Source of the DNA: Staphylococcus phage VB_SavM_JYL01
DNA length: 64,000 nucleotides
Strand: one strand, 5' to 3'
Sequence record: MH159197.1
The notes beneath the pieces were generated by a model. It searched no databases. It had not been told where the DNA came from and saw only the letters and a program-made list of their open reading frames with translations. A program made the translations under genes and the position numbers. Positions 1-64,000 of this stretch are shown one piece after another (position 1 is the first letter of the stretch; every line of letters starts with the position of its first letter).

Positions 1-1974
1 AAAAAATACATTCAGTTAGGTCTTTCACCTGAAATTGTAAACATGAATTTAGTTATGAACAACGATGAATTTATTAGTATTGCAGAGCAATCACCTGAAT
101 ATATGGGATTATCTGATTACGCTAAATCTTACACACTGAATACTGCAATTGATTTAATTAACAAGTATAGAGATGTAAAAGATGTAATTAATGATATTGA
201 TGGAGGTAACTTTAACTATGATTGGTTCCCTATTGAGTTAATGCACCCGTACGCATCAGGAGACACTGATGTATGTAGAAGAATTCATTGTGATGTTGTT
301 AAGAAACTTAAAGAGCAAGATAGACCTAAGTCAATGCATTTATTAGAAGTTAATTACCCAAGACTTACTAAATCATTAGCTAGAATTGAATCAAATGGTT
401 TATACTGTGATTTAGATTACATGAAAGAAAATGATGAGTCATACGAATCTGAGATGGCTAAGAACCACGCTACTATGAGAGAACATTGGGCTGTTAAAGA
501 ATTTGAAGAGTATCAATATAACCTTTACCAAATGGCGTTAGAAGAGCATGAGAAAAAGCCAAAAGATAGAGACAAAGAGATTCATCAGTATAGAGATAAG
601 TTTAAAGATGGTAAATGGATGTTTTCTCCTAGCTCAGGAGACCATAAAGGTAGAGTAATTTATGATATTTTAGGAATTCAGTTACCTTATGATAAAGAGT
701 ATGTTAAAGAAAAACCATTTAACGCTAATGTTAAAGAAGCAGACCTTACTTGGCAGGATTATAAAACAGATAAGAAAGCTATTGGTTATGCATTAGATAA
801 CTTAGAATTAAAAGATGATGTTAAAGAACTTCTTGAATTACTTAAATATCATGCTAGTATGCAGACAAAACGTAACTCATTTACTAAGAAATTACCTAAT
901 ATGATTAATAAACAAAAACGAACATTACATGGTTCTTTTTCTGAGACAGGTACAGAGACATCAAGATTAAGTAGTAGTAATCCTAACTTACAAAACTTAC
1001 CTGCTCATACATCAGATGTAAACAAGTTTGATTATAAACATCCAATTAAACGTTCATTTGTTTCTAGATTTGAAAATGGAGTACTACTAGGAGCCGACTA
1101 TAGTGCCCTAGAGATGCGTATTATTGGATTATTTACTAAAGACCCTGATATGCTACAATCATTCTTAAATGGTGAGGATATTCATAAGGCTACGGCAAGT
1201 ATTGTTTATAATAAACCAGTAGAAGAAGTAACTAAAGAAGAGAGACAAGCAACTAAAGCAGTTAACTTTGGGCTAGCCTTTGGAGAATCACCATTCTCAT
1301 TTGCAGGTAAAAATAATATGGAAGTAAGTGAAGCAGAAGAAATATTTGAAAAGTACTTCCAAACAAAACCTAGTGTAAAAACTTCTATTGACAATGTACA
1401 TGAATTTGTGCAACAATATGGTTATGTTGATACAATGCACGGTCATAGAAGATTTATACGTTCAGCACAATCAACAGATAAAAAGATAAAAAATGAAGGT
1501 CTAAGACAATCATTTAATACTATTATCCAGGGTTCAGGTAGTTTCCTAACAAATATGTCTTTAACTTACTTAGATGATTTTATTCAGTCTCGTAACTTGA
1601 AATCAAAAGTTATTGCTACAGTACACGATAGTATCTTAATTGATTGCCCTCCTGAAGAGGCTAAGATTATGGCTAAAGTGACAATTCATATTATGGAGAA
1701 TTTACCGTTTGATTTCTTAAAAGCAGAAATTGACGGGAAAGAAGTACAATACCCAATAGAAGCTGATATGGAAATTGGTTTAAATTATAATGATATGGTT
1801 GAATACGATGAAGAAGAAATTGATACATTTAATTCTTACCAAGGTTATATTAAGTACATGATGAATTTACAGACTTTAGAAGATTATAAAGAGTCAGGTA
1901 AATTAACTGATGAACAATTTGAAAAAGCTACTAATGTTGTTAAAAGTGAAAAACATATCTATCAAGAAATTTAA
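1..1974 (+). CDS. DNA polymerase, family A (Pol I-like), C-terminal polymerase domain; 5' end truncated by window
   Basis: The reading frame is open from base 1, and the first in-frame ATG is at 43. PolA motifs are present: DYSALEMRI (motif A), RQATKAVNFGLAFG (motif B) and VHDS (motif C). Confidence 0.85.
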   Translation, partial: KKYIQLGLSPEIVNMNLVMNNDEFISIAEQSPEYMGLSDYAKSYTLNTAIDLINKYRDVKDVINDIDGGNFNYDWFPIELMHPYASGDTDVCRRIHCDVVKKLKEQDRPKSMHLLEVNYPRLTKSLARIESNGLYCDLDYMKENDESYESEMAKNHATMREHWAVKEFEEYQYNLYQMALEEHEKKPKDRDKEIHQYRDKFKDGKWMFSPSSGDHKGRVIYDILGIQLPYDKEYVKEKPFNANVKEADLTWQDYKTDKKAIGYALDNLELKDDVKELLELLKYHASMQTKRNSFTKKLPNMINKQKRTLHGSFSETGTETSRLSSSNPNLQNLPAHTSDVNKFDYKHPIKRSFVSRFENGVLLGADYSALEMRIIGLFTKDPDMLQSFLNGEDIHKATASIVYNKPVEEVTKEERQATKAVNFGLAFGESPFSFAGKNNMEVSEAEEIFEKYFQTKPSVKTSIDNVHEFVQQYGYVDTMHGHRRFIRSAQSTDKKIKNEGLRQSFNTIIQGSGSFLTNMSLTYLDDFIQSRNLKSKVIATVHDSILIDCPPEEAKIMAKVTIHIMENLPFDFLKAEIDGKEVQYPIEADMEIGLNYNDMVEYDEEEIDTFNSYQGYIKYMMNLQTLEDYKESGKLTDEQFEKATNVVKSEKHIYQEI

Positions 1975-1982
1975 TAAAAGTA

Positions 1983-2011
1983 TTGACAATATGTTTCACT
2001 TATGTTATACT
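1983..2011 (+). promoter_or_regulatory. sigma-A-type promoter TTGACA-17-TATACT
   Basis: ttgacaatatgtttcacttatgttatact precedes an SD taaggagg. Confidence 0.5.
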
Positions 2012-2043
2012 ATATAGGTAATAAGTATAAGGAGGAAAAAAGA

Positions 2044-2286
2044 GTGAATACAGGAGAGATTAGATTTAATCGTTCTATGGATGAATGGATTATAACAAGT
2101 ATGTACCAGGATGAATTAGGTGAAATGAATATTGTTGTTACATTCTATAATAGAGAAGAAAATAAACATGGCTCTACCGTTTTACCAACAGAGTCATCTA
2201 CTGGAGAAGTAACAGAAGAATTAGCAAGTCTTGAAGAAGAATATCCTTTAGCTTTACCGTTAAGTAGTATTTCAGTTAATATTTAA
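2044..2286 (+). CDS. hypothetical protein (start probably GTG 2044; the track ORF start at 2002 lies inside the promoter)
   Basis: An SD taaggagg at 2026 sits 10 nt before an in-frame GTG, and the -10 box at 2006-2011 overlaps the annotated ATG at 2002. Confidence 0.45.
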   Translation: MNTGEIRFNRSMDEWIITSMYQDELGEMNIVVTFYNREENKHGSTVLPTESSTGEVTEELASLEEEYPLALPLSSISVNI

Positions 2287-2302
2287 AAGGAGGAACTGAT
2301 AA

Positions 2303-2785
2303 ATGGAGATACACATTGATTCCCTAGATTTTACAAATTTTACTATTAAAGATAGAAATGGGAACTCACAAGAGTTTGATATTACAGATGAATTAAAGAT
2401 TACAGAATATACAATACAAGAAGATTTTATGCAACAATCAGCTAAGTACGCTTTTTGGGCTTCTATATTAGAGAAGGTCAGAGCATATTCTGAAATGGAG
2501 CAAAGAAATTTAGAAACAATTGGTAGTAAGCTTAATCTCACAATTAGACAAGAGTATGAACAACAAGGTAAAAAGCCTACTAAAGATATGATTGAGTCTA
2601 GTGTGTATATTCATGATTCCTATCAACAACAACTTAAAGTTGTTGAGGCTTGGAATTATAAAGTTAAACAACTTCAATATGTTGTAAAAGCTTTTGAAAC
2701 AAGAAGAGATATGATGATTCAATTAGGTGCAGAGTTACGACAAACAAATAAAAATGGTGGAATTACTAACCCATTTTCACATTAA
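2303..2785 (+). CDS. hypothetical protein
   Basis: 160-aa ORF with an SD aaaggagg 8 nt upstream. Confidence 0.6.
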   Translation: MEIHIDSLDFTNFTIKDRNGNSQEFDITDELKITEYTIQEDFMQQSAKYAFWASILEKVRAYSEMEQRNLETIGSKLNLTIRQEYEQQGKKPTKDMIESSVYIHDSYQQQLKVVEAWNYKVKQLQYVVKAFETRRDMMIQLGAELRQTNKNGGITNPFSH

Positions 2786-2806
2786 AAAAGAAAGTAAAGA
2801 ATATAA

Positions 2807-2834
2807 TTGACAAATATAAAAAACTATGTTATAA
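2807..2834 (+). promoter_or_regulatory. sigma-A-type promoter TTGACA-16-TGtTATAAT (extended -10)
   Basis: ttgacaaatataaaaaactatgttataat. Confidence 0.5.
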
Positions 2835-2871
2835 TAAATAAGTAAATTAATTAAAAGGAGAAAAGATAATT

Positions 2872-4143
2872 ATGGATTTCAATCAATTTATTAACAATGA
2901 GGCAAGCAAATTAGAAAGTAATAACAGTTCTTTTAACAACAATGTAGAGAGCTATAAACCTAAAAACCCTGTATTACGATTAGGTAATATTAAAGATGCA
3001 AATGGAAATAAAGTTACTAAAGAAAATGCTTTTGTACGAGTATTACCTCCTGCACAAGGAACAAATGTTTTCTTTAAAGAATTTAGAACAACAGGTATTA
3101 ACTACTCTAAGAAAGATGGTTCTCAAGGATTCACAGGACTAACATTACCTGCAGAACCAGGTTCATCTGTCCTTGACCCTTACATTCAGGACTGGATAAC
3201 AAATGGCGTTCAATTTAGTAGATTCCCTAATAAACCTGGAGTACGTTATTACATTCATGTTATTGAATACTTTAATAATAACGGACAAATTCAACCTAAA
3301 ACAGATGAGCAAGGAAATGTAATGATTCAACCTATGGAGTTATCAAACACAGGATATAAAGAATTGGTAGCAAACCTTAAGGATACTATGTTAAAACCGT
3401 CACCTAATGCACCTCATAGTTTTATTTCAGCAAATGAAGCATTCTTAGTTAATATTGCTAAAGCTAAAAAAGGTGAAATGTCATGGAAAGTAAGTGTTTA
3501 TCCTAATGCTCCTTTAGGTGCATTACCTCAAGGATGGGAACAACAATTATCAGACTTAGAACAATTAGCAAAACCAACAGAAGAACAAAACCCTAACTTT
3601 GTTAACTTCTTAATCAATAACGTTAATAACACAGAGTTAAGTCATGATAACTTTAAATTTAACCGTGAGTCTAATGTATTAGGTGAAGAACCTTCAGAAC
3701 CTAAACAAGCTCCTACTCAACAAGATATTGATAGTCAGATGCCAAGTAATATTGGAGGTCAACCTAACCAACCACAACAAGGTCAAGTAGGTCAGTATAC
3801 TCAACAAGGTCAAAATAATGGTCAAGGACAGCAGTTACAAGGTAACCAACAGCCAATTAGTAATACTCAATTTGGTCAAGGAACACCTTCAGGACAACAA
3901 CCTAATAATACAGGTTCAGTTGATTGGGATAACTTAGCTCAACAACAATCACAACCGGATTCAAATCCTTTTAATGACTTTGATGTAAACAGTGTTGATG
4001 ATTCACAAGTACCTTTTGAGACACAACCTCAAAACACACAACAAGCACCTGAACCACAACAAACTACTCAGGAGCCTCCAAAACAAAAACAAACACAAAG
4101 TATTGACGATGTATTAGGTGGTCTAGACTTAGATAACCTATAA
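2872..4143 (+). CDS. hypothetical protein with a Q/N/P-rich low-complexity C-terminal half and an acidic C-terminal tip
   Basis: 423-aa ORF with an SD aaaggag. The C-terminal half has QGQ repeats and the protein ends ...DDVLGGLDLDNL. Confidence 0.65.
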   Translation: MDFNQFINNEASKLESNNSSFNNNVESYKPKNPVLRLGNIKDANGNKVTKENAFVRVLPPAQGTNVFFKEFRTTGINYSKKDGSQGFTGLTLPAEPGSSVLDPYIQDWITNGVQFSRFPNKPGVRYYIHVIEYFNNNGQIQPKTDEQGNVMIQPMELSNTGYKELVANLKDTMLKPSPNAPHSFISANEAFLVNIAKAKKGEMSWKVSVYPNAPLGALPQGWEQQLSDLEQLAKPTEEQNPNFVNFLINNVNNTELSHDNFKFNRESNVLGEEPSEPKQAPTQQDIDSQMPSNIGGQPNQPQQGQVGQYTQQGQNNGQGQQLQGNQQPISNTQFGQGTPSGQQPNNTGSVDWDNLAQQQSQPDSNPFNDFDVNSVDDSQVPFETQPQNTQQAPEPQQTTQEPPKQKQTQSIDDVLGGLDLDNL

Positions 4144-4202
4144 GATATAGAGTGCCTTAGAGCACTCTTTTATTTGAGATATAATTACTAGGAGGATATT
4201 AA

Positions 4203-5459
4203 ATGGCAAGAGCAAAAAAAGGTAAAGAAGTAGATTTAACAGATTTAAATACAATTGATTTAGGTAAAGAATTAGGATTAACATTATTATCAGATACAAA
4301 TAGAGCAGATATTAAGAATGTTATACCTACAATGGTACCTCAGTATGACTATATTTTAGGTGGAGGTATACCGTTAGGTAGATTAACAGAGGTTTATGGT
4401 TTAACTGGTAGTGGTAAATCAACATTTGCAGTTCATTTGTCTAGGATTGCAACACAATTAGGTGTTATTACCATTTGGATTGATATTGAAGGAACAGCAG
4501 ACAATAATCGTATGGAACAACTTGGAGTAGATGTTTCAAAATTATTCTCTATTCAATCAGGAGAAGGTAGACTTAAAAATACAGTAGAATTATCTGTAGA
4601 GGCTGTAGGTAAAGAATTAGAGTACTGGATTGACACATTTAATGAAAAGATACCTGGAGTACCTATTGTGTTTATTTGGGACTCACTAGGAGCTACACGA
4701 ACTCAGAAAGAGATTGACGGCGGTATTGATGAGAAACAAATGGGTCTTAAAGCATCAGCTACTCAAAAAGTAATTAATGCAGTAACACCTAAATTAAATG
4801 ATACAAATACAGGGTTAATTGTTATTAATCAAGCACGTGACGATATGAATGCAGGTATGTATGGTGACCCTATTAAGTCTACAGGTGGTAGAGCATTTGA
4901 ACATAGTGCTAGTTTACGTATTAAGGTTCATAAAGCATCACAATTAAAACAAAAAAGTGAATTAACTGGTAAAGATGAATATCATGGTCATATCATGCGT
5001 ATTGAAACTAAGAAATCTAAATTATCGAGACCGGGACAAAAAGCAGAAGCAGACTTACTATCTGATTATATGGTAGGTAAAGAAGATGACCCTATATTAT
5101 TAAATGGTATTGACTTAGAACATACTGTATATAAAGAAGCAGTTGAAAGAGGTTTAATTACTAAAGGTGCATGGAGAAACTATGTTACATTGAATGGTGA
5201 AGAGATTAAACTTAGAGATGCTGAATGGGTTCCTGTATTAAAAGATAATAGAGAGTTATATTTAGAATTATTCAGTAGAGTATATGGAGAGCATTTCCCT
5301 AACGGTTACTCACCATTGCTTAATAATAAAGTAATTGTAACTCAACTAGAAGAGTATCAAGCTCTTGAAAATTACTATAAAGAATGGGCTACAGATAATA
5401 AACAAAAGGAACAAGAGGAAGAACTAAAAGGAGAATCTCAAGAAAAGGATTCTGAATAA
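4203..5459 (+). CDS. RecA/UvsX-like recombinase (repair recombinase)
   Basis: Walker A GLTGSGKST and Walker B IVFIWDSLGA are present in a RecA-like core. The SD is ctaggagg. Confidence 0.9.
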   Translation: MARAKKGKEVDLTDLNTIDLGKELGLTLLSDTNRADIKNVIPTMVPQYDYILGGGIPLGRLTEVYGLTGSGKSTFAVHLSRIATQLGVITIWIDIEGTADNNRMEQLGVDVSKLFSIQSGEGRLKNTVELSVEAVGKELEYWIDTFNEKIPGVPIVFIWDSLGATRTQKEIDGGIDEKQMGLKASATQKVINAVTPKLNDTNTGLIVINQARDDMNAGMYGDPIKSTGGRAFEHSASLRIKVHKASQLKQKSELTGKDEYHGHIMRIETKKSKLSRPGQKAEADLLSDYMVGKEDDPILLNGIDLEHTVYKEAVERGLITKGAWRNYVTLNGEEIKLRDAEWVPVLKDNRELYLELFSRVYGEHFPNGYSPLLNNKVIVTQLEEYQALENYYKEWATDNKQKEQEEELKGESQEKDSE

Positions 5460-5462
5460 TAA

Positions 5463-5816
5463 ATGGATAATTTAATAGATAAAAACATGAATCAGGTAAA
5501 AGAATCTTTGGGGAATGCAAATTCCTCAGATGTTCTTCCTTTACCTTATAAAGATATAGCAAAGAAATTTGAAGAAGTAAAAGAAAAAGGTGAATCAATT
5601 ATCATTGAAGAAGGTGGATTCCCTTACACAGATTCTACAGTGATGTATATAGAACATGTAACAGATAGATGGGCAGGAGGATACTCCTTAATTAGACATG
5701 AAGGTGAAGAGGTTAAAGTGCCTAAAACTATCCATTTCTCTGATATATATGTTAAGGATAAGTCACATAAAGTAAGAATAATCTTCGAGGGGGCTAATCC
5801 TTATGAAGAAAGCTAA
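5463..5816 (+). CDS. hypothetical protein
   Basis: 117-aa ORF immediately downstream of the recombinase gene. Confidence 0.5.
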   Translation: MDNLIDKNMNQVKESLGNANSSDVLPLPYKDIAKKFEEVKEKGESIIIEEGGFPYTDSTVMYIEHVTDRWAGGYSLIRHEGEEVKVPKTIHFSDIYVKDKSHKVRIIFEGANPYEES

Positions 5817-6465
5817 CAATGGTAATAGATATGTAATAGATATAGATGGTATTCCTGTTGATTTTGAAAGAGACTTGGATAGTTTACTTAACAGGTATAA
5901 AAACCTTAGATGGTCGTTGTATCATAGATATGCAGGTATATTATCTAATGACTTTGAAAGACAAGAATTAAGAGAATATATTGATGAGCAATTTATTAAA
6001 CTAGTTAAAGAATATAATATTAGAAGTAAAGTAGATTTTCCAGGGTATATTAAAGCTAAATTAACTTTGAGAGTTCAAAATAGTTATGTTAAAAAGAATG
6101 AAAAGTATAAACGTACTGAAATTATCGGTAAAAAAGATTATACGGTAGAGTCCTTAACAGAAGATTTAAATGAGGACTTTGAGGATAATCAAATTATGAG
6201 TTATGTATTTGATGATATAGAATTTACAGAAGTTCAAAGTGAGCTACTTAAAGAATTACTTATTAATCCTGAAAGAGAAGATGATGCCTTTATAGTTTCT
6301 CAAGTAGCGGAGAAGTTTGATATGAAAAGAAAAGAAGTAGCAAGTGAATTGACAGAATTAAGAGATTATGTTAGATTTAAAATAAATGCATATCATGAGT
6401 ACTACGCAAAGAAAGAATTAAATAATCATAGAGTTAATACTGAAAATCATATTTGGGAAAACTAG
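5803..6465 (+). CDS. sigma-70-family RNA polymerase sigma factor-like protein
   Basis: A region-2-like stretch (EYIDEQFIKLVKEYNIRSKVDFPGYIKAKLTLRVQNSYVKK) and a C-terminal HTH-like region-4 stretch are present. The SD is gaggggg. Confidence 0.6.
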   Translation: MKKANNGNRYVIDIDGIPVDFERDLDSLLNRYKNLRWSLYHRYAGILSNDFERQELREYIDEQFIKLVKEYNIRSKVDFPGYIKAKLTLRVQNSYVKKNEKYKRTEIIGKKDYTVESLTEDLNEDFEDNQIMSYVFDDIEFTEVQSELLKELLINPEREDDAFIVSQVAEKFDMKRKEVASELTELRDYVRFKINAYHEYYAKKELNNHRVNTENHIWEN

Positions 6466-6592
6466 TTACAGTGCCTTCCTTGTGTTATATTATTATCGAG
6501 AATTCAATAATAAAGCATAGGGAAGGCTTTTTTCTATGTCTTATAGAATGCTTTAAAATAGATTACTAAAATAAAGATTGGAGATTAAGCTT

Positions 6593-7225
6593 ATGGCTAA
6601 AAAGAATGTTAATGATGTATTACAACAAGAATCTGTTACAGTAGCAGATAAGTATTTACAAGTTAAAGTTAACCGTGACGGTTATACTCGTACACACGAA
6701 GGACAATATGCGTACAAAGTAGTTTCAGAGGGAGAAGAGTTATTCTTATACCCAGTACAAACAGATGGTAAAGGTACATTAAATGTAATGAAGAAATCAC
6801 CTATTGCTTACACTGATGGAGACAATATCCATTTTGTAGTAAATACAGTAGTAGACCCTTATAATCACTCATTTATCCGTACTGAAGATATTAAAGGATT
6901 AGATAAAGGTAAACAACTTATTCAAGCTTTCTTAGCTTTCGTTGAAGACCGTTTCAAATTTGGTGTTTATAACGTATTTGTTGCAAATAACAAAGAAGAT
7001 GTATTATCTATCGTAGACCCTGCAGATAATGATGCAGATGAAGTTAAAGATAGTTTAGAGCATGCACATGAAGATGTAATTGCGGATTTCCCTGCTAGCC
7101 CTGCTCGTAAGGACGTTAAAGGCGTAGATTCAGGAGAAGGTCAAGGAGACACTTCAGAACCATCAGCACCTAAGAACGTTCAAGTTACTCCTAAGGAAGA
7201 CGGAGCAGACGTATCAGCAGAATAA
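6593..7225 (+). CDS. hypothetical protein with an acidic C-terminal region (start MAKKNVN...)
   Basis: ORF with an SD ggag about 20 nt upstream. The acidic tail reads DPADNDADEV. Confidence 0.6.
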   Translation: MAKKNVNDVLQQESVTVADKYLQVKVNRDGYTRTHEGQYAYKVVSEGEELFLYPVQTDGKGTLNVMKKSPIAYTDGDNIHFVVNTVVDPYNHSFIRTEDIKGLDKGKQLIQAFLAFVEDRFKFGVYNVFVANNKEDVLSIVDPADNDADEVKDSLEHAHEDVIADFPASPARKDVKGVDSGEGQGDTSEPSAPKNVQVTPKEDGADVSAE

Positions 7226-7246
7226 TATAGATAAAGGATGGTAAAT

Positions 7247-7759
7247 TTGGCTAAGTTAAATTTATACAAAGGTAATGAGTTACTAAACAGCGTAGAGAAA
7301 ACAGAAGGAAAATCAACAATCACGATTGAGAATTTAGATGCTAACACAGATTACCCTAAAGGTACTTTTAAAGTATCATTCTCAAATGATTCAGGAGAAT
7401 CAGAGAAGGTCGATGTCCCTCAGTTTAAGACAAAAGCAATTAAAGTTATTTCAGTTACCCTTGACGTTGATAGTTTAGACCTTACAGTTGGAGATACTCA
7501 CCAACTATCAACAACTATCACGCCTAGTGAAGCATCTAACAAAAATGTGTCATTTGAATCAGACAAATCAGGTGTTGCTAGTGTAACATCAGAAGGATTA
7601 ATTGAAGCAGTTAGTGCAGGAACAGCTAATATTACTGTAACTACTGAGGATGGTAGTCATACTGATATTGTTGCGGTAACAGTTAAGGAACCTATTCCTG
7701 AAGCACCTACAGATGTAACAGTTGAACCTGGTGAAAATAGCGCAGATATTACTGCATAG
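7247..7759 (+). CDS. bacterial Ig-like (Big_2) domain protein; probable TTG start
   Basis: The C-terminal Big_2-like segment is ISVTLDVDSLDLTVGDTHQLSTTITPSEASNKNVSFESDKSGVASVTSEGLIEAVSAGTANITVT. Its N-terminus aligns with the 7774 and 50590(-) proteins when started at TTG 7247, 8 nt after the SD aaagga. Confidence 0.6.
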   Translation: MAKLNLYKGNELLNSVEKTEGKSTITIENLDANTDYPKGTFKVSFSNDSGESEKVDVPQFKTKAIKVISVTLDVDSLDLTVGDTHQLSTTITPSEASNKNVSFESDKSGVASVTSEGLIEAVSAGTANITVTTEDGSHTDIVAVTVKEPIPEAPTDVTVEPGENSADITA

Positions 7760-7773
7760 GAGGACAATAAAGA

Positions 7774-8001
7774 ATGGAAAAGACATTAAAAGTTTATAGT
7801 AATGGTGAAGTTGTAGGCTCTCAAGTAGCTAATAACGATGGAGCTACTACAGTATCTATTACAGGCTTAGAAGCCGGAAAAACTTATGCTAAGGGAGCTT
7901 TTAAAGTAGCATTTGCTAATGATTCAGGTGAATCAGAAAAAGTAGATGTTCCTGAATTTACAACTAAAACTCCTGCTGAAGAACCTTCAGAAGAAGCATA
8001 A
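7774..8001 (+). CDS. hypothetical protein; N-domain paralogous to 7247..7759 and 50590..52458(-)
   Basis: The shared motif is KGxFKVxFxNDSGESEKVDVPxFxTK. The SD is ataggagg. Confidence 0.6.
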   Translation: MEKTLKVYSNGEVVGSQVANNDGATTVSITGLEAGKTYAKGAFKVAFANDSGESEKVDVPEFTTKTPAEEPSEEA

Positions 8002-8007
8002 TAATTA

Positions 8008-8036
8008 AGACCAACTAAAAAGTTGGTCTTTTTTTA
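8008..8036 (+). terminator. rho-independent terminator
   Basis: agaccaact-aaaa-agttggtct followed by a T7 run. Confidence 0.7.
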
Positions 8037-8065
8037 TTGACAATTTATAATATCTATGATACACT
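8037..8065 (+). promoter_or_regulatory. sigma-A-type promoter TTGACA-17-TACACT directly abutting the terminator
   Basis: ttgacaatttataatatctatgatacact. Confidence 0.45.
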
Positions 8066-8095
8066 ATATAAGAATTAAGAAAAGGAGGGAAAGTA

Positions 8096-8356
8096 ATGGA
8101 TATTCCAACAATATTATTTAGAAATCCATATGATTACACAAAAGTAAAAAAATTAATGGAAAACAAAGAACAGTACATTGTAGTAAAATTTGATTCAGTT
8201 TCTGTTCATAATTTAAATGTTCAAGGTATGATGAATGTTATTCAAGATTACCTGCACATCTATGGTTACAGAGTCAAAGAATACGGACAAGAAAATGCTT
8301 CTAAAGATGATGAAAGAGACGTTAAAGGTTACTTATACGAAAGAGTAGGTGAGTAA
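8096..8356 (+). CDS. hypothetical protein
   Basis: 86-aa ORF with an SD aaaaggaggg. Confidence 0.55.
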   Translation: MDIPTILFRNPYDYTKVKKLMENKEQYIVVKFDSVSVHNLNVQGMMNVIQDYLHIYGYRVKEYGQENASKDDERDVKGYLYERVGE

Positions 8357-8359
8357 GGT

Positions 8360-9115
8360 ATGGGTGTTATAATAAATTCTAACCATATTCAGTCAGATAC
8401 TTTATATGAGTACGATAGTTTTTTTGATATTGAGAAAGTAGATACGTTTGAAGAAGGATTACTATCAATACAGGATGAACCAACTGTTTTAGCAGGATTT
8501 ATCTATGATGATATTACATTTAATAAGGTTATTAACTCTAATTCAAATATTGATAACAATATTAAGAATAATGATATTTATTATGTTTCTGATATAGGGT
8601 TACTTCCGGATACTTTTATCACTGTTGATTCTAATAAAAAATACTATTCATTATTACAGCAGATAGTTGAGTTAAGTAAAGACCCTTTCCCTAAATGGGT
8701 AGAAACGGATGCAAAAGATTTAACTAGGTATTATAACTTTCAAGATTTTGAAGATGTATTCGATTTAAATAGTTTTTATAAAAAAGAAGTTGACATGGTA
8801 AGAGAAAAGTGCTATAATAATGGTAATGTATATTTATTATATGAAGTCTTGCCTGATTATAAATTACCTCTAGCTTATAGTTTACTTTCAAATAAAGAGC
8901 ATGGTATTGTTATTATCGGTTCACAGACACGTTCTAATAATGATATACTGACTTTTTACGTTAAAGGTATGGATGCTAAGGCAATAGCTAGCATGTTTAA
9001 TGTAGAACATGATTATGATTCTAATATTTTTCATACATTCGTAAATAGTCACATTAATATTTTAGGAAATCAAATAACTAAGTTTATAAGAGAGAAAGGA
9101 AGCAGTTATGAGTAA
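8360..9115 (+). CDS. hypothetical protein
   Basis: 251-aa ORF in the co-directional array. Confidence 0.6.
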   Translation: MGVIINSNHIQSDTLYEYDSFFDIEKVDTFEEGLLSIQDEPTVLAGFIYDDITFNKVINSNSNIDNNIKNNDIYYVSDIGLLPDTFITVDSNKKYYSLLQQIVELSKDPFPKWVETDAKDLTRYYNFQDFEDVFDLNSFYKKEVDMVREKCYNNGNVYLLYEVLPDYKLPLAYSLLSNKEHGIVIIGSQTRSNNDILTFYVKGMDAKAIASMFNVEHDYDSNIFHTFVNSHINILGNQITKFIREKGSSYE

Positions 9116-10358
9116 CTATAAAACAATAGAAGAAGTACAAGCAGTTATTATCGGAGTATTATTTAAAGATGAAGGTAAAATTGTAACATCTAAGTTTAAT
9201 AAAATTACTAAAGAGTTTGGTTTAGATAGAATTGGTAAAGACGACCTTAAAGAAATTGTTGAAGATATTAGACAAGATGCCTATCTAAATGAGCTTAAGA
9301 ATAAAGCAATTAAAGGTAAGGTAACTTTAGGAGACCTTAAAGATGTTGCAGATAATCAAGTATTCGAAGGTAATAACTATCATGAAGAAGTCTCTACTTA
9401 TGTAGTAGCTAAAGAAAAAGAACTATCTCACTTGAGAGAACAACGTAAGCACAACAGACATACCGCATACCCTCAAATTATGTTTGATGAACTTAAAGAA
9501 CATATGGTTAAAGAATTACAAGGGGAAACATTAGTAGAGCATCATGGAAGTAAAGTTAACATTAATGATACAGAGTTAATTGTATTACTATCAGATTTCC
9601 ATATTGGAAGTATTGTATCCGATATGACTAATGGTAAATATGATTTTGAAGTATTGAAGTCAAGACTAAATCACTTTATTGATACGACAGTTAAAGAGAT
9701 TGAGGATAGAGAGATTTCTAATGTAACTGTTTACTTTGTTGGAGACTTAGTAGAACATATTAATATGAGAGACGTTAACCAGGCATTTGAAACAGAGTTT
9801 ACTTTAGCAGAACAAATCTCTAAAGGTACTCGATTACTTATTGATATCTTAAATGTACTATCTAATGTAGTTACAGGAGAATTAAGATTTGGTATTATTG
9901 GTGGTAATCATGACCGTATGCAAGGTAACAAAAATCAGAAGATTTATAATGATAATATTGCTTATGTAGTACTAGACTCTTTATTGCTATTCCAAGAGCA
10001 GGGATTATTAAACGGTATAGATATTATTGATAATCGTGAAGATATTTATACTATTAGGGATAATTTCGGAGGTAAATCTATTATCGTTAACCACGGTGAT
10101 GGATTAAAAGGTAAAGGCAATCATATTAATAAATTTATCTTAGATAGCCATATTGATTTACTAATTACAGGTCACGTACACCATTTCTCAGTAAAACAAG
10201 AAGATTTTAATAGAATGCATATTGTAGCTTCATCTCCGATGGGATATAATAATTATGCTAAAGAGCTACATTTATCAAAAACTAAACCTTCACAGCAATT
10301 ATTATTTGTAAATAAAGAAAATAAAGATATTGATATTAAAACAGTATTTTTAGATTAA
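9108..10358 (+). CDS. calcineurin-like metallophosphoesterase
   Basis: Motifs DFHIGS, GDLVEH, GGNHD and GHVHH are present. The SD is aaaggaag. Confidence 0.75.
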   Translation: MSNYKTIEEVQAVIIGVLFKDEGKIVTSKFNKITKEFGLDRIGKDDLKEIVEDIRQDAYLNELKNKAIKGKVTLGDLKDVADNQVFEGNNYHEEVSTYVVAKEKELSHLREQRKHNRHTAYPQIMFDELKEHMVKELQGETLVEHHGSKVNINDTELIVLLSDFHIGSIVSDMTNGKYDFEVLKSRLNHFIDTTVKEIEDREISNVTVYFVGDLVEHINMRDVNQAFETEFTLAEQISKGTRLLIDILNVLSNVVTGELRFGIIGGNHDRMQGNKNQKIYNDNIAYVVLDSLLLFQEQGLLNGIDIIDNREDIYTIRDNFGGKSIIVNHGDGLKGKGNHINKFILDSHIDLLITGHVHHFSVKQEDFNRMHIVASSPMGYNNYAKELHLSKTKPSQQLLFVNKENKDIDIKTVFLD

Positions 10359-10371
10359 GGATGGTTAATAA

Positions 10372-10740
10372 ATGGATACAATTTTTATTATAGGTGTAGC
10401 GTTTATAACTTTTGCAACATTTAATATAGTCTTTAGATTATTTGATTTATGGACTACAGAGAAGAAAATGGTAAGTCAAGGACAACCTCCACTAAGTAAT
10501 TTTGAGTACTATCATGTGATAGTACCCTACTTAGTTGGTGTTATTGTTATTATACTGAGTATTATTTTTAGAGATTCCTTGTATTCTGCGCAATCAGGAT
10601 TCGGTGTTATTATTACAAGCTTTATTTATATGCTAGTTTATGTTATAATCGGTCTTGTAGGGTCGTTTGTACTTACAATATTCCAAGCTAGAAAGGCTAG
10701 ACAGTATCAAACACAGGAGGATAATAATGAAGTTCAATGA
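10372..10740 (+). CDS. membrane protein
   Basis: 122-aa ORF with three hydrophobic helices and an SD ttaaggatgg. Confidence 0.6.
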   Translation: MDTIFIIGVAFITFATFNIVFRLFDLWTTEKKMVSQGQPPLSNFEYYHVIVPYLVGVIVIILSIIFRDSLYSAQSGFGVIITSFIYMLVYVIIGLVGSFVLTIFQARKARQYQTQEDNNEVQ

Positions 10741-11038
10741 TATTTATGAGCAATTAATTAAAAATGATACAATACAAAACATTCATGAATCTCAAGATGA
10801 TGAAGGAAATATTTATACAATACAATTTGATAAAGGTAATGATAAGTATTTATTTAATGTTATCAATGATGGATTCTTGAAAGAAATGACAAATGGTATG
10901 GTAGACCATCCTAAAGGTCAACCATATTCAGTAAGTCTAATCAATAAAGAAACTCCTAGTATGTCAGTGAAACAATATTTAACAGACGTAGAAGATATTG
11001 TACCTACTATTAGAAAAATGGAAAAGGATTTCTTATAG
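10727..11038 (+). CDS. hypothetical protein (start MKFNDIYEQ)
   Basis: An SD caggagg sits 9 nt before ATG 10727, which overlaps the upstream stop. Confidence 0.55.
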   Translation: MKFNDIYEQLIKNDTIQNIHESQDDEGNIYTIQFDKGNDKYLFNVINDGFLKEMTNGMVDHPKGQPYSVSLINKETPSMSVKQYLTDVEDIVPTIRKMEKDFL

Positions 11039-11085
11039 AGTCAAGTCTTTACTTGACTCTTTTTACTATATATGGTATATTAATA
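11037..11085 (+). terminator. terminator hairpin whose 3' arm carries a TTGACT -35 (TTGACT-17-TATATT with a TGG extension)
   Basis: agagtcaagt-cttt-acttgactct followed by ttttt, then ...tatggtatattaatata. The same cassette recurs at 17031. Confidence 0.6.
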
Positions 11086-11101
11086 TAGAGGTGACTTAAA
11101 A

Positions 11102-11638
11102 ATGGATTTTAATTTTAGTGCTTTTGATAATAGCTCATTAGCAATGAGAATTAGTGAGGGTGTATACTATTTCAATGATACCCCTTATTACTTTATTGAA
11201 CATATAGAAGAAGAAATGTCTGAGTATGTTATTGTGTATGACATACATGATAGAGAGGAAAAAGAAAATCCTCAGAAGAAATATAGAGTAGAACCTTACC
11301 AACGGACAATACCTGGAGGTACACCTCTTAGTAATTTGATTAAGAGTATGATGCCTCAACGTAAATATCCTAAGAAGGTTGTAGAAGACCCTATATTTGT
11401 AGCTAATGTTATTCCTTTAGGAACAGATACAGTTACAGGTAAAACTGGAAAAGGTTTTTTTGAAAGAGATAAGGATAGAACTATTTACTCACAGAAAGAA
11501 CCAACTAAGGTAGTCCATGGTCAATACACAGGTGTTTTCATAGGTCTAACAAGTGTTAAATGGAATAGAACATATACTCCTTTAGAAAGTGTTGTTGAGT
11601 ATTGCAAGAGAGTAAAAGGAGATAGGTTAAATGTCTAA
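11102..11638 (+). CDS. hypothetical protein
   Basis: 178-aa ORF with an SD tagaggtga. Confidence 0.6.
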   Translation: MDFNFSAFDNSSLAMRISEGVYYFNDTPYYFIEHIEEEMSEYVIVYDIHDREEKENPQKKYRVEPYQRTIPGGTPLSNLIKSMMPQRKYPKKVVEDPIFVANVIPLGTDTVTGKTGKGFFERDKDRTIYSQKEPTKVVHGQYTGVFIGLTSVKWNRTYTPLESVVEYCKRVKGDRLNV

Positions 11639-12398
11639 TGATGTAGTTAAGTTTTATGAAAAAGATATTAAAGACCTTATAAGAACTAAAAAACACATGT
11701 TTAAAGACGATGAGATAACTAGTGATATAAATGATATACGTATATTTAATGAGAAAGTAATTTGTCAAGGTAAGTGTAGAACAGATTGCTTAGTACTAGA
11801 CCGTAATGGTACTGTCATGGGTATAGAAATAAAAACGGAAAGAGATTCTACACAGAGATTAAATAACCAATTAAAATATTATAGTCTAGTATGTAAGTAT
11901 GTATATGTAATGTGCCATGATAAACATGTACCTAAAGTAGAGCAGATACTTAAAAGATATAAACATAATCATGTAGGTATAATGAGTTACATTAATTTTA
12001 AAGGTAAACCTGTTGTAGGTAAATATAAAGATGCTACACCATCACCACATAGAAGCCCTTATCATACAATGAATATACTATGGAAGACAAATTTAATGAC
12101 AATACTTAGGTTGATTAGAGACCCTCATACTTATAGAACAGGGTATAGTTATAATGCTAGCGGTAGGTATAGTGGTGGGGAAGGCAACTTCTCTCAAACA
12201 ACTCAAAGTAAAAGAATGAAAAAACCTGCTATTATTAACCAAATAATTCATTATGTAGGGGTAGATAATACTTATAAACTCTTTACAAGAGGTGTTATTT
12301 ATGGTTATAATAATAGATGGGAAGTTATAGAAGAAGATTTCTTTAATACTATGAAAAATGGGGTAAGAGTAATCAATGAGCAAAGACAAACCAAATAG
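11631..12398 (+). CDS. hypothetical protein; possible PD-(D/E)XK nuclease fold
   Basis: 255-aa ORF with an SD aaaaggag. LVLDRNGTVMGIEIK resembles the D...E.K nuclease core. This is weak. Confidence 0.55.
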   Translation: MSNDVVKFYEKDIKDLIRTKKHMFKDDEITSDINDIRIFNEKVICQGKCRTDCLVLDRNGTVMGIEIKTERDSTQRLNNQLKYYSLVCKYVYVMCHDKHVPKVEQILKRYKHNHVGIMSYINFKGKPVVGKYKDATPSPHRSPYHTMNILWKTNLMTILRLIRDPHTYRTGYSYNASGRYSGGEGNFSQTTQSKRMKKPAIINQIIHYVGVDNTYKLFTRGVIYGYNNRWEVIEEDFFNTMKNGVRVINEQRQTK

Positions 12399-12822
12399 AC
12401 GTAAAGAGATACAGCATCAACCTGTTAACTTTGCCCCAACAAATACTTTAACAGGAGCTAATAATAGTTTCTTTGCTAAAAAGCCCTCAGAACCTAAGGA
12501 TACAACATCTGTTATTGAATATAGAATACTTTTTATTAAAAGATTTGATAATGTAACAAGTACAGATGTTAAGTTACAAAAAAAATATGCATTAAATCTT
12601 ATTAGTGAGGCACTTGATGTTAAAGAAACTTATCTATCTCTTAAACAAAAAGGAAAGAAAACAGAATCTATTTTACACACAGATAGAGTTTATTATGTGC
12701 ATAGAGGTAAAAAACTTATTGGAAAATGTAGTATTAGGGAGCAAAGAACATTTAAAGGTAAACATTTGATATTTATATTTAAGACAAGACATAGAGTTAA
12801 AGCAGAAAGGAAAGATAAATAA
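12376..12822 (+). CDS. hypothetical basic protein
   Basis: 148-aa Lys/Arg-rich ORF. Confidence 0.55.
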   Translation: MSKDKPNRRKEIQHQPVNFAPTNTLTGANNSFFAKKPSEPKDTTSVIEYRILFIKRFDNVTSTDVKLQKKYALNLISEALDVKETYLSLKQKGKKTESILHTDRVYYVHRGKKLIGKCSIREQRTFKGKHLIFIFKTRHRVKAERKDK

Positions 12823-13685
12823 TGTTAAAAGGATTTTCAGAACATGTAGATAAACCTACAACTATTAAAACCTTATATAAGACCTTAACAAGTGGTAAAG
12901 TAGAATTACTAGGTGTATCTTATGGTAGTGATTACTTCCCTTCAGGTGTTACAGTACAAGCTTATATTGAAGATATAGGTAATGAAGATGAAGGTCTGCA
13001 GTTTGTTAATAAAGTAAACGTAGTGGAATCAATGAAACAGGCTGTAGTAGGTATGAACAATCAATTAGGTTCCTCAGGTCTTGGATATGTTAGAACTGAA
13101 CAACTTAAAAAAGAGCTAGAAGAAACTGGATTAATGACAGATTTACTTGCTAGAGGTACTAACTTAACTTCTACTAAGAAAGTGGATATTGTAAGTACTT
13201 TTATTGAGCCTGAAGTAACATATCAAGACATTACTATAGCTAAAGATATTAAGTTACGTCTATACAAACTAGAAGAAGAGTCACCATTAAACGGTTATAC
13301 ACATATTGTATATCTTCTTACTACAGAGAAATTATATGATGGTCAAACACTATTTGGTATGCTATCTAAGAAAGATAAGTTATCTAAAGGAGATACTGAT
13401 AAATTATTAGCATTCTTTAGAAATAATAGTTTAATAAGTAAAAGTGTATTTTGTGTTAAGTTATTAAGTAAAGACTACTACTTCAATTTATATAATACAC
13501 ATGAAACAGGTATATTCTTTTTAGAAGATACGGATATTATTACTATTGCTTGTGGTCAGTCATACGTTAAAGTTAATACTAAAGATATTAAATCTAGTCA
13601 TGTTAAAATTGAAGATGAGACTCATAAATTAACTGAGCTAGTAATTAACTTAAAAGGTGACGACACATTAACTATTTTATTCTAA
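12822..13685 (+). CDS. hypothetical protein
   Basis: 287-aa ORF. Confidence 0.6.
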   Translation: MLKGFSEHVDKPTTIKTLYKTLTSGKVELLGVSYGSDYFPSGVTVQAYIEDIGNEDEGLQFVNKVNVVESMKQAVVGMNNQLGSSGLGYVRTEQLKKELEETGLMTDLLARGTNLTSTKKVDIVSTFIEPEVTYQDITIAKDIKLRLYKLEEESPLNGYTHIVYLLTTEKLYDGQTLFGMLSKKDKLSKGDTDKLLAFFRNNSLISKSVFCVKLLSKDYYFNLYNTHETGIFFLEDTDIITIACGQSYVKVNTKDIKSSHVKIEDETHKLTELVINLKGDDTLTILF

Positions 13686-13758
13686 TAGAATGTTATAAAT
13701 ATGTGATAATTAAGTATAAATATACGTTATATAGAAAGTTTTCATAATGTTTTTAATA

Positions 13759-13800
13759 CAGAAACTAGTTAAGTTTTTTACACTTGTCCTAGTTTCTGTG
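13759..13800 (+). other. 11-bp perfect inverted repeat (stem-loop) in a 370-bp AT-rich intergenic region
   Basis: acagaaactag...(19 nt)...ctagtttctgt with no trailing T-run. Confidence 0.5.
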
Positions 13801-14056
13801 AAATTATATTTATGAAAAGTTAAAATATCTTTTAGGTAAAGGCTTTGTAAATAGTTAAAAAATATATTAAAATTTTATACAAAGTAGTTAATAAAATTAT
13901 ATTACATTTATATATTATGAAATAATAACAGAAATTGTGATATATTATATAGTGTAACCTTGAAACAGTTGATGTTGTAGGGTTTGTTTATGTTCGTTAA
14001 ACTGGTTTCAGAACATCAGTTACCATAAATAAATGACAGTTAAGGAGAGCTATATA

Positions 14057-14788
14057 ATGGCTAGAAAAAAGAATTTACGAAATAAAAACAGTGATATAAA
14101 AGTTGTTCCTGATAAAGAAAAAGAAAGTATATTATCTAAGCTATACCATAATAAATTACTACGCTCAAAGGTAGATAATGCTTTAGATGAAGATATGAGT
14201 TATGATGATATTATAGAACTATGTAAAGAATATGATTTAGAATTGTCTAAATCAGCTATTACAAGATACAAAAGTAAAAGAAAAGAAGCTATTGAAAATG
14301 GTTGGGATTTAGGAGAATTAATTGATAAACGTAAAAAAACAAGCGTAAAAGATATTAAGGAAAAAGAAACTCCTATATTAGAAGAGGAGCAACTTTCTCC
14401 ATTTGAACAATCAAAACATCACACACAAACAATCTATGATGATATTCAAGTACTAGATATGATTATTTCTAAAGGTGCAAAAGGATTAGAATTTGTGGAA
14501 ACTTTAGACCCTGCTTTAATGATACGTGCAATGGAAACTAAAGATAAGATTACCGGAAACCAATTAAAAGGTATGTCATTTATTGGACTTAGAGAATTAC
14601 AATTAAAACAAACAGCTCAAGATACGGCTATGAGTGAAGTATTATTAGAGTTTATACCTGAAGAAAAACATGAAGAGGTATTACAACGATTAGAAGAACT
14701 ACAAAATGAATTCTACAAAAATCTAGATTTAGATGAAGAAAGTAGAAAATTAAAAGAAGCTCTTGATAGAGTAGGCTATACAATTTAG
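14057..14788 (+). CDS. hypothetical protein (start MARKKNL)
   Basis: An SD aaggag sits 10 nt before ATG 14057. The track start at 14033 lies within the SD region. Confidence 0.6.
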   Translation: MARKKNLRNKNSDIKVVPDKEKESILSKLYHNKLLRSKVDNALDEDMSYDDIIELCKEYDLELSKSAITRYKSKRKEAIENGWDLGELIDKRKKTSVKDIKEKETPILEEEQLSPFEQSKHHTQTIYDDIQVLDMIISKGAKGLEFVETLDPALMIRAMETKDKITGNQLKGMSFIGLRELQLKQTAQDTAMSEVLLEFIPEEKHEEVLQRLEELQNEFYKNLDLDEESRKLKEALDRVGYTI

Positions 14789-14805
14789 ATAGTGAGGTTA
14801 GAGTA

Positions 14806-15264
14806 ATGGCAGATGAGATTAGTTTAAATCCAATACAAGATGCTAAGCCAATTGATGATATAGTAGATATCATGACATACTTAAAAAACGGAAAAGTACT
14901 GAGAGTTAAACAAGACAACCAAGGGGATATCCTTGTTAGAATGAGTCCAGGGAAACATAAATTTACTGAAGTATCTAGAGACTTGGATAAAGAATCATTC
15001 TACTATAAAAGACATTGGGTTCTCTATAATGTATCTGTTAACTCTCTTATAACATTTGATGTTTACCTAGATGAAGAATACTCAGAAACAACTAAGGTTA
15101 AGTATCCTAAAGATACTATTGTAGAATATACAAGAGAAGACCAAGAAAAAGATGTTGCTATGATTAAAGAAATACTTACAGATAATAATGGTAATTATTT
15201 CTATGCACTTACAGGAGAAACAATGCTCTTTGATGAAAATAAATTAAATAAAGTTAAAGATTAG
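14806..15264 (+). CDS. hypothetical protein
   Basis: 152-aa ORF with an SD gtgaggtta. Confidence 0.6.
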   Translation: MADEISLNPIQDAKPIDDIVDIMTYLKNGKVLRVKQDNQGDILVRMSPGKHKFTEVSRDLDKESFYYKRHWVLYNVSVNSLITFDVYLDEEYSETTKVKYPKDTIVEYTREDQEKDVAMIKEILTDNNGNYFYALTGETMLFDENKLNKVKD

Positions 15265-15266
15265 GG

Positions 15267-15295
15267 TTGACAGTTCTGAAAGTATATGATATAGT
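15267..15295 (+). promoter_or_regulatory. sigma-A-type promoter TTGACA-17-TATAGT
   Basis: ttgacagttctgaaagtatatgatatagt. Confidence 0.55.
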
Positions 15296-15328
15296 ATATG
15301 TATACTAAAAATAAAGGAGCTAACAATT

Positions 15329-15772
15329 ATGTTTATTTCATTAAATCAAGAAGAGAAAGAATTATTAACTAAAGAGGAAAACAAGTATACACCATTAGAA
15401 ACATCAAGAGAGTTTAACACACCTAAAGAAGAATTCATTGTAACAAGTTATAATGAAGGTAAACCTTTAGATTACATTGCAAAAGAAGCTAAAGTAAGTA
15501 TGGGATTAATTTACACAGTCTTAAACTACTATAAAGTAGGTAAGCGTAACAAGAAATCACCTGTAGAAGAAAGAATTGCACATATCTTGAAAGACAAAAA
15601 CTTAGTTAAAGAGATTATTAAGGATTACCAGTATATGAATTTACAGGACATTTATAGTAAATATAATCTTCATAAGAATGGTTTATATTACATCTTGGAT
15701 TTATACCATGTGGAAAGAAAATCTGAACTTAAGGACAAAGCATTGGAAGAGGATAATATTGTCGTTGAGTAA
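15329..15772 (+). CDS. hypothetical protein
   Basis: 147-aa ORF with an SD aaaggag. Confidence 0.6.
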   Translation: MFISLNQEEKELLTKEENKYTPLETSREFNTPKEEFIVTSYNEGKPLDYIAKEAKVSMGLIYTVLNYYKVGKRNKKSPVEERIAHILKDKNLVKEIIKDYQYMNLQDIYSKYNLHKNGLYYILDLYHVERKSELKDKALEEDNIVVE

Positions 15773-15788
15773 GTAAAGAGGTTATAAT

Positions 15789-16493
15789 ATGAGAAATAAA
15801 AAATCATTTCAAGAGCAATTAAATGACATGCGTAATAAAGAGAAATGGGTATCTGAAGAGGAGTTCACTGAAGAAGTGACTCCTTCTGAAGAACCTGAAG
15901 TAGAAGAAGAAAAGTTATATACTTTAAATGAGTTAAAAGAAAATTTATTGGATGCTCAGGGATTAAAAGATGTTGTCGATAATTTTCCTGCATCTAAGCC
16001 AGTATATGAATCTAATAAGCTTTATATTTGTACAATACCAAAAGGATATCGTTCTACAGAAGTACAACCAGGTCAATATATTGGTATCAGTACAGGGTTA
16101 TTATCAGAATCAGAAGATTTTAGTCATTTAAGAGGTCAAATGCCTAGAAATCTTTATGAAACTTCTCATGTTTTAAAACCTTTAGTACGTATTAATAATA
16201 CAAATCTCGAATATCAACAGCATGAGTTACTTGAAGATATTAAAGATGACAAGAAGATATATGATGTTGAATTAGAAGACCTGAGGTTAGTAACAGGAGA
16301 AGAAATATCCCATTTAGAAATTGTCGATAGTAAGTTTTTTGAAAGTCGTATTAATGAAATTCTCGACCGCTATACTGAATTAACGGATTCCGATGATTTG
16401 CTTATATACTATAGTAAATTACGAGAATTAGTAGGCAGTGACAAAATGATTTATTGCTCACTTCTAGATAAATGTGTTAAAATTATAGATTAA
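15789..16493 (+). CDS. hypothetical acidic protein
   Basis: 234-aa ORF with an SD aagagg. Confidence 0.6.
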   Translation: MRNKKSFQEQLNDMRNKEKWVSEEEFTEEVTPSEEPEVEEEKLYTLNELKENLLDAQGLKDVVDNFPASKPVYESNKLYICTIPKGYRSTEVQPGQYIGISTGLLSESEDFSHLRGQMPRNLYETSHVLKPLVRINNTNLEYQQHELLEDIKDDKKIYDVELEDLRLVTGEEISHLEIVDSKFFESRINEILDRYTELTDSDDLLIYYSKLRELVGSDKMIYCSLLDKCVKIID

Positions 16494-16500
16494 TAGTTAG

Positions 16501-16538
16501 TCTCCTCTTATATTATAACTGTAAGAGGAGACATTTTT
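16501..16538 (+). terminator. rho-independent terminator
   Basis: tctcctctta-(11 nt)-taagaggaga followed by cattttt. Confidence 0.65.
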
Positions 16539-16554
16539 TATAGAGGTGTTAATT

Positions 16555-16953
16555 ATGTCAAGAAAAGCAAGTATATTCTATATACTAGTAGTTATTGTTT
16601 TGGCTTTTTCTATTTCATCTTATTATATATCTTCTTTCATGTATCACGACAAAGCAAAGAATGAAGTCTCTACTGAGTTATCAAACACGGGAAAGATTAA
16701 AGAAGAAAAGAACGTAGAATTTGTCGGTGACTATACACTTAAAAAAGTGGAAAATAATAAAGCTTACTTTATGGAAACATTACCTACTTACCTACCCGGT
16801 AGAACAGGAGATAACAGCATAGATATGAGGTACTACAAAACAAGTAGATTTAAAGAAGGGGTAAATTTCAAGCTTATTAGGGTATATACTGAAGATGGGG
16901 AAGATAATCCAATTCATAAGTATAGGTTTGAAGCAGTACCAACCAAAAAGTAA
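16555..16953 (+). CDS. membrane-anchored protein (N-terminal TM)
   Basis: An SD agaggtg sits 6 nt before ATG 16555. The N-terminus is hydrophobic. Confidence 0.6.
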   Translation: MSRKASIFYILVVIVLAFSISSYYISSFMYHDKAKNEVSTELSNTGKIKEEKNVEFVGDYTLKKVENNKAYFMETLPTYLPGRTGDNSIDMRYYKTSRFKEGVNFKLIRVYTEDGEDNPIHKYRFEAVPTKK

Positions 16954-16969
16954 TAAGGAGGTGACTTAA

Positions 16970-17032
16970 ATGACAACATTAATTGTCGTCATCTTTATTG
17001 CTATCATTTATTACTTATGGAACAGTGATTGA
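16970..17032 (+). CDS. 20-aa hydrophobic micro-ORF MTTLIVVIFIAIIYYLWNSD
   Basis: A strong SD aaggaggtga sits 6 nt upstream. The 3' end overlaps the terminator stem. Confidence 0.35.
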   Translation: MTTLIVVIFIAIIYYLWNSD

Positions 17033-17079
17033 GTCAAGTTAATTCTTGACTCTCTTTTTGTTTTATGGTATATTAATAT
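17031..17079 (+). terminator. terminator hairpin with embedded TTGACT -35 (TTGACT-17-TATATT); duplicate of the 11037 cassette
   Basis: gagtcaag-ttaatt-cttgactc followed by tcttttt, then ...tatggtatattaatata. Confidence 0.6.
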
Positions 17080-17099
17080 ATAGAAAGGAGAGATTAATT

Positions 17100-17342
17100 A
17101 TGGAAATGGCAGATTTAGAAAGATTTGATACGTTTGTAAGATTAGTTTCAGACGATGAGCTTTCGGAGGAAAGAATATTAGAATTGAGTGTAGACTTATT
17201 AAATCCGATACTAGAAGGAGGTACAGCTTACCAAGCTAAAAAACGCATTAGAAGTAAGTTCGGTAAAATAGAAGCAAAAAACTTTAAAAGAAATTATAAA
17301 TTCTTACTCAAGTCGATAGCTCAAATAGACCAAGGGAGATAG
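17100..17342 (+). CDS. hypothetical protein (start MEMADLERF)
   Basis: An SD aaaggagag sits 8 nt before ATG 17100. Confidence 0.55.
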   Translation: MEMADLERFDTFVRLVSDDELSEERILELSVDLLNPILEGGTAYQAKKRIRSKFGKIEAKNFKRNYKFLLKSIAQIDQGR

Positions 17343-17346
17343 GACA

Positions 17347-17904
17347 ATGACAGAAAGGGAAAAGTTAGTTAAAGAGATTGAAGATGCTAATAGGGACATA
17401 CAATTAAGGTTAAAAGAAGTAGATGATTATAAGGATAGTATACGTTCTAAAGGAACAAGAAACTATGTATCTACTAAGGTATTAGATTCAGTTATGGTAG
17501 GGCTAATTATAAGTTTCTTTATTCTTGTAATGTTACGTGTACTTGAATATTTTGTAACAGGTAATGCTGTTTATTCACCTTTAGCGCCTGCAGTTATTAT
17601 TATGTTTGTTTTAGCCTTAGGTACATGGAAAGTAAGTAAAATGAATAAAATAGTATCCTACAGGGGAACTATTAAAATGTATTGGGAATTAAGTAATGCT
17701 GAGCAGAACCAAGCTAAGATATTTAAGTATCCTAATGATGAAGTAGATATCGTATCAAAACATAACTTAAGACAAATAACTTTTAGTGAGATTAATATCC
17801 TTCATCTTAAATATATGAGATATAATAAGGCAGTAGAACAGCATACTAAGTTATCTAAAGAACTTTTTAAAAAAGATAAAGAAACTATTGACAAGAACAA
17901 ATAA
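17347..17904 (+). CDS. membrane protein (2 TM)
   Basis: 185-aa ORF with an SD caagggag. Confidence 0.6.
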   Translation: MTEREKLVKEIEDANRDIQLRLKEVDDYKDSIRSKGTRNYVSTKVLDSVMVGLIISFFILVMLRVLEYFVTGNAVYSPLAPAVIIMFVLALGTWKVSKMNKIVSYRGTIKMYWELSNAEQNQAKIFKYPNDEVDIVSKHNLRQITFSEINILHLKYMRYNKAVEQHTKLSKELFKKDKETIDKNK

Positions 17905-17916
17905 GTGTAGTATAGT
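17888..17916 (+). promoter_or_regulatory. sigma-A-type promoter TTGACA-17-TATAGT
   Basis: ttgacaagaacaaataagtgtagtatagt. Confidence 0.55.
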
Positions 17917-17939
17917 ATTACTAAAGGAGGAGAGATATT

Positions 17940-18116
17940 ATGGTTATACCTAGTATTAAAGCACAAAATAAATTCAAGAATGAATTAGAGTATTATAAGC
18001 AAGGTCACATTAGTGAAAGTAAAATGTTAGAATTAGCTTTTGATTACATTCAAGAATTAGAACAAAATAATGAATATGTTACTAATTTGCTAGAAGAGGA
18101 GAGATATGGTGAGTAA
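17940..18116 (+). CDS. 58-aa hypothetical protein (below the 60-aa track cutoff)
   Basis: An SD aaaggagg sits 9 nt before the ATG. The protein is MVIPSIKAQNKF...EEERYGE. Confidence 0.5.
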   Translation: MVIPSIKAQNKFKNELEYYKQGHISESKMLELAFDYIQELEQNNEYVTNLLEEERYGE

Positions 18117-18357
18117 ATTTATCGGAGTGTACTTATTTAATTTATTAGTAGTAGCGCTAATTTATACAGTAGGATTTTTATTCTTTTATGGTGTAGCTAG
18201 TTTAGTTATTATTATAACTCATGCCACTATTGACCCATTTGTATTAGCTACTTTCTTAGGAATAGGATTCTTGGTTATTAGAACTGCACACAGAATCATG
18301 GCACGAGTAATCAATGATGCAGTAGCCCAAGCCATTAAGGATAAAGAAAATGAATAA
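18106..18357 (+). CDS. membrane protein
   Basis: 83-aa ORF with two TM helices and an SD gaggag. Confidence 0.55.
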   Translation: MVSKFIGVYLFNLLVVALIYTVGFLFFYGVASLVIIITHATIDPFVLATFLGIGFLVIRTAHRIMARVINDAVAQAIKDKENE

Positions 18358-18370
18358 AGGGGAATTTATT

Positions 18371-18583
18371 ATGGATAAAACATTACCAAAGTTTAGTGTA
18401 TATGAAGTTATTGTAAAGACTGTAATTATGACACCAACAGAAGGAAGTTCTGACCGAGAATCATTTTACTTTTCAACTCAAGAGTTAGCAGAAAGATTTG
18501 TTAAAGAAAACCAAGTAGAAACAAAAGATGGAAAGCGTGTATCTTTTTCTATTAAAGAGCGTAAAGTAAATCAACCAGGCTAA
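18371..18583 (+). CDS. hypothetical protein (start MDKTLPKF)
   Basis: An SD aaagggg sits 8 nt before ATG 18371. Confidence 0.5.
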   Translation: MDKTLPKFSVYEVIVKTVIMTPTEGSSDRESFYFSTQELAERFVKENQVETKDGKRVSFSIKERKVNQPG

Positions 18584-18635
18584 CATTAATTTGTTAGCTT
18601 TTTTTATTGACAAATCATTTTATATAGTGTATAGT
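18579..18635 (+). terminator. rho-independent terminator immediately followed by promoter TTGACA-17-TATAGT
   Basis: gctaaca-ttaatt-tgttagc followed by a T8 run, then ttgacaaatcattttatatagtgtatagt. Confidence 0.65.
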
Positions 18636-18663
18636 AATATTATACTGAAAAGGAGGAATTATT

Positions 18664-19308
18664 ATGAAAGTTTCAGAAGAAGTAAAACAGAGCTACTTAG
18701 AGAATAAAGCTAATACTAAAATGGATAAGATAAGTTGGTCTGAGTTAAGGTCTAGTCCTGCAGGTAGAACATTAGGAGACTTAATATACTTTAGTGTAGT
18801 TATAATAAATAATATCATAGCTATAGCATTAACATTAATGCTTGGAGATATTATCAAAGATTTAACGGATAGTACCCTAGTAAAAATAATAAGTATATTA
18901 CTTATTATCATCGTTGTATACGGTATACTATCGGCTTTAATACCTATACTAATATTTAAATCTGTATTTCCTGGATGGGAATATACTGAATGGAATAATT
19001 CTTACTATTTGAGATTACCTGGAGAAAAAGATTATAAATACTATAGCTACTGGTATTTAAATTTATTAGGTGTTACTGAGTTTTATCGGACAAATGATGA
19101 GGGTAAAGAAATTAAAGAAACTAGTTTAAGTTGGGTTTTTTATACTAAGGTTGATAGACCTGAGGATATTGACCATTGGAAAAATCAATTAATAACTAAT
19201 AGACCTTTAACAATTTCTGAGTACAAAAAACTAAAGAAGCTAGATAAAGAAAGTGAAATTAGAAAACAAGAAGATTTAGAAGAATACAAGCAATACAATA
19301 GTAATTAA
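18664..19308 (+). CDS. membrane protein
   Basis: 214-aa ORF with an SD aaaaggagg. Confidence 0.6.
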   Translation: MKVSEEVKQSYLENKANTKMDKISWSELRSSPAGRTLGDLIYFSVVIINNIIAIALTLMLGDIIKDLTDSTLVKIISILLIIIVVYGILSALIPILIFKSVFPGWEYTEWNNSYYLRLPGEKDYKYYSYWYLNLLGVTEFYRTNDEGKEIKETSLSWVFYTKVDRPEDIDHWKNQLITNRPLTISEYKKLKKLDKESEIRKQEDLEEYKQYNSN

Positions 19309-19323
19309 AGAGGTGAAAAACCA

Positions 19324-19572
19324 ATGATAAGTTCATTTGATAGTGTATTACTTGTAATATACATTATTATAGCTTTTGCAGTAGCTATGGCAATACTTTA
19401 TTTAGTATTTAAAGGTATGACCCTTTTATTAGATAAACTAATGATGTTATTACTAAGTAAAACTACCTTAGATGTAGAAGCTTGCTCCATGATAATGGCA
19501 GTAGTCAGTACAATTGTGTTTGGAATTATTGTACTTTTAATATGGTTAGCAGTAAATAATATTTTATTGTAA
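19324..19572 (+). CDS. membrane protein
   Basis: 82-aa ORF with two TM helices and an SD agaggtg. Confidence 0.55.
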   Translation: MISSFDSVLLVIYIIIAFAVAMAILYLVFKGMTLLLDKLMMLLLSKTTLDVEACSMIMAVVSTIVFGIIVLLIWLAVNNILL

Positions 19573-19583
19573 GGAGTTTTACT

Positions 19584-19760
19584 ATGGATTTTAATGACTT
19601 TATAAACAGTGAATCAGATAGAGTGGGTAAACCTAAACAAAAGAAGAAGGTAGAAAATAAACTACCTTCTTCTACTCCTATTGAAGAGAAGGAAAAAATG
19701 TTGAAAAGAATAAGAGAAAAATCATTATACATTGATTTAAGGAGAAAAAGAAATGACTAA
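19584..19760 (+). CDS. 58-aa basic hypothetical protein (below the track cutoff)
   Basis: An SD aaggag sits 8 nt upstream. The stop overlaps the start of the next gene. Confidence 0.45.
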   Translation: MDFNDFINSESDRVGKPKQKKKVENKLPSSTPIEEKEKMLKRIREKSLYIDLRRKRND

Positions 19761-20049
19761 AGAAACAAATGTACTTTACAAAGATAAGTATAGAGATTAT
19801 ACTATAGTTGTAAGACTAGTAGGTAATATTATTGTTACTGAAGTAGATAAGAAGCATAAAACAAAATTTTCACCTATTATATTTGATAATGGTCGAGAAG
19901 GTGTAGAGCTTGTAATGCGTATCGGCTCAGAAGAACTTGATATGAAAGAACTTAGAGAATTTACTAAAGAGGTATCAACAGCTCAGAAAGCTTTAGAATA
20001 TTTTAATAAAAAACTTTACATTAAAGGCTTGACAGATGAAGCCTTTTAA
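19753..20049 (+). CDS. hypothetical protein
   Basis: 98-aa ORF with an SD aaggagaaaaag. Confidence 0.55.
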   Translation: MTKETNVLYKDKYRDYTIVVRLVGNIIVTEVDKKHKTKFSPIIFDNGREGVELVMRIGSEELDMKELREFTKEVSTAQKALEYFNKKLYIKGLTDEAF

Positions 20050-20096
20050 TATATACTAAGATTATAACTAAAACAAAGAAAAGAGGAATGATTATT

Positions 20097-20279
20097 ATGT
20101 TATTAGGAATTTTATGGTTTATATGGGGATTTGTATCTTATTTTGTAGTGATGTTTGGAATTGAATTTTGGAAAGACAGATGGTTACCAGGAGTTATTGG
20201 TGCAGGAGTTTTATTAATATTCTTATTTTGGATTATGAAGTCTATTCATAATGCTATGACAGTAGTTTACTTGTATTAG
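20097..20279 (+). CDS. small membrane protein (start MLLGILWF)
   Basis: An SD aagagga sits 10 nt before the second ATG. Confidence 0.5.
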   Translation: MLLGILWFIWGFVSYFVVMFGIEFWKDRWLPGVIGAGVLLIFLFWIMKSIHNAMTVVYLY

Positions 20280-20291
20280 GAGGTAATATAG

Positions 20292-20660
20292 ATGAATATA
20301 TTAGTTATCCATTATGAAGAAACAAATAAACGAGTTCTAAAAGAAACAATAAAAACAATACAAAATCATTTAAACGATGAACATGGTTTGGTTAAAATGA
20401 CAGCAACAAGACTTAGTAGAAAAGCCATAGAAGAAGAGTTTAATGATTACAATATAGTTATTGCAGAAAATGACCCTGATAGTTTTTACAGCTACTCAGA
20501 TGCAGTAGACGATGTAGATTTTGTTATAGATATACCAATTTCATATTTAGATATACATGCAGGTGTAGAGTGGGATGTTGATAATCCTGTAGATATGCTA
20601 GATAGGAACCCTGATTTTATAGAAGCTATGGGTCAATTAAACGAGGACTTAATGTTATAA
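20292..20660 (+). CDS. hypothetical protein
   Basis: 122-aa ORF with an SD attaggagg. Confidence 0.6.
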   Translation: MNILVIHYEETNKRVLKETIKTIQNHLNDEHGLVKMTATRLSRKAIEEEFNDYNIVIAENDPDSFYSYSDAVDDVDFVIDIPISYLDIHAGVEWDVDNPVDMLDRNPDFIEAMGQLNEDLML

Positions 20661-20672
20661 GGAGGAAATAAA

Positions 20673-21020
20673 ATGTTAAATGAAAAACTAAAAAATTTAG
20701 AAGATACGAAAGTGTATATGATTAATAGTATTGCAAGTTTACTAAGTGCAAGTACAGGTAAATCAAGTAAAGTATTTTTTGATGAAGGAACTATTAAAAT
20801 TGTAAGTGGTGATACAAAAGCGGTAGAAGTTATTGATAATTTAGTTCACCCTCATTCAGGACGTTTACCTATTAAAACAACAGAACGTATTGCTCTTGGT
20901 AGACTAACAGATTCTTTACAGTTTGTTATTTCAGAAATAGAGTCGGTTAAAGACCAAATTATAGATGAAGAAAATGAAGCTTACATTGATTTTGTAATGG
21001 AAGACTGGAATTGGGATTAA
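20673..21020 (+). CDS. hypothetical protein
   Basis: 115-aa ORF with an SD taaggagg. Confidence 0.6.
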   Translation: MLNEKLKNLEDTKVYMINSIASLLSASTGKSSKVFFDEGTIKIVSGDTKAVEVIDNLVHPHSGRLPIKTTERIALGRLTDSLQFVISEIESVKDQIIDEENEAYIDFVMEDWNWD

Positions 21021-21298
21021 TGCCTATGGACTTAATGACAATAGCTTCTGTTGCCTTTATAGCTGTCGTTATTATTGATTTAATTAATGATGATATGAGC
21101 TATATGTTAACTGGTACTGCAATATTAATAAACATTTGGGCAGGTTTTTATGGATGGTTCTTTTTACTACAAGCAGGTATGCTACTTTTCTTACTCTTAG
21201 CTAGAAAAGTTAAAGATGATAAGGAATCAATACTATACTCAGGTGCTTCGTTAATATGTGCATTAGGGATGATAATAAATCTTCTTATATTTTCTTAA
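21011..21298 (+). CDS. membrane protein (start uncertain, 21011 or 21026)
   Basis: 95-aa hydrophobic ORF. Confidence 0.5.
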   Translation: MGLMPMDLMTIASVAFIAVVIIDLINDDMSYMLTGTAILINIWAGFYGWFFLLQAGMLLFLLLARKVKDDKESILYSGASLICALGMIINLLIFS

Positions 21299-21307
21299 AA
21301 ATAAGTG

Positions 21308-21336
21308 TTGACACTTCTAAACTTTTGTATTATACT
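21308..21336 (+). promoter_or_regulatory. sigma-A-type promoter TTGACA-17-TATACT
   Basis: ttgacacttctaaacttttgtattatact. Confidence 0.55.
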
Positions 21337-21367
21337 ATAAGTATAACAAGTACAGGAGATGATTAAT

Positions 21368-21673
21368 ATGAGTAAAGAAACAATTAGAAGACAATTTTCA
21401 AACGCAATTGAGATTATGGCAACAACTAAGGAATGGTGGAATTTCCCTAAAAGCTTTAATACAAATAAAGAGTTTAAAATTAAAACTTTTAAAAATGACA
21501 CACTTGTATTTGAAGTTCGAGAAGGTAATAGAAACTTAGGAAGCTTTGTAGTTTTCACATGTATTGACTTTGATTATGATAAACTTGAAGGAACTTCAAC
21601 ACAGTATATGATTAATTACTTTGCTAAGAAATTAACTAAAGATATGTTTAACTATCATAAGTTACAACTATAG
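21368..21673 (+). CDS. hypothetical protein (start MSKETIRRQ)
   Basis: An SD caggag sits 9 nt before ATG 21368. Confidence 0.55.
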   Translation: MSKETIRRQFSNAIEIMATTKEWWNFPKSFNTNKEFKIKTFKNDTLVFEVREGNRNLGSFVVFTCIDFDYDKLEGTSTQYMINYFAKKLTKDMFNYHKLQL

Positions 21674-21687
21674 TAGGAGGTGGAAAG

Positions 21688-22038
21688 ATGAGAGAGGAAT
21701 TAAAACCTTTTAATAGAAAACAAGTTAATGTTAAAGGGTACTTAGATGATGTTAAGTACTCAAAGCGTAGAAGACATAAAGGTAATCAACATGGATGTGT
21801 AAAAATAACAGTTACTGACGTAAAGATTAATGGTATATCTATTGACCATGTTAATATTGAAGTTGGAATTTCTTTTTATGAAAAACTAAAAGAATTACAA
21901 GGAAAAAGAATTCAATTTGTAGGTACTGTCTACAAATACGTTAAACATGCTAGAGGTCATAAAGGTAGAATTAAAGGATTTTATAAAGAGGATTATAGTG
22001 TAACTTTGGATAAGAAGTTACAAAAGGAGGAAAAATAA
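21688..22038 (+). CDS. hypothetical basic protein
   Basis: 116-aa ORF with an SD taggaggtgg. Confidence 0.55.
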   Translation: MREELKPFNRKQVNVKGYLDDVKYSKRRRHKGNQHGCVKITVTDVKINGISIDHVNIEVGISFYEKLKELQGKRIQFVGTVYKYVKHARGHKGRIKGFYKEDYSVTLDKKLQKEEK

Positions 22039-22640
22039 TGATTAAAAGAAGAAAACATTTAGACCATACAGTACAACCTGAGAAAGGATGGAGAACAGTA
22101 CCTTTTAATGGTTACTATGAAGCCCACCCTTCAGGTTTAATTAGAAATAAAGTAACAAGAAAACTAATTAAAGGAACACAGACAAGGAAAAATCATCCTA
22201 AGTGGACTGCTCATGAGATTGTATATTTAATTAACCCTAAGAAAACAAGTTATTCACGAGGTGTTGTTATTGCACATACCTTTCCTGAAATGATTAGCCA
22301 ATCACGAGGAGACCTTAAGAACGGTCACGTATGTTTTAAAGATGGTGACAGAAGTAATTGTCATGTAAATAATATGTTTATTGGTAAAGGTAATGTTAAT
22401 AAGAATATCTACAAATTAAATGATTCCTATTTGACTAGAAAAGATATTGAAGAGGATATCAACAACTTAGTTAATGAGAGACTATTCTCTCAGTTAGAGT
22501 TACTTATTAAGAAAAATGAACCTGAAAGAATTACACCTAGCAATCACTTTATTAAAAGAGATAATAATGTATTCAGTATCACGGATTTATCTAAAAACTC
22601 TTTAGTAGAATTTGAATTAGAAATCAAAAATATTAAATAA
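22038..22640 (+). CDS. HNH homing-endonuclease-like protein
   Basis: An N-terminal GWRTVPFNGYYEAHPSGLIRN motif is followed by an HNH-like NGHVCFKDGDRSNCHVNN. The SD is aaaaggagg. Confidence 0.6.
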   Translation: MIKRRKHLDHTVQPEKGWRTVPFNGYYEAHPSGLIRNKVTRKLIKGTQTRKNHPKWTAHEIVYLINPKKTSYSRGVVIAHTFPEMISQSRGDLKNGHVCFKDGDRSNCHVNNMFIGKGNVNKNIYKLNDSYLTRKDIEEDINNLVNERLFSQLELLIKKNEPERITPSNHFIKRDNNVFSITDLSKNSLVEFELEIKNIK

Positions 22641-22653
22641 GGTGGCTATATAA

Positions 22654-22833
22654 ATGAATGAGTGGTATGCTTTATGTTACTATGATAAAGTAGGTAAAAA
22701 GAAAATACCTAGGCAAGTTAGAGCACACAGAGATATTTCAGTATTAGAAGAGCTAAAAGAAAGATTAGAAGAAAGAAATCCTAGTACAGAATACTCTATA
22801 AAAACAACAAAAGAATTTGATGAGGAGAGATAG
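22654..22833 (+). CDS. 59-aa hypothetical protein (below the track cutoff)
   Basis: An SD aaggtgg sits 9 nt before the ATG. The protein is MNEWYALCYYDKVGKK... Confidence 0.45.
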   Translation: MNEWYALCYYDKVGKKKIPRQVRAHRDISVLEELKERLEERNPSTEYSIKTTKEFDEER

Positions 22834-22907
22834 GGATGTTAACACCACAGCAAAAAGATTCATTAAAAAAGCAACAAAAGAAATTAAGTAAAAAGAAGAA
22901 ATAACTG

Positions 22908-22936
22908 TTGACAAATGAGTGTACATAGGTTATACT
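22908..22936 (+). promoter_or_regulatory. sigma-A-type promoter TTGACA-17-TATACT
   Basis: ttgacaaatgagtgtacataggttatact. Confidence 0.55.
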
Positions 22937-22967
22937 TAAGTTAACAAATAAAGAGGAGGTATGACCT

Positions 22968-23042
22968 ATGTTATTCATAATTTTTTTCTTAGCAGTATTC
23001 TTTGTATTAGGATTTATTAACGGATGGAACTCAGAAGACTAA
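22968..23042 (+). CDS. 24-aa hydrophobic micro-ORF MLFIIFFLAVFFVLGFINGWNSED
   Basis: A strong SD aagaggagg sits 7 nt upstream. The C-terminal WNSED resembles the WNSD of the 16970 micro-ORF. Confidence 0.35.
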   Translation: MLFIIFFLAVFFVLGFINGWNSED

Positions 23043-23049
23043 AAAAGGA

Positions 23050-23469
23050 GTGGTTATAGTGAAGTTAGAAGATAAAGTATTAGAAAGAATTGATTCTCTT
23101 GGAGGTAAGTTAGGTGATATTAGCCAACATGCTTGGGAAGCTTTAGTAAAGTATCAAATTATATATGGTATTATAGACCTTATAGTAGGTATTATAGTTA
23201 TAGCATTAACTGTATTTTTATGGAAGTTATTTATTAACCAACATAAAAAGGTAAATGATATAGATAGAGATGATGATTATAGTTTACTATTTGAAGATTG
23301 TGAAGATTTATCAGGTATAGGTTTGTTTTATGTAATAGCTACATCAATCATATCACTATTTGCATTTATATACTTAGTATATGGAATACCTATGGATATT
23401 ATAAAAATACTGAACCCTGAGGTATTTGCAGTAAAAGATTTAATCGAACAAGCTAAAGGAGGAAACTAA
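23050..23469 (+). CDS. membrane protein (GTG start, 23050 or 23059)
   Basis: About 136-139-aa ORF with an SD aaaggag and two TM helices. Confidence 0.55.
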   Translation: MVIVKLEDKVLERIDSLGGKLGDISQHAWEALVKYQIIYGIIDLIVGIIVIALTVFLWKLFINQHKKVNDIDRDDDYSLLFEDCEDLSGIGLFYVIATSIISLFAFIYLVYGIPMDIIKILNPEVFAVKDLIEQAKGGN

Positions 23470-23470
23470 A

Positions 23471-23764
23471 ATGAAACAAAGAGATTTTGAATTTGAGGAA
23501 GATTTTGTATTAACTTACGAGTGTGAGGATTGCAAACATTTTGAAGATTGGGGTCATGATGAAGAGCCTGAAGAATGTAGTGAATGTGGTAGTAGTGACT
23601 TAATTAACAATACAAGTCATGAAGACACTGAGTGTGACATGTGTAAAGGGTACATTGATATGTGGCAAGATGGATATAGATACATGGGAGATAATAAAGC
23701 ATACCTTGAAAAAGAAGATTCAGGTTTAATTTGTGAAGATTGTTATGAGAAATTAGATATTTAA
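23471..23764 (+). CDS. Cys-rich zinc-ribbon protein
   Basis: CEDCKHF...CSECGS...CDMCKG...CEDCYE motifs are present. The SD is aaaggagg. Confidence 0.6.
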   Translation: MKQRDFEFEEDFVLTYECEDCKHFEDWGHDEEPEECSECGSSDLINNTSHEDTECDMCKGYIDMWQDGYRYMGDNKAYLEKEDSGLICEDCYEKLDI

Positions 23765-23780
23765 TAAGGAGGAAATTAAA

Positions 23781-24068
23781 ATGAACAAAGCAGTAGAGCA
23801 AGCAAGTAGTGCATTAGGGCAAGGTTTTTCAGCTATGGTATGGCACCAGGTGTTAGTAGGTTTAGGATTTATTTTACTAGGGGTGTTATTATCTTTATTA
23901 GTTTGGGTACTAGTAAAAAAATTACAGGTACCATTTAACCATCCAACAGCTTTTGTAGTATACTCAATTATGTTAGTTAGTATTGTTGCTAGTTTTATTT
24001 GGGGTGGTTTACACGTAATTAACCCTGAGTATTATGCTATTTTAGAACTTAAAGGGTTTATAAAGTAG
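23781..24068 (+). CDS. membrane protein
   Basis: 95-aa ORF with two TM helices and an SD taaggagg. Confidence 0.55.
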   Translation: MNKAVEQASSALGQGFSAMVWHQVLVGLGFILLGVLLSLLVWVLVKKLQVPFNHPTAFVVYSIMLVSIVASFIWGGLHVINPEYYAILELKGFIK

Positions 24069-24078
24069 GAGGAATTCT

Positions 24079-24192
24079 ATGACTAAAGAAGAGTTAGAGC
24101 AAAGAGTAAAAGAACTTGAAGCAGAGAATAAAGAACTTAAAAAACAAATAGAACGTTTTGAAGACGAGGGAGGAAAAACAAAAGATGAATAG
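24079..24192 (+). CDS. 37-aa coiled-coil micro-ORF
   Basis: An SD taggagg sits 7 nt before the ATG. The protein is MTKEELEQRVKELEAENKELKKQIERFEDEGGKTKDE. Confidence 0.4.
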   Translation: MTKEELEQRVKELEAENKELKKQIERFEDEGGKTKDE

Positions 24193-24454
24193 TAGACAAA
24201 AGAAAATTCTAACATTAACAATAAATAATTTTTTAATGTTAGCCTTAGATACTGTAGCACTAATTAGATATAAAAAAGGTAAAATTAAACAAGAGAACTA
24301 TAATACAGGACAGATTACAAGAACAATAGTTACAACAGCTAACTCATTAGGTATTCTTTACTTAGAAGAACAAGAGCGTAAAGAAGTTAAAGATATTAAA
24401 ATAGGTACTTTTGAAACTGGAGACCTTAAAAGATTTATGAATACAAATAAATAA
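24158..24454 (+). CDS. hypothetical protein
   Basis: 98-aa ORF with an SD gagggagg. Confidence 0.5.
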   Translation: MKTREEKQKMNSRQKKILTLTINNFLMLALDTVALIRYKKGKIKQENYNTGQITRTIVTTANSLGILYLEEQERKEVKDIKIGTFETGDLKRFMNTNK

Positions 24455-24462
24455 AAAGTTTA

Positions 24463-24500
24463 AGAAACCTATTGACATTAGGTTTCTTTTATTATATACT
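24463..24500 (+). terminator. terminator hairpin with TTGACA in its loop; doubles as promoter TTGACA-16-TATACT
   Basis: agaaacc-tattgacatta-ggtttct followed by ttttattatatact. Confidence 0.6.
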
Positions 24501-24529
24501 AATATTATAAGAAATAAGGAGGTTAACTT

Positions 24530-24835
24530 ATGAAAGGTATTATTATATTTTACAAAGAAGAGACCAAAGAGGATTTAGGATATTTTCTTGGGTTTATAAA
24601 CTTTAAGCTAGAAGGATTATCTTACACAACTGAAGGTACTTTAGTAGATAATGATGTAGTAGTTTTAAAGGATAACCAAATTAATGAGGATAATTTAGAA
24701 CAGTTTAGTATGTCAAACAATAATTTAGTTATTGGAATACTAGGTCATTCATCTCTTTCAGTACGTATCTATGAAAAAGGTATTAGACAAGAAATTGAAA
24801 GAGTAGAAGAATATTTAGAGGAGTTGAGACAATAA
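24530..24835 (+). CDS. hypothetical protein
   Basis: 101-aa ORF with an SD taaggagg. Confidence 0.55.
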   Translation: MKGIIIFYKEETKEDLGYFLGFINFKLEGLSYTTEGTLVDNDVVVLKDNQINEDNLEQFSMSNNNLVIGILGHSSLSVRIYEKGIRQEIERVEEYLEELRQ

Positions 24836-25242
24836 TGTTAGCAATATTTGCATTAATTTTTGGTTTACTATTTATTTTATCTTTATTAGGTATTTTTATT
24901 TATTCTATATTTTTACGAAAGAAAAAACAATTAATAGAAGAAAGAGAATCATTTGGTATTTATAATAGAACGAAAGAAAAACTGGGTGATGTAACACGTT
25001 TAGGGTATGAGGAAGATGTATATAAGTTAATCCATAACCAATCTAATAAGACAATCATAGAGGATAAAAAGAGTAAAGTTGTAGATACAATTAAAAAGAT
25101 GTATGAATTAGAATTAACATCTGTAGATGTTTCTAAGGTAGAAGGATTATCTCCACTCGATACAGAACCTATGACAAATATGAAATTACTTTCATATAAG
25201 CTAGATAGAGAAGGATTATATAGTTTGAGTAAATTTATTTAG
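24835..25242 (+). CDS. membrane-anchored protein
   Basis: 135-aa ORF with an N-terminal TM helix. Confidence 0.55.
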   Translation: MLAIFALIFGLLFILSLLGIFIYSIFLRKKKQLIEERESFGIYNRTKEKLGDVTRLGYEEDVYKLIHNQSNKTIIEDKKSKVVDTIKKMYELELTSVDVSKVEGLSPLDTEPMTNMKLLSYKLDREGLYSLSKFI

Positions 25243-25252
25243 GAGTGATACA

Positions 25253-25489
25253 ATGGAATTTATAGATAAAAATAATGTGATTAAAGCTTACGATATACCA
25301 AATGTTTATTTAAAAGGTTATGTATTACAGGCATGTGATAAAAATGGAGATACAACAGCTTATGATGGTTATGACCAAATACACTATAAAAAAGGTAGAG
25401 TATTAACATTCCCTTTTGATAAACCATTAAGAAAGATAAATGTACTATCAGGATATTACAAACTATTTAAAAAGGAGGACATAATATGA
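25253..25489 (+). CDS. hypothetical protein
   Basis: 78-aa ORF with an SD taggagtga. Confidence 0.5.
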   Translation: MEFIDKNNVIKAYDIPNVYLKGYVLQACDKNGDTTAYDGYDQIHYKKGRVLTFPFDKPLRKINVLSGYYKLFKKEDII

Positions 25490-26013
25490 TTTATTTTGTT
25501 AGTGATTTACATTTTGGTCATGATAATATTAGAGAATTTGAAGCACCTACAAGAAGTCACTGGAACTCAGTAGAAGAGATGGATGAAGGTTTAATTGAGT
25601 TGTGGAATAATACAATTACAAATAACGATATTGTTTATAATATTGGAGACTTCTTTTTCAATATGAAACCGTCTAAAGTAGAAGATATACTTAATAGACT
25701 AAATTACAAAGAGATGATACTGATTGCAGGTAACCATGACCATAAGAAACTTATAAAACTATATGAACGTAATGGTATTACAGTAAAGTACGCAGATATG
25801 ATTAAAAAGGATGGTAAAAGATTTTATCTAAGCCATTACCCTACGCTAATAGGTAGAAAAAACATGTTTAATATTCATGGTCATATACATTCACAGTTAA
25901 TGGATACAGAGTATCACATTAATGTAGGTTATGATGTAGAGGGTAAGATTGCCTATAGTTTTGATGATATTATAAGTAGAGCAGGTGAATATAATGGAGA
26001 AATTCAAAGGTAA
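25486..26013 (+). CDS. calcineurin-like metallophosphatase
   Basis: Motifs SDLHFGHD, GDFF, AGNHD and GHIH are present. The SD is aaaaggagg. Confidence 0.75.
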   Translation: MIYFVSDLHFGHDNIREFEAPTRSHWNSVEEMDEGLIELWNNTITNNDIVYNIGDFFFNMKPSKVEDILNRLNYKEMILIAGNHDHKKLIKLYERNGITVKYADMIKKDGKRFYLSHYPTLIGRKNMFNIHGHIHSQLMDTEYHINVGYDVEGKIAYSFDDIISRAGEYNGEIQR

Positions 26014-26305
26014 AGATTTATATAAAACTAGAATTAGAAAGCAAACAATTAAAAATTTAGTTATAAAAACAGAGAAGCTACATAATAAACATGGAAAGTA
26101 TAGACCTATCGGTCATGTCTATTATTACCCGAAAACAAAAGAGTTTACTTTATCCAAACCTGAGCAGAAAATATTTATAGAGTACATGAAGGCATTAGGT
26201 TTTAGTGTTAAACACAAGAGACGTAAGAAAATAATTATAGTATACAAGAATGTGTCAGATGAATATCTTAGTATGTATCAGGAAGCAATTGAAAGTACGT
26301 GTTGA
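25985..26305 (+). CDS. hypothetical basic protein
   Basis: 106-aa ORF. Confidence 0.5.
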   Translation: MNIMEKFKGKDLYKTRIRKQTIKNLVIKTEKLHNKHGKYRPIGHVYYYPKTKEFTLSKPEQKIFIEYMKALGFSVKHKRRKKIIIVYKNVSDEYLSMYQEAIESTC

Positions 26306-26330
26306 CAATTAAGGTATACTATGTTATAGT
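26302..26330 (+). promoter_or_regulatory. sigma-A-type promoter TTGACA-17-TATAGT
   Basis: ttgacaattaaggtatactatgttatagt. Confidence 0.55.
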
Positions 26331-26350
26331 ATAGAAAAGGAGGTTAACTG

Positions 26351-26530
26351 ATGAAGCATTTTATTTTGATTTTAGGAATTGTAATTCTAGTTATTGCATT
26401 AGGTATTGTTTTACCTGCATGGATTTTACAATTAGTGTTATCTGCATTTGGTGTTAAAGTAAGTATTTGGGTATGTATCGGGATATTTATCTTAATCAGT
26501 GCAGTAGGAAGTATGTTTAGTAGAAATTAA
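26351..26530 (+). CDS. 59-aa membrane protein (below the track cutoff)
   Basis: An SD aaaggagg sits 8 nt before the ATG. The protein has two TM helices. Confidence 0.5.
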   Translation: MKHFILILGIVILVIALGIVLPAWILQLVLSAFGVKVSIWVCIGIFILISAVGSMFSRN

Positions 26531-26544
26531 AGGAGGAACTATAA

Positions 26545-26808
26545 ATGGCAAAATATGAATCAAATATCAACGGAGAAAATTATATTGCAACACCATCACA
26601 AGCTTTAAGAGAGGCACTAGCAGAATTAATTAAAGAAGAAAAGAACTTTGCAGATTACCAAACTAAGGGTGAGGAACAGTATGAATCACAGTTACAACTA
26701 AGACACTTCGATGCAATGATTTCTCAGTATGAAGAAGCTATTCGAGTATTAGAGGATAGATATTTATCTCAGATTTTTATTCCAAAAGATAATAAGGAGG
26801 AAAAGTAA
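26545..26808 (+). CDS. hypothetical protein
   Basis: 87-aa ORF with an SD aaaggagg. Confidence 0.55.
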   Translation: MAKYESNINGENYIATPSQALREALAELIKEEKNFADYQTKGEEQYESQLQLRHFDAMISQYEEAIRVLEDRYLSQIFIPKDNKEEK

Positions 26809-26810
26809 TT

Positions 26811-27128
26811 ATGAAAGCAGAGTCAATAGCACGATTTTTTCAGGATAAGGTATTACAAATAGAAGGGTATAAGGTAAGATTCACTCAAGCTAGTTCATCA
26901 TATATTTTAGATATAGATACTATGGATGAATCAGTATTGTTTTTAGATACTGTAGTTTTCACTCTATCAGGCAAGTACTTATTAGATACACATATTACGA
27001 TTAATAAACCTGAAACACTAAGCTCTAAGGAATTATACACAGAGATTGGTAATAAACTACAAGAGATTGTAGGAGACCAAACGAAAACAGATATCGAATT
27101 AACTCGATACTTTAAGGAGGTAAAATAA
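26811..27128 (+). CDS. hypothetical protein
   Basis: 105-aa ORF with an SD aaggagg. Confidence 0.55.
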   Translation: MKAESIARFFQDKVLQIEGYKVRFTQASSSYILDIDTMDESVLFLDTVVFTLSGKYLLDTHITINKPETLSSKELYTEIGNKLQEIVGDQTKTDIELTRYFKEVK

Positions 27129-27782
27129 ATGAAATCAGATGCTATTATAAATTCATTATTAAATATGAAACATATAAATATACAAAAACACAATATAAAA
27201 GTAACACTTGAGAAAGGTAGATATAAGGGTGTAGGGTATCTAATAGAGTTTGAAACCTCAATACAATACAGAAATAATTATAAATTACAATCTCCAATAA
27301 TTATATCTTACGAAAATGAAGAGCCTAAAGAAATCATTACTCAAATTAAAGATAAAGTATTGAAAATTGTAGAAGAGCAGATAAAGACAGATGATTTATT
27401 TATTGAAGCAATTGATGATATTAATAAGGAGACAGCTCTTAGAAAACTAAAGCCTTATATTAATGAAGAATACTACTCAGTGTTTAAATCATCTATTGAT
27501 AAGGGAGTACCTGTAGTTTTACCTTCTGAACTTTTAGATAGATGCACAGGAAAAACATCAACAATGGCTTATTTAGCTATAGAATATGATTTACCTCTTA
27601 TAGTATCAAACACAGTCATGGTTAGAGTGCTATTAAATGATTATCCGACTATTAAAGTTACATCGAAAAAAAGAGAAGGTTACAAAGACTCAATAGTGTT
27701 AATTGACGAGCCTGACTCTGAAATACTAAATCTTTACTTAGGTATGCCTGAGTGTGATATTATTGGTATTACGAAAAAATAA
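27129..27782 (+). CDS. hypothetical protein (degenerate P-loop-like CTGKTST / hhhhDEPD)
   Basis: 217-aa ORF with an SD aaggagg. Confidence 0.6.
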   Translation: MKSDAIINSLLNMKHINIQKHNIKVTLEKGRYKGVGYLIEFETSIQYRNNYKLQSPIIISYENEEPKEIITQIKDKVLKIVEEQIKTDDLFIEAIDDINKETALRKLKPYINEEYYSVFKSSIDKGVPVVLPSELLDRCTGKTSTMAYLAIEYDLPLIVSNTVMVRVLLNDYPTIKVTSKKREGYKDSIVLIDEPDSEILNLYLGMPECDIIGITKK

Positions 27783-27794
27783 ATAAATTTATAA

Positions 27795-27830
27795 ATACCT
27801 GTTGACAACAGGTATTTTTTATAGTATACT
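27795..27830 (+). terminator. terminator hairpin with embedded TTGACA; promoter TTGACA-17-TATACT
   Basis: atacctgtt-gac-aacaggtat followed by tttttt, then atagtatact. Confidence 0.6.
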
Positions 27831-27859
27831 TTAGATATAAAGAAAAAGGAGAGGTTAAC

Positions 27860-28063
27860 ATGAATAACAAACAAATTGAAAGATTACACAAGAAAGCAAA
27901 CGAGGTAGTAAGTAAATCAGAAGATATTGAAGATTTAGGTTATGTGCAGGCACATAAAATTATTAAAGGATATCTTGATTTACCAGTGTCTGATTTTGAA
28001 AAGAGAGATGTAATGACTGAATTACTATTAGCGTTAGATAAAGCTAATAAATCTATAGATTAA
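27860..28063 (+). CDS. hypothetical protein
   Basis: 67-aa ORF with an SD aaaaggagagg. Confidence 0.5.
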   Translation: MNNKQIERLHKKANEVVSKSEDIEDLGYVQAHKIIKGYLDLPVSDFEKRDVMTELLLALDKANKSID

Positions 28064-28078
28064 TAAGGGGGTAGTAAT

Positions 28079-28237
28079 ATGGTAGATATTATAATTTTAA
28101 TTGTCGGTTTAATATTATTTTTAGCTAGCGGATATAAATTAGTTTTAGGTAAATATTATGATAACACAGATTTAAAAATGTTATTTACAATCTTTGGTAT
28201 CGGTACTATACTATTACTTGTAGGATTTATATTATAA
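28079..28237 (+). CDS. 52-aa membrane protein (below the track cutoff)
   Basis: An SD taagggggt sits 7 nt before the ATG. The protein has two TM helices. Confidence 0.5.
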   Translation: MVDIIILIVGLILFLASGYKLVLGKYYDNTDLKMLFTIFGIGTILLLVGFIL

Positions 28238-28252
28238 AGGAGGAAATTATAA

Positions 28253-28477
28253 ATGAACTATAAAGAAGTACTAGAAGTTATTAAAAAGAATAAGCCATGT
28301 AAGGTTAGATTTACTGGAAGTATTTTAGCAATTGTTAATAAGGAATTTAACGCAGATACTGATAAAGGTGTGTTACAAATTGATGTATCAAATATTAATA
28401 AAAATGACTACATTAAGTTACAACAGTATTGTTTAGAAAGAGATGATTATACTGTAGCAGGAGCTATTTTATTTTAA
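28253..28477 (+). CDS. hypothetical protein
   Basis: 74-aa ORF with an SD aaggagg. Confidence 0.5.
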   Translation: MNYKEVLEVIKKNKPCKVRFTGSILAIVNKEFNADTDKGVLQIDVSNINKNDYIKLQQYCLERDDYTVAGAILF

Positions 28478-28489
28478 GGGGGAGTAATT

Positions 28490-28690
28490 ATGAATTATAG
28501 AGATTTTATTACGGATTGTATTAGCGGGGGTTATAACGTCCACATTAGTGTTACTGAGAAAAGAGTTCATATTATTTCAGAAATGACATCAGCATCTTAT
28601 CCGAAGAAAGAAATTAATTTGGATGAACTGCAAGCTTATGTTTATTATATGAATAATTTTGGAAGTCAGATTACAACGGAGGGATTATAA
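28490..28690 (+). CDS. hypothetical protein
   Basis: 66-aa ORF with an SD aagggggag. Confidence 0.5.
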   Translation: MNYRDFITDCISGGYNVHISVTEKRVHIISEMTSASYPKKEINLDELQAYVYYMNNFGSQITTEGL

Positions 28691-28981
28691 ATGGAATTAG
28701 TTATTAATATTATAGCAGTATTAATTGGTATGTACGGTATTTACTTTTATGTTACAAAATTTAGTACTGGTCTATCAGGTATTTTAATTGTACTAGGTAT
28801 GGCTGTAGGTCTTTACTTTTACTTAGATTACTTAAATGTTAGAGAGAATGTTATTCGATTAGTATCTGTAATGTTTGGTGCTTTCTTATTTAGTATCGAG
28901 ATGATTTATAATAAGATTATGTTCGAAATTAAAAAATCTAAGTATGATAAGACTGTTAGAACGTACAGAGGAGACCAATAA
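28691..28981 (+). CDS. membrane protein
   Basis: 96-aa ORF with three TM helices. Confidence 0.55.
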   Translation: MELVINIIAVLIGMYGIYFYVTKFSTGLSGILIVLGMAVGLYFYLDYLNVRENVIRLVSVMFGAFLFSIEMIYNKIMFEIKKSKYDKTVRTYRGDQ

Positions 28982-29073
28982 GAATTTTACTATAAAGAGT
29001 ACTTAAAATAGGTTAAGTGCTCTATATGGTACCTTAAAATGGCTTAGAATTGAAATTAAGGAGATGAAAAGTT

Positions 29074-29367
29074 ATGTATCCTGATATAGGTGAGTTAGCT
29101 TATAAATTAAAAAGTACTAGAGAAAGACTAGAAGGTATTATGATGGAGGAAGTTTGGGAAATACATCATAGAGAGACAGGAAAATTAGTTTTTAAAGGTG
29201 GATACTTAGAAGTAAAAGAAATATTAAGAAAAATGTATAAGGAGAATTTAACATTAGTAGATGTAGACACAATGTTAAATATCGGTCAAGGGTTTTTTGA
29301 TGTTGCTAAAAGTATATCAGCAGAAAATGTATTTCAAATAAACTATAAAAAGGAGTTACCACGATGA
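29074..29367 (+). CDS. hypothetical protein
   Basis: 97-aa ORF with an SD aaggagatg. Confidence 0.55.
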   Translation: MYPDIGELAYKLKSTRERLEGIMMEEVWEIHHRETGKLVFKGGYLEVKEILRKMYKENLTLVDVDTMLNIGQGFFDVAKSISAENVFQINYKKELPR

Positions 29368-30272
29368 TTAAAGTATTTTCAGAAATGGATACAAAATATA
29401 GAACGATTGTACCGGAGAAATTCCCTAATGGAGAAATTAATTTTAAATATGATGACCTAAAATATTTAGTAGAAGGAGAACTATGGTTTGATGTTTTCTT
29501 TAAATGGGAAACTGATGCAGACTTAATGCATTTGTATATGTTTACTAAGTATCTAGAACAATTAGGTATTAAAAATAATGTTTCCTTCCTGGAAATTGCA
29601 TATTTACCTTATAGTAGAATGGATAGAGTAGAAAAAGGTCATAGCAATATGTTTAGTCTTAAGTATATTGCAGAATTTATTAACAATCTTAATTATAAAT
29701 CTGTGTTAATAGCAGAAGCTCATAGCCCTGTCACAGAAAATCTAATTAAAAATTCTGTTTCTATAGGTGTCACACTTAAATTATTAGACCAATATATTGA
29801 AATGTCTGAAGAACCTGCAACAATTGTACTACCGGATAAGGGAGCTTATGACAGATACCTATCTGATGTGGAAGACATCTTAAGGGATTCCAATATTGAA
29901 AATTATTCAATTGTATATGGTGAAAAGAAACGTGATTTTGAAACAGGTAAAATTAAAGGTATTAAAATTGTTAAAGATAAAAATACTCTATATGATAACT
30001 GTATTATACTAGATGATTTAACAAGTTATGGTGGTACATTTGTAGGTTGTAAAAAAGCCCTTGACAATCTTAAGGTAGATAATGTATCATTAATATTGAC
30101 TCATGCAGAAAAAGTATTTCAAGACGGTAAATTATTTGAGTCAGGATTTAAAGATATTATTGTAACAGACTCAATGTTACCTGATAATCAGTGGGAAAAA
30201 GCTATTGCTAAACATAGAGCACAAGAAAACGAAACAGAATTACAAATAAAGAGTATCGAAAGATATTTATAA
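29364..30272 (+). CDS. ribose-phosphate pyrophosphokinase (Prs) family protein, divergent; candidate ADPR-PP synthetase of a NARP1-type pathway
   Basis: Prs-like SRMDRVEK and the PRPP-binding loop LDDLTSYGGT are present. The SD is aaaaaggag. It is adjacent to the NAMPT homologue. Confidence 0.75.
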   Translation: MIKVFSEMDTKYRTIVPEKFPNGEINFKYDDLKYLVEGELWFDVFFKWETDADLMHLYMFTKYLEQLGIKNNVSFLEIAYLPYSRMDRVEKGHSNMFSLKYIAEFINNLNYKSVLIAEAHSPVTENLIKNSVSIGVTLKLLDQYIEMSEEPATIVLPDKGAYDRYLSDVEDILRDSNIENYSIVYGEKKRDFETGKIKGIKIVKDKNTLYDNCIILDDLTSYGGTFVGCKKALDNLKVDNVSLILTHAEKVFQDGKLFESGFKDIIVTDSMLPDNQWEKAIAKHRAQENETELQIKSIERYL

Positions 30273-30289
30273 AAGGAGAAGAATAAACT

Positions 30290-31759
30290 ATGCTAAATCC
30301 AACATTAATGTGTGACTTTTATAAATTAAGTCACAGAGAACAATACCCTGAAGGTACAGAAATTGTATACAGTACACTTGTACCTAGAAGTAATAAGTAC
30401 TATGAACATAGTGATAATATTGTAGTATTTGGTATTCAATCACTTGTTAAAAAATATTTTATTGATATGTTTAATAAAGAATTCTTTAATAGACCTAAAG
30501 AGGAAGTTATTAATGAATATAAACGTACAGTTAAATTCACATTAGGACAAGAAAACCCTGACGCTAAACATTTAGAGCAGTTACATGACCTAGGTTACTT
30601 ACCTATTGATGTAAGAGCTTTAAAAGAAGGTACAGTAGTTCACCCTAATACACCTGTTATGACAATTGAAAATACCCACTCAGATTTCTTTTGGCTAACT
30701 AATTATTTAGAAACTATTATTAGTACTCAAACATGGCAAGCAATGACTAGTGCTACACTAGCATATGATATGCGTAAAATGCTAGATAAGTATGCATTAG
30801 AAACAGTAGGTAATATTGAAGCAGTAGATTTCCAAGGTCATGACTTTAGTATGCGTGGAATGAGTTCATTAGAAACAGCTCAATTAAGCTCTGCAGGACA
30901 TGCAATTAGTTTTAAAGGTAGTGACACTGTACCTGTAGTAGACTTTTTAGAATCTTACTACAATGCAGATGTAGAAAAAGAAATGGTCGTTGCTTCCATC
31001 CCTGCTACCGAACATTCGGTTATGTGTGCAAATGGTGATTACGAGACAATGGATGAATATGAAACATACAAACGTATGTTAACAGAAATTTATCCAACAG
31101 GAGTATTCTCTATTGTATCTGATACTTGGGATTTTTGGGGTAATATGACTAAAACTTTACCTAGATTAAAAGATATTATTATGGAACGTGACGGTAAAGT
31201 AGTAATCAGACCTGATAGCGGAGACCCTGTTAAGATTATTTGTGGAGACCCTGATGCAGATACTGAGTATGAACGTAAAGGTGCTGTAGAAGTACTTTGG
31301 GATACTTTTGGAGGTACTGAAACTGAAAAAGGATATAAAGTACTAGATGAACATGTAGGATTAATCTATGGTGATTCTATTAACTATGAGCGTGCTCAGC
31401 AAATTTGTGAAGGATTAAAAGAAAAAGGTTTTGCAAGTATTAACGTTGTATTAGGTGTAGGTAGCTTCTCTTACCAATTTAATACTCGTGATACTCATGG
31501 GTTTGCAATCAAAGCAACATATGCTAAGATTAAAAATGAAGAGAAACTTATCTATAAGAATCCTAAAACAGACAGTGGGAAACGTTCACATAAAGGTAGA
31601 GTAGCTGTTTACAAAGATGGTTCATGGGAAGATAACCTAACTCTTCATCAGTGGTTAAATAAACAAAATTTAAACCAATTAGAACGAGTATTTGAAGACG
31701 GTAAACTGTACAGAGACCAGTCACTAAGTGAAATTAGAGAAAGAATTAAAAATAATTAA
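30290..31759 (+). CDS. nadV: nicotinamide phosphoribosyltransferase (NAMPT/NadV) family protein
   Basis: 489-aa ORF with NAMPT-type signature GVGSFSYQ. The SD is aaaggagaag. Confidence 0.85.
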   Translation: MLNPTLMCDFYKLSHREQYPEGTEIVYSTLVPRSNKYYEHSDNIVVFGIQSLVKKYFIDMFNKEFFNRPKEEVINEYKRTVKFTLGQENPDAKHLEQLHDLGYLPIDVRALKEGTVVHPNTPVMTIENTHSDFFWLTNYLETIISTQTWQAMTSATLAYDMRKMLDKYALETVGNIEAVDFQGHDFSMRGMSSLETAQLSSAGHAISFKGSDTVPVVDFLESYYNADVEKEMVVASIPATEHSVMCANGDYETMDEYETYKRMLTEIYPTGVFSIVSDTWDFWGNMTKTLPRLKDIIMERDGKVVIRPDSGDPVKIICGDPDADTEYERKGAVEVLWDTFGGTETEKGYKVLDEHVGLIYGDSINYERAQQICEGLKEKGFASINVVLGVGSFSYQFNTRDTHGFAIKATYAKIKNEEKLIYKNPKTDSGKRSHKGRVAVYKDGSWEDNLTLHQWLNKQNLNQLERVFEDGKLYRDQSLSEIRERIKNN

Positions 31760-31779
31760 TAAATATTTAAACTCCCTAT

Positions 31780-31817
31780 TGACAAAGGGAGTTTTTTATT
31801 ATATAGTATAACTATAG
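31780..31817 (+). terminator. terminator hairpin with TTGACA in its loop; promoter TTGACA-17-TATAGT
   Basis: aactccct-attgacaa-agggagtt followed by ttttt, then attatatagt. Confidence 0.65.
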
Positions 31818-31828
31818 TAAATAAAGGA

Positions 31829-32083
31829 GTGAAAGAGATGATTTATAAAATATCAAAACATAATTATTATAGTAGGTTTGAGTATTCTACTTACCCTCCT
31901 GATGAAGGGTTTGCGTATGTAGATTATGTAGATGTGATTCTTATCGGTGTAGATAATCCTAAGAAAAAAAAGGTTATTACCTTAAAAGTAAATGAGTTCA
32001 ATTCGGATGACTATAAAGTAGGTCATAAGTACAATATTATAAAAATACTATGGTTTGAAAAATGGGAATGGTTAAAGCCATAA
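31829..32083 (+). CDS. hypothetical protein
   Basis: 84-aa ORF with an SD aaaggagtg. Confidence 0.5.
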   Translation: MKEMIYKISKHNYYSRFEYSTYPPDEGFAYVDYVDVILIGVDNPKKKKVITLKVNEFNSDDYKVGHKYNIIKILWFEKWEWLKP

Positions 32084-32102
32084 GTAAAAGGAGAGAAATA
32101 AA

Positions 32103-32495
32103 ATGATTATAGATAAATTAAATGGAGTTAAACTAGAAATAAGCGGTCATGTCGTATCATTTAGTGTAAGAAAGTTTGATACAATTAATGGTGAGAGACA
32201 ATTAATAGACTACCATCATATTAAAAGAAATAGACAAAAGTACTTTAGAACTACTGAAGAATTTTATAATGAATATAAAGAAATTAAGCCTGACAAAAAT
32301 GAAATAGATGAAATGTTTGAATCTCTAGGTTACGTAGATACTGAGTTAGATGATGTAGTAAGACACCTGGAAAAGGTTACTGAAATATTAGGAGTTAGTG
32401 AACAATATTTAAATCAGTTATCTTATAAAGCTATAGAAGAGTATGTAGATAAAGTAGTTACACTTGAAATTAAAGAGTTGAAAGGAGAGAAATAG
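32103..32495 (+). CDS. hypothetical protein
   Basis: 130-aa ORF with an SD aaaggagag. Confidence 0.55.
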   Translation: MIIDKLNGVKLEISGHVVSFSVRKFDTINGERQLIDYHHIKRNRQKYFRTTEEFYNEYKEIKPDKNEIDEMFESLGYVDTELDDVVRHLEKVTEILGVSEQYLNQLSYKAIEEYVDKVVTLEIKELKGEK

Positions 32496-32496
32496 C

Positions 32497-32694
32497 ATGA
32501 ATAATAACTGGGAAAAAGAAAGGGTTAACTATTGGGAAAACGAAGACTGTCCGAGGGAATACTTAGAAAAAGCATTCATTGACCTAGTAGAATATGTCGA
32601 AGGAGTTACAGTATCATCTAAAGATGTTAAGCAGTTAAGAGAAGATAAACTTAGAGAAGATATTGGGTTTTATGAGTACGTAGCTGATAAATAA
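32497..32694 (+). CDS. hypothetical protein
   Basis: 65-aa ORF. Confidence 0.5.
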   Translation: MNNNWEKERVNYWENEDCPREYLEKAFIDLVEYVEGVTVSSKDVKQLREDKLREDIGFYEYVADK

Positions 32695-32700
32695 ATTAGT

Positions 32701-32738
32701 ATCTACCTATTGACTTAGGTAGATATCTATTATATAAT
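32701..32738 (+). promoter_or_regulatory. hairpin with TTGACT in its loop; promoter TTGACT-17-TATAAT
   Basis: atctacct-attgactt-aggtagat, then atctattatataat. Confidence 0.55.
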
Positions 32739-32759
32739 AGTATACAAGGAGATGAAAAT

Positions 32760-33071
32760 ATGAAAAAGTTAATAGTATTACTTACAATTACTATTTCTCT
32801 ATTACTAGGAGGTTGCTCTCCTGATAACCATGAGGGTAAAGTAGTAGGGGTAGGTGAATACAGAGAACCAACTACTTATATAAAATCAGGTAGCGTTACT
32901 GTCCCAGTCATTGGTGAAATGAAATATTATGTAGATTTAGAGACAGATAAAGGAGAAGACCGTGTATATCTTAATAAAGAGGTCTATCATAAGTTTGATA
33001 AAGGTGATGGTTTCTCTAATGTAGGTAAGAAAGTGTACAAGAATGATGAATTAATATATAAAGGAGACTAA
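32760..33071 (+). CDS. lipoprotein
   Basis: Signal peptide plus lipobox LLGGC. The SD is caaggagatg. Confidence 0.6.
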   Translation: MKKLIVLLTITISLLLGGCSPDNHEGKVVGVGEYREPTTYIKSGSVTVPVIGEMKYYVDLETDKGEDRVYLNKEVYHKFDKGDGFSNVGKKVYKNDELIYKGD

Positions 33072-33076
33072 GTAGT

Positions 33077-33376
33077 ATGACACAATTTATACATGATAAG
33101 AAAGATAGTTATAATAGTACAAATCGTAATTTTGATACTCAATATTATAAAAATATACCTTTACAACAAATTGATAGGGGCTATGGTCAAGCAAAAGCTA
33201 GGAGGTTTACAATAAATAATACGAACCAAAATATATGGATACCTATGACATATTTAAGACCTAACGGTACTCTTAAAAATAATATTGATATAGATTGGAT
33301 ATTTGTTAAAGAAAAAAATAGTTTAAAGAAAGCAGGATTAGAAATAAAAATAGAAATTACAGAAGGTGGATTATAA
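33077..33376 (+). CDS. hypothetical protein
   Basis: 99-aa ORF with an SD aaaggagac. Confidence 0.55.
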   Translation: MTQFIHDKKDSYNSTNRNFDTQYYKNIPLQQIDRGYGQAKARRFTINNTNQNIWIPMTYLRPNGTLKNNIDIDWIFVKEKNSLKKAGLEIKIEITEGGL

Positions 33377-33615
33377 TGTATATACTAGAGAGAACAATTA
33401 AAGGTTTTGTAGGTCAAAAAGATGATATCTTACCTTATTACTTCAGAAGTAAAAGGGAAATTGTTCATTTCTTAAAATTAATGGAATTCCGTAAGAAAGA
33501 AACAAATTATTGGGTTAAAAAGAATGGTGATTTTACTATTATAATAAGAGCTAAAAAATTATTATATATTGAAGAATATATACAAAAACTAAAGGAGTGG
33601 GAAAATGACTTATGA
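33376..33615 (+). CDS. hypothetical protein
   Basis: 79-aa ORF with an SD gaaggtgg. Confidence 0.5.
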   Translation: MYILERTIKGFVGQKDDILPYYFRSKREIVHFLKLMEFRKKETNYWVKKNGDFTIIIRAKKLLYIEEYIQKLKEWENDL

Positions 33616-33766
33616 TGTGTTTGTATTATACAAAAGAAGAGAACCTATTGCACAAGGTAGTATGGAACATTGTTTAGATGTCTATTATTGGGAAAGATTA
33701 CATGGATATAGTAATAAAGGGTATGAGCTATTACCTATAGAATATGACCAGGAGGAACAATTATGA
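33605..33766 (+). CDS. 53-aa hypothetical protein (below the track cutoff)
   Basis: ATG 33605 overlaps the upstream gene end, and the stop overlaps the next start (ATGA). Confidence 0.4.
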   Translation: MTYDVFVLYKRREPIAQGSMEHCLDVYYWERLHGYSNKGYELLPIEYDQEEQL

Positions 33767-34098
33767 ATAGTACAAAATTAGTAGATTATTTTACAAGTAA
33801 ACAAGGTAAATATCTAATATTACCTGATGAAACTAAAGTTAGGTTATCTAATGTAGATTTAATGTCTTACATTATGAGACTCACTTTTACTTATAACACA
33901 GAAGTTGTGTCTATAGATATTGATAAGTTATACTCAGATTCTATAGAAATGCATATACCACAAGGTCTTTATATGACAACTGTTGTTAAAATTCCTAATA
34001 CACAGAGTGTTAGTTCAGTTCTTCATAAGGTATTAGAGGAATGGGTAAGACAAGTACAAAATGATGGTATATTCGGATTCGTATGGGAGGAATTTTAA
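33763..34098 (+). CDS. hypothetical protein
   Basis: 111-aa ORF with an SD caggaggaac. Confidence 0.55.
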   Translation: MNSTKLVDYFTSKQGKYLILPDETKVRLSNVDLMSYIMRLTFTYNTEVVSIDIDKLYSDSIEMHIPQGLYMTTVVKIPNTQSVSSVLHKVLEEWVRQVQNDGIFGFVWEEF

Positions 34099-34316
34099 TG
34101 TATAGATTTTTATTGTTTAGCTATTCTGATTATTACCCTTGCGGTGGGATGGATGATGTAGAGCTTAAGTTTAATGGTTTTTCTGAGTTAATAAGTAACA
34201 AAGATGATTTGTATTTAAGTGAAAATATTGAAATATACGATACTAAGTATGACAATATACTATATATTAGTAACAAAGAAACGATATTAAGTGAATTTAG
34301 AGACTATTTAGGATAA
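34098..34316 (+). CDS. hypothetical protein (start MYRFLLF)
   Basis: An SD tgggagg sits 7 nt before ATG 34098. Confidence 0.5.
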   Translation: MYRFLLFSYSDYYPCGGMDDVELKFNGFSELISNKDDLYLSENIEIYDTKYDNILYISNKETILSEFRDYLG

Positions 34317-34353
34317 TGGTAAAAATAATTAAAAAATAAAGGAGAAATGTAAA

Positions 34354-34629
34354 ATGGCAAGAGAAGCTAAACAAACAGTAAATACATTATTACAAAGATA
34401 CAGAACAGCATTAAGAGCAAAGAAAATTATTTTTAACTTAACAGATGACCAAATTGAAGAAATGGACTTAGAAGTAACACTTACTACAAAGTATAGTAAT
34501 AGTGTGACAAATCAGGTAATTAAAGGTACTGACAAGGATGTTTCAATGCTTATCCTGATTTTAAGTAACGAAGAATTTAATGATAAGGTTATTAATATTG
34601 AAATTGAAGAAATCAATATTATTTTATAA
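34354..34629 (+). CDS. hypothetical protein
   Basis: 91-aa ORF with an SD aaaggagaaatg. Confidence 0.55.
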   Translation: MAREAKQTVNTLLQRYRTALRAKKIIFNLTDDQIEEMDLEVTLTTKYSNSVTNQVIKGTDKDVSMLILILSNEEFNDKVINIEIEEINIIL

Positions 34630-34690
34630 AAACTTTAACTCTATTAAGAGAAGGGCAACTAGTATTTAATTTTAAATGGGAGGAATTAAT

Positions 34691-34858
34691 ATGATAAATA
34701 GATATAAAAAGGTATGGGATGAAATAACCCAACAAATTGTTAATGTAGAAATTATTAACTTTAAAAATGAAACAGTAACAATAGAATCTACAGATGATTC
34801 AGGATTATCAGAGATAAGAGGTTTTGAAGAAGTAGAGTTTATAGATTACTATGGATAA
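34691..34858 (+). CDS. hypothetical protein (start MINRYKK)
   Basis: An SD tgggagg sits 8 nt before ATG 34691. Confidence 0.45.
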   Translation: MINRYKKVWDEITQQIVNVEIINFKNETVTIESTDDSGLSEIRGFEEVEFIDYYG

Positions 34859-34894
34859 GATGTTTAAAGTATATAATTTATAAGGAGGAAACAT

Positions 34895-34996
34895 ATGGAC
34901 TTGTTTGCAAAAATAATTATTATGTCTATAGGAGTTGTCCCTTTAATTACATTTATGGTATGTTTAGCTATAACAGATTATTATAATAGACATTAG
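34895..34996 (+). CDS. 33-aa membrane micro-ORF
   Basis: An SD taaggagg sits 7 nt before the ATG. The protein is MDLFAKIIIMSIGVVPLITFMVCLAITDYYNRH. Confidence 0.35.
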   Translation: MDLFAKIIIMSIGVVPLITFMVCLAITDYYNRH

Positions 34997-35282
34997 GACT
35001 AATAGGAGTATGTTGACTAATAAGGAAGATATATAGGAGAGGAGTTAATCAAGTAAAACCAATAAAATCAATTAAAACCAAGTAAAGTAACTAAACAATA
35101 CCTAGAGCCTGGGAAAACTTTTACCTCTCCCACTCAGCCTATTACTTACTACCGACTTCCCTAACTATGTATTCTATAGTTATAATATTCATTTATTATA
35201 CAATACTTAAACTATAGTATTGTAACCTTAATCTATACTGAAGCGGTATTAATCTATTGTTATTATATAATAATCTTATATA

Positions 35283-35414
35283 ATGGTGGTATAATCTAGG
35301 TTATTACATTAGAATCATTCTAATCTAGAATTTTAATCTTTAGACCCTAGGAAAAGTGGTACTAAAATATAGAACCCTATAGGTATGGGATTCTTATTTT
35401 TAAAATTACTAAAA
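35283..35414 (+). ncRNA. candidate small RNA (extended -10 TGGTATAAT to a terminator-like hairpin)
   Basis: An extended -10 aatggtggtataat precedes about 110 nt with no ORF. This ends in agaaccctataggtatgggattct plus tattttt. Confidence 0.25.
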
Positions 35415-35534
35415 AGTATTAGGTTTTCCCTAGGGTAAAGTTTTAATGTACCTAAAATCGTAAGTAGCTCCTTATCATTTAGGTCTGTTTAATTGAGAAT
35501 ATTAGAAGATATCCGCTTCAATTACAATTAAAGG

Positions 35535-35665
35535 TTGACAACTATGAAGCGGTATGTTATACTTAGTATTGTAGGGGTGGTTCCCTACAGACCTAGACTA
35601 TGGTCGTGATTTTGGTTTGCATATTAGTGTCATTCATAACCCCTACTGGAATAGGGGTTATTTTT
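35535..35665 (+). ncRNA. candidate small RNA (promoter TTGACA-17-TATACT to a rho-independent terminator)
   Basis: ttgacaactatgaagcggtatgttatact precedes about 95 nt with no ORF. It holds an internal hairpin tgtaggg-gtggtt-ccctaca and ends in aaccccta-ctggaa-taggggtt plus ttttt. Confidence 0.3.
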
Positions 35666-35674
35666 ATTTAAGTA

Positions 35675-35703
35675 TTGACATACTCTAAGTAGTATGGTAT
35701 GAT
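35675..35703 (+). promoter_or_regulatory. sigma-A-type promoter TTGACA-17-TATGAT
   Basis: ttgacatactctaagtagtatggtatgat. Confidence 0.5.
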
Positions 35704-35726
35704 TAGTATATAAGGAGATGAATAAT

Positions 35727-36023
35727 ATGATTGATATATACTTAGGGGAAAACTATAATACTGATTACTTATCTACTATTATGAATATTATAAAGACTTC
35801 CGCTTCAAGAGAGTTAAGTTATGGGTTTAATAATAAAGAAGCGGATGTAAATATAGAGGATATGAAGTATGAAGGTGATGTTATGCATGTATATGGTACG
35901 ATGTCTATGGATTATCCAGGCTGTATTATTATATGTATTACTAGTGAAGAGACTAAGGTTATATATGGTGGTAACTTTCTAACAGGTACAGGTCTTAGTC
36001 AAGAAGTTAGAGAAAAATTCTAG
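35727..36023 (+). CDS. hypothetical protein, paralog family A member (start MIDIYLGENYN)
   Basis: An SD aaggag sits 9 nt before ATG 35727. The N-terminus matches the 37000, 37290 and 37577 proteins. Confidence 0.65.
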   Translation: MIDIYLGENYNTDYLSTIMNIIKTSASRELSYGFNNKEADVNIEDMKYEGDVMHVYGTMSMDYPGCIIICITSEETKVIYGGNFLTGTGLSQEVREKF

Positions 36024-36034
36024 GGGGAGTTATT

Positions 36035-36205
36035 ATGATTATACCATTAATTATATTCATGATGACCTTCGGTACATTTGCATTCAGTTATGTTGCACAT
36101 GATGCATACAAAGTAGATGAAAAAGGTATCATGTATGCTATGGTAGTTGGTATTGTAGTTATAAATGGGATTGGTTTAGAAATGATAATTGTAGAATGTT
36201 TATAA
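36035..36205 (+). CDS. 56-aa membrane protein (below the track cutoff)
   Basis: An SD tagggggag sits 6 nt before the ATG. The protein has two TM helices. Confidence 0.45.
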   Translation: MIIPLIIFMMTFGTFAFSYVAHDAYKVDEKGIMYAMVVGIVVINGIGLEMIIVECL

Positions 36206-36218
36206 AGGAGGTAGTAAA

Positions 36219-36404
36219 ATGATAGGTCAAATTATACTATTAGCTATTGTTAGTATAGTTACAATAGGTTGTGTAGGATTATTTTTCTATGAGACGTTCA
36301 AGAGTATTAAGTATGATGCTAATGATAAAATCTTTATGATTACTGGGAGTATATTAATGTTAGTTATTATCGTTAGTGGTGCATTAGCTATACTTGGCAT
36401 TTAG
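36219..36404 (+). CDS. small membrane protein
   Basis: 61-aa ORF with two TM helices and an SD aaaggaggt. Confidence 0.5.
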   Translation: MIGQIILLAIVSIVTIGCVGLFFYETFKSIKYDANDKIFMITGSILMLVIIVSGALAILGI

Positions 36405-36672
36405 AGCTCATTTAAGAAGCGGTTAAGTAGTTCATGATAAATTGGTCTAGAAATATATGACCGCTTCTCTATGGAAGGCTGAGAGGGTTTAGAATTGAAA
36501 GGAGAGATATAATGGCTATATTTTTTAGTATTTTATTATTGATTAACATATACTTAATATACTATGAATGTACTTCAGTTACGTTTGATTGGTGTGCACT
36601 GCTTATTTACGTATGCTCATTATGCTCTTGTATTTATTTAATAGTATATTTTGTATAAAAGGAGGAGATATA

Positions 36673-36987
36673 ATGCAAGCAACTATATACTGTGCTAATA
36701 GGTATAGTAAAAATACATTAAAGAGTCTTTTAGAAAAATTAGAAGCGGAGAATAGAAACTTAACATATAGTACTGACATATCAGATATGGAGGAAGTGGA
36801 TGTTATTGTACAACACACTGACTTATCTTTTGCAGAGTTAATGGATTCTTGTGATAGAGTAAGTAAAGGGTCTGACCGCTTCCAAGTATTTGTAGGTAAT
36901 CACGCAGGGTATTATATAAACGGTGATTTATATATTAACGAAGTAGGTAAGTTTATTGTACCTAGGAAAACGAATATGATGATGTAA
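36673..36987 (+). CDS. hypothetical protein, divergent paralog family A member (start MQATIYCANRY)
   Basis: An SD aaaggaggag sits 6 nt before ATG 36673. The shared pattern is IYxxxxYxxxxLKxLLExL...R.LTY. Confidence 0.55.
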   Translation: MQATIYCANRYSKNTLKSLLEKLEAENRNLTYSTDISDMEEVDVIVQHTDLSFAELMDSCDRVSKGSDRFQVFVGNHAGYYINGDLYINEVGKFIVPRKTNMMM

Positions 36988-36999
36988 GGAGGAAATATA

Positions 37000-37290
37000 A
37001 TGATTCATATATTTGTAAAAGAGGATTATAATAAAGAAACATTAAGGAGTTTACTTGAATATATTAATGATACTGTAGGTAGGGAATTAACTTATGGTAT
37101 TAATACAGACTATGATAAGGATGTAGTGATTGAAACCGATGACCCTATAGATGAGGAGAATACGATTGATTTATCAAATCTTCCTCACTTTAAAGATGAC
37201 TTATGTATTCTTATAGAAGAATTATACTGTAAGGCATTTGTTAATGGGGAACCTATTATTATACGTAAGTATGTAGAGGGGATGTTATAA
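37000..37290 (+). CDS. hypothetical protein, paralog family A
   Basis: The protein is MIHIFVKEDYNKETLRSLLEYINDTVGRELTYGIN... The SD is gtaaggagg. Confidence 0.65.
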   Translation: MIHIFVKEDYNKETLRSLLEYINDTVGRELTYGINTDYDKDVVIETDDPIDEENTIDLSNLPHFKDDLCILIEELYCKAFVNGEPIIIRKYVEGML

Positions 37291-37577
37291 TGATTATAAT
37301 ATTTTTAACTGAAAAATATGATGCCAAGGCTTTAAAGAAAGTATTAGAACATATTGATAATTGTAGTAGCAGAGGTCTTAGCTATTTAATGGGAAAAGGA
37401 GAAGCGGATGTATGTATAGAGAAGAATGTATTCAGAGAAAGAGATGATGTAAGGATTAACTCAAACATTATTGATGAAGGTAAACTTTGTATACTCATAA
37501 ATAAAAATGGTTTAGAATGTAGTTACTATAGAGGTGTATCATGTAATATTGGTGCCTTTGTAAAGGAGAGATTATAA
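37290..37577 (+). CDS. hypothetical protein, paralog family A
   Basis: The protein is MIIIFLTEKYDAKALKKVLEHIDNCSSRGLSY... The SD is gagggg. Confidence 0.65.
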   Translation: MIIIFLTEKYDAKALKKVLEHIDNCSSRGLSYLMGKGEADVCIEKNVFRERDDVRINSNIIDEGKLCILINKNGLECSYYRGVSCNIGAFVKERL

Positions 37578-37870
37578 TGATAGAAATATATCTCAGTGAA
37601 AACTATGATAGGGATTTACTCAAAGCAGAATTAAAATGGATTAAAGAGACCGCTTCAAGAGAACTAACTTATGATGTTAATAGAAGCCCAGGATTAGATG
37701 TACATATTAGTCCTTTTAGATATACCAAGGATGAGGTTGAAGAAATGAGCTTACATCCTCAGTTTGAAGATGATGTATGTGTATTTATAGCTGAAACATG
37801 GATACATGAGTATCGTAATGGTAAATCAATAGGTGTAGATAGTATGGAAGAATATGTAAAGGAGATGTAA
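37577..37870 (+). CDS. hypothetical protein, paralog family A
   Basis: The protein is MIEIYLSENYDRDLLKAELKWIKETASRELTY... The SD is aaaggagag. Confidence 0.65.
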   Translation: MIEIYLSENYDRDLLKAELKWIKETASRELTYDVNRSPGLDVHISPFRYTKDEVEEMSLHPQFEDDVCVFIAETWIHEYRNGKSIGVDSMEEYVKEM

Positions 37871-37873
37871 TTA

Positions 37874-38122
37874 ATGGTAGAAACTTATTATACAGTATAT
37901 CATAAGAATAGTATGAAAACTATTAAGGATTACTTAAGTAGAAGTGATTTAATTGACTTCTTATATAAGACTTGGCATAAGGATATAAGTAATATATACC
38001 CAACAGATTATACTACGTATGAAACAAAATTCTGTATAGACATAGATGTAGTTAGATTAATTGAAGCGGTTAATGAAGAAGGTGTATTACTTATTAATGA
38101 AGGTAATATTGTAGAGTGGTAG
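37874..38122 (+). CDS. hypothetical protein, paralog family B
   Basis: The protein contains YTVYHKNSMKTIKDYLSRSD... The SD is aaggagatg. Confidence 0.6.
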   Translation: MVETYYTVYHKNSMKTIKDYLSRSDLIDFLYKTWHKDISNIYPTDYTTYETKFCIDIDVVRLIEAVNEEGVLLINEGNIVEW

Positions 38123-38134
38123 GAGGAGATAAAT

Positions 38135-38374
38135 ATGAGTCAGTTTTTCACGTATACAGTGTATCATACAGAAACAGCTAAAGTAGTAGCTAAGAATTTG
38201 TTTGATGCATCATTGGTGCACCTTATTAACAAGATGATAGAGAAAGATATAGTTAAGGATATTAATTTAGAATATTACATGAATACACGTGGTGTAGTTA
38301 TAGATATGAGTAGACTACTGGATGATATAGAATCACAGGGTGTATTTCTATTCAAACGTAAGCTACATGGATAA
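38135..38374 (+). CDS. hypothetical protein, paralog family B
   Basis: The protein contains TYTVYHTETAKVVAKNL...LLDDIESQGVFLF. The SD is taggaggag. Confidence 0.6.
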   Translation: MSQFFTYTVYHTETAKVVAKNLFDASLVHLINKMIEKDIVKDINLEYYMNTRGVVIDMSRLLDDIESQGVFLFKRKLHG

Positions 38375-38485
38375 TAGGTTAGACCCTAAAAAGTTTGAGA
38401 TACAATAGGATGCTTAGGATAATAGGATAAAAATAACTTAGGATGCTTAGGATGAAATACGATACGATAGGGAGGTTAAGTTAAG

Positions 38486-38725
38486 ATGCAAGAGTTAATA
38501 ACTTATATAATTTACCATAAAGAATCAGGTAAAGTAGTAGCACAGGATTTAAGTGAATTAGAAACTATTGAACTTATATACAAAATGATAGAAGAGGGAT
38601 TAGTAAAAGATATAGAATTATCTAACTACCGTCTTTTTAGTGGGAATATAGATATACTTAACTTATTAGTAGACATACGTAAACAAGGTATATTTGATTT
38701 TGAACATACTTGGCACACAAGATAA
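38486..38725 (+). CDS. hypothetical protein, paralog family B
   Basis: The protein contains TYIIYHKESGKVVAQDL...LLVDIRKQGIFDF. The SD is atagggagg. Confidence 0.6.
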   Translation: MQELITYIIYHKESGKVVAQDLSELETIELIYKMIEEGLVKDIELSNYRLFSGNIDILNLLVDIRKQGIFDFEHTWHTR

Positions 38726-38736
38726 GGAGGGATAGG

Positions 38737-39081
38737 ATGATAGTTATATATTCAGATGAGTCTAGGGATTACTTAAGAGATGAGTTCTTACCTTGGCTTA
38801 ATGATAGAGATAGATATTTAAAATATTATAAGAATGAGTTACCTGAAGATATAGACTCTTCTTATGTTGTATCAGTTGTATACTGTAGGGATATGGAAGG
38901 TCTTATGAATAGGAAAGATATTCTTATTGGTAATAGTTATAGAGAGCCTGTAGCTGTATTAGGTGTTCCTGAATTTTTTGGTAACTATTCTAATTATTAC
39001 TATTATAAAGGAGAGCATATAAGTAAGCATGACCTAGGAGAGATAATTAGGTTAAAGGCTTGGCAACGTAATTTTGACTAA
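38737..39081 (+). CDS. hypothetical protein (start MIVIYSDE)
   Basis: An SD aaggaggg sits 7 nt before ATG 38737. Confidence 0.55.
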   Translation: MIVIYSDESRDYLRDEFLPWLNDRDRYLKYYKNELPEDIDSSYVVSVVYCRDMEGLMNRKDILIGNSYREPVAVLGVPEFFGNYSNYYYYKGEHISKHDLGEIIRLKAWQRNFD

Positions 39082-39165
39082 GTAGCTCTCTCTAATTTCA
39101 CTAAGTAGCTCCCTAGGAATTGCCTAAGTAGCTCGGTGTGATTTTACCCTAAGTAGCTCCCTCTG
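39077..39165 (+). repeat. four direct repeats of CTAAGTAGCTC with 22-25 bp periodicity (iteron-like)
   Basis: gaCTAAGTAGCTCtctc, caCTAAGTAGCTCccta, gcCTAAGTAGCTCggtg and ccCTAAGTAGCTCcctc. Confidence 0.7.
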
Positions 39166-39196
39166 TTTTCTATTAGTTTATTTTAACCGCTTCACG

Positions 39197-39212
39197 TGTC
39201 TATATATAGACA
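39197..39212. promoter_or_regulatory. 16-bp perfect palindrome TGTCTATATATAGACA (operator-like)
   Basis: Read directly from the sequence. It lies in ORF-free DNA between the iteron-like repeats and -10-like boxes. Confidence 0.5.
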
Positions 39213-39565
39213 ATCGGAATAATAGCAGACCGCAAAAAGAAATACACTAGGATATTATTCCCAGTGTATTGTATAATTTTTTTATATAATATTTGTAGAA
39301 GCGGTTGGGGTTTGTCCCTTGCCTTACTACACTTAATATATTACAGTATAGTTATTCAGAAGTCAATACTTTTGAGTAACTTTTTTTTAAATTCTTTTTT
39401 CTTCTATATAATAGTAGTTTTTAGCCCTAAAAAAAGTTTTTTAAAAGAATTTACATTTTCTTATTGACTTATTAATCATATGATAGTAATATAAAGGTAC
39501 AGCAAGAGAACAGCAACAAGGTATTAGAATTATATAAAAAAATTATTTAATTGGAGATGATTTAA

Positions 39566-39874
39566 ATGGATGTAAAAGAAATTGCAGACACTATAATGGA
39601 GTTGTGGCAAATGGACGGATACAGATGTACAGAACCGCCATTATATGAAAGCACATTAAACCACACACGCACATACACGGCTTTAATTGTAAGCATTAAA
39701 GGTAATTACGACACTGTTCAAATGTTCCGTAAAACGCCTATAATGAGCATGAGAGGGCAAAGCCAACCGGCTAGCATGTTAGTAAATGTAATTGATGACG
39801 TGATTATAATCGTATATGAAAATACGGTTTACGGGGTACAGAATAAAGAAATAAAATTTATTGAAGAAATTTAA
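39566..39874 (+). CDS. hypothetical protein
   Basis: 102-aa ORF with an SD aattggagatg. Confidence 0.55.
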   Translation: MDVKEIADTIMELWQMDGYRCTEPPLYESTLNHTRTYTALIVSIKGNYDTVQMFRKTPIMSMRGQSQPASMLVNVIDDVIIIVYENTVYGVQNKEIKFIEEI

Positions 39875-39972
39875 AAATAGGGGTTGCAATACCCCTTAAG
39901 ATGTAGTAATATAATAGATGTAAGGGATAGCAACACACCTTAAAAAACTTTTTAAAAAAGTTAAAGAAAAGT

Positions 39973-40001
39973 GTTGACACCTTACAAGATACATGTTAAT
40001 A
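39973..40001 (+). promoter_or_regulatory. LTR early-type promoter TTGACA-N15-cATGTTAATATTAgt (extended -10 TGTTAATAT) with an upstream A6/T6 UP-like element
   Basis: ttaaaaaactttttaaaaaagttaaagaaaagtgttgacaccttacaagatacatgttaatattag. Confidence 0.5.
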
Positions 40002-40079
40002 TTAGTATAGAAGTTAAGACAAGCCACATAGCAAATAACGAAATTAAATAAAAAAATTATAGAATAGGATTTGATTATT

Positions 40080-40367
40080 ATGACAAACAAAAATTACTTA
40101 TACGAAGAAACTCACACAGTACAAGGGCAAGATATTACGGCTTTCAGAATTCCAAATGACACAAACGGCAACCCACGTTATGTAGTGCATTTCATGGATT
40201 TAGACATTAAACTAGCAGACTATGACAACATCAATAAGCTATACGGATTTAAAAAATATACTGCTAAATGGTTTGGCGGTGGTGTAGTATTCCAAAGCTA
40301 TAATATTGAAGATACATTAAATTACGCACTATCTAATGTTAAAGAAATAGAAGCGGTTAAGAATTAA
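40080..40367 (+). CDS. hypothetical protein (start MTNKNYLY)
   Basis: The conserved leader aggatttgattattATG is present. Confidence 0.55.
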   Translation: MTNKNYLYEETHTVQGQDITAFRIPNDTNGNPRYVVHFMDLDIKLADYDNINKLYGFKKYTAKWFGGGVVFQSYNIEDTLNYALSNVKEIEAVKN

Positions 40368-40376
40368 AACCGCTTC
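40350..40376. other. inverted repeat GAAGCGGTT-(9)-AACCGCTTC overlapping the gene stop
   Basis: gaagcggttaagaattaaaaccgcttc. Confidence 0.6.
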
Positions 40377-40416
40377 TGAATTAAATAAAAAAATTATATA
40401 AAAAGGGTATGATATT

Positions 40417-40608
40417 ATGAAATTTAAAATAGAAAAAAATAACAGTGATATAAAAACTTTATGGAATTTAGCTAAAAATGGATATATGAGTTATCAAACT
40501 GTACACAATATATTTAAAAATGAATCAGATGAATTTATTATATTTAACAGTAAACAAACTTATAATAAATTTATGGAATTAAGATATAATAGAAGTGCAA
40601 TTCAATAG
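40417..40608 (+). CDS. hypothetical protein
   Basis: 63-aa ORF with an SD aaaagggtatg. Confidence 0.5.
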   Translation: MKFKIEKNNSDIKTLWNLAKNGYMSYQTVHNIFKNESDEFIIFNSKQTYNKFMELRYNRSAIQ

Positions 40609-40619
40609 TATAAAAAAGT

Positions 40620-40665
40620 TATATAATTCCCTAGGATTAAATTCCTAGGGATTTTTATTTGTTTT
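40620..40665 (+). terminator. terminator-like hairpin
   Basis: ccctaggatt-aaa-ttcctaggg followed by atttttattt. Confidence 0.5.
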
Positions 40666-40699
40666 AATTTATATAAAAAAATTATTTAATAAATAAATT

Positions 40700-41100
40700 A
40701 GTGTAAAATTGACTGTTGACAAGAATATATTTTTTATGGTATAATGAAGTGAAGACCTTTTTTAGTATAAAAAAATTATTATATAAAAAAATTATATAAA
40801 AAAGTTTAGTTCCGGTCTTTCTCCCCACCTTGTCATATTTATAGTGGAAGGGTTAGGCGGGTTACCACTGTTTTACTTTCTATATATAGTATACTATGAA
40901 TAATGGTAATTGTCAACACCTTTCAGAAACTTTTTTTACTTTATTTTATTATTATATAAAAAAATTATACATATTTTAGGGCTCCACTTCCATTATATAA
41001 TAATTCGGTCTTAATGTCAATACTTTTATTCAAAAAAGTTTTTTAAATTAGTTTCAACAAATCTATTGACTTATGTTTATTTCTATAGTAATATATAGTT
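40700..41100. repeat. intergenic repeat element, copy A (about 390 bp; homologous to 42890..43150, with a diverged core at 45520..45600)
   Basis: The shared order is as follows. A + promoter ttgaca..tataatgaagtgaa comes first, followed by ttttttagtataaaaa and attatataaaaaaattatataaa. A GC-rich core ggtcttt..cccc follows, then a leftward TTGACA-17-TATACT promoter. It closes with aaaaaagtttt..aaatctattgactta..taatatatag. Confidence 0.65.
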
Positions 41101-41124
41101 ATACCAACAAGGGAGGCAATACAA

Positions 41125-41283
41125 ATGCTAAAATTTAAATGGAAAAACAAAACAATCAAATCAACTCAAAAAACGGATAACATTCTTTTACTTCTTATAG
41201 GTGGTTTAGTTGCAACAGTCACACCTAAACTTGTAAACTGGTTTTTACTACTACAAGATAATATAAATATTTTTTTAAGATAA
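41125..41283 (+). CDS. 52-aa membrane protein (below the track cutoff)
   Basis: An SD caagggagg sits 9 nt before the ATG. The protein has one TM helix. Confidence 0.45.
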   Translation: MLKFKWKNKTIKSTQKTDNILLLLIGGLVATVTPKLVNWFLLLQDNINIFLR

Positions 41284-41331
41284 CTATTGACAACTTAGAA
41301 ACAACGTGTTAATATTAAGATACAAGGTAAG

Positions 41332-41351
41332 GGAAGCGGTTGACCGCTTCC
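41332..41351. promoter_or_regulatory. palindrome GGAAGCGGT-tg-ACCGCTTCC directly downstream of promoter 41287 (operator-like)
   Basis: ttgacaacttagaaacaacgtgttaatattaagatacaaggtaagggaagcggttgaccgcttccgacc. Confidence 0.5.
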
Positions 41352-41449
41352 GACCTAAATAAAAAAAGTTTAAAAAAACTATTGACAGTCACTTGAAACC
41401 ATGATATTATTAAGATAACAAAAAACAAACAGAAAAGGAATTGATTATA

Positions 41450-41773
41450 ATGAAATTTATCAAAACTATCGAAAACTTATTAGAAAAAGCAGAAAACAAA
41501 GGGCAAGCAATTTTAAACGGTCGTTACTTTGATGGGTATAGCAAAGGTGAGCTTGAGGAAAAATATGCAATTGAAATTGATGGCAACAAATTGATTATGC
41601 GTCACTGGGGTACACAAACAATTGAGATTGATTTAAGCATAAATGAGATTGTTTCATATTACGGTGAAAGCAATTCAGACCGTGACAGTTTAAACACACT
41701 TGTATATTGCTTAGGAATTGCGCCAAACTTTAGATACTTACCAAGCAAAAACTTATTCATTTACGAAAATTAA
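41450..41773 (+). CDS. hypothetical protein (start MKFIKTIENL)
   Basis: The conserved leader aaaaggaattgattataATG is present. Confidence 0.55.
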   Translation: MKFIKTIENLLEKAENKGQAILNGRYFDGYSKGELEEKYAIEIDGNKLIMRHWGTQTIEIDLSINEIVSYYGESNSDRDSLNTLVYCLGIAPNFRYLPSKNLFIYEN

Positions 41774-41782
41774 TTAAATAAA

Positions 41783-41815
41783 GGGCTTGACTTCCAAGCC
41801 CTACCATGTTATTAT
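41783..41815 (+). promoter_or_regulatory. hairpin with TTGACT in its loop followed by an extended -10 (hairpin-embedded -35 cassette)
   Basis: agggcttg-acttc-caagccct, then accatgttattattaa. Confidence 0.5.
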
Positions 41816-41872
41816 TAAATTGTAAGGTAATCAAGCACAACGACAAAATAAACTGAAAAGGGATTGATGAAA

Positions 41873-42379
41873 ATGACAAATAATAAGGATTTTAATAAAA
41901 ATTTCTTAAGACTACTAAAAGTTAAAAATGTAAATGACAAAAGGGTGCAAGGTTTCATAAACAAGCATGACATTAAACTTAAAGACAAAGAAGAAAGCTC
42001 ACAAGGATATGTTAACGTATTATATAAGGGTTATGACTTTGTAATATCAAAAGACTATGCAGGTCAAACGGCGTTATATGTTAACATGCGTAATTTAGGG
42101 GTTGACTACAAACATTTTAAACATTTAGATTTTAATAATATTGTTCAAGCGTTAGACAGAAAAAATAATAATCGTGTTGAATGTAAGGAAACAAAAACAC
42201 AACAATATAAAGAATTTAAACACCGTCAAAAGACAGAAAAAGAAATGTTAACATACTATGAAAAGGATATCGAAAAGCTAAAAGAAGAACTGGAACGAAC
42301 ACAAAAAATCTACAATGATAAAATAAAGAAAATAGAAAATTACGATAAAAAAATATCTAGACTAAAAAAATCAAAATAA
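41873..42379 (+). CDS. hypothetical basic/coiled-coil protein (start MTNNKDF)
   Basis: The conserved leader aaagggattgatgaaaATG is present. Confidence 0.55.
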   Translation: MTNNKDFNKNFLRLLKVKNVNDKRVQGFINKHDIKLKDKEESSQGYVNVLYKGYDFVISKDYAGQTALYVNMRNLGVDYKHFKHLDFNNIVQALDRKNNNRVECKETKTQQYKEFKHRQKTEKEMLTYYEKDIEKLKEELERTQKIYNDKIKKIENYDKKISRLKKSK

Positions 42380-42448
42380 GGCTTGACACTTTCAAGCCCT
42401 CATGATATACTTAGTATAACAAATCAAAAAGAAAAGGAATTGATGAAA

Positions 42449-42829
42449 ATGTTCAAATTACAAAATAAAGTGGAAATTATCGTACCTAAGGAAGATAACA
42501 ACGGCGTTGAGATTGCAGACAAACGTATTAAAGAATATGTAAATAGCATCACAATGGAAGCGGGTGGTTGTACTATTACAGAAATCAAAGGGCAATGGTA
42601 CTCAGAAGATGAAAAACGTATAATGGAAGATAACAACTTAAATCTTGAGTGGTACTACATGCAAGACAGTGCCAAATTCATGACAGTTGAATTAAAAGGC
42701 ATTGTAAGACGTTTAATTGAAGTTTACGGACAAGAAGCAATAAGCATTAAAGTTAACGGCACATTGTACATTGTAGACCAATCAGACATTGAAGAATTAC
42801 ACACAACATTATTAAATATCATGAAATAA
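42449..42829 (+). CDS. hypothetical protein (start MFKLQNKVEI)
   Basis: The conserved leader aaaaggaattgatgaaaATG follows the hairpin-promoter aaggcttgacactttcaagccct. Confidence 0.55.
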   Translation: MFKLQNKVEIIVPKEDNNGVEIADKRIKEYVNSITMEAGGCTITEIKGQWYSEDEKRIMEDNNLNLEWYYMQDSAKFMTVELKGIVRRLIEVYGQEAISIKVNGTLYIVDQSDIEELHTTLLNIMK

Positions 42830-42889
42830 AAAATTTATATAAACCGCTTCGGATTAAATTCTTGAAGTGGTTATTTTCTTTTAAATTAG

Positions 42890-43150
42890 TGCTTGACAAA
42901 TGTACTAAAAAATGAGATAATGAAGTGAACGCATTTTTTAGTATAAAAATAATATTATATAAAAAAATTATATAAATGAATTTATTTCAGGTCTTTCCCG
43001 TAACCCCTCTTGGGCTACCCTGGTATCTCTACAATTATTATTATACTATAGGTCATGAAGATTGTCAATAACTTTCTTCAAAATAATTTATTTAAAAAAG
43101 TTTCATAAATCTATTGACTTACTATTAATTATGGTGTAATATATAGATAT
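42890..43150. repeat. intergenic repeat element, copy B
   Basis: Aligns with copy A. It contains the leftward promoter TTGACA-17-TATAAT (RC of attattatactataggtcatgaagattgtcaata) and the GC core ggtctttcccgtaacccctcttgggctaccctggta. Confidence 0.65.
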
Positions 43151-43271
43151 AAGGTTAAGGAAGCGGAACACCTAAAAAAGAAATTAAAAAAACTTTTAAA
43201 AAGGTGTTGACAAACTTCAAACCACATGTTAATATTAAGATAACAAATAAAACAAAAAGGAATTGATAATT

Positions 43272-43493
43272 ATGAACAGATTAGAAATAATAAAAGACAC
43301 GGCAATGGAATACATCATTATGATGGATAACGGAGTTATGGACGGACAATTGACACAAGAAGAATACAACGAAGCGGTTAGCTTTGAAAAGGTTTACGAT
43401 TACACTTTATCAGAAGCAAATCAAGAATGTAAATTCTTAGGCGGTAAAATTTTAACTTTCCTAGTACATGAAGCAATTGAAGAATACGCATAA
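43272..43493 (+). CDS. hypothetical acidic protein (start MNRLEIIK)
   Basis: The conserved leader aaaaggaattgataattATG is present. Confidence 0.5.
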   Translation: MNRLEIIKDTAMEYIIMMDNGVMDGQLTQEEYNEAVSFEKVYDYTLSEANQECKFLGGKILTFLVHEAIEEYA

Positions 43494-43574
43494 AAAAACT
43501 TAATCAAAGGGGTTGACATTCAACCCCTTACCATGTTAATATTAATATATACCAAATGAGAGGAATTGATAATT

Positions 43575-43712
43575 ATGAGATACGAAATCGTAACATTAGT
43601 TAATGGAGAATTATTCATGTTTGCAACATTTAAGAAAGCAGAGGCAGAAAATAAATATCAAGAATGGTGTGACTTGTACGGTCAAGAAAATGTAAGCATG
43701 GAAAAAAATTAA
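43575..43712 (+). CDS. 45-aa hypothetical protein (below the track cutoff)
   Basis: The leader agaggaattgataattATG follows the hairpin-promoter aaggggttgacattcaacccctt. Confidence 0.4.
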   Translation: MRYEIVTLVNGELFMFATFKKAEAENKYQEWCDLYGQENVSMEKN

Positions 43713-43782
43713 AATAAGGGGTTGACACTTAACCCCTTAGATGTTATTATTAATATATACTAAAGAAAAGGAAATGATAAAA

Positions 43783-44019
43783 ATGAAATTATTAAACCAA
43801 GAAAATGAAATCGTAAAAGAAATGGTAACTTTTAGAGACGTAAAACAAGCCCTAATTTGGGAATACATCGACCACATAGATAATAACATCCTAAACAATG
43901 AAATTCATGACACAGAAGCGGTTGTGGTTACTTCTGAGACTCTACAATCAATCAAATTTGCAGACACTATGGAAGACCTGCAGGAATACATTGCAGATAT
44001 CAATTGGAAATTAGTTTAA
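43783..44019 (+). CDS. hypothetical protein (start MKLLNQENEIV)
   Basis: The leader aaaaggaaatgataaaaATG follows the hairpin-promoter aaggggttgacacttaacccctt. Confidence 0.5.
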   Translation: MKLLNQENEIVKEMVTFRDVKQALIWEYIDHIDNNILNNEIHDTEAVVVTSETLQSIKFADTMEDLQEYIADINWKLV

Positions 44020-44113
44020 AAAAAGTTTTAAATAACTGTTGACACCTTAGCAAATAGATGGTAATATAAGAGTATAAAGAAAAACAAAAAAAAACGAAAA
44101 GGATTTGATTATA

Positions 44114-44458
44114 ATGACAAACTTACTAAACACTATTGAGATGGATTTTGAATACTATGGAGTACAATTTGAAAATGGATGGAAACACAATGCCTACACT
44201 GTAGAGCTAACACATAATGGAGTTACCGAAGAATTTGACTGGAAACAAGGAATAGGAATTCACGAAGAGCCTGAACTAGAAAGCATCTTAGAAAGCTTAA
44301 TGCTAGATATTCATTACTATGAAGAAGATATTTATTCAATGTATGAGGACGAAGAACAGGCAGAAAAAATAATTGAGAAGTTAGAAGAACAAACTAAAAA
44401 GGTAAATAAACTATTTACAGATGAGGAACAAGCAGACCTAGTTGAATACTTTGAATAG
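44114..44458 (+). CDS. hypothetical acidic protein (start MTNLLNTIEM)
   Basis: The leader aaaaggatttgattataATG follows promoter 44039 ttgacaccttagcaaatagatggtaatat. Confidence 0.55.
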   Translation: MTNLLNTIEMDFEYYGVQFENGWKHNAYTVELTHNGVTEEFDWKQGIGIHEEPELESILESLMLDIHYYEEDIYSMYEDEEQAEKIIEKLEEQTKKVNKLFTDEEQADLVEYFE

Positions 44459-44483
44459 TATCAGGAAACACACAGAGACCCAC

Positions 44484-44505
44484 AGAAGCGGATTAATCCG
44501 CTTCT
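44484..44505. other. 22-bp perfect palindrome AGAAGCGGATTAATCCGCTTCT
   Basis: Read directly from the sequence. It sits immediately after the stop of 44114..44458. Confidence 0.6.
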
Positions 44506-44532
44506 AATATAATTAATCAGGAGATGTTAAAG

Positions 44533-44697
44533 ATGACAATTAAAGAGGTTATAAGCCAATTAGAATTAGTAGAAAATAAAGAACTTGAATTGTACGTATG
44601 CGACAAGGAAAATAATAACATTTCAATTAATGATATTATTTTGTTCGATAGTGAAGCAGAGCACACAGAAAACAACCCACTAGGGATTAATTATTAG
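44533..44697 (+). CDS. 54-aa hypothetical protein (below the track cutoff)
   Basis: The leader aatcaggagatgttaaagATG duplicates the leader of the 44710 gene. Confidence 0.45.
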   Translation: MTIKEVISQLELVENKELELYVCDKENNNISINDIILFDSEAEHTENNPLGINY

Positions 44698-44709
44698 GAG
44701 ATGTTGAAC

Positions 44710-44883
44710 ATGAACACAAGAAGGGTAAACAAAGCGTTAAACGAAGCAGTTAGATTATTAGACAAGCAAATAGCAGACACACAGAAAACAATGCAGGAGT
44801 TAAATAAACAACTAGAACAACAGATAAAAGCTAAGCAGGAGCTAATGACATTAGTTGATGCTATGACTGGTGATGATGAGTAA
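44710..44883 (+). CDS. hypothetical coiled-coil protein (start MNTRRVNK)
   Basis: The leader attaggagatgttgaacATG is present. Confidence 0.5.
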   Translation: MNTRRVNKALNEAVRLLDKQIADTQKTMQELNKQLEQQIKAKQELMTLVDAMTGDDE

Positions 44884-45152
44884 TGAACGTTAGAGAGGTT
44901 CATGATGTCGTTAAGAGTGCAAAGAGCAAACTCCTGCAGGAGCAGAATAATATTAATAATGTAATGATATATGAATACATCACAGAAGAGCTTCACAGAC
45001 GCACACAGAGAAGCGGAACAATACAGATGAACAATAACACCGCTTCATATAGTAATGGCTCATATGGTAGCTTAGAAGAGCTTAGAGAAGCTTATGACCT
45101 CTCTTCTCTATCTACTGATGAGATTAAAGAACTACTTGAAACATTTGTTTAA
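44883..45152 (+). CDS. hypothetical protein
   Basis: 89-aa ORF whose start overlaps the upstream stop. Confidence 0.5.
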   Translation: MNVREVHDVVKSAKSKLLQEQNNINNVMIYEYITEELHRRTQRSGTIQMNNNTASYSNGSYGSLEELREAYDLSSLSTDEIKELLETFV

Positions 45153-45236
45153 ATTATTTTATCAAAACGCTTTACAATCTTTTAGTTTGTATGATATAAT
45201 GAACTTAACAAATTAAAAGAAAAGGAAATGATGAAC

Positions 45237-45458
45237 ATGAGAGACTTACAAGAGAGAAAAAGAGAATTAAAAACATTACTATTTAACTTAGCCATAGAGA
45301 AGAATAGAGCAACGGATGAGCAGTTAAGAGAAGTATTAGAACAATCACATCAAGAAGTGATGTATCAATTAAATAAAGTTAGAAAAGAAATTGAAATTTT
45401 AGTTGAAGAAAAAGAAAGAGAATTTTGGAATGATTTCGATTTTAATGGATTAGATTAA
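45237..45458 (+). CDS. hypothetical protein (start MRDLQERK)
   Basis: Promoter TTTACA-18-TGaTATAAT is followed by the leader aaaaggaaatgatgaacATG. Confidence 0.5.
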   Translation: MRDLQERKRELKTLLFNLAIEKNRATDEQLREVLEQSHQEVMYQLNKVRKEIEILVEEKEREFWNDFDFNGLD

Positions 45459-45486
45459 GAGGGAATAAAATCCCTCTTTTATTTTT
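45459..45486 (+). terminator. rho-independent terminator
   Basis: agaggga-ataaaa-tccctct followed by tttatttttat. Confidence 0.65.
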
Positions 45487-45519
45487 ATCCTATTATATAA
45501 TTTTTTTATATTATACGGG

Positions 45520-45600
45520 GGCAGGGGTAAAATGCCACTCAATGGGGGTGGGTCTATATACCCCTACGGTCTACCCAGGTACTTATTTTTTGGGGAAAAT
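45520..45600. repeat. GC-rich structured element, third diverged copy of the repeat core
   Basis: gggtctatatacccctacggtctacccaggtac aligns with copy B ggtctttcccgtaacccctcttgggctaccctggta. It is followed by ttattttttgggg. Confidence 0.4.
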
Positions 45601-45620
45601 TATGAAAATAAATATTTAAA

Positions 45621-45742
45621 AGTCAACACATAAAATATAGAAAGTAAGTCAACATCCCTTATAATAAGTCAACATTATAACCTTACTTGGTAAGTCAACA
45701 ATTTATAGTACAAATATAAAGCCTCTAAATATAAAGTCAACA
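45621..45742. repeat. five direct repeats of (T/A)AAGTCAACA at irregular spacing (26/20/26/42 bp)
   Basis: Copies lie at 45621, 45647, 45667, 45693 and 45735. The reverse complement TGTTGACTT matches the left-side copy atgttgactaataagg at 35007-35024. Confidence 0.65.
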
Positions 45743-45783
45743 TATATAAAATAAGAAGAGAGGTATATCCTCTCCTCTCTTAA

Positions 45784-46074
45784 CTAGATAAGTACGATTC
45801 TATTATTTAGTTCCTGTTCTATTCTATTTAAATGCTCCCAAACCTCAATCCAGTTTACTCTTGAATCATCATAATAAAGGTGGAAATCTTGAGGGTTTTC
45901 TAAATATGCTTCTAGTTCATCATAGTATAGAACATCAAAAGCTGTGTCATCAAGACCTATTTGAATCTTTAGTATATCTCTATATCCTAATTGTTTATTA
46001 CCGCAATAAGCTGTATCTTCTAACCGCTTCTCTAGTTTATTAAATAGTGTTTGTATACCTTGTAGTTCATTCAT
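45784..46074 (-). CDS. hypothetical protein
   Basis: 96-aa ORF with an SD aggagg (RC) 9 nt before the start. It contains one GAAGCGG motif. Confidence 0.6.
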   Translation of the reverse strand: MNELQGIQTLFNKLEKRLEDTAYCGNKQLGYRDILKIQIGLDDTAFDVLYYDELEAYLENPQDFHLYYDDSRVNWIEVWEHLNRIEQELNNRIVLI

Positions 46075-46163
46075 AATGTATGACCTCCTAATTGATTATA
46101 TACTTAGTATAAAGGATAGGTGTTAGAATGTCAACCTTTATATATAAAAAAAGAGAAAGAATA

Positions 46164-46412
46164 TTATTCTTCCTCTAAGGTATTACTAATAACTTCTAAT
46201 TCATGAATAGTAATCATATCCATTCTATCGAATCCTCTTGGGTCTCCTTTAATGAACTCTTGTTCTCCTCTATGGGTTATACTTTCTTTGTATCCTTCTT
46301 CTTTAATACGTTTAATTAAGTTCTCCTTATTTGTGTATATCTCATCTTCCCTGAAATGGAAATTATCTTCATAAGGTTCACAATTATCGTGTTCTACTTG
46401 ATATAGTTTCAT
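46164..46412 (-). CDS. hypothetical protein
   Basis: 82-aa ORF with an SD aaggagg (RC). Confidence 0.55.
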   Translation of the reverse strand: MKLYQVEHDNCEPYEDNFHFREDEIYTNKENLIKRIKEEGYKESITHRGEQEFIKGDPRGFDRMDMITIHELEVISNTLEEE

Positions 46413-46427
46413 ATTAGTTATCCTCCT

Positions 46428-46673
46428 TTACTCTCTATAATAATCATATATTTCTAAGTAAGGTGAGAATGGTGAGTCACCTCTAGTATTAATAATAACT
46501 TCTCCCTCTTTGTTACTTAACTCTATAAGCTCTTCTAAGCTATTAATTTCTACACACCAACGTTCTATAGTAAATGGATTACCTTTTTGGTCTACACGTT
46601 CTAATTCCTTTATATAGGCACCTTCTATAGGCTTTTTATTAATTGTGCTTGTTCTATCTATAAAAAATTCCAT
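46428..46673 (-). CDS. hypothetical protein
   Basis: 81-aa ORF with an SD aaggagg (RC). Confidence 0.55.
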   Translation of the reverse strand: MEFFIDRTSTINKKPIEGAYIKELERVDQKGNPFTIERWCVEINSLEELIELSNKEGEVIINTRGDSPFSPYLEIYDYYRE

Positions 46674-46689
46674 TAGTTACCCTCCTTTT

Positions 46690-46803
46690 TTAAAATTTAA
46701 TAACTACTTCTATCTTTACACTAGGTTCTTTTTGTTTTGCTAATTGTTTTGCAATTAAATCTTTATTTTTTAGTTCTTCTTGTATTTCATACATAGACTT
46801 CAT
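46690..46803 (-). CDS. 37-aa small protein (start MKSMYEIQ)
   Basis: An SD aaggagg (RC) sits 8 nt before the internal ATG of the track ORF 46690..46878. Confidence 0.35.
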   Translation of the reverse strand: MKSMYEIQEELKNKDLIAKQLAKQKEPSVKIEVVIKF

Positions 46804-46805
46804 GC

Positions 46806-47048
46806 TTAATCCTCCTTTATATTCTCTTCTAATATTTGTTTTAATGTTTGACAATCTTTTTGGTCTAGGGTGTCCCAACTCTCTAGATTCTGTAATTGAT
46901 AGTGGAGTTCATTTGCAATTTCATCGAAGGCTTTTGCTTTTTGATAGACTTCTTGTAACTCTTCTAATTCTTTTTCATTATCAATACACCAGTAGTTCTC
47001 GTTGTCAGTTATAATATCTTGAATTTTATTTTTATATTCATAAGCCAT
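46806..47048 (-). CDS. hypothetical acidic protein
   Basis: 80-aa ORF with an SD aggaggg (RC). Confidence 0.5.
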   Translation of the reverse strand: MAYEYKNKIQDIITDNENYWCIDNEKELEELQEVYQKAKAFDEIANELHYQLQNLESWDTLDQKDCQTLKQILEENIKED

Positions 47049-47239
47049 TATTTATCCCTCCTATCTTCTATCCTTTGTTTTATCTCTTCTCTCTTGCGGT
47101 GGTGTTCTTTACTCATTTCTTTACGTTCCTTATTTGTTAATCTTATTCTATAAATAAGGTAATTAATATATAATGTTCCGGCTGACCATAGTAGTAGAAA
47201 TGATATTAGGTAAGTCCATGAGACACTTATTTCTATCAT
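47048..47239 (-). CDS. small membrane protein
   Basis: 63-aa ORF with one TM helix and a basic tail. The SD is aaggaggg (RC). Confidence 0.5.
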   Translation of the reverse strand: MIEISVSWTYLISFLLLWSAGTLYINYLIYRIRLTNKERKEMSKEHHRKREEIKQRIEDRRDK

Positions 47240-47721
47240 TGTGAGCCCTCCTTATATTCTTTATAACTTTTAATAACAATCTTACAGATACCTCTATTAA
47301 CAGCTAAGAATAACATAAATAATAATAAAGTTATAACTGCTCTAATGTCTCCTGTAAAAGGTAATAATTTAAATAGTAAAACACTTTCTAAAATACTTGT
47401 AGCTGTAATAATTGTAAGATATAAGATAGATAGTAAATAATCTTTTAATTTTAGTTTAACGAAAGGTTTTTTATTATCTTGTGTTCTTACTATACCATAT
47501 AGAATTATAAACCATGCAACAGGTATGAGCTGAGTTATAAAGTCATTGTTTATGCCTAATGCATATAAACCATAAATGATACCCGCAGGAATACCAATAA
47601 TGAATGCTAAGAATACAGAGAATATAATTAGCATTATAGGAAGAGCTACAAGTAATCCTAATCCTTGTATTGAATACTCTAGTGTATTCTTTCCTAAGGC
47701 TTTAAAGAATGTTTTATTCAT
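47236..47721 (-). CDS. polytopic membrane protein
   Basis: 161-aa ORF with 4-5 TM helices. The SD is aggaggtag (RC). Confidence 0.6.
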   Translation of the reverse strand: MNKTFFKALGKNTLEYSIQGLGLLVALPIMLIIFSVFLAFIIGIPAGIIYGLYALGINNDFITQLIPVAWFIILYGIVRTQDNKKPFVKLKLKDYLLSILYLTIITATSILESVLLFKLLPFTGDIRAVITLLLFMLFLAVNRGICKIVIKSYKEYKEGSQ

Positions 47722-47968
47722 CTTCTACCTCCTTGTAATATACAGTATCTATATGAGTAATATTATCTTTAAACCATAGAGATGTATCCCCTTTGTTAGA
47801 CTCTAAAGTTTTAGCACCATTAAAAACAAGACCCTCAATAAAAGAATTTAAATTAGTTTTAGTATCTTTTTGTTGTACAATAATAGAAGACCCTGATACA
47901 TCACAAATTCTTATAAAATTAATATCTTTTTTTATTTCTTTTTCTACTTTATTATTTTTAAATATCAT
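47714..47968 (-). CDS. hypothetical protein
   Basis: 84-aa ORF. Confidence 0.5.
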   Translation of the reverse strand: MIFKNNKVEKEIKKDINFIRICDVSGSSIIVQQKDTKTNLNSFIEGLVFNGAKTLESNKGDTSLWFKDNITHIDTVYYKEVEDE

Positions 47969-48426
47969 TATAATTCCCCCTCTATATAATCAACTGTTTT
48001 AATATACTCACTATTTTTTAGTACCTTTTTCACATTTTCACTAATAAATTTTTCTTGCTCTATTTCATCTATTTTTGTCTGTATTCTAAGATACAACACT
48101 TTGGGAACACATGAAGGGTTTTCTAGCTCTTCTTCTGTAACTGAGTCGGTAAAACTTGCCATATCATCATTAGCTAGAATAAGACAATCTGTTATTCTAG
48201 TCAATTCCTCTCCATCAGGTTTATAATATATAACTTCATAAATCTCTTCATTTTTAAATAACTCCTCACGAGGTATTCTTCTAGAGGTAAAGCTATAACC
48301 ATTTTTAAAGGTGATAATTGTATTTTGAGTTTCTCTTAAAAATACTCTTAAAGTATTTTCAAAAATATCCCATTTTTTCTTTTCTTCATCTGTTATAGTT
48401 ATATTTTCCTTGCTTTTTTTAAACAT
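47968..48426 (-). CDS. hypothetical protein
   Basis: 152-aa ORF with an SD gaggagg (RC). Confidence 0.55.
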   Translation of the reverse strand: MFKKSKENITITDEEKKKWDIFENTLRVFLRETQNTIITFKNGYSFTSRRIPREELFKNEEIYEVIYYKPDGEELTRITDCLILANDDMASFTDSVTEEELENPSCVPKVLYLRIQTKIDEIEQEKFISENVKKVLKNSEYIKTVDYIEGEL

Positions 48427-48431
48427 CGTTA

Positions 48432-48863
48432 TTATTCCTCCTCTTCTTCTATAGAATTACTTTCCGTAATAGTTACTTCTAGCATACTATTGTAATACTC
48501 ATTCTTTTGATTAATATTATAGTTATCATTATATTCATTGAAGTCTACATAAATGTATTCATTTGTTCCATCTTCATAAATAATATCTATAGCTGTAATA
48601 TCTGAATAAGCTGTAATCATTTCATAAGCATTTGTATTATCGGGGTAAGAAAAACCAACTTGAGGTATTTCTTTAGGCTTATTAATGAGAATACCAAAGT
48701 AAGTACAATGACGTGTTCTATTTATGTGTGAAGTCCCTTTATACGTACCATAGTAATCTATTCCTCCTGTAACACCTTCTATATGGAACCTGTTTACATC
48801 TTTAGGTTCTAACCTTACTACATCACAATTTTCTAATACTAAGTCTATATATTTTATATCCAT
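48432..48863 (-). CDS. hypothetical protein
   Basis: 143-aa ORF with an SD aaaaggagag (RC). Confidence 0.55.
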   Translation of the reverse strand: MDIKYIDLVLENCDVVRLEPKDVNRFHIEGVTGGIDYYGTYKGTSHINRTRHCTYFGILINKPKEIPQVGFSYPDNTNAYEMITAYSDITAIDIIYEDGTNEYIYVDFNEYNDNYNINQKNEYYNSMLEVTITESNSIEEEEE

Positions 48864-48878
48864 TTTAACTCTCCTTTT

Positions 48879-49373
48879 TTATTTGTATTTGTTGTATACA
48901 CAATGTACTCGAACGTCTTCCATTACTTTACCTAATAGATTCTGACCTTTCCAGTTACTCTCATCTAATATTTTAGGGTCACTTGCTTTAAGACCTACTC
49001 CCCATATTTTATCATAAGGTGATGCCTCTACGAAATCTTTACGTAAATCTGTATCGAGTATTTCCCGTTTTAAGTGTGTAGTCATAAATTTACCTTTAAC
49101 CACTTCTACCATAATGTCATATCTTACCTTATTCCATTGCTCTTCATTAAAATTACGAACTTTACGACCTAGACTTTTAGCATGGTTCGGATTCTTAGCA
49201 TTTAATATTTCTCCTGCTATTTGCCAGTCTTTAAAATATTGCGCTTTGCGCCACATAAAAGCTTGTTCTGAGTTATTAAATGTTCTCCCTTTATGTTTAA
49301 ATGTTATTGGGTAAAAGTTAGAATAAATATCTTCCTTACCCCAAAACATAATGTATCTGCTTGTTTCTTTCAT
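48879..49373 (-). CDS. NADAR (DUF1768/YbiA-like) domain protein
   Basis: FWGKEDIYSNFYPITFKHKGRTFNNSEQAFMWRKAQYF matches the NADAR core (SNF...SEQAFM.RKA). Confidence 0.7.
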   Translation of the reverse strand: MKETSRYIMFWGKEDIYSNFYPITFKHKGRTFNNSEQAFMWRKAQYFKDWQIAGEILNAKNPNHAKSLGRKVRNFNEEQWNKVRYDIMVEVVKGKFMTTHLKREILDTDLRKDFVEASPYDKIWGVGLKASDPKILDESNWKGQNLLGKVMEDVRVHCVYNKYK

Positions 49374-49385
49374 AATATCTCTCCT

Positions 49386-49790
49386 TTAATTCCATAATGA
49401 TGGTAACACAATTTTGAAATTATCTAATATTTTATTTTGTACTTGTTCAAGCTCATCATACTTATCCATATCAAAATCATCCATTTCTTCATGATAATAT
49501 TGTATTAAGCTTAAAATATGTTTTATCATATCTATTTGTGTTCTTTCTTCACCATCTACATCTACAAAAGTATTCCATTCCATATCTATACAAGAACGTT
49601 CACTACTTTCTATAAAGGCATTTAAATCGGCATATAATTGAACAAAAAAGGACATATCATAGTTCCAATACTTAGGTTCATTTCTTCCTAATTTTTTATT
49701 CATTTTTCTATACTTTTTATTTCTCTTTAACCCAAAAACTTCTTTTTCAAAATCATTTAATTTTAAACCTTTAAAATATTTTTTCTTCAT
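49386..49790 (-). CDS. hypothetical protein
   Basis: 134-aa ORF with an SD aaggag (RC). Confidence 0.55.
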   Translation of the reverse strand: MKKKYFKGLKLNDFEKEVFGLKRNKKYRKMNKKLGRNEPKYWNYDMSFFVQLYADLNAFIESSERSCIDMEWNTFVDVDGEERTQIDMIKHILSLIQYYHEEMDDFDMDKYDELEQVQNKILDNFKIVLPSLWN

Positions 49791-50494
49791 ATATAATCCT
49801 CCAATTTAATAAGTGGTAAATCTATATCTCTAAATACAGAACCTACGTCACACAGCAGTATATCATTATGTTCTTCTACTTCACCACTACTAGTAGGTGT
49901 ATGACCACACACATATATAAATCCATCTTTTCTAGGTTGGAAGTCTCTAGACCATATTAACTGGTCTACTGTTTGTTCTTCTATAGGCTTCCAACTAACT
50001 CCTCCTGAGTGAGAAAATATATACTTACCTTCTTTATAATACTTTCTACAGTTGACCATAAGTATTTTAAACTTTCTATAATCTTCAGATTCTTTAAGTT
50101 TTTTTAGTTCACTTTTAATAAAATCATAATGATTTCTTAAATTATCTTCTACACTTTTATATTTTAAAGTTACAGTACTAACACCGTAAGAGTTAAGTGT
50201 TTCTATGCAATACCTTGATAACCATTCAATATCATAGATACTTAACCGGTCTACGTTTTCCATAATATTATAAAACTCATCATCGTGATTTCCTAGTAAA
50301 GCTACTACATTATCATCATTTGATAGTAAATCAAACATGTAGTTAACAACGTCTTTTGACCTTTTACCTCTATCTACGTAATCTCCTAGAAATACAATAG
50401 TATCTTCAGGTCTTCTTTCTTCATTTATCTTACTCATTAATGTTAGTAGTTTATTATACTCTCCGTGAATATCAGGAACCACGTATATAGCCAT
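49787..50494 (-). CDS. PPP-family Ser/Thr protein phosphatase (lambda-phosphatase-like metallophosphatase)
   Basis: Motifs VVPDIHGE, GDYVDRG, GNHDDEF and GHTP are present. The SD is aggagg (RC). Confidence 0.85.
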   Translation of the reverse strand: MAIYVVPDIHGEYNKLLTLMSKINEERRPEDTIVFLGDYVDRGKRSKDVVNYMFDLLSNDDNVVALLGNHDDEFYNIMENVDRLSIYDIEWLSRYCIETLNSYGVSTVTLKYKSVEDNLRNHYDFIKSELKKLKESEDYRKFKILMVNCRKYYKEGKYIFSHSGGVSWKPIEEQTVDQLIWSRDFQPRKDGFIYVCGHTPTSSGEVEEHNDILLCDVGSVFRDIDLPLIKLEDYI

Positions 50495-50551
50495 TTAATC
50501 TCCTCCTTACTGTATATAACTATCTTACCATACTTAGTAAAAAAAGTCAAT

Positions 50552-50586
50552 AAAAAAACACCTATTTGAATTAATAGGTGTTTTAG
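50552..50586 (-). terminator. rho-independent terminator (bidirectional: A-run / T-run flanks)
   Basis: aaaaaa-acacctatt-tgaatta-aataggtgt-tttt. The same stem sequence recurs at 52503. Confidence 0.7.
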
Positions 50587-50589
50587 TAT

Positions 50590-52458
50590 TTACTTATATG
50601 TTATTTTAATAGGGATTGGTTTATATACAATTCTCCCATCAAATTCCGTATTACTAAGTTCTAACTCAGTAACAAAGTTAGATATTAGCTCTGTTCTATT
50701 ATATTCAGTACCTTCTTCACTTGTAGGTACCGAGAACCAGTAGAAATAATTACTTGCTGTTTCGTTAGGATTTGTTAATTGTGTTCCGTTAACTTCAATA
50801 TTTTGTACCTTTTTACCTGTTAAGTTTAACTGACTTTCATTGATATTAATCATGAAACTTTGGTCTTGTTTCCAAGACATCTTGATAGGTGTTAGTGTAA
50901 CTGTAAATGTCCCATCTTCATTATCTATAGGTGTAATTACGGGCATACTTGGTTCTGATGGTGTAGGGGTTGTTCCTTCTGTTGGTATAGAATTATCTTC
51001 TATATTTATATCTGAGCCTTTTATTCCAGTATTAGATATATCTGTAAAATATAGAGTCATATAGTCTCTTAAATACTCTATCCTACCATCATTAACAATA
51101 TCTATAGTATCTAAACCTTTTTTAAACTCTGATACTAAGCTAGTTTTATTGTAATCATTTCCATCCTCATAGTTAGGTAACGTGTACCAATAAGGTGAAT
51201 TCTCTAATACACCATTAGGGTCATTTATTTGATGCTCATTGTATACTACTTTTAATACTTTATTTTTTGATAGGTCTATATCTTCTTTATTTATATTAAT
51301 AATGAAGCTTTGGTCTTCCTTATGAAATATACCTGTTGGTCTTATTACCTTTGTAAATACACCATTACCTAAATCTTGTATTTCATGGTTTATTATAGGT
51401 TTTTCTATTCTAGAACCTAATACTGCTTTTAATTCTAAAAAGGGCTGTATAAGATTAGAAAGCCATTCATGCCCTGCTGTATTAGGATGTAACCCATCTG
51501 CAGGACTGCTATCAGAAGAGAAAAAAACATTATTAACATTAGAATCCCAAACCCTTATATTACTATCATGGTATAAATCTAAAACAGGAAAAGAAAATAA
51601 TTTAGCTATATCTTTGATAACTTGAACAAGCTCTCCTAGTGTATACCCTTTACTATTTGTATTTTCTTTGTACGGATTACTTTCTATCCTAGGTGTAGGG
51701 GTTAAAACTACTATTGGTGTAGTAGGAAATTCTCTTGATAACTGAAGATAAGTATAATAAATGGAGCCTGCTACAGTACCATAACTATGTTCCTTAGAAT
51801 TTCCTAACTCCCTATTATTACCTCCGACAACCCCATAATCATTTGTACCTAGCATTATACAAATAAAATCAGGTTGTTCTGTAATGTCATATGCTACATT
51901 TTTTCTATCTTGGTAACCTGTACCACTTATACCTAGATTACGGACTTCTAAACCAGTCCTATTTGCAATGAAACCATGATAATTATTTCGAGTTCTTCCA
52001 TTTATTTCAGTAATACTATCACCGATAAATAGTCCTATTTTATTTTCCAAAGGAGAAATACGTTTACCTCTAATCTCACTTTTAAGGTCAACTATTTTCC
52101 CTTCAGTACTATTTTTTACAATATCTATAACATCATAATAAAGGTTACCATAAAAATAGTCATCTATACTATTTTCTAACCCTTCTATATTTTGTGCAGT
52201 TATTGTTGTTGGACTTTCTACATTATAGCTTACTATAAGTATTTTCTCAGTAGAATTCTTTAAAGTAGAGAACCCTGGAACATCAACGTGTATTGATTCT
52301 TTACCATTTATATCCCAACATACTTTAAAATCACCTTCTTTATACACAGTATCAGGTGTTAAATTGTCTATAGTTATCTCCCCTATAGAACCTTCAATAT
52401 ATTGGCTTTCTTTGAGTAGCTCATTATTTTTATTATAAATTTTAAGTTTTTTTGACAT
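50590..52458 (-). CDS. SGNH/GDSL-hydrolase domain protein with an N-terminal Ig-like domain shared with 7247 and 7774
   Basis: SGNH blocks IGLFIGDSITE, MLGTNDY and DGLHPNTAGH are present. The N-terminus MSKKLKIYNKNNELL...GDFKV...VDVPGF matches the paralogs. The SD is aagggg (RC). Confidence 0.7.
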   Translation of the reverse strand: MSKKLKIYNKNNELLKESQYIEGSIGEITIDNLTPDTVYKEGDFKVCWDINGKESIHVDVPGFSTLKNSTEKILIVSYNVESPTTITAQNIEGLENSIDDYFYGNLYYDVIDIVKNSTEGKIVDLKSEIRGKRISPLENKIGLFIGDSITEINGRTRNNYHGFIANRTGLEVRNLGISGTGYQDRKNVAYDITEQPDFICIMLGTNDYGVVGGNNRELGNSKEHSYGTVAGSIYYTYLQLSREFPTTPIVVLTPTPRIESNPYKENTNSKGYTLGELVQVIKDIAKLFSFPVLDLYHDSNIRVWDSNVNNVFFSSDSSPADGLHPNTAGHEWLSNLIQPFLELKAVLGSRIEKPIINHEIQDLGNGVFTKVIRPTGIFHKEDQSFIININKEDIDLSKNKVLKVVYNEHQINDPNGVLENSPYWYTLPNYEDGNDYNKTSLVSEFKKGLDTIDIVNDGRIEYLRDYMTLYFTDISNTGIKGSDINIEDNSIPTEGTTPTPSEPSMPVITPIDNEDGTFTVTLTPIKMSWKQDQSFMININESQLNLTGKKVQNIEVNGTQLTNPNETASNYFYWFSVPTSEEGTEYNRTELISNFVTELELSNTEFDGRIVYKPIPIKITYK

Positions 52459-52502
52459 TTAAATACCCCTTTTTTACTTTATCTATTTATAATATATCAA
52501 AA

Positions 52503-52532
52503 TAAAAAACACCTATTAATGAAAATAGGTGT
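52503..52532 (-). terminator. rho-independent terminator
   Basis: aaaaaa-acacctat-taatgaaa-ataggtgt. On the - strand it is followed by a T-run. Confidence 0.65.
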
Positions 52533-52639
52533 CCGACAGAGCTCCCGTACTTAGATTACGGTTAATAATATTTTACGACAATTATATGAGACCCTCTGTC
52601 GTTAAAACACTCGTCACTGCGTTATTCCACAAGATATTT

Positions 52640-52900
52640 TAGAAGTTAGCTTGTGGAAGAAGATTGTTTTTTATGATTTCTACCTTCTCGTATGGTGAGA
52701 GGCATACTCTCATATTTAGATACGGAATGGAAGGATACTACCATCCGGAGTCTACGGTCAGATACAAAGCCTCTGCCGGGCAACATACGGTATCTCTCGT
52801 ACATCAGGTTGACTAGACCTTTATAGATTTTCACTCCTTCTCTTATAACCAGTAACTTAAGAGAAATAGGTTTTACTTAGTAGATATGAAACAATAAATC
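52640..52900. ncRNA. candidate structured RNA locus (GC about 48% in a 30% GC genome, no credible ORF); strand unresolved
   Basis: Several nested stem-loops are present, for example cgtat-g-gtgagag-gcata-ctctca-...-atacg. On the - strand an 8-bp long-range stem cgacagag/ctctgtcg (52534/52595) flanks it, closing onto terminator 52503. Confidence 0.2.
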
Positions 52901-52976
52901 CACATATAATATTAAATCATAGTCAAGTGATTGCACATATGTCTAATACCTATAAGTTTTTTGCTAGCCTGGTATA

Positions 52977-53048
52977 TGGACTCTGTAGGATTCGAACCTA
53001 CAGTCAAACCGTTATGAGCGGTTGGCTTTACCTTTAAGCTAAGAGTCC
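52977..53048 (-). tRNA. tRNA-Met (anticodon CAU), elongator-type (or a lysidine tRNA-Ile2; cannot be distinguished)
   Basis: The RC reads GGACTCT-TA-GCTT-AAAGGTA-AAGC-C-AACCG-CTCATAA-CGGTT-TGACT-GTAGG-TTCGAAT-CCTAC-AGAGTCC-A. All four stems are perfect, G1-C72 is paired, and CCA is not encoded. Confidence 0.8.
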
Positions 53049-53056
53049 TAGAAATA

Positions 53057-53120
53057 TCCTGAGAGAGGACTCGAACCTCAACGACTAGGTAGCTACAACT
53101 AGCCAATGCCATTACTCAGG
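53057..53120 (-). other. tRNA-like remnant (acceptor stem plus T-arm retained; no canonical D or anticodon arm)
   Basis: The RC reads TCCTGAG...TGAGG-TTCGAGT-CCTCT-CTCAGGA-T. Only 34 nt lie between the acceptor and the T-arm, and no 5-7-5 anticodon arm can be folded. Confidence 0.3.
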
Positions 53121-53327
53121 ATTGCTAGTAACGCTAAATAGAGTCATAACGTTACCGTAGACCTTTTCTACTCTTGGTAGATAGGTAAAATATAATGATT
53201 TCAAAGTACCTATATAGTCAGGCTCTTACTCTCATTATAAGGTTAAAAAGGTTAACTGTGTTTAGCATTATATAAGAGGCTTTAGTTAACTACTATACTA
53301 ATAGTATATCATAAATAGTACTTAGTG

Positions 53328-53876
53328 TCAAGATAATTTATCAATTGAATCCATAATTTTTGATGTACTTCTTATATCCGCTTCTTTACTGTGTTTAAGA
53401 AGATATTTTAATTTCATTAGAAAAGAATTCTTTTCCTTTTCTATAGTATCTTTCTTGTTACTATATTCTGAATACATCATAAATTCTATAAATATACTAT
53501 TTCTGTCAGATGAAAACATATCTATAGAAAATGGACAATCAAAACTTATGTCATCTTTATTAATACTAAAACATTCAGTAACATTTAAGTCATTTATTTC
53601 ATATACCTCGAAATATCTATCAACTCTTTTAATTTCTATAGCACTATTATATCTATAATAACGTTGTTCCTCTATTAACTTATCTTTTGTTAGATAAGGA
53701 TATTCATTTATAAATATAGGATTACTTGTTCCATAGTTATTTTTAATATATTCAGCATCTTCTAAGGAATCAGTATAACCTAAAACTTCGTAACTTGTTG
53801 TATACACAGTATCTTCTTCCCACAAGTCATAGTCCATTTCCTCTATTTCTTCCTCTAGTATATAAATTTTTTTCAT
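53328..53876 (-). CDS. hypothetical protein
   Basis: 182-aa ORF. Confidence 0.6.
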   Translation of the reverse strand: MKKIYILEEEIEEMDYDLWEEDTVYTTSYEVLGYTDSLEDAEYIKNNYGTSNPIFINEYPYLTKDKLIEEQRYYRYNSAIEIKRVDRYFEVYEINDLNVTECFSINKDDISFDCPFSIDMFSSDRNSIFIEFMMYSEYSNKKDTIEKEKNSFLMKLKYLLKHSKEADIRSTSKIMDSIDKLS

Positions 53877-53879
53877 ATA

Positions 53880-54098
53880 TTACTCCCAAACACCAATAAG
53901 ATTTTTAAGTTTAGCTATAACCTCTTCTTCTGTCTGATAAGAAAATACTCCTGTAATGTGTTCATAGTTACCTACAATTTCATAATCCTGCGTACCGTGT
54001 CTGTCTACTAGATACGAGTTACTCATAACATTTAAACTATCTTCTGAATAACTAAAATTTATATTATAGTCTACTAAAAAATTAATAATTTTTTTCAT
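53880..54098 (-). CDS. hypothetical protein
   Basis: 72-aa ORF. Confidence 0.5.
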   Translation of the reverse strand: MKKIINFLVDYNINFSYSEDSLNVMSNSYLVDRHGTQDYEIVGNYEHITGVFSYQTEEEVIAKLKNLIGVWE

Positions 54099-54293
54099 TT
54101 ACATAATCTCTCCTATCGGATATTGTCCTAACATTCTTGTTCCATTTTCATTATAAAAAGTATATTCTACTACAATAATATTCATCATATCTACATATAT
54201 AGCTTCTATATAAGGTGTAATATTTTCTTCTTCTTGTATATGCTTACCTATAATATCATATAATAATTCAGAGTGTATTCTTTTATCTCTCAT
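54099..54293 (-). CDS. hypothetical protein
   Basis: 64-aa ORF. Confidence 0.5.
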   Translation of the reverse strand: MRDKRIHSELLYDIIGKHIQEEENITPYIEAIYVDMMNIIVVEYTFYNENGTRMLGQYPIGEIM

Positions 54294-55020
54294 TGTAGAC
54301 CTCCGTAAGAAATGCTACAGTCTTATCTTTTAAAGATTTTTCTACTAGTTCCATAGCATCTTTATAATGTTTTATGCTAGATTCATTAGATTTAAGTTTA
54401 TCTTTTACTTCTTGGATTAAAGGTTCTACTTTATTAACCAAATCTTTTTTCTTTTCAATACTTACATTACTTCTCTTGTTATCTAATACTTCTTTTGGTA
54501 TATATTTAACTTTTGCAAAGTCTTTATAGCTAACATTTAAGTTATCTAAATCATCTAATAAATCATTATAATATTCTAAATGATTATAGAATGTGTAAAA
54601 CTTAACAAGGTCTTTACCAGTTAATTCTTCTTTTTTTAATATACTATTGATATTACCAATAACAGAATATGCTATAGGCTTAAAATTAGCTCTAACATAA
54701 GTTAAAAATATAAAATCATCATAAAACAAGTCTAAAACAGTTTTATTGAATCTAGTATTTTTAGCTTGCTCTAATTGAGCACATAAATTAAGAACATTAT
54801 CAAATCCACTCTTTAATACCAAAGAAATAAATCTCTCCACTGCATAGTATCGAGATACTTCTGTATGTTTACTTGCCTTTTCACTATTTCTAAATATAGT
54901 ATCTGATAAAGGTTGAACTACTAAACTCATGTAATCTTTATCTGAATACTCATCTGATGTTCCTTGATAGGTACTTCCAAATTCTATTGTTGATAATAAG
55001 AAACTTTTTTCTAAGTTCAT
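54283..55020 (-). CDS. Pol-beta-superfamily nucleotidyltransferase-fold protein
   Basis: The N-terminal motif FGSTYQGTSDEYSDKDYM fits hG[GS]x3Gx5SDxD. The C-terminal half is helical. The SD is aaaaggagg (RC). Confidence 0.55.
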   Translation of the reverse strand: MNLEKSFLLSTIEFGSTYQGTSDEYSDKDYMSLVVQPLSDTIFRNSEKASKHTEVSRYYAVERFISLVLKSGFDNVLNLCAQLEQAKNTRFNKTVLDLFYDDFIFLTYVRANFKPIAYSVIGNINSILKKEELTGKDLVKFYTFYNHLEYYNDLLDDLDNLNVSYKDFAKVKYIPKEVLDNKRSNVSIEKKKDLVNKVEPLIQEVKDKLKSNESSIKHYKDAMELVEKSLKDKTVAFLTEVYNER

Positions 55021-55082
55021 TATAACATCCTCCTTTTACTTGTTATTTAAATAATAACATATGTTGATAGTAATGTCAAGCA

Positions 55083-55187
55083 TTAAATATCTTCTGTTGT
55101 GTCAACTTCATCTTGTTTATATTTAAAGTGTTCATAAACTTTAAATAAAATAACCCCTAGTGTTATTAATCCTAAAATATATTTCAT
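55083..55187 (-). CDS. 34-aa membrane micro-ORF MKYILGLITLGVILFKVYEHFKYKQDEVDTTEDI
   Basis: An SD aaggagg (RC) sits 8 nt before the ATG, which is coupled to the stop of the upstream gene. Confidence 0.35.
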   Translation of the reverse strand: MKYILGLITLGVILFKVYEHFKYKQDEVDTTEDI

Positions 55188-55198
55188 AACAATCCTCC

Positions 55199-55447
55199 TT
55201 AATAACCGTGTTTAGTTACCCATCCTGCTAAAGCATCCATAGCCATATCATATTCTTCTTCATTTTTAATTCTTATAATTTTCTCTATTTCTTCTTTTGC
55301 TTGTTTAGAATTCATAAAATCAATATCTACTGTATCTAAATTTGTATAATCAATATTTTCTTTTATAAACTCTTTTTGCGGTAAGGTTATAGAATTAACT
55401 CGTACATTTTCGTGATTTAAAAATTGATAGAAGTCCATACTATTCAC
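55199..55447 (-). CDS. hypothetical protein
   Basis: 82-aa ORF. Confidence 0.5.
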   Translation of the reverse strand: MNSMDFYQFLNHENVRVNSITLPQKEFIKENIDYTNLDTVDIDFMNSKQAKEEIEKIIRIKNEEEYDMAMDALAGWVTKHGY

Positions 55448-55829
55448 CTTCTTTTAAACAGTCTGCCATATCTTTTAAAGTATTAAGTACATATTTCAAA
55501 TCTCTATAATAACTATCAGAAAAACTAATAACAGCATATGGTGTCATATCACTATAGTGTGCACAATCAAAACCTAATACCCTATAGTCACCCTCATGTT
55601 CATCGTATGTTATACCTCCATGGGAACAATCTTCTATACTATTAAACTGTTCTTTGGTTATATTCGTAGGCACATTAATATAACCATTTAGATGTCCTGA
55701 ATGAGGGTGACGTTTAACAGTTAGGTTTATTCCCTTATAATCTATATTTAAAGTTAAGTCCTCTCCTAATATATTATCCTCTTTATCTATAATTTCCATA
55801 ATATGTTCCGGTGCTTTTCCAAACATCAT
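55440..55829 (-). CDS. hypothetical protein
   Basis: 129-aa ORF with an SD agggagg (RC). Confidence 0.55.
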   Translation of the reverse strand: MMFGKAPEHIMEIIDKEDNILGEDLTLNIDYKGINLTVKRHPHSGHLNGYINVPTNITKEQFNSIEDCSHGGITYDEHEGDYRVLGFDCAHYSDMTPYAVISFSDSYYRDLKYVLNTLKDMADCLKEGE

Positions 55830-55855
55830 AATTCCTCCCTTTTATTTATACTTTT

Positions 55856-55914
55856 ACTATACACTACTTTTTCTATTTTGTCAACAAAAAAAGGCTACTA
55901 ATTAAAGTAGCCTA
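55856..55914 (-). promoter_or_regulatory. leftward promoter TTGACA-17-TATAGT immediately downstream of a leftward terminator
   Basis: The RC reads aggctact-ttaat-tagtagcct-ttttttt-gttgacaaaatagaaaaagtagtgtatagt. Confidence 0.55.
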
Positions 55915-55922
55915 AGAATTAA

Positions 55923-56096
55923 TTATTTAGCGTTATAAGACCAACGCCAATAACCATTTTTCTGTGAGAACTCAAAGTGAAAACCGTCATAGTCAAATTC
56001 AATATTATAGTCTCCATCTTGAAGTGGTTTTGAATTTAGTACAGGACTATTACTCTTTGCCAATTCTGCTAGAAACTCATGATTTACTTTTTCCAT
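55923..56096 (-). CDS. 57-aa hypothetical protein (below the track cutoff)
   Basis: An SD aggagg (RC) sits 10 nt before the ATG. The protein is MEKVNHEFLAELAKSNSPVLNSKPLQDGDYNIEFDYDGFHFEFSQKNGYWRWSYNAK. Confidence 0.45.
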   Translation of the reverse strand: MEKVNHEFLAELAKSNSPVLNSKPLQDGDYNIEFDYDGFHFEFSQKNGYWRWSYNAK

Positions 56097-56136
56097 AGGG
56101 TTTATTCCTCCTAATTATTCTTACAGTACTAATATA

Positions 56137-56619
56137 TCACAGGTCTTTTTCTAGGTCGTTTTTAAACTTCTCCTCGTAAGAGCTAGCATAAGTAACCTCA
56201 TATCCTATTATCTTAGTATAATCTATGCAAAGTAATTTATAATTGGATTTTACTTTAATATCTTCTGATTGTTCTATTTTGTTGATAATTTCATTTAGTT
56301 CATCTGAAGAGTAGTGTTCATTATCAACTTTTATTGTTTTTCCTTGAGTATAGATATCAATTTCTTGTATCATCATTTCATCCTTTTGATTATTCATTAT
56401 TTGATTATAAGTTTCTAAATCATCAATATTATCTGTATCTGAACCTTTTACTAACCATTCTCCTCTCTTTTTAAGGAGGTCATCAAACTTCTCATGCTCT
56501 TTAATTATCTTCTCTACTTCACTTGGTATTAGAACAGCTCTAGCGTAATTTATATGCCACATAGACATATTATCAATAAGATAATTAATCATTCTTATAA
56601 GTTCCTTCTCATTTGCCAT
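56137..56619 (-). CDS. hypothetical protein
   Basis: 160-aa ORF with an SD aggaggttgg (RC). Confidence 0.6.
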   Translation of the reverse strand: MANEKELIRMINYLIDNMSMWHINYARAVLIPSEVEKIIKEHEKFDDLLKKRGEWLVKGSDTDNIDDLETYNQIMNNQKDEMMIQEIDIYTQGKTIKVDNEHYSSDELNEIINKIEQSEDIKVKSNYKLLCIDYTKIIGYEVTYASSYEEKFKNDLEKDL

Positions 56620-56668
56620 ATACCAACCTCCTTATATCTAATACTAATATAAGAGAAAAGCAGACTTA

Positions 56669-57211
56669 TTAAAAGTCTGCTTCTGTACCTAATTCTAATC
56701 TTCTATTTTTCGTATGAGGAATCGTTTTTCTATATCCTATTAATAGAGATAATTCTCTAGCTTTTTCTTTAGATAATGTTAATAGTCCATTATAATTATC
56801 TACTTTACTATTATATTGTCTGACTAAGTACTCTAGTTCATCTTCTATATCTGATAGTTCTCCTGATTTAACTCCAAGTAACTTTCTATACATATCATAA
56901 TCTTCAGAAAGACTTTCTACTTTATTTTTAGATACAGAATCATAAACTGCTTGTAAATTACCTTCTTCAATAAGTTTAAAGTTATGTTCACCTATGATTA
57001 ATTCTTCCTCAGAAGAATCAAGTGTCACTAATCCACTTGTATTACCTGTAAAGTCACCTTTATAATCTACAACAATACCTTCAGTTACTTTGTCACCTAA
57101 TTCAATAGTCCCATCTTCATTTTCTTTAAATTTATGAGCATCATATACTTCTACTTTGTCACCTAATCTCAAATCTTGAGTTAAGTTATGTTTACCAATA
57201 ATTCTATCCAT
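56669..57211 (-). CDS. hypothetical protein
   Basis: 180-aa ORF. Confidence 0.6.
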   Translation of the reverse strand: MDRIIGKHNLTQDLRLGDKVEVYDAHKFKENEDGTIELGDKVTEGIVVDYKGDFTGNTSGLVTLDSSEEELIIGEHNFKLIEEGNLQAVYDSVSKNKVESLSEDYDMYRKLLGVKSGELSDIEDELEYLVRQYNSKVDNYNGLLTLSKEKARELSLLIGYRKTIPHTKNRRLELGTEADF

Positions 57212-57741
57212 TACTCAATCTCTCCTTTATTAATAGGGTCTTGTGTTAAGAACATTTCTAAATTCTCTTTTGTAATAGGTAACCAAAAATATTTACTTTC
57301 CGGAATTGTAACTGTATAGAAATCCTCATCATTGTTAACTTTAATATTAACATCTGTAAACTCATCTTGCATTAACCAATGAGTTACAGTTAAGTTATAT
57401 GACCCATCACTAACATACCCTAAATCAATATCATGTTTAAAAGCTAAATCTTCTAAGTGCTCTAATAAATCATCCTTTTCATTTTGTTCTTCTTCTGTAT
57501 TATTTTTGATTGGATTAATTAACTCTGTACAAACGATATCATACAACTCACCATCTGTAACTTCATAATTCTTTTCTATTAATACATCTTGTATTTTATT
57601 GATTGAATTTGTAACTACTGCTCCATATTCTTCTTCTGTAAAATTACATTTATCTAAATCAACATCTGTAATTAATTCTGCAATCCATTTATTTAAAATT
57701 GATACCGCCATTGTTCTAGAAATAATACTATCATATACCAT
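57211..57741 (-). CDS. hypothetical acidic protein
   Basis: 176-aa ORF with an SD aaggagat (RC). Confidence 0.6.
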   Translation of the reverse strand: MVYDSIISRTMAVSILNKWIAELITDVDLDKCNFTEEEYGAVVTNSINKIQDVLIEKNYEVTDGELYDIVCTELINPIKNNTEEEQNEKDDLLEHLEDLAFKHDIDLGYVSDGSYNLTVTHWLMQDEFTDVNIKVNNDEDFYTVTIPESKYFWLPITKENLEMFLTQDPINKGEIE

Positions 57742-57743
57742 AT

Positions 57744-57908
57744 TTATTTAATCTCCTTGTTTAGGTGAATGTGGTCTTCTAATGAAAAATCAAAAGGCGC
57801 TACACCATTTCTTTTATTGTTTGTTTCTTTTTTAAGTATAACATAAGTTAGTGAAAAAGTCAAGATAGTTACTACAACCATTAATAAAAGTTTAATCAGA
57901 TTCTTCAT
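57744..57908 (-). CDS. 54-aa signal-anchored small protein (below the track cutoff)
   Basis: An SD aaggagttag (RC) precedes the ATG. The protein is MKNLIKLLLMVVVTILTFSLTYVILKK... Confidence 0.45.
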   Translation of the reverse strand: MKNLIKLLLMVVVTILTFSLTYVILKKETNNKRNGVAPFDFSLEDHIHLNKEIK

Positions 57909-57910
57909 AA

Positions 57911-58189
57911 TTACTCTAACTCCTTAAGTTTATTTTTTACTTTTTCTTTATCATACTTATAATCTTTTTCTGAGTTTTCATTTTTTTCTTCCTCTTCTTC
58001 ATTAAGTTCTCTGTATTGAGCTTCTTCTACCTCTTGTTCCTTATTATCTTTGCCTGCGTCTGATTTTTGAATTTCTACATTTTTACTACTACCGCCACTC
58101 ACCTTTTTTCTAAAAAGAAACCAAAGTATTAATAAAATGATGAGTAAAATAATAATGCTTAATACAACCGCCCAAATATTATTAGCCAT
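57911..58189 (-). CDS. membrane protein with an acidic Glu-rich tail
   Basis: 92-aa ORF with an N-terminal TM helix. Confidence 0.55.
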   Translation of the reverse strand: MANNIWAVVLSIIILLIILLILWFLFRKKVSGGSSKNVEIQKSDAGKDNKEQEVEEAQYRELNEEEEEKNENSEKDYKYDKEKVKNKLKELE

Positions 58190-59034
58190 TACAACCTACC
58201 TCCAAATAGTTTTTTTACAGCTCTTAAGTTTTCTGCTGACTCATTGTTTATATGAATACCTGTACTTGAATCGAAAATAACAGCATTATCAAGTAAGTGT
58301 TTTTTAAGTTCATTTTCATAACTTCCTTTACCTACTACACTACCATAACCATCGTGTGTTAAATCAGTCATATCAGATTCAACTTCTAATACTCTAAACG
58401 ATACTCTACGTAAAAATGATGGGTTTACTAAGTAAAAGGATGATTTAAAAACATTTAATCTTTGATAAGAATGTTTTATATTAACAACAAACCCAGTAAG
58501 TTTATCATTATAACTTGAGTTTGATAGCTTACCTAAATATAAATTTATACTATACCCTTTTGTTTCTAAAGTTTGTATAGCACTAAGCAATATAGCCCCT
58601 CTATAAGCAAGATTCTCAGGGTCTTCCATCCAACTTATACTAGAATTATAGAATACATCAATAACTTTCTTCTCTGCTTTAACTCTCTGTTGAGACATCA
58701 TAGAATTAGGTAAACCTTTTATAGCGTTAGGTACATGAGGTTGATAACCTTCAGGAGCCACAACTGGTTTTCTTTTTACAGATTTATCCATTCTGAATAA
58801 TGCATCTGTCATCTTTTTAAGCTTAACAACCATATCATAGGACTCTCTATCTCCTTTAACCATTAAGTTATAGGCTTCATTAAAGCTATGAGTGCCTGTG
58901 AAGTCGTAGCTACCTGTATCTGATGAATTGTCTCTACCTGAAACTCTATTCTTTTTTAAAGCAGAAAAGAAATCAGGTAGACCATCATATTTAATTACAT
59001 TTAATTCTAAGTTATCTATTAATCGTCTACCCAT
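58189..59034 (-). CDS. hypothetical protein; probable partner of the upstream AAA+ ATPase
   Basis: 281-aa ORF whose start abuts the ATPase gene stop. Confidence 0.6.
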   Translation of the reverse strand: MGRRLIDNLELNVIKYDGLPDFFSALKKNRVSGRDNSSDTGSYDFTGTHSFNEAYNLMVKGDRESYDMVVKLKKMTDALFRMDKSVKRKPVVAPEGYQPHVPNAIKGLPNSMMSQQRVKAEKKVIDVFYNSSISWMEDPENLAYRGAILLSAIQTLETKGYSINLYLGKLSNSSYNDKLTGFVVNIKHSYQRLNVFKSSFYLVNPSFLRRVSFRVLEVESDMTDLTHDGYGSVVGKGSYENELKKHLLDNAVIFDSSTGIHINNESAENLRAVKKLFGGRL

Positions 59035-59046
59035 TGTTTTTTCCTC

Positions 59047-60165
59047 CTATTCTAATCCTAGTTTATCCATGATAGTGTCAAAGTCCATTGAATCACTAGA
59101 TGAACTTTGAGTTTTTCTTGGTTCTTGTTTAGGTTCTTGTTTAATACCTAGAAGATTTTTTGTTGCTTCTGTGTATCTGTTATCTTTAGGTAAAGAACTA
59201 ATAAATTGATTAATTTCATCTTTAGGTACAGACTTGAAGATGATGCTTTCTACAACAAACTCATCGTCCATTACTCCATCTAATTTACTTCCATTAATAA
59301 TTGCACGCATTGAAAAGACATAAGGTAATCCTTTTTCATCGTTCTCATATCTTAATTTTTGTACAAAGTTTACTAAATCCTCATTACTTGATAGTTGGTG
59401 TTCTACCTTATTATCATAATCAAATTCAACTTGAGCAAAACGGTCTAATGTAGCTCCATCCAGTTGCTGTCTTCCTACATAAATGTGGTCTGCTCCAGTT
59501 CCCATAGTATTACCTGCTGATACTACTCTAAAGTCTTCATGTGCTGTCACACGACCAATAGGGAAGTCAAAGTATTTATTTGCAATAGCTGAGTTAAGAA
59601 TTAATAATACTTCAGGGATAGATGCATCCATCTCATCTAGGAAGAATAATCCTCCATTTGTAAATGCTTTATAAAACTGAGTTTCATGAAACTTACCATT
59701 TGCATCAATAAATCCTGTTAATTTAAATTCTTGAGTAATTGCATTACTGAAATAGAAATCTAAGTCTAGAGCTTCTGCTACTTGCTCTAATACATGGTTC
59801 TTTCCTGAACCTGCTCCACCTTTTAAAAACACTGGAATATTTTGATTAACTAGTTTTAATATATCTTGATATCTATAATGAAAGATTCCTGAGATATCTT
59901 TAATTGTTTTACCTTCTTGTTGTAATTCAATCTTAACTGGTAAATTATTAAGTTGCTCCTCTACGTATTCTTCAATTTGTTTTTTAACATCAGTAATAAT
60001 TATTTCTCTACTCTCAGTTCCTGCTTTCTCTACAATTGCATCCACAATTGCTTGTTCATAAGGGTTAGAGTTTTTCTCTCCTAGTTTATCTGCTAAGTCT
60101 TTCGTTGTCTGCATTTGTTGTTCTACCAATCTCTCTAATCTTTCAATAGTATCTTGCTTTGCCAT
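59047..60165 (-). CDS. AAA+ ATPase (MoxR/CbbQ-like, AAA_5-type); start MAKQDTI
   Basis: Walker A GGAGSGKN and Walker B LFFLDEMD are present. An SD aaggag (RC) sits 10 nt before the second ATG. Confidence 0.8.
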   Translation of the reverse strand: MAKQDTIERLERLVEQQMQTTKDLADKLGEKNSNPYEQAIVDAIVEKAGTESREIIITDVKKQIEEYVEEQLNNLPVKIELQQEGKTIKDISGIFHYRYQDILKLVNQNIPVFLKGGAGSGKNHVLEQVAEALDLDFYFSNAITQEFKLTGFIDANGKFHETQFYKAFTNGGLFFLDEMDASIPEVLLILNSAIANKYFDFPIGRVTAHEDFRVVSAGNTMGTGADHIYVGRQQLDGATLDRFAQVEFDYDNKVEHQLSSNEDLVNFVQKLRYENDEKGLPYVFSMRAIINGSKLDGVMDDEFVVESIIFKSVPKDEINQFISSLPKDNRYTEATKNLLGIKQEPKQEPRKTQSSSSDSMDFDTIMDKLGLE

Positions 60166-60198
60166 ATTTATCATTCTCCTTTGATTTGTTATATATTT

Positions 60199-60227
60199 AT
60201 TATAGTATAAGTATTTATATTTGTCAA
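60199..60227 (-). promoter_or_regulatory. leftward promoter TTGACA-17-TATAAT
   Basis: The RC reads ttgacaaatataaatacttatactataat. Confidence 0.55.
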
Positions 60228-60258
60228 CAACTTTCTAAAACTTTTTTTAGTTGTTAAT

Positions 60259-60300
60259 AAAAAAATACCTTACACCTATAACTTAACATAGGGTAAGGTA
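60259..60300 (-). terminator. leftward rho-independent terminator
   Basis: The RC reads taccttac-cctatgttaagttatagg-tgtaaggta followed by ttttttt. Confidence 0.55.
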
Positions 60301-60315
60301 ATTGTCAACACTTTT

Positions 60316-60657
60316 TTAAAAATACATTAATTTAAAAAAGTCATCAATGTCTTTAGTTCCATGTGTATCCATATCATACATAAACATACAATTATATGTA
60401 TGTTTATTCACTATTTCTAGCATATTGTGCATAGAAGTTGCATTATTGAATTCTTCTAAATCAATAGTTATCGTAAGTTCTTGACCTTCGTAAAGTATTT
60501 TTGCTATATAGTATGTTTTAACACCTTCCATTGTTCCGTGGGAAGTTTCATTATGATTAAGAACTTCTATACCTAATGAAGGTAAATAATCTGAAAAATA
60601 GTATTTGCAGAAATATATAAAATTGTCTGTTCTTTTAGACACGAGTACTATCCCCAT
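60316..60657 (-). CDS. hypothetical protein
   Basis: 113-aa ORF. Confidence 0.55.
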   Translation of the reverse strand: MGIVLVSKRTDNFIYFCKYYFSDYLPSLGIEVLNHNETSHGTMEGVKTYYIAKILYEGQELTITIDLEEFNNATSMHNMLEIVNKHTYNCMFMYDMDTHGTKDIDDFFKLMYF

Positions 60658-61051
60658 ATTTTATATTTCTTTCTAATCTTACATAATATGTTTTAATCTT
60701 TTGAACTTCTTTGTCTACTGCATCTTTTCTTCCTAATCTTGTAGTATATTTTACAATATTAAATATCATAGAATCAACAAAACCATCATAAGAAAAGTGT
60801 TCTTCTAGAAAAGAAATAACATCCTTACTACCTTTATAGTGCCCAGGTAAATGTGCATCTACTTGTATATTATAGTAATCTTCTAAAAGACCTATACTTT
60901 CACCAAGACTAGATAAAGCATAGCCTAAATCATTAGAGTCATTAGACCATTCTTTAGATACTGATAACGCATCTTCTATAATTGTTATTTTTAATTTATC
61001 TAAGTAATCTTCTACTTGAGCTTGTGTTTTCATAAATTCTTTTGCATTCAT
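60635..61051 (-). CDS. hypothetical protein; possible all-alpha NTP-pyrophosphatase-like fold
   Basis: 138-aa ORF with an SD aggaggg (RC). IVKYTTRLGRKD resembles the MazG/dimeric-dUTPase K-x-x-R motif. This is weak. Confidence 0.55.
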   Translation of the reverse strand: MNAKEFMKTQAQVEDYLDKLKITIIEDALSVSKEWSNDSNDLGYALSSLGESIGLLEDYYNIQVDAHLPGHYKGSKDVISFLEEHFSYDGFVDSMIFNIVKYTTRLGRKDAVDKEVQKIKTYYVRLERNIKYGDSTRV

Positions 61052-61183
61052 TTAATACCCTCCTAAATTGTATAAAAAAAACACCCTGCTTGGATACAAG
61101 CAAGGTGAAAAAGGAAAGATATTATGGAAGTGTACTATCTAAGTACACCTCATAATATAACAGTTTTCCTTGCTAGTTATTAC

Positions 61184-61486
61184 TTATTTTTTAAGGTCTT
61201 CTTCTTTAACAAACACTCCGTTAATAAGCTTACCTTTCCTGTCTTTTATCTCATCATAAGCCATATCAATACACTCTTCAATATCTATATCTAATTGTAA
61301 ACATAGTACTGTTAATACTACAAAAATATCTCCTACACTATCTCGTGTTACATGGTCATTACTTTTAGCAATACCTGAAGCTAATTCTCCTGCTTCTTCT
61401 AATAACTTTAACATTTGACCTTCAGGTTTACCTGTTTGTAAATTTCTATCTTTTGCCCATTGCTTAATAAGTTCTACTTTTTCCAT
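61184..61486 (-). CDS. MazG-like nucleotide pyrophosphohydrolase
   Basis: LLEEAGELASGIAKSN...VGDIFVVLTVLCLQLDIDIEECIDMAYDEIKDRKG follows the MazG EExGE...D pattern. Confidence 0.7.
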   Translation of the reverse strand: MEKVELIKQWAKDRNLQTGKPEGQMLKLLEEAGELASGIAKSNDHVTRDSVGDIFVVLTVLCLQLDIDIEECIDMAYDEIKDRKGKLINGVFVKEEDLKK

Positions 61487-61674
61487 TATTCTATATCTCC
61501 TTTAATTTCTGTATCTTTTATAATTAGATTATCAGAATCACTTATTACAGTTAAGTTATCTTCGACTAATTCATGTAGGTTATTAGTAATATCTTCTTCA
61601 TACCTATAACCTACACGAACATAAGCTTTCACCCTGACATCTATATTAACATAATCTTCTTGGAATTTTTCCAT
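61486..61674 (-). CDS. hypothetical protein
   Basis: 62-aa ORF coupled to the MazG-like gene. Confidence 0.45.
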   Translation of the reverse strand: MEKFQEDYVNIDVRVKAYVRVGYRYEEDITNNLHELVEDNLTVISDSDNLIIKDTEIKGDIE

Positions 61675-61879
61675 TTCTAACTTCCTTTATTATACCATAT
61701 TGTTATACCTTTGTCAATTAATCTGAGTAGTTTCCTTTGGCAAGTTGATACTTTTTGTGTAATTCTTCATATAATTCTCTCATACCTTCGTAGTTTCTCA
61801 TATCATCTTCCAAGAAACTAAGATAATCTAATAATAATTTAGTTTCTTCTACTTCTAAAGTTATAACTGGTTTGACCAT

Positions 61880-63931
61880 TTATGCAACCTCCTTAAATTC
61901 TTCTTTATTTATTTTCTTAATATCTTTTTCTAATGCTTCTTTTAGTTCATTAGGTAATTTATATGCATCAATTGATTGTTGCTGTCCTAACACATAACCA
62001 TTATCTGTAATACGTATTTCAACTGTAAACCATGAATTATCTAAATCTTCTTCTAATCTTGCTAATAATATTAAACAGCTATTCTTTAGAATTCTATTAG
62101 CATATCCTCCAACACAATGAGATAACATTCTACCTTCATCTTTTAATTTACTTACAGTATCTGCAGGAAGGAATTTTACTTTTCTACCATCTTTTAATTT
62201 ATAAGTTTTATCAATTATTTTTTCTAACTTATTATCATACTTAGCTTTAAGTTCTGCATCATCTAATTGTTGTTGAATGGATTGTTTTTCATCTGTAACT
62301 ATATCATGCTCTAACTTCAGTGAAAAAGGCGTTAAGTTAACACTCTCTAATGTTCTATACCCTTCTCGGATTAGTATTGATAAATCTTGTAAATAGTCAA
62401 GGTAATATCTATCTAGTGCATATCCTGTTATACGTTGTCTGTCTTGAGCATCTACATCTAAATAGTGCGTCATCTTTTTGTAGTTAGCAAAAGATATAGA
62501 TAATATTTGATTTACAATAGGTTTAACTTTTAAAGCATCAGTAACATCTCTTGAATCTCGAACCATTAAAAAAGTATCATCAAATAATTGGTGTAAATTA
62601 ACCTCATTGTGTAAATGATTATAGTACTTATATAGAGTATTAGCAAATCTTAAGTAATTACCTTGCTCAAATTTATTTAAAGTTAGTAATTTTTTATAAG
62701 TCTGTTTTGTAAGATTGAAAGCTTCATGAACTTTCCATTTAGGATTTTTAGGTATATGAAATAGTAATGCATTTCTTTCAAATAATCCAAATTCCTCTAA
62801 GTTATTTATTTTGTCAATATTTTTAACAATATCTGTTAAAGTTGTTAAGTAATTAGAAGTTGAATTTTCTCCTATAAAAATCCTATATTTGTCTCCTCTA
62901 TAATTTATATGACCATAAACATCTATATTATCCGGACACCAACTAGAAAAATCAAAATTATGGTGTTCTAATGTTTGTTCTATTATCTTTATTATAACCC
63001 CTCTATTTAAGTTAGGTTGTGAGTAATTTTTTAAAATAACATTTAATAAAACAGATAATGTCAATTCATTTTTATATTCACTTTTACTTATATCATCTTT
63101 ATACAAATTTAAAGTTAGTTCTTTATTAACAAGGCTATCTGTTAAGAAAACTTTAACCTCCCCTGTTTTAACATCAAATGAACTTTTATTTTCTAAAACC
63201 CATTTATTACCCATATTATGTTTATCTCTGATATGTCTAACTTTAAGACCGAAAGATGAATTATTCTCAGTACCTGGATGCATGTACCAAGCACTACTAT
63301 ACAATGAATCTGATATTTCCTTATAATACTTACTTGAGCCTTTTTCTGTATCTTCATTCATATAAGAAGTAATAGATGATTTTATTAAACCGTACTTACC
63401 TTGGTCTAGAATATCCATAATATCATCATTTAAACTCTCTACTACTTCCTTATACTCATCTAATTGTCTAGCTTCATACCCCCATAATCGGGTTTCATTT
63501 TCTAATTCTTTAATTTTTTCTTCTACATAACCTTTAGATTTTATTTGTCTTCTGCTCTTATTACCATATAAAGGAAATTCTTTTCTTTCTTCTCTACTGG
63601 ATTCAATATATTCTTTGTAATTTCTTCCTTTATTTTCTCCAATTACACCTTCAACTAATTTTTCAACTGTTTCATAAGGGTTACCTGTAAAGTTTGTTAC
63701 TTCTTTATTACCACATAGTGCTAAGAATAAATGTATTTCTGTAGCAGTATCAAAACTAAATATATTATGAATATCTCTAAATAATTCCTTAGAGCCTAAG
63801 TTAATTATATTATTTTTCTTCTTCTTAAGGAATACATCTTCTTCTCCTATGTAGATACATCCTTTATTAACTTTAGGTAAATTAATAATTTCTTGTTCTG
63901 TTAATCCTTTTTGTTTATATGTTATTGCCAT
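61880..63931 (-). CDS. large hypothetical protein (683 aa); C-terminal ...GRMLSHCVGGYANRILKNSCLILLARLE... motif
   Basis: An SD aaggag (RC) sits 10 nt before the ATG, and a leftward promoter lies upstream. Confidence 0.65.
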   Translation of the reverse strand: MAITYKQKGLTEQEIINLPKVNKGCIYIGEEDVFLKKKKNNIINLGSKELFRDIHNIFSFDTATEIHLFLALCGNKEVTNFTGNPYETVEKLVEGVIGENKGRNYKEYIESSREERKEFPLYGNKSRRQIKSKGYVEEKIKELENETRLWGYEARQLDEYKEVVESLNDDIMDILDQGKYGLIKSSITSYMNEDTEKGSSKYYKEISDSLYSSAWYMHPGTENNSSFGLKVRHIRDKHNMGNKWVLENKSSFDVKTGEVKVFLTDSLVNKELTLNLYKDDISKSEYKNELTLSVLLNVILKNYSQPNLNRGVIIKIIEQTLEHHNFDFSSWCPDNIDVYGHINYRGDKYRIFIGENSTSNYLTTLTDIVKNIDKINNLEEFGLFERNALLFHIPKNPKWKVHEAFNLTKQTYKKLLTLNKFEQGNYLRFANTLYKYYNHLHNEVNLHQLFDDTFLMVRDSRDVTDALKVKPIVNQILSISFANYKKMTHYLDVDAQDRQRITGYALDRYYLDYLQDLSILIREGYRTLESVNLTPFSLKLEHDIVTDEKQSIQQQLDDAELKAKYDNKLEKIIDKTYKLKDGRKVKFLPADTVSKLKDEGRMLSHCVGGYANRILKNSCLILLARLEEDLDNSWFTVEIRITDNGYVLGQQQSIDAYKLPNELKEALEKDIKKINKEEFKEVA

Positions 63932-63961
63932 TTAAAATCACTCCTTATTTGTTATGTACTA

Positions 63962-63990
63962 ATCATATCATAGTAAGTCATATTTGTCAA
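63962..63990 (-). promoter_or_regulatory. leftward promoter TTGACA-17-TATGAT
   Basis: The RC reads ttgacaaatatgacttactatgatatgat. Confidence 0.5.
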
Positions 63991-64000
63991 CAAAAAAAAA

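What the first reader, a model, noticed from the sequence alone, without database searches (positions are those of the whole stretch)
39077..39165. Four iteron-like direct repeats CTAAGTAGCTC at 22-25 bp phasing
The repeats start in the last codons of gene 38737..39081 and extend into an ORF-free tract. They are phased at roughly two helical turns, typical of iterons or arrays of DNA-binding-protein sites. Nearby lie a 16-bp perfect palindrome (39197-39212) and a cluster of -10-like boxes.
Basis: seen in the sequence. Interest (0 to 1): 0.55.

Follow-up and report, generated by a model that had tools for sequence, protein, structure and literature searches.

The report
Conserved repeat array ending early operon
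Four exact copies of an 11-base motif sit in the untranslated tail of an early operon in the terminal repeat of a Staphylococcus Kayvirus; the same core motif (AGTAGCTC) forms similar arrays in hundreds of related Staphylococcus and Bacillus phages, its function is unknown, and a replication origin is unlikely.

Summary
CTAAGTAGCTC occurs four times exactly at 39078, 39101, 39124 and 39149 (+), spaced 23/23/25 bp. The ~141-kb genome has only one other exact copy.

The window is a P108/SAP23-like Staphylococcus Kayvirus. The array lies ~4 kb inside the long terminal repeat. It fills the 3' untranslated tail of the treA-treH operon (phage K TU1), between the treH stop codon, which is inside copy 1, and the hairpins where the transcript ends.

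Arrays of 2-6 copies occur at the same place across the Twortvirinae. The core AGTAGCTC(CC)T also forms arrays in up to ~130 Bacillus Herelleviridae. These arrays always point the same way as the flanking early genes and sit next to an intrinsic terminator. In Bacillus cereus-group phages one copy is the 5' arm of that terminator.

Spacing is not conserved (18-65 bp). Neighbouring genes are not homologous. SPO1, plasmids, Rfam and the searched papers hold nothing similar.

The GC-skew minimum and the published putative origin lie elsewhere, and some viable relatives have degenerate arrays. I therefore read it as a transcribed, gene-end multicopy recognition element for an unknown conserved factor. 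A DNA-binding array is a close rival and origin iterons are unlikely.

Side finding: 27 of the genome's 29 copies of the S. aureus Chi site, GAAGCGG, lie in the terminal repeat.

The parts
38737..39081 (+). treH, a terminal-repeat-encoded protein H of 114 aa. It is the last gene of the treA-treH early operon, and its TAA stop codon (39079-39081) lies inside repeat copy 1.
   Evidence: ORF list. Annotated TreH in 676Z and phage K. PHROG 3522 of unknown function, no Pfam hit.
39078..39088 (+). Repeat copy 1, CTAAGTAGCTC, with context ttgaCTAAGTAGCTCtctct. TGA, TAA and TAG fall in three different reading frames.
39101..39111 (+). Repeat copy 2, ttcaCTAAGTAGCTCcctaggaatt. This is the commonest 23-bp unit type.
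39124..39134 (+). Repeat copy 3, ttgcCTAAGTAGCTCggtgtgattttacc, the 25-bp unit type. Phage K-type relatives have TATGAT where this window has TGTGAT.
39149..39159 (+). Repeat copy 4, taccCTAAGTAGCTCcctctg.
39187..39193 (-). S. aureus Chi heptamer GAAGCGG; the + strand reads AACCGCTTCA. It lies 28 bp after the last repeat and is kept in every Twortvirinae locus examined.
   Evidence: Chi identity from PMC11442139 and bioRxiv 10.1101/2021.07.08.451572.
39197..39212 (.). 16-bp perfect palindrome TGTCTATATATAGACA. Its phage K equivalent (position 3067) is listed as the RNA-seq end of transcription of TU1 (gp001-gp008).
   Evidence: Supplement of PMC9241854. Absent in JS1, KMM1, Stab23 and phiSA12.
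39241..39283 (.). Hairpin 39241-39270 followed by a T-run (39277-39283). It acts as a bidirectional intrinsic terminator and is annotated in K and 812 as the terminator of the convergent treI gene.
   Evidence: Terminator scan. Folds: -14.6 kcal/mol, z -4.6. Annotations.
39272..39286 (.). Junction of a 367-bp deletion relative to all closest relatives. It removes the minus-strand gene treI (112 aa) and lies between 15-bp direct repeats TATAATTTTTTTATA.
   Evidence: Alignment with SAP23. All top hits align in two pieces spanning 1268 bp.
35535..35563 (+). Early promoter of the treA-treH unit, TTGACA-17-TATACT, with a Chi heptamer in its spacer. It matches phage K promoter no. 1 at K position 425.
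   Evidence: Supplement of PMC9241854. The terminal-repeat start maps to window 35112.
35460..35470 (+). Solitary one-mismatch copy, GTAAGTAGCTC(C), 349 bp from the left end of the terminal repeat.
35675..35703 (+). Second promoter-like site just upstream of treA. It has CTAAGTAG (35685-35692) in its 17-nt spacer: TTGACAtactCTAAGTAGtatggTATGAT.

Best explanation
The four repeats are the local form of a conserved Herelleviridae cis-element: 2-6 direct copies of T[A/T]AGTAGCTC(CC)T. They mark the end of an early transcription unit.

Shown:
- In this phage the array makes up most of the 3' untranslated tail of the treA-treH operon. It runs from the treH stop codon, inside copy 1, towards the palindromic hairpin and the bidirectional terminator.
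- The array is transcribed early.
- It is predicted to be unstructured.

Inferred: the copies act as independent, multivalent recognition sites for a trans-acting factor that is conserved across phages of Staphylococcus and Bacillus. That factor would be either a host factor common to Bacillales or a core phage protein. I infer that it reads the motif on the transcript, or during transcription, and that it influences what happens at the adjacent terminator (termination or read-through, 3'-end formation) or is itself titrated by the abundant early RNA. The factor is not identified.

The array is not the phage's replication origin.
For: 1. The array is real and unique in the genome.

2. It is conserved with an invariant core and variable spacers and copy number across the Twortvirinae. 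Among 43 units, the five AGTAG positions are kept in 42-43 of 43. The next base is C in 37 and T in 6. The following T and C are kept in 42 and 43.

3. The same core forms arrays in Bacillus Bastillevirinae, for example Bobb (3.7 perfect 32-bp units), TsarBomba, BM15, Thurquoise, Hakuna and Grass. The neighbouring proteins are not homologous.

4. In every locus examined (11 Staphylococcus, 12 Bacillus) the array is co-oriented with the flanking genes. In most of them it starts within 0-80 nt of the stop codon of the upstream gene. This includes the Agatevirus phages Bobb and phiAGATE, where genes and array are on the other strand of the record. In phiAGATE the array lies outside the 2.67-kb terminal repeat.

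5. Phage K RNA-seq puts the array inside TU1 (gp001-gp008), with the transcript ending at the palindrome just downstream.

6. An intrinsic terminator is always adjacent. In three Bacillus cereus-group lineages one copy is the 5' arm of a strong hairpin followed by a U-tract (z -2.5 to -4.5). The 3' arm matches the local motif variant, CUCCCU/AGGGAG versus GCUCACUG/CAGUGAGC.

7. In Wphvirus a TGcTATAAT box sits ~13 nt upstream of the array.

8. Spacing is irregular (18-65 bp) and copy number varies, which fits independent sites rather than a phased DNA-protein filament.

9. The array RNA has no significant fold (z -0.71).
Against: - No trans-acting factor is identified, and nothing shows directly that the RNA rather than the DNA is read.
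- In Bacillus cereus-group phages most copies lie downstream of the terminator that contains the first copy. In Hakuna no gene precedes the array.
- Co-orientation with genes could simply be inherited with the block.
- No conserved complementary RNA target was found in the phage. The one exact complement, at 18690, is not conserved.
- No Rfam family matches.
- The similarity to the Nus-factor boxA fails at positions 5, 6 and 9 of the published consensus.
- The palindrome and AT-rich tract in this window do look origin-like.
Confidence: 0.35

Rival explanations
1. The array is a DNA-level binding array. A sequence-specific DNA-binding protein, phage-encoded or from the host, occupies the four sites. 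It then acts as a transcriptional insulator or roadblock, or as a regulatory or architectural platform, at the border between two expression blocks of the terminal repeat.
For: - The motif is an asymmetric 8-11-bp core in direct repeats with diverged spacers, and there is one locus per genome.
- The array sits between gp001-008 and gp010-021. In one phage K study these fall in different expression clusters: C2/C3 versus the immediate-early C1.
- CTAAGTAG also lies in the spacer of a promoter upstream of treA (35685-35692). The related GTAAGTAG sits in the same place in promoter-like sites of phiSA12 and Stab23.
- In Hakuna and Thurquoise some copies lie where transcription from upstream should already have stopped.
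Against: - There is no conserved helical phasing.
- No DNA-binding gene is linked to the array, and the neighbours are not conserved.
- An 8-11-bp protein-DNA specificity held unchanged between phage subfamilies on different host genera would be unusual for a phage regulator.
- Arrays are always in the sense orientation of the transcripts.
Confidence: 0.28
2. The array has no trans-acting factor. It is a module-junction or terminator by-product: a gene-end cassette of stop codons in several frames plus the G+C-rich 5' half of a terminator stem. This cassette has been tandemly duplicated by slippage or unequal recombination and persists because it closes reading frames and seeds terminators wherever gene cassettes are swapped.
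For: - Each unit carries TAA/TAG stops. Successive spacings of 23, 25, 31 and 32 bp shift the frame, so all frames are closed.
- Unrelated upstream genes in different phages all end at or in the first copy.
- An HNH endonuclease gene is inserted between treH (or its replacement) and the array in S25-3, phiSA12 and Golestan-105.
- Spacers resemble terminator half-stems, such as the CCCTAGGA shared with the terminator TCCCTAGGAttaaatTCCTAGGGA at 40628.
- A 367-bp deletion between 15-bp repeats lies next door.
Against: - Neutral duplication does not explain a core kept identical in about 300 genomes of two subfamilies while the spacers diverge completely.
- Stop codons and a stem arm do not require the invariant AGTAGCTC.
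Confidence: 0.15
3. The copies are iterons of a replication origin. An initiator binds the four repeats and opens the adjacent AT-rich tract.
For: - In this window there are four direct repeats at 23-25 bp, followed by an AT-rich 28 bp and a 16-bp palindrome. From my own knowledge, this layout recalls the lambda origin.
- There is one locus per genome.
- The replication proteins of the family are conserved (established knowledge, not tested here).
Against: - The skew minimum is ~42-43 kb from the terminal-repeat end, at the published putative origin between gp190 and gp191.
- Phasing, the AT-rich tract and the palindrome are not conserved.
- No initiator gene is adjacent.
- The array is degenerate in the viable phages S25-3 and PSU6.
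- The region is transcribed as an mRNA tail.
- Plasmids hold nothing similar.
Confidence: 0.08
4. The array is a specific RNA decoy. The repeats would mimic one of two things. One is the Nus-factor boxA of rRNA operons, recruiting or titrating NusB/S10. The other is the repeated antitoxin RNA, or the cleavage site, of a host abortive-infection RNase, as the pseudo-ToxI repeats do in phage PhiTE.
For: - The array lies right after a stop codon and upstream of a terminator. From my own knowledge, lambda nutR is placed the same way.
- GCTC and GTTC variants both occur, as in the boxA consensus GYTC....
- The repeats are tandem, 20-36 nt long, early-transcribed and followed by a terminator. In Bobb the 32-nt units are perfect.
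- Dispensability fits an accessory host-takeover or anti-defence role.
Against: - Against the consensus GYTCTTTAANA the array reads GCTCCCTAGGA, which differs at positions 5, 6 and 9; a C4T/T6C double mutant was non-functional.
- The most conserved bases (AGTA) lie outside boxA.
- Unit length is not uniform within Staphylococcus arrays, no toxin gene is nearby, and Rfam gives no ToxI-type hit.
Confidence: 0.08

Closest known systems
Iteron-type replication origins (lambda ori; plasmid RK2, pPS10 and P1 iterons; T4 oriE repeats). Comparison from my own knowledge.
   Same: Several direct copies of a short asymmetric motif at about 20-25 bp spacing. In this window they are followed by an AT-rich tract and a palindrome, and they lie in an early-transcribed region.
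   Different: - No linked initiator gene.
- Phasing and flanking elements are not conserved in relatives.
- Skew and the published origin prediction point elsewhere.
- The array is dispensable or degenerate in some relatives.
- It is the 3' tail of an mRNA.
Lambda nutR / boxA antitermination sites (consensus GYTCTTTAANA, PMC5725501)
   Same: A linear RNA motif read on the nascent transcript. It is placed just after a gene's stop codon and upstream of a terminator. It begins GYTC followed by pyrimidines, and a universally conserved host factor would explain conservation across hosts.
   Different: - It differs from the consensus at positions 5, 6 and 9; a C4T/T6C double mutant was non-functional.
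- The best-conserved bases (T[A/T]AGTA) lie upstream of the boxA-like part.
- It is present in 2-6 copies.
- There is no boxB hairpin.
Type III toxin-antitoxin RNA repeats (ToxI) and the phage pseudo-ToxI mimic. Comparison from my own knowledge.
   Same: Tandem direct repeats a few tens of nucleotides long. They are transcribed, followed by an intrinsic terminator, carried by phages as an accessory element, and variable in copy number.
   Different: - Unit lengths vary within one array (23, 25, 30 and 36 nt).
- Only 8-11 nt of each unit are conserved.
- No toxin gene is nearby.
- No Rfam match.
The 12-bp 'bracket' inverted repeats TAAGTACCTGGG / CCCAGGTACTTA at Kayvirus terminal-repeat borders (PMC6022877, PMC4111496)
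   Same: Both are short conserved non-coding motifs of the same phages and share TAAGTA.
   Different: The bracket motifs are single inverted copies at the repeat borders. In this window the right one is at 45574-45585. The array is four direct copies about 4 kb inside the repeat, and only 8 of 12 bases agree.
Promoter-early-stem-loop (PeSL) cassettes of T4-type phages. Comparison from my own knowledge.
   Same: A repeated regulatory motif at the borders of small early genes in a plastic host-takeover region, associated with cassette gain and loss.
   Different: PeSLs are dispersed at many gene borders and consist of a promoter plus a hairpin. This element is one tandem array per genome with a non-promoter core.

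Membership tests
Iteron-type replication origin | Three or more direct repeats with conserved spacing of about two helical turns | tested here: inconclusive
   The window has 23/23/25 bp. Relatives show 20, 30 and 36-37 bp, and Bacillus phages 18-65 bp.
Iteron-type replication origin | Adjacent AT-rich unwinding element kept in relatives | tested here: not met
   An AT-rich 28 bp and a palindrome are present here. They are lost in JS1, KMM1, Stab23 and phiSA12 and replaced by G+C-rich sequence in Bacillus cereus-group phages.
Iteron-type replication origin | Linked initiator (Rep-like) gene, or the array lying inside it | tested here: not met
   The flanking Tre proteins have no Pfam or PHROG function. 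Neighbours are not conserved between Staphylococcus and Bacillus phages.
Iteron-type replication origin | Compositional-skew switch or marker-frequency peak at the site | tested here: not met
   The cumulative GC and AT skew minima are ~42-43 kb from the terminal-repeat end, not at ~4 kb. Marker frequency is not testable here.
Iteron-type replication origin | Origin activity | not testable with these tools
   Needs 2D gels, marker-frequency sequencing or a plasmid replication assay.
Nus-factor boxA RNA | Match to the consensus GYTCTTTAANA, including T at position 6 | tested here: not met
   The commonest unit reads GCTCCCTAGGA, with C at positions 5 and 6 and G at 9. In the cited paper, a C4T/T6C double mutation abolished Nus-factor recruitment. 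That consensus is for gamma-proteobacteria; the Firmicutes consensus was not available in the tools.
Type III antitoxin (ToxI-like) repeat RNA | Uniform tandem units, with a terminator and then a toxin gene downstream, and a match to a known RNA family | tested here: not met
   Unit lengths are mixed within Staphylococcus arrays. No ToxN-like gene is present. Rfam gives no hit.
Sigma-A promoter cluster | -35 and -10 hexamers with 16-18 bp spacing inside the array | tested here: not met
   The promoter scan finds no + strand site within 39078-39165. The K-type TATGAT of copy 3 is TGTGAT here.
Kayvirus terminal-repeat bracket repeats | TAAGTACCTGGG / CCCAGGTACTTA at the repeat borders | tested here: not met
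   The only exact copy is at 45574-45585. The array copies differ from it by at least 2 of 12 bases (8 of 12 agree with the commonest unit) and lie 4 kb inside the repeat.
Any Rfam RNA family | Covariance-model hit at or near the array | tested here: not met
   Nothing at the array in the window or in 7 related loci.

The most novel reading that the evidence does not exclude
The AGTAGCTC arrays are a family-wide non-coding 'host-takeover' RNA. Under this reading, an abundant early transcript tail carries 2-6 copies of a motif that captures a factor conserved throughout Bacillales. Candidates are the Nus antitermination factors or a defence or processing RNase. Capture would either reprogram termination or neutralise the factor. 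This would be a new class of phage RNA decoy, shared by the therapeutic Staphylococcus Kayviruses and Bacillus Bastillevirinae.
Probability: 0.12. Interest if true: 0.8.

Novelty: new variant of a known kind. Interest (0 to 1): 0.55.

Why it matters
Kayviruses (phage K, ISP, Sb-1, Team1 and others) are the main therapeutic phages against S. aureus. Their terminal-repeat 'host-takeover' region is almost entirely of unknown function.

This work identifies a non-coding element kept nearly letter-for-letter in about 300 phage genomes of two subfamilies on two host genera, while every neighbouring gene has been replaced. Such an element must have a conserved partner. It is short, unique in the genome and easy to delete, so it gives a direct experimental handle on how early transcription units of these phages are ended or insulated, or on a new RNA- or DNA-based takeover or anti-defence mechanism.

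The finding also corrects a tempting mis-annotation as a replication origin.

The side observation that nearly all Chi sites of the genome are packed into the terminal repeat suggests how the incoming linear DNA deals with the host RexAB/AddAB nuclease.

Tried and rejected
1. RNA structure. Folding of 39060-39295 shows nothing significant in the array (z -0.71); only the downstream hairpins fold.

2. Rfam. No family matches at the array in the window or in 7 relatives.

3. Linked binding protein. TreH, TreI, TreJ and seven other Tre proteins have no functional Pfam or PHROG hit. Proteins within 4 kb of the arrays show no blastp match between Staphylococcus and Bacillus phages. Bacillus neighbours have no shared Pfam family.

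4. Antisense target in the phage.
- The wobble-tolerant complement search is not above chance: 15 matches against 7.9 expected.
- The exact complement at 18690, 27 nt into a 214-aa gene, looked promising. It is not kept in JD007, S25-3 or KMM1, where synonymous changes break it.
- The one-mismatch complement at 6241 is mid-gene in the sigma-factor gene.

5. Host or plasmid counterparts.
- The scan of 185,579 species genomes for paired copies found only unrelated tandem repeats in other phyla, about the number expected by chance. None were in Staphylococcus or Bacillus.
- No plasmid matches.

6. Many IMG/VR hits to the core are collagen-like or Ser-rich coding repeats and were discarded.

7. 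SPO1. Its terminal redundancy has no such motif; it has its own CCTTCATTCAAAACTA repeats at the repeat border.

8. Genome-end or packaging signal. Rejected because phiAGATE carries the array at 11.5 kb, outside its 2.67-kb terminal repeat and in the opposite orientation.

9. GC skew as origin evidence points elsewhere.

10. Literature. No paper in the library contains the motif. Papers on fRuSau02, phage 812, Thurquoise and phiAGATE do not mention the array.

11. Resemblances to the tRNA 5' region (GTAGCTC) and to a 23S rRNA stretch were recalled from memory only. They are too short to count.

Full report
**What the window is.** The region matches about 208 Staphylococcus phage records. It is 99.8% identical to P108, SAP23, SYL and others of the genus Kayvirus (Herelleviridae, Twortvirinae). 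In records that start at the physical genome end, the matching stretch lies ~4 kb inside the long terminal repeat. Position 1 of SAP23 maps to window 35112. The known right-border 12-mer CCCAGGTACTTA is at 45574-45585 (PMC6022877 and PMC4111496). The terminal repeat therefore spans roughly 35112-45585.

**The observation.** CTAAGTAGCTC occurs exactly at 39078, 39101, 39124 and 39149 on the + strand, spaced 23, 23 and 25 bp.
- I rebuilt the ~141-kb genome from the window plus three P108 pieces. It has only one further exact copy (18690, - strand) and two one-mismatch copies.
- The upstream gene 38737-39081 is treH. Its TAA stop lies inside copy 1.
- The 16-bp palindrome at 39197-39212 is real.

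**Local anatomy.** Downstream of the array, in order:
- an AT-rich 28 bp;
- a copy of GAAGCGG on the minus strand (39187-39193), which is the S. aureus Chi site;
- the palindrome;
- a strong hairpin at 39241-39270 followed by a T-run, annotated in K and 812 as the terminator of the convergent gene treI.

The window lacks treI. A 367-bp segment present in all close relatives is missing between two 15-bp direct repeats.

The supplement of the phage K RNA-seq paper lists one transcription unit, TU1, covering gp001-gp008 (treA-treH). Its promoter is at K 425, equivalent to window 35535-35563. It has a 'marked end of transcription' at K 3067, which is the palindrome. The array is therefore the 3' untranslated tail of an early mRNA. 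A second RNA-seq study places gp001-004 and gp007-008 in later expression clusters than gp010-021. The array thus also lies at a border between expression blocks.

**Conservation in Staphylococcus phages.** All Twortvirinae loci I fetched have an array at this position, always on the same strand:
- 4 copies: K, 676Z, 812, Stab20;
- 5 copies: T-SE-E2, Stab23, JS1;
- 6 copies: KMM1;
- 3 copies: Golestan-105;
- variant or degenerate arrays: phiSA12 (ACAAGTAGTTCCCTGTATTT x3), PSU6 and S25-3.

Among 43 units, the five AGTAG positions are kept in 42-43 of 43. The next base is C in 37 and T in 6. The following T and C are kept in 42 and 43. Spacer positions vary, and spacings are 20, 23, 25, 30 and 36-37 bp. 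The Chi heptamer after the array is kept in every locus, whereas the palindrome is not. In S25-3, phiSA12 and Golestan-105 a 609-bp HNH-type gene is inserted between treH (or its replacement) and the array.

**Conservation beyond Staphylococcus.** A consensus array also hit eight Bacillus pumilus phage records.
- Bobb has 3.7 perfect 32-bp units, CTTAGTAGCTCCCTACACAGAATAGGAATTTC. They follow a gene and are followed by a terminator and a promoter.
- A pattern scan and a BLAST with the TsarBomba array found the same core, usually TAGTAGCTCCCTGCA, in arrays of 2-5 copies. Up to 132 Bacillus Herelleviridae records matched, including TsarBomba, BCU4, Bc431v3, BM15, Thurquoise, Hakuna, Grass and Deep Blue.
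- Many other scan hits were collagen-like or Ser-rich coding repeats and were ignored.
- SPO1 has no such motif in its terminal redundancy.
- Plasmids have nothing similar.
- A scan of one genome per bacterial species for paired copies found nothing in Bacillales.
- No paper in the library contains the motif.

**Features common to all arrays.**
- They point the same way as the flanking early genes.
- In most loci they begin 0-80 nt after, or at, the stop codon of the preceding gene.
- An intrinsic terminator is adjacent.
- In the Thurquoise group, the TsarBomba group and BM15, one copy is the 5' arm of a strong hairpin followed by a U-tract (z -2.5 to -4.5). The 3' arm matches whichever motif variant is present.
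- In Hakuna-type phages a TGcTATAAT box precedes the array by ~13 nt.
- The neighbouring proteins are unrelated between the Staphylococcus and Bacillus phages.
- In phiAGATE the array lies at 11.5 kb, outside the 2.67-kb terminal repeat, on the minus strand with its genes. The element is therefore tied to early transcription units, not to genome ends.

**Origin hypothesis.**
- For: the layout in this window, with four repeats, an AT-rich tract and a palindrome.
- Against: phasing and flanks are not conserved.
- Against: no initiator gene is nearby.
- Against: the skew minima lie ~42-43 kb from the repeat end, where others place a putative origin.
- Against: arrays are degenerate in viable phages.
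- Against: the region is an mRNA tail.
- I give this reading about 8%.

**RNA-level leads tested.**
- The array has no significant fold.
- No Rfam family matches.
- An exact complement at 18690, 27 nt into a gene that starts a transcription unit, is broken by synonymous changes in JD007, S25-3 and KMM1, so it is chance.
- The unit GCTCCCTAGGA resembles the boxA consensus GYTCTTTAANA but differs at positions 5, 6 and 9, and the best-conserved bases lie outside it.
- The type III antitoxin-mimic idea fits the Bobb array but not the mixed unit lengths of the Staphylococcus arrays, and no toxin gene is present.

**Conclusion.** What is shown: a real, unique, transcribed array at the end of an operon, with a core conserved across two phage subfamilies and two host genera, independent of neighbouring genes, and physically coupled to terminators. 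What is inferred: it is a multicopy recognition element for a conserved trans-acting factor. I favour reading on the transcript or during transcription (0.35) over a duplex-DNA binding array (0.28). A factor-free junction or terminator by-product (0.15), origin iterons (0.08) and specific decoy models (0.08) follow. The partner and the phenotype are unknown. The experiments listed under next steps would separate these readings.

**Side findings.**
- GAAGCGG occurs 29 times in the genome against 0.38 expected in the window, and 27 copies lie in the terminal repeat on both strands.
- Its density is 1-2.5 per kb in every Twortvirinae terminal-repeat fragment, and there are none in 78 kb of non-repeat P108 DNA.
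- I found no paper describing this.

Noticed in passing
window 35240-45046 (whole terminal repeat); also L001, L002, L004-L009, L020-L022, L026, L027: The S. aureus Chi heptamer GAAGCGG occurs 29 times in the ~141-kb genome, against 0.38 expected in the 64-kb window. Of these, 27 lie in the ~10.5-kb terminal repeat (16 on the + strand, 11 on the - strand), including inside coding sequences and promoter spacers. Density is 1-2.5 per kb in every Twortvirinae repeat fragment, and there are none in 78 kb of non-repeat P108 DNA. This suggests that the incoming DNA ends are built to tame RexAB/AddAB and promote RecA-dependent joining of the repeats. I found no paper on it in the library.
   Followed up: partly
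window 39272-39286 (junction); SAP23 L001 4161-4527: The window lacks a 367-bp segment present in all closest relatives. That segment carries the minus-strand gene treI (112 aa). The deletion lies between two 15-bp direct repeats TATAATTTTTTTATA. PSU6 also lacks treI.
   Followed up: partly
window 35112 and 45574-45585: The left end of the terminal repeat, taken from SAP23 position 1, falls inside CCTGG|G. The known right-border 12-mer CCCAGGTACTTA is at 45574-45585. The expected left-border copy TAAGTACCTGGG is not found within 2 mismatches.
   Followed up: partly
window 52498-52629 (-), next to tRNA-Met at 52977-53048 (-): There is an Rfam hit above the gathering score to DUF3800-I RNA (46.4 bits). 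It lies near where phage K papers describe a very abundant long non-coding RNA beside the tRNA gene. A tRNA-like fragment (GGTTCGAGTCC...) lies just upstream of tRNA-Met at about 53055-53100.
   Followed up: no
window 35685-35692 (in promoter 35675-35703) and 35460-35470: CTAAGTAG sits in the 17-nt spacer of a near-consensus promoter upstream of treA. The related GTAAGTAG occupies the same place in promoter-like sites of phiSA12 (upstream of the HNH gene) and Stab23. A solitary GTAAGTAGCTCC lies 349 bp from the genome end.
   Followed up: partly
window 18690-18700 (+ strand reads GAGCTACTTAG) and 6241-6251: An exact reverse complement of the repeat lies 27 nt into a 214-aa gene (PHROG 3854), which follows a strong promoter. 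It is not conserved in JD007, S25-3 or KMM1. A one-mismatch complement lies mid-gene in the sigma-factor gene (PHROG 1025).
   Followed up: yes
L009 (S25-3) 796-1404; L020 (phiSA12) 943-1551; L027 (Golestan-105) 838-1446: A 609-bp HNH-type homing endonuclease gene is inserted between treH (or its replacement) and the array in several Kayvirus-like phages. The adjoining repeats are altered there, as expected if the endonuclease targets this junction.
   Followed up: no
L095 2249-2300, L034 ~11099-11140, L071 ~1399-1440 (Bacillus phages): In Bacillus cereus-group and Priestia phages one motif copy forms the 5' arm of a strong terminator hairpin. Downstream there are further conserved boxes (GCCGCA, AATATTCAGACTAT). 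A CAGAC box also follows the Staphylococcus arrays (CAGACCGCAAAAA, window 39226-39238).
   Followed up: partly
L097 (SPO1) 13229-13356: SPO1 has its own set of four direct repeats, CCTTCATTCAAAACTA(T/C), right at the border of its 13.2-kb terminal redundancy. They are unrelated in sequence to the Kayvirus motif.
   Followed up: no
L016, L018, L011 and others (unrelated bacteria and viral contigs): The exact 11-mer CTAAGTAGCTC also occurs as short tandem repeats of 10-30 bp period in a few unrelated genomes, including Motiliproteus, a cyanobacterium, Chitinophaga and Pirellulaceae. The number found (6 in 596 Gb) is about what chance plus the abundance of tandem repeats would give.
   Followed up: partly

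What the first reader, a model, noticed from the sequence alone, without database searches (positions are those of the whole stretch)
39880..44070. Recurrent hairpin-embedded -35: palindromes that contain TTGACA fused to an extended -10
Inside the block the units aagggcttgacttccaagccct, aaggcttgacactttcaagccct, aaggggttgacattcaacccctt and aaggggttgacacttaacccctt place the -35 hexamer in the loop or 3' arm of a GC-rich hairpin. The extended -10 follows within 15-17 nt. Outside the block the same design recurs with a T-run: 24463 and 31780 (TTGACA in the loop), 32701 (TTGACT in the loop), and 27795, 11037 and 17031 (-35 in the 3' arm or stem-loop junction). At 8008 and 18579 the -35 instead abuts directly after the terminator's T-run. 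One element thus terminates the upstream transcript and initiates the next. The palindromic -35 could also act as an operator for a dimeric regulator that occludes sigma region 4.
Basis: seen in the sequence. Interest (0 to 1): 0.6.

Follow-up and report, generated by a model that had tools for sequence, protein, structure and literature searches.

The report
Promoter-hairpin cassettes of a staphylococcal phage
The recurring hairpins that hold a -35 box are real: they are the compact junctions between genes of a Staphylococcus Kayvirus phage, where a host-type promoter is fused to a stem-loop or terminator. This design can be read off published RNA-seq tables for related phages and resembles the known "PeSL" cassettes of T4-like phages, so it is tidy biology rather than a new mechanism.

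Summary
The window is a Kayvirus (phage K-like, Herelleviridae) genome, and the block 39880-44070 lies in its long terminal repeat (LTR), which carries early "Tre" genes. Four GC-rich hairpins (41782, 42378, 43507, 43715), plus a TTGCAA unit at 39879, enclose the -35 of strong extended -10 promoters. Seven more such units lie outside the block. Of 34 perfect hairpins in the window, 11 contain TTGACW, against 0.08 in shuffles. A conservative test that re-places hairpins within the same intergenic segment still gives P=0.006.

Outside the block these are true terminator/promoter fusions. The same sequences are listed both as RNA-seq-mapped terminators and as promoters in phages 515A1 and K.

Inside the block the stems are kept by compensatory changes across 15 related LTRs. 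However, they lack a U-tract on the sense strand, and unit A is listed only as an early promoter in phage K. They occur only directly after stop codons. They are part of about 90-nt repeated cassettes at which LTR gene modules are swapped; P108 gives a clean example.

The closest known analogue is the PeSL promoter/stem-loop cassette of T4-like phages. The operator idea is not supported. Verdict: new member of a known kind, modest interest.

The parts
39879..39912 (+). TTGCAA unit after the TreJ-like gene. Short hairpin AGGGGT-TGCAAT-ACCCCT (39879-39896) with the -35-like TTGCAA (39884-39889) in its loop; -10 TAATAT at 39907-39912. In a longer context, an alternative long hairpin reaching about 39936 encloses the whole promoter.
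   Evidence: Homologue p11 of 515A1 was used for the RNA-seq promoter matrix. Phage K shows a marked transcript end after gp010 at this long hairpin. Stem varies with compensation in L009, L011, L014, L015.
41782..41815 (+). Unit A. Hairpin AGGGCTTG-ACTTC-CAAGCCCT (41782-41802); -35 TTGACT 41787-41792; TG 41807-41808; -10 TATTAT 41810-41815. It starts 9 nt after the stop codon of the TreP-like gene. The cassette runs on to the SD and start codon near 41867-41875.
   Evidence: The phage K homologue TTGACTTTCAAGCCCTACCATGTTATTAT is the early promoter of gp017. It is annotated as a promoter in fRuSau02.
42378..42411 (+). Unit B. Hairpin AAGGCTTGA-CACTT-TCAAGCCCT (42378-42400) overlapping the stop codon of the 170-aa gene; -35 TTGACA 42383-42388; -10 TATACT 42406-42411.
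   Evidence: Variants with longer stems occur in L006, L010, L013. This unit and the gene before it are absent from P108, through a crossover between cassettes A and B.
43507..43542 (+). Unit C. Hairpin AAGGGGTTGA-CAT-TCAACCCCTT (43507-43529); -35 TTGACA 43513-43518; spacer 18; -10 TAATAT 43537-43542.
   Evidence: conserved in 8 or more LTRs
43715..43750 (+). Unit D. Hairpin TAAGGGGTTGA-CAC-TTAACCCCTTA (43715-43739); -35 TTGACA 43722-43727; -10 TATTAT 43745-43750.
   Evidence: present in 10 of the 16 LTRs compared (the window plus nine of the 15 related LTRs)
39974..44067 (+). LTR early promoters of the same class but without a hairpin. Their -35 boxes start at 39974, 40716, 41287, 41382, 42893, 43207 and 44039. 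They share the A-rich upstream region, TGn plus TAATAT-type -10, and the AAAGGAATTGATnAnnATG SD/start context.
   Evidence: 515A1 p11_1, p15, p16, p17; phage K promoters #4, 7, 9, 11
11037..11081 (+). Terminator/promoter fusion: hairpin 11037-11060, -35 TTGACT (11053) in the 3' arm, U-tract in the spacer, -10 TATATT.
   Evidence: = 515A1 t165/p166; phage K terminator #40 and promoter #63
17031..17074 (+). Terminator/promoter fusion: hairpin 17031-17052, -35 TTGACT (17046) in the 3' arm.
   Evidence: = 515A1 t174/p175; phage K #43/#67
20023..20057 (+). Hairpin AAAGGCTT-GACAGATG-AAGCCTTT with -35 TTGACA (20029) at the 5' arm/loop junction; -10 TATACT.
   Evidence: The 515A1 homologue p182 is a promoter only, and the hairpin is degraded there.
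24462..24500 (+). Terminator/promoter fusion: hairpin 24462-24488 with TTGACA (24472) in the loop. The 3' arm plus U-tract forms the 17-nt spacer; -10 TATACT.
   Evidence: = 515A1 t194/p195; phage K #44/#68
27793..27830 (+). Terminator/promoter fusion: hairpin 27793-27817, -35 TTGACA (27802) at the 5' arm/loop junction.
   Evidence: = 515A1 t198/p199 (duplicated loop there); phage K #45/#69
31769..31807 (+). Terminator/promoter fusion: hairpin 31769-31794 with TTGACA (31779) in the loop.
   Evidence: = 515A1 t204/p205; phage K #46/#70
32700..32738 (+). Hairpin 32700-32725 with TTGACT (32710) in the loop and a weak T-tail (score 1.2-2.1).
   Evidence: Promoter only in 515A1 (p208) and phage K (#71); not listed as a terminator in either.
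8007..8065 (+). Canonical terminator 8007-8030 plus T-run, with -35 TTGACA (8037) directly after it.
   Evidence: = 515A1 t160/p161
18579..18635 (+). Canonical terminator 18579-18598 plus T-run, with -35 TTGACA (18607) directly after it.

Best explanation
The elements are gene-junction cassettes of a Kayvirus that relies on host sigma-A RNA polymerase. Each joins a consensus promoter (TTGACW, 17 nt, TGn plus a TATAAT-like -10) to a GC-rich stem-loop placed right after the stop codon of the gene before it. There are two grades.

(1) Outside the LTR the stem-loop is a full intrinsic terminator. Its loop or 3' arm carries the -35, and its 3' arm and U-tract fill the promoter spacer. One 40-nt element therefore ends one transcription unit and starts the next. 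This is shown by RNA-seq in close relatives.

(2) In the LTR block the stem-loop overlaps the -35 further upstream and has no sense-strand U-tract. The promoter function is well supported, since unit A drives an abundant immediate-early transcript in phage K. The stem is under selection for pairing. I infer that it marks the 3' boundary of the upstream message as an attenuator or 3'-end stabiliser. Together with the A-rich upstream tract it would also stop any antisense transcription.

The whole cassette of about 90 nt (hairpin, promoter, leader, SD) is repeated about ten times per LTR at 75-90% identity. It is the place where small ORFs are inserted, deleted and exchanged between phages. In this it works like the PeSL cassettes of T4-like phages.
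For: Identity: the window matches 251 Staphylococcus Kayvirus records, and the block lies in the annotated LTR of Stab20.

Transcript starts and ends: 515A1 Tables S2/S3 and phage K Tables S2A/B list the same sequences as promoters and terminators. By my count about 24 of the 43 terminators of 515A1 are fused to a promoter.

Selection for pairing: there are 41 distinct units in 15 other LTRs, with stems GGGC/GCCC, GGGG/CCCC, GCGG/CCGC and GGCGG/CCGCTCC. On 18 units in the same register, 93% of cells are paired. Pair 14-26 is CG in 10 and GC in 8, with none broken. None of 500 shuffles reaches the observed covariation score, and slid controls drop to 60% paired or less.

A different genus, Twort, has the same design with unrelated stems.

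The hairpin belongs to a gene end. In the window LTR, 5 of 7 promoters that directly follow a stop codon have a hairpin, against 0 of 5 that follow a terminator or another promoter. Across all loci the split is 43/57 against 38/89 (Fisher P=1.5e-4), and 11 of the 14 exceptions are one intragenic false positive.

Module exchange: 56 of 68 clusters of homology end-points fall in intergenic or gene-edge DNA, which makes up 41.6% of the region (P about 6e-12). P108 carries a chimera of cassettes A and B and lacks the ORF between them, with the crossover in the shared SD-ATG stretch. Stab20 has one extra cassette plus ORF.

PeSL anatomy and function come from Arbiol 2010 and Comeau 2014.
Against: No RNA 3'-end data exist for units B-D, and none was reported at unit A in phage K. 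The boundary role of the block hairpins is therefore inferred, not shown.

Their sense-strand tails are poor for intrinsic termination.

Many LTR junction promoters work without any hairpin: 38 distinct contexts. In 515A1, K and fRuSau02 the homologues of the 39879 unit lack the short hairpin, and fRuSau02 carries a related promoter with unit B's upstream context (AAGGCTTGACA) but no 3' arm. The hairpin is therefore dispensable for promoter use.

Breakpoints at gene edges are also what selection against broken genes would leave, and short cross-hits between paralogous cassettes inflate the end-point count.

The conservative placement test is only moderately significant (P=0.006).
Confidence: 0.6

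Rival explanations
1. Each LTR hairpin would be an efficient sense-strand intrinsic terminator that ends the upstream early transcript, while its -35 starts the next one.
For: The outside units do exactly this. In Kayvirus LTRs, hairpins without a U-tract can coincide with transcript ends: 515A1 t11 and phage K terminator #3 after gp010, at the homologue of the 39879 unit. The region after the stems is T-rich from about 5 nt on (TGTTATTATTA). From general knowledge, NusA and NusG help weak terminators in Firmicutes.
Against: T-tail scores are 0.8-2.2, against 3.4-5.0 for verified terminators. The first 8 nt after the stems are ACCATGTT, CATGATAT, ACCATGTT and GATGTTAT. No terminator is listed after gp016 in phage K, although unit A is present there. 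The unit at 32700 has a similarly weak tail and is listed as a promoter only in both studies.
Confidence: 0.2
2. The block hairpins would be mainly antisense (minus-strand) terminators. Hairpin plus upstream A-run reads as hairpin plus U-tract on the minus strand. This would shield the early genes from leftward transcription coming from the minus-strand promoters at 43068, 41020 and 40916, or from read-through of the leftward gene arm to the right of the LTR.
For: Minus-strand T-tail scores are 3.1-3.8, in the range of verified terminators. The terminator scan called units A, B, D and 39879 on the minus strand. Strong leftward promoters exist inside the LTR (515A1 p13), and the genes from 46000 onward are transcribed towards the LTR.
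Against: The A-rich upstream tract is not specific to hairpin units. Non-hairpin LTR promoters have the same minus-strand score at the same offset (2.64 against 2.50, P=0.89), so it is explained as a general promoter or stop-codon feature. Dedicated terminators already follow the leftward promoters (42845-42872, 40628-40651, 45753-45779). The G.U wobble asymmetry test does not favour either strand (5 against 5).
Confidence: 0.2
3. The palindromes would be operators for a dimeric phage or host regulator that occludes the -35 and shuts off early LTR promoters.
For: The palindromes overlap the -35, and LTR genes are expressed very early. The phage K authors speculate about repressor candidates gp126 and gp201.
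Against: Half-sites differ between units in the same genome and change in a compensatory way. Loop, and hence half-site spacing, varies from 3 to 7 nt, and the 3' arm shifts relative to the promoter. Outside units have entirely unrelated stems. Most LTR early promoters have no palindrome yet are equally early.
Confidence: 0.06
4. The stem-loops would be DNA-level recombination signals, for example cruciforms or a target of a phage recombinase or nuclease, which drive cassette exchange. On this view they are not RNA elements.
For: Exchange points cluster at the cassettes. One breakpoint, in Metroid, falls exactly at the 5' base of hairpin A. The PeSL authors raised the same idea for GGGG...CCCC stems, and T4 deletions end at GGGC/GCCC repeats. 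HNH endonuclease genes sit in Kayvirus LTRs.
Against: The clean P108 crossover lies in the SD-ATG stretch, not in the hairpin. Cassettes without a hairpin are exchanged as well. Stems of 8-10 bp extrude poorly as cruciforms (general knowledge). Plain homologous recombination between 75-90% identical cassettes is sufficient to explain the exchanges.
Confidence: 0.08

Closest known systems
PeSL (promoter-early stem-loop) cassettes of T4-like phages RB49/phi1, PST/T4, nt-1/KVP40 (Arbiol et al. 2010, PMC2839356; Comeau et al. 2014, PMC4122927)
   Same: The order of parts is the same: stop codon of the upstream ORF, AT-rich tract, strong sigma-70-type early promoter, GC-rich stem-loop (GGGG..CCCC or A3-4G3..C3T3-4) that may overlap the -35, then SD and start codon. 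Both are multi-copy over about 100 nt. Both are concentrated in a hyperplastic region full of small ORFans. Indels between close relatives are bounded by the cassettes, with chimeric cassettes left behind.
   Different: The phage family and host differ (Herelleviridae on a Gram-positive host, with no sequence homology). The location is the long terminal repeat. The promoters have an extended -10. Terminator activity and mini-circles were shown experimentally for PeSLs but are untested here. Here the sense-strand U-tract is missing.
RNA-seq-mapped early promoters and rho-independent terminators of Kayvirus 515A1 and phage K (Kornienko 2020, PMC7698491; Finstrlova 2022, PMC9241854)
   Same: The outside-block units are the same sequences as t165/p166, t174/p175, t194/p195, t198/p199, t204/p205 and t160/p161. 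Unit A is the same as phage K early promoter #10.
   Different: Those papers list promoters and terminators in separate tables and do not comment on their physical fusion. Units B-D lie in an LTR segment that 515A1 and K lack.
Host-takeover module in the terminal redundancy of Bacillus phage SPO1 (own knowledge, not tested here)
   Same: It is a terminal repeat of a Herelleviridae phage packed with short early genes, each behind a strong host-type promoter and separated by terminators.
   Different: I did not examine SPO1 sequence, so whether the -35 boxes lie inside hairpins there is unknown.
Morons of lambdoid phages (a gene with its own promoter and terminator)
   Same: They are self-contained expression units added between existing genes.
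   Different: Moron flanks are not a conserved repeated cassette and are not thought to mediate the insertion (discussion in Arbiol 2010).

Membership tests
PeSL-type composite promoter/stem-loop cassette | Strong sigma-70-type early promoter | tested here: met
   10-12.5 of 12(+1) consensus matches with TG extension. The unit A homologue is an early promoter in phage K RNA-seq.
PeSL-type composite promoter/stem-loop cassette | Stable stem-loop within or overlapping the promoter, after the upstream stop codon and an AT-rich tract, and followed by SD and start codon | tested here: met
   Stop-to--35 distances are 3-19 nt. The shared SD context is AAAGGAATTGATnAnnATG.
PeSL-type composite promoter/stem-loop cassette | Multi-copy conserved cassette in a hypervariable, ORFan-rich region | tested here: met
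   Cassettes cross-match at 75-82% over 88-140 nt. The LTR is mosaic among 237 records.
PeSL-type composite promoter/stem-loop cassette | Indels and replacements between close relatives are bounded by cassettes, leaving chimeric cassettes | tested here: met
   56 of 68 end-point clusters lie at junctions. P108 carries an A/B chimera. Stab20 has an extra cassette plus ORF.
PeSL-type composite promoter/stem-loop cassette | The stem-loop is an effective terminator or attenuator | tested here: inconclusive
   The hairpins are stable, but the sense T-tail scores only 0.8-2.2. No 3'-end data exist for units B-D, and none was reported at unit A.
PeSL-type composite promoter/stem-loop cassette | Formation of cassette-bounded mini-circles | not testable with these tools
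   Needs inverse PCR on infected cells.
PeSL-type composite promoter/stem-loop cassette | Occurs in T4-like phages (common descent with the described PeSLs) | tested here: not met
   The window is a Kayvirus, Herelleviridae. The relation is analogy, not homology.
Rho-independent (intrinsic) terminator, sense strand: block units A-D | GC-rich hairpin | tested here: met
   dG -9.7 to -15.1 kcal/mol
Rho-independent (intrinsic) terminator, sense strand: block units A-D | U-tract immediately 3' of the stem | tested here: not met
   Tails are ACCATGTT, CATGATAT, ACCATGTT and GATGTTAT, with T score 0.8-2.2. The feature is met on the minus strand (3.1-3.8).
Rho-independent (intrinsic) terminator, sense strand: block units A-D | RNA 3' ends map to the element | not testable with these tools
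   No raw RNA-seq is available. The published phage K table lists none at unit A.
Rho-independent terminator fused to a promoter: outside-block units | Hairpin plus U-tract, with 3' ends and 5' ends both mapped to the element | tested here: met
   T score is 3.4-5.0. The same sequences appear as terminators and promoters in 515A1 and K. Exceptions are 32700 and 20023, which are promoters only.
Operator of a dimeric repressor | One conserved palindromic sequence with fixed half-site spacing, recurring at the regulated promoters | tested here: not met
   Stems co-vary, loops are 3-7 nt, and the register shifts.

The most novel reading that the evidence does not exclude
The Kayvirus LTR cassettes would be a convergently evolved Gram-positive counterpart of PeSLs. 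That is, they would be regulatory cassettes that actively drive exchange of early ORFans (including excised mini-circles), rather than merely surviving at gene boundaries. In addition, the zero-distance terminator/promoter geometry found genome-wide (about 24 of 43 terminators in 515A1) would exploit post-termination one-dimensional recycling of host RNA polymerase. The enzyme would be released on top of the next promoter and re-initiate there, which would help a phage that must capture host polymerase within 2 minutes.
Probability: 0.2. Interest if true: 0.6.

Novelty: new member of a known kind. Interest (0 to 1): 0.33.

Why it matters
Kayviruses are the main therapeutic phages against S. 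aureus, and their LTR genes are the first to be expressed and are thought to take over the host.

Knowing that LTR gene junctions are standard cassettes of about 90 nt (hairpin, promoter, leader, SD) at which ORFs are swapped explains why the LTR is so mosaic between otherwise 95%-identical phages. It also gives natural, insulated insertion points for engineering.

The genome-wide fusion of terminators to promoters is a compact design rule. It can be read off published RNA-seq tables, but the Kayvirus papers I searched do not state it. It offers a natural test bed for the polymerase-recycling model of termination.

None of this changes current understanding of transcription. It extends the PeSL idea to a second, unrelated phage family.

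Tried and rejected
- Rfam (E<=1) on 35000-47000 found nothing relevant.
- MAFFT of all 28 unit variants could not align the 3' arms, because the fixed -35 to -10 spacing holds the alignment while the hairpin register differs by 0, +1 or +2 nt. I therefore counted pairs only on the 18 units in the same register, and I give the other classes as listed stems.
- G.U wobble strand-asymmetry test, meant to decide whether the sense or the antisense RNA is the selected form: 5 G.T against 5 A.C, inconclusive.
- Idea that the upstream A-run is a hairpin-specific antisense U-tract: rejected as specific evidence, because non-hairpin promoters have the same A-richness.
- Naive enrichment (11 against 0.08) overstates the case. 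A within-segment placement null gives 10 against 5.0.
- The automated classification of 515A1 terminators was distorted by spurious outer pairs in the MFE folds, so I reclassified by eye.
- Literature searches of the Kayvirus transcriptome papers for 'hairpin', 'overlap' and 'palindrom' found no discussion of the fusion.
- I did not run protein searches or structure predictions, since the finding concerns non-coding elements.

Full report
**What the window is.** The block 39880-44070 matches 251 Staphylococcus phage records at 80-99% identity, all Kayvirus-like (Twortvirinae, Herelleviridae). It lies inside the annotated long terminal repeat (LTR) of phage Stab20, among the short 'Tre' genes. 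Base-composition skew and the ORF layout show rightward genes up to about 45.6 kb and leftward genes beyond that. The window is therefore a circularly permuted phage K-like genome, and the finding sits in the early, host-takeover part of the LTR.

**The observation.** The four block units are perfect or near-perfect hairpins at 41782-41802, 42378-42400, 43507-43529 and 43715-43739. A fifth unit, with TTGCAA, is at 39879-39896. Each contains a -35 box, then a spacer of 17 nt (18 in one case), then TGn and a TATAAT-like -10. They fold at -9.7 to -15.1 kcal/mol with z-scores of -2.5 to -4.7, and they stay folded in 140-nt contexts.

Two details of the description need correcting. In the block units the -35 straddles the 5' arm and the loop. 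None of them has a T-run after the stem on the + strand.

**Is it more than chance?** The window has 34 perfect hairpins, against 6.0+-2.4 in dinucleotide shuffles. Eleven of them contain TTGACW, against 0.08 in shuffles. That comparison is generous, because hairpins and promoters both live in short intergenic spacers. When each hairpin is re-placed at random inside its own intergenic segment, 5.0+-1.7 overlaps are expected and 10 are seen (P=0.006). The effect is real, but part of it is packing.

**Units outside the block.** Published RNA-seq work on two close relatives settles these. In phage 515A1 (Kornienko 2020), Table S3 lists t165, t174, t194, t198 and t204 as terminators found at coverage drops. 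Table S2 lists p166, p175, p195, p199 and p205 as promoters found at coverage rises. Each pair is the same sequence as window 11037, 17031, 24462, 27793 and 31769 respectively. Phage K (Finstrlova 2022) lists the same pairs.

The geometry is exact: the 3' arm and the U-tract make up the 17-nt spacer. T-tract scores are 3.4-5.0. The units at 32700 and 20023 have weak tails and are listed only as promoters.

Going through the 515A1 tables, I count about 24 of its 43 terminators as fused to a promoter:
- 7 have the -35 in the core hairpin.
- 4 enclose most of a promoter.
- 8 have the -35 directly after the U-tract.
- 5-6 involve the late -10-only promoter.

The authors do not comment on this. Phage Twort, a different genus, has four such fusions with unrelated stems.

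**Units inside the block.** Here the evidence splits.

*Promoter function is well supported.* The phage K homologue of unit A (TTGACTTTCAAGCCCTACCATGTTATTAT) is the early promoter of gp017, one of five transcripts abundant at 2 min. It is also annotated as a promoter in fRuSau02.

*Sense-strand termination is not supported by sequence.* The first bases after the stems are ACCATGTT, CATGATAT, ACCATGTT and GATGTTAT, with T scores of 0.8-2.2. Phage K lists no terminator after gp016. On the minus strand the same hairpins are followed by T-rich tails (scores 3.1-3.8). However, that A-richness upstream of the -35 is shared by LTR promoters without hairpins (2.64 against 2.50), so it is not specific evidence for an antisense role.

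*One partial exception.* At the homologue of the 39879 unit, phage K shows a marked transcript end without a U-tract, and 515A1 shows a transcript start. There a longer hairpin encloses the whole promoter, and the window can form it too.

**Are the block hairpins selected?** Yes. In 15 other LTRs (L001-L015) there are 41 distinct units, with stems GGGC/GCCC, GGGG/CCCC, GCGG/CCGC, GGCGG/CCGCTCC and AAGGC/GCCTT. On 18 units in the same register:
- 93% of cells are paired.
- One pair is CG in 10 and GC in 8, with none broken.
- No shuffle reaches the observed covariation score.
- Sliding the partner by one column drops pairing to 60%.

Loop length varies from 3 to 7 nt, and the 3' arm shifts by up to 2 nt relative to the -10. 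This is what selection for pairing produces. It is not what a single dimeric operator would show, so the operator idea is set aside. A test of G.U asymmetry, meant to tell which strand's RNA matters, was inconclusive.

**What the hairpin belongs to.** In the window LTR, hairpins occur at 5 of the 7 promoters that directly follow a stop codon. They occur at none of the 5 promoters that follow a canonical terminator or another promoter. Across all loci the association holds (P=1.5e-4), and nearly all exceptions are one intragenic false positive. The stem-loop therefore behaves as a 3'-end element of the upstream gene that has been packed into the next promoter. It is not a part of the promoter as such, and many junction promoters do without it.

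**Cassettes and mosaicism.** The units are the 5' part of cassettes of about 90 nt: hairpin, promoter, leader, and the SD/start context AAAGGAATTGATnAnnATG. These cassettes cross-match at 75-82% identity. The LTR is highly mosaic among Kayviruses. Homology end-points between the window and 15 other LTRs fall in junction DNA in 56 of 68 clusters, although junction DNA makes up only 41.6% of the region.

P108 gives a clean case. It has cassette A up to GAAAAGG, followed by cassette B's ATTGATGAAAATG and the gene after B. It lacks the 170-aa ORF between them. Stab20 has one extra cassette plus a 57-aa ORF. In Metroid the homology ends exactly at the first base of hairpin A. Botka 2019 also noted an LTR gene duplication bordered by the SD-like motif TAGGAT.

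**Comparison with what is known.** The anatomy and the behaviour match the PeSL cassettes of T4-like phages. Those consist of a stop codon, an AT-rich tract, a sigma-70 promoter and a GGGG..CCCC stem-loop that may overlap the -35, followed by SD and ATG. They are multi-copy in hyperplastic ORFan regions, and they lie at indel boundaries as chimeras. The match is by analogy only, since the phage family and host are different. Terminator activity and mini-circles are untested here, and the sense U-tract is missing. A literature search on the PeSL terms returned, besides the two defining papers, only passing mentions, and none of the listed titles concerns staphylococcal or Herelleviridae phages.

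**Verdict.** It is unproven for the units inside the block, which are better described as PeSL-like promoter/stem-loop cassettes. The operator idea is rejected. This is a new member of a known kind and of modest interest.

The most novel reading still open has two parts: that the cassettes actively drive ORFan exchange, and that the fused geometry exploits polymerase recycling after termination. Both need experiments.

Noticed in passing
window 40700-41130 and 42880-43170: There are two copies of a non-coding module of 300-400 bp with convergent consensus promoters (+40716 and +42893; -40916, -41020 and -43068). The -41020 promoter equals 515A1 p13, which drives the leftward HNH gene TreM in other phages. 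That gene is missing here. The convergent transcripts would overlap by about 100 nt. Phage K snc002 lies in the corresponding gp012-gp013 intergenic region.
   Followed up: partly
window 40349-40377, 41332-41351, 44484-44505: A family of GAAGCGG...CCGCTTC hairpins has no U-tract on either strand and is followed by GAAyTAAATAAAAAA. The one at 41332 (TTGACC in its loop) lies in a short leader RNA from promoter 41287, which corresponds to phage K snc003. 515A1 t11 is such a hairpin and coincides with an RNA-seq coverage drop.
   Followed up: partly
window 39879-39936: There are alternative structures here. ACCCCT pairs either with the upstream AGGGGT (short hairpin, -35 in the loop) or takes part in a long hairpin GGGGTTGC...GCAAC that encloses the whole promoter (dG -16 in a 75-nt fold). 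Transcripts that start at this promoter would carry only the 3' half.
   Followed up: partly
window 6471-6524 (+) and about 61100-61165 (-): The late, -10-only promoter TGTTATATTA sits in the 5' arm of large terminator hairpins (dG -29 and -27), which equal 515A1 t157/pL158 and t50. This is the same packing rule applied to the phage sigma-factor promoters.
   Followed up: partly
515A1 Table S3 t198, against window 27793-27817: In 515A1 the loop of this terminator carries a tandem duplication (CCTGTTGACAG twice), which gives two -35 boxes. The window has one copy.
   Followed up: no
window 41125-41283 (TreN-like gene), site at about 41210: GGTTTAGTTG-CAACAGTCA-CACCTAAACT is an imperfect hairpin around TTGCAA inside the TreN coding sequence, conserved in most LTRs. 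My scan flagged it as promoter-like, but it is probably a coding-sequence coincidence.
   Followed up: no
window 50555-50584 and 55892-55913 (minus strand): In the leftward arm the terminators are of the abutting type only (T-run followed at once by TTGACT or TTGACA). No -35-in-hairpin unit occurs in the 18 kb of that arm present in the window.
   Followed up: no
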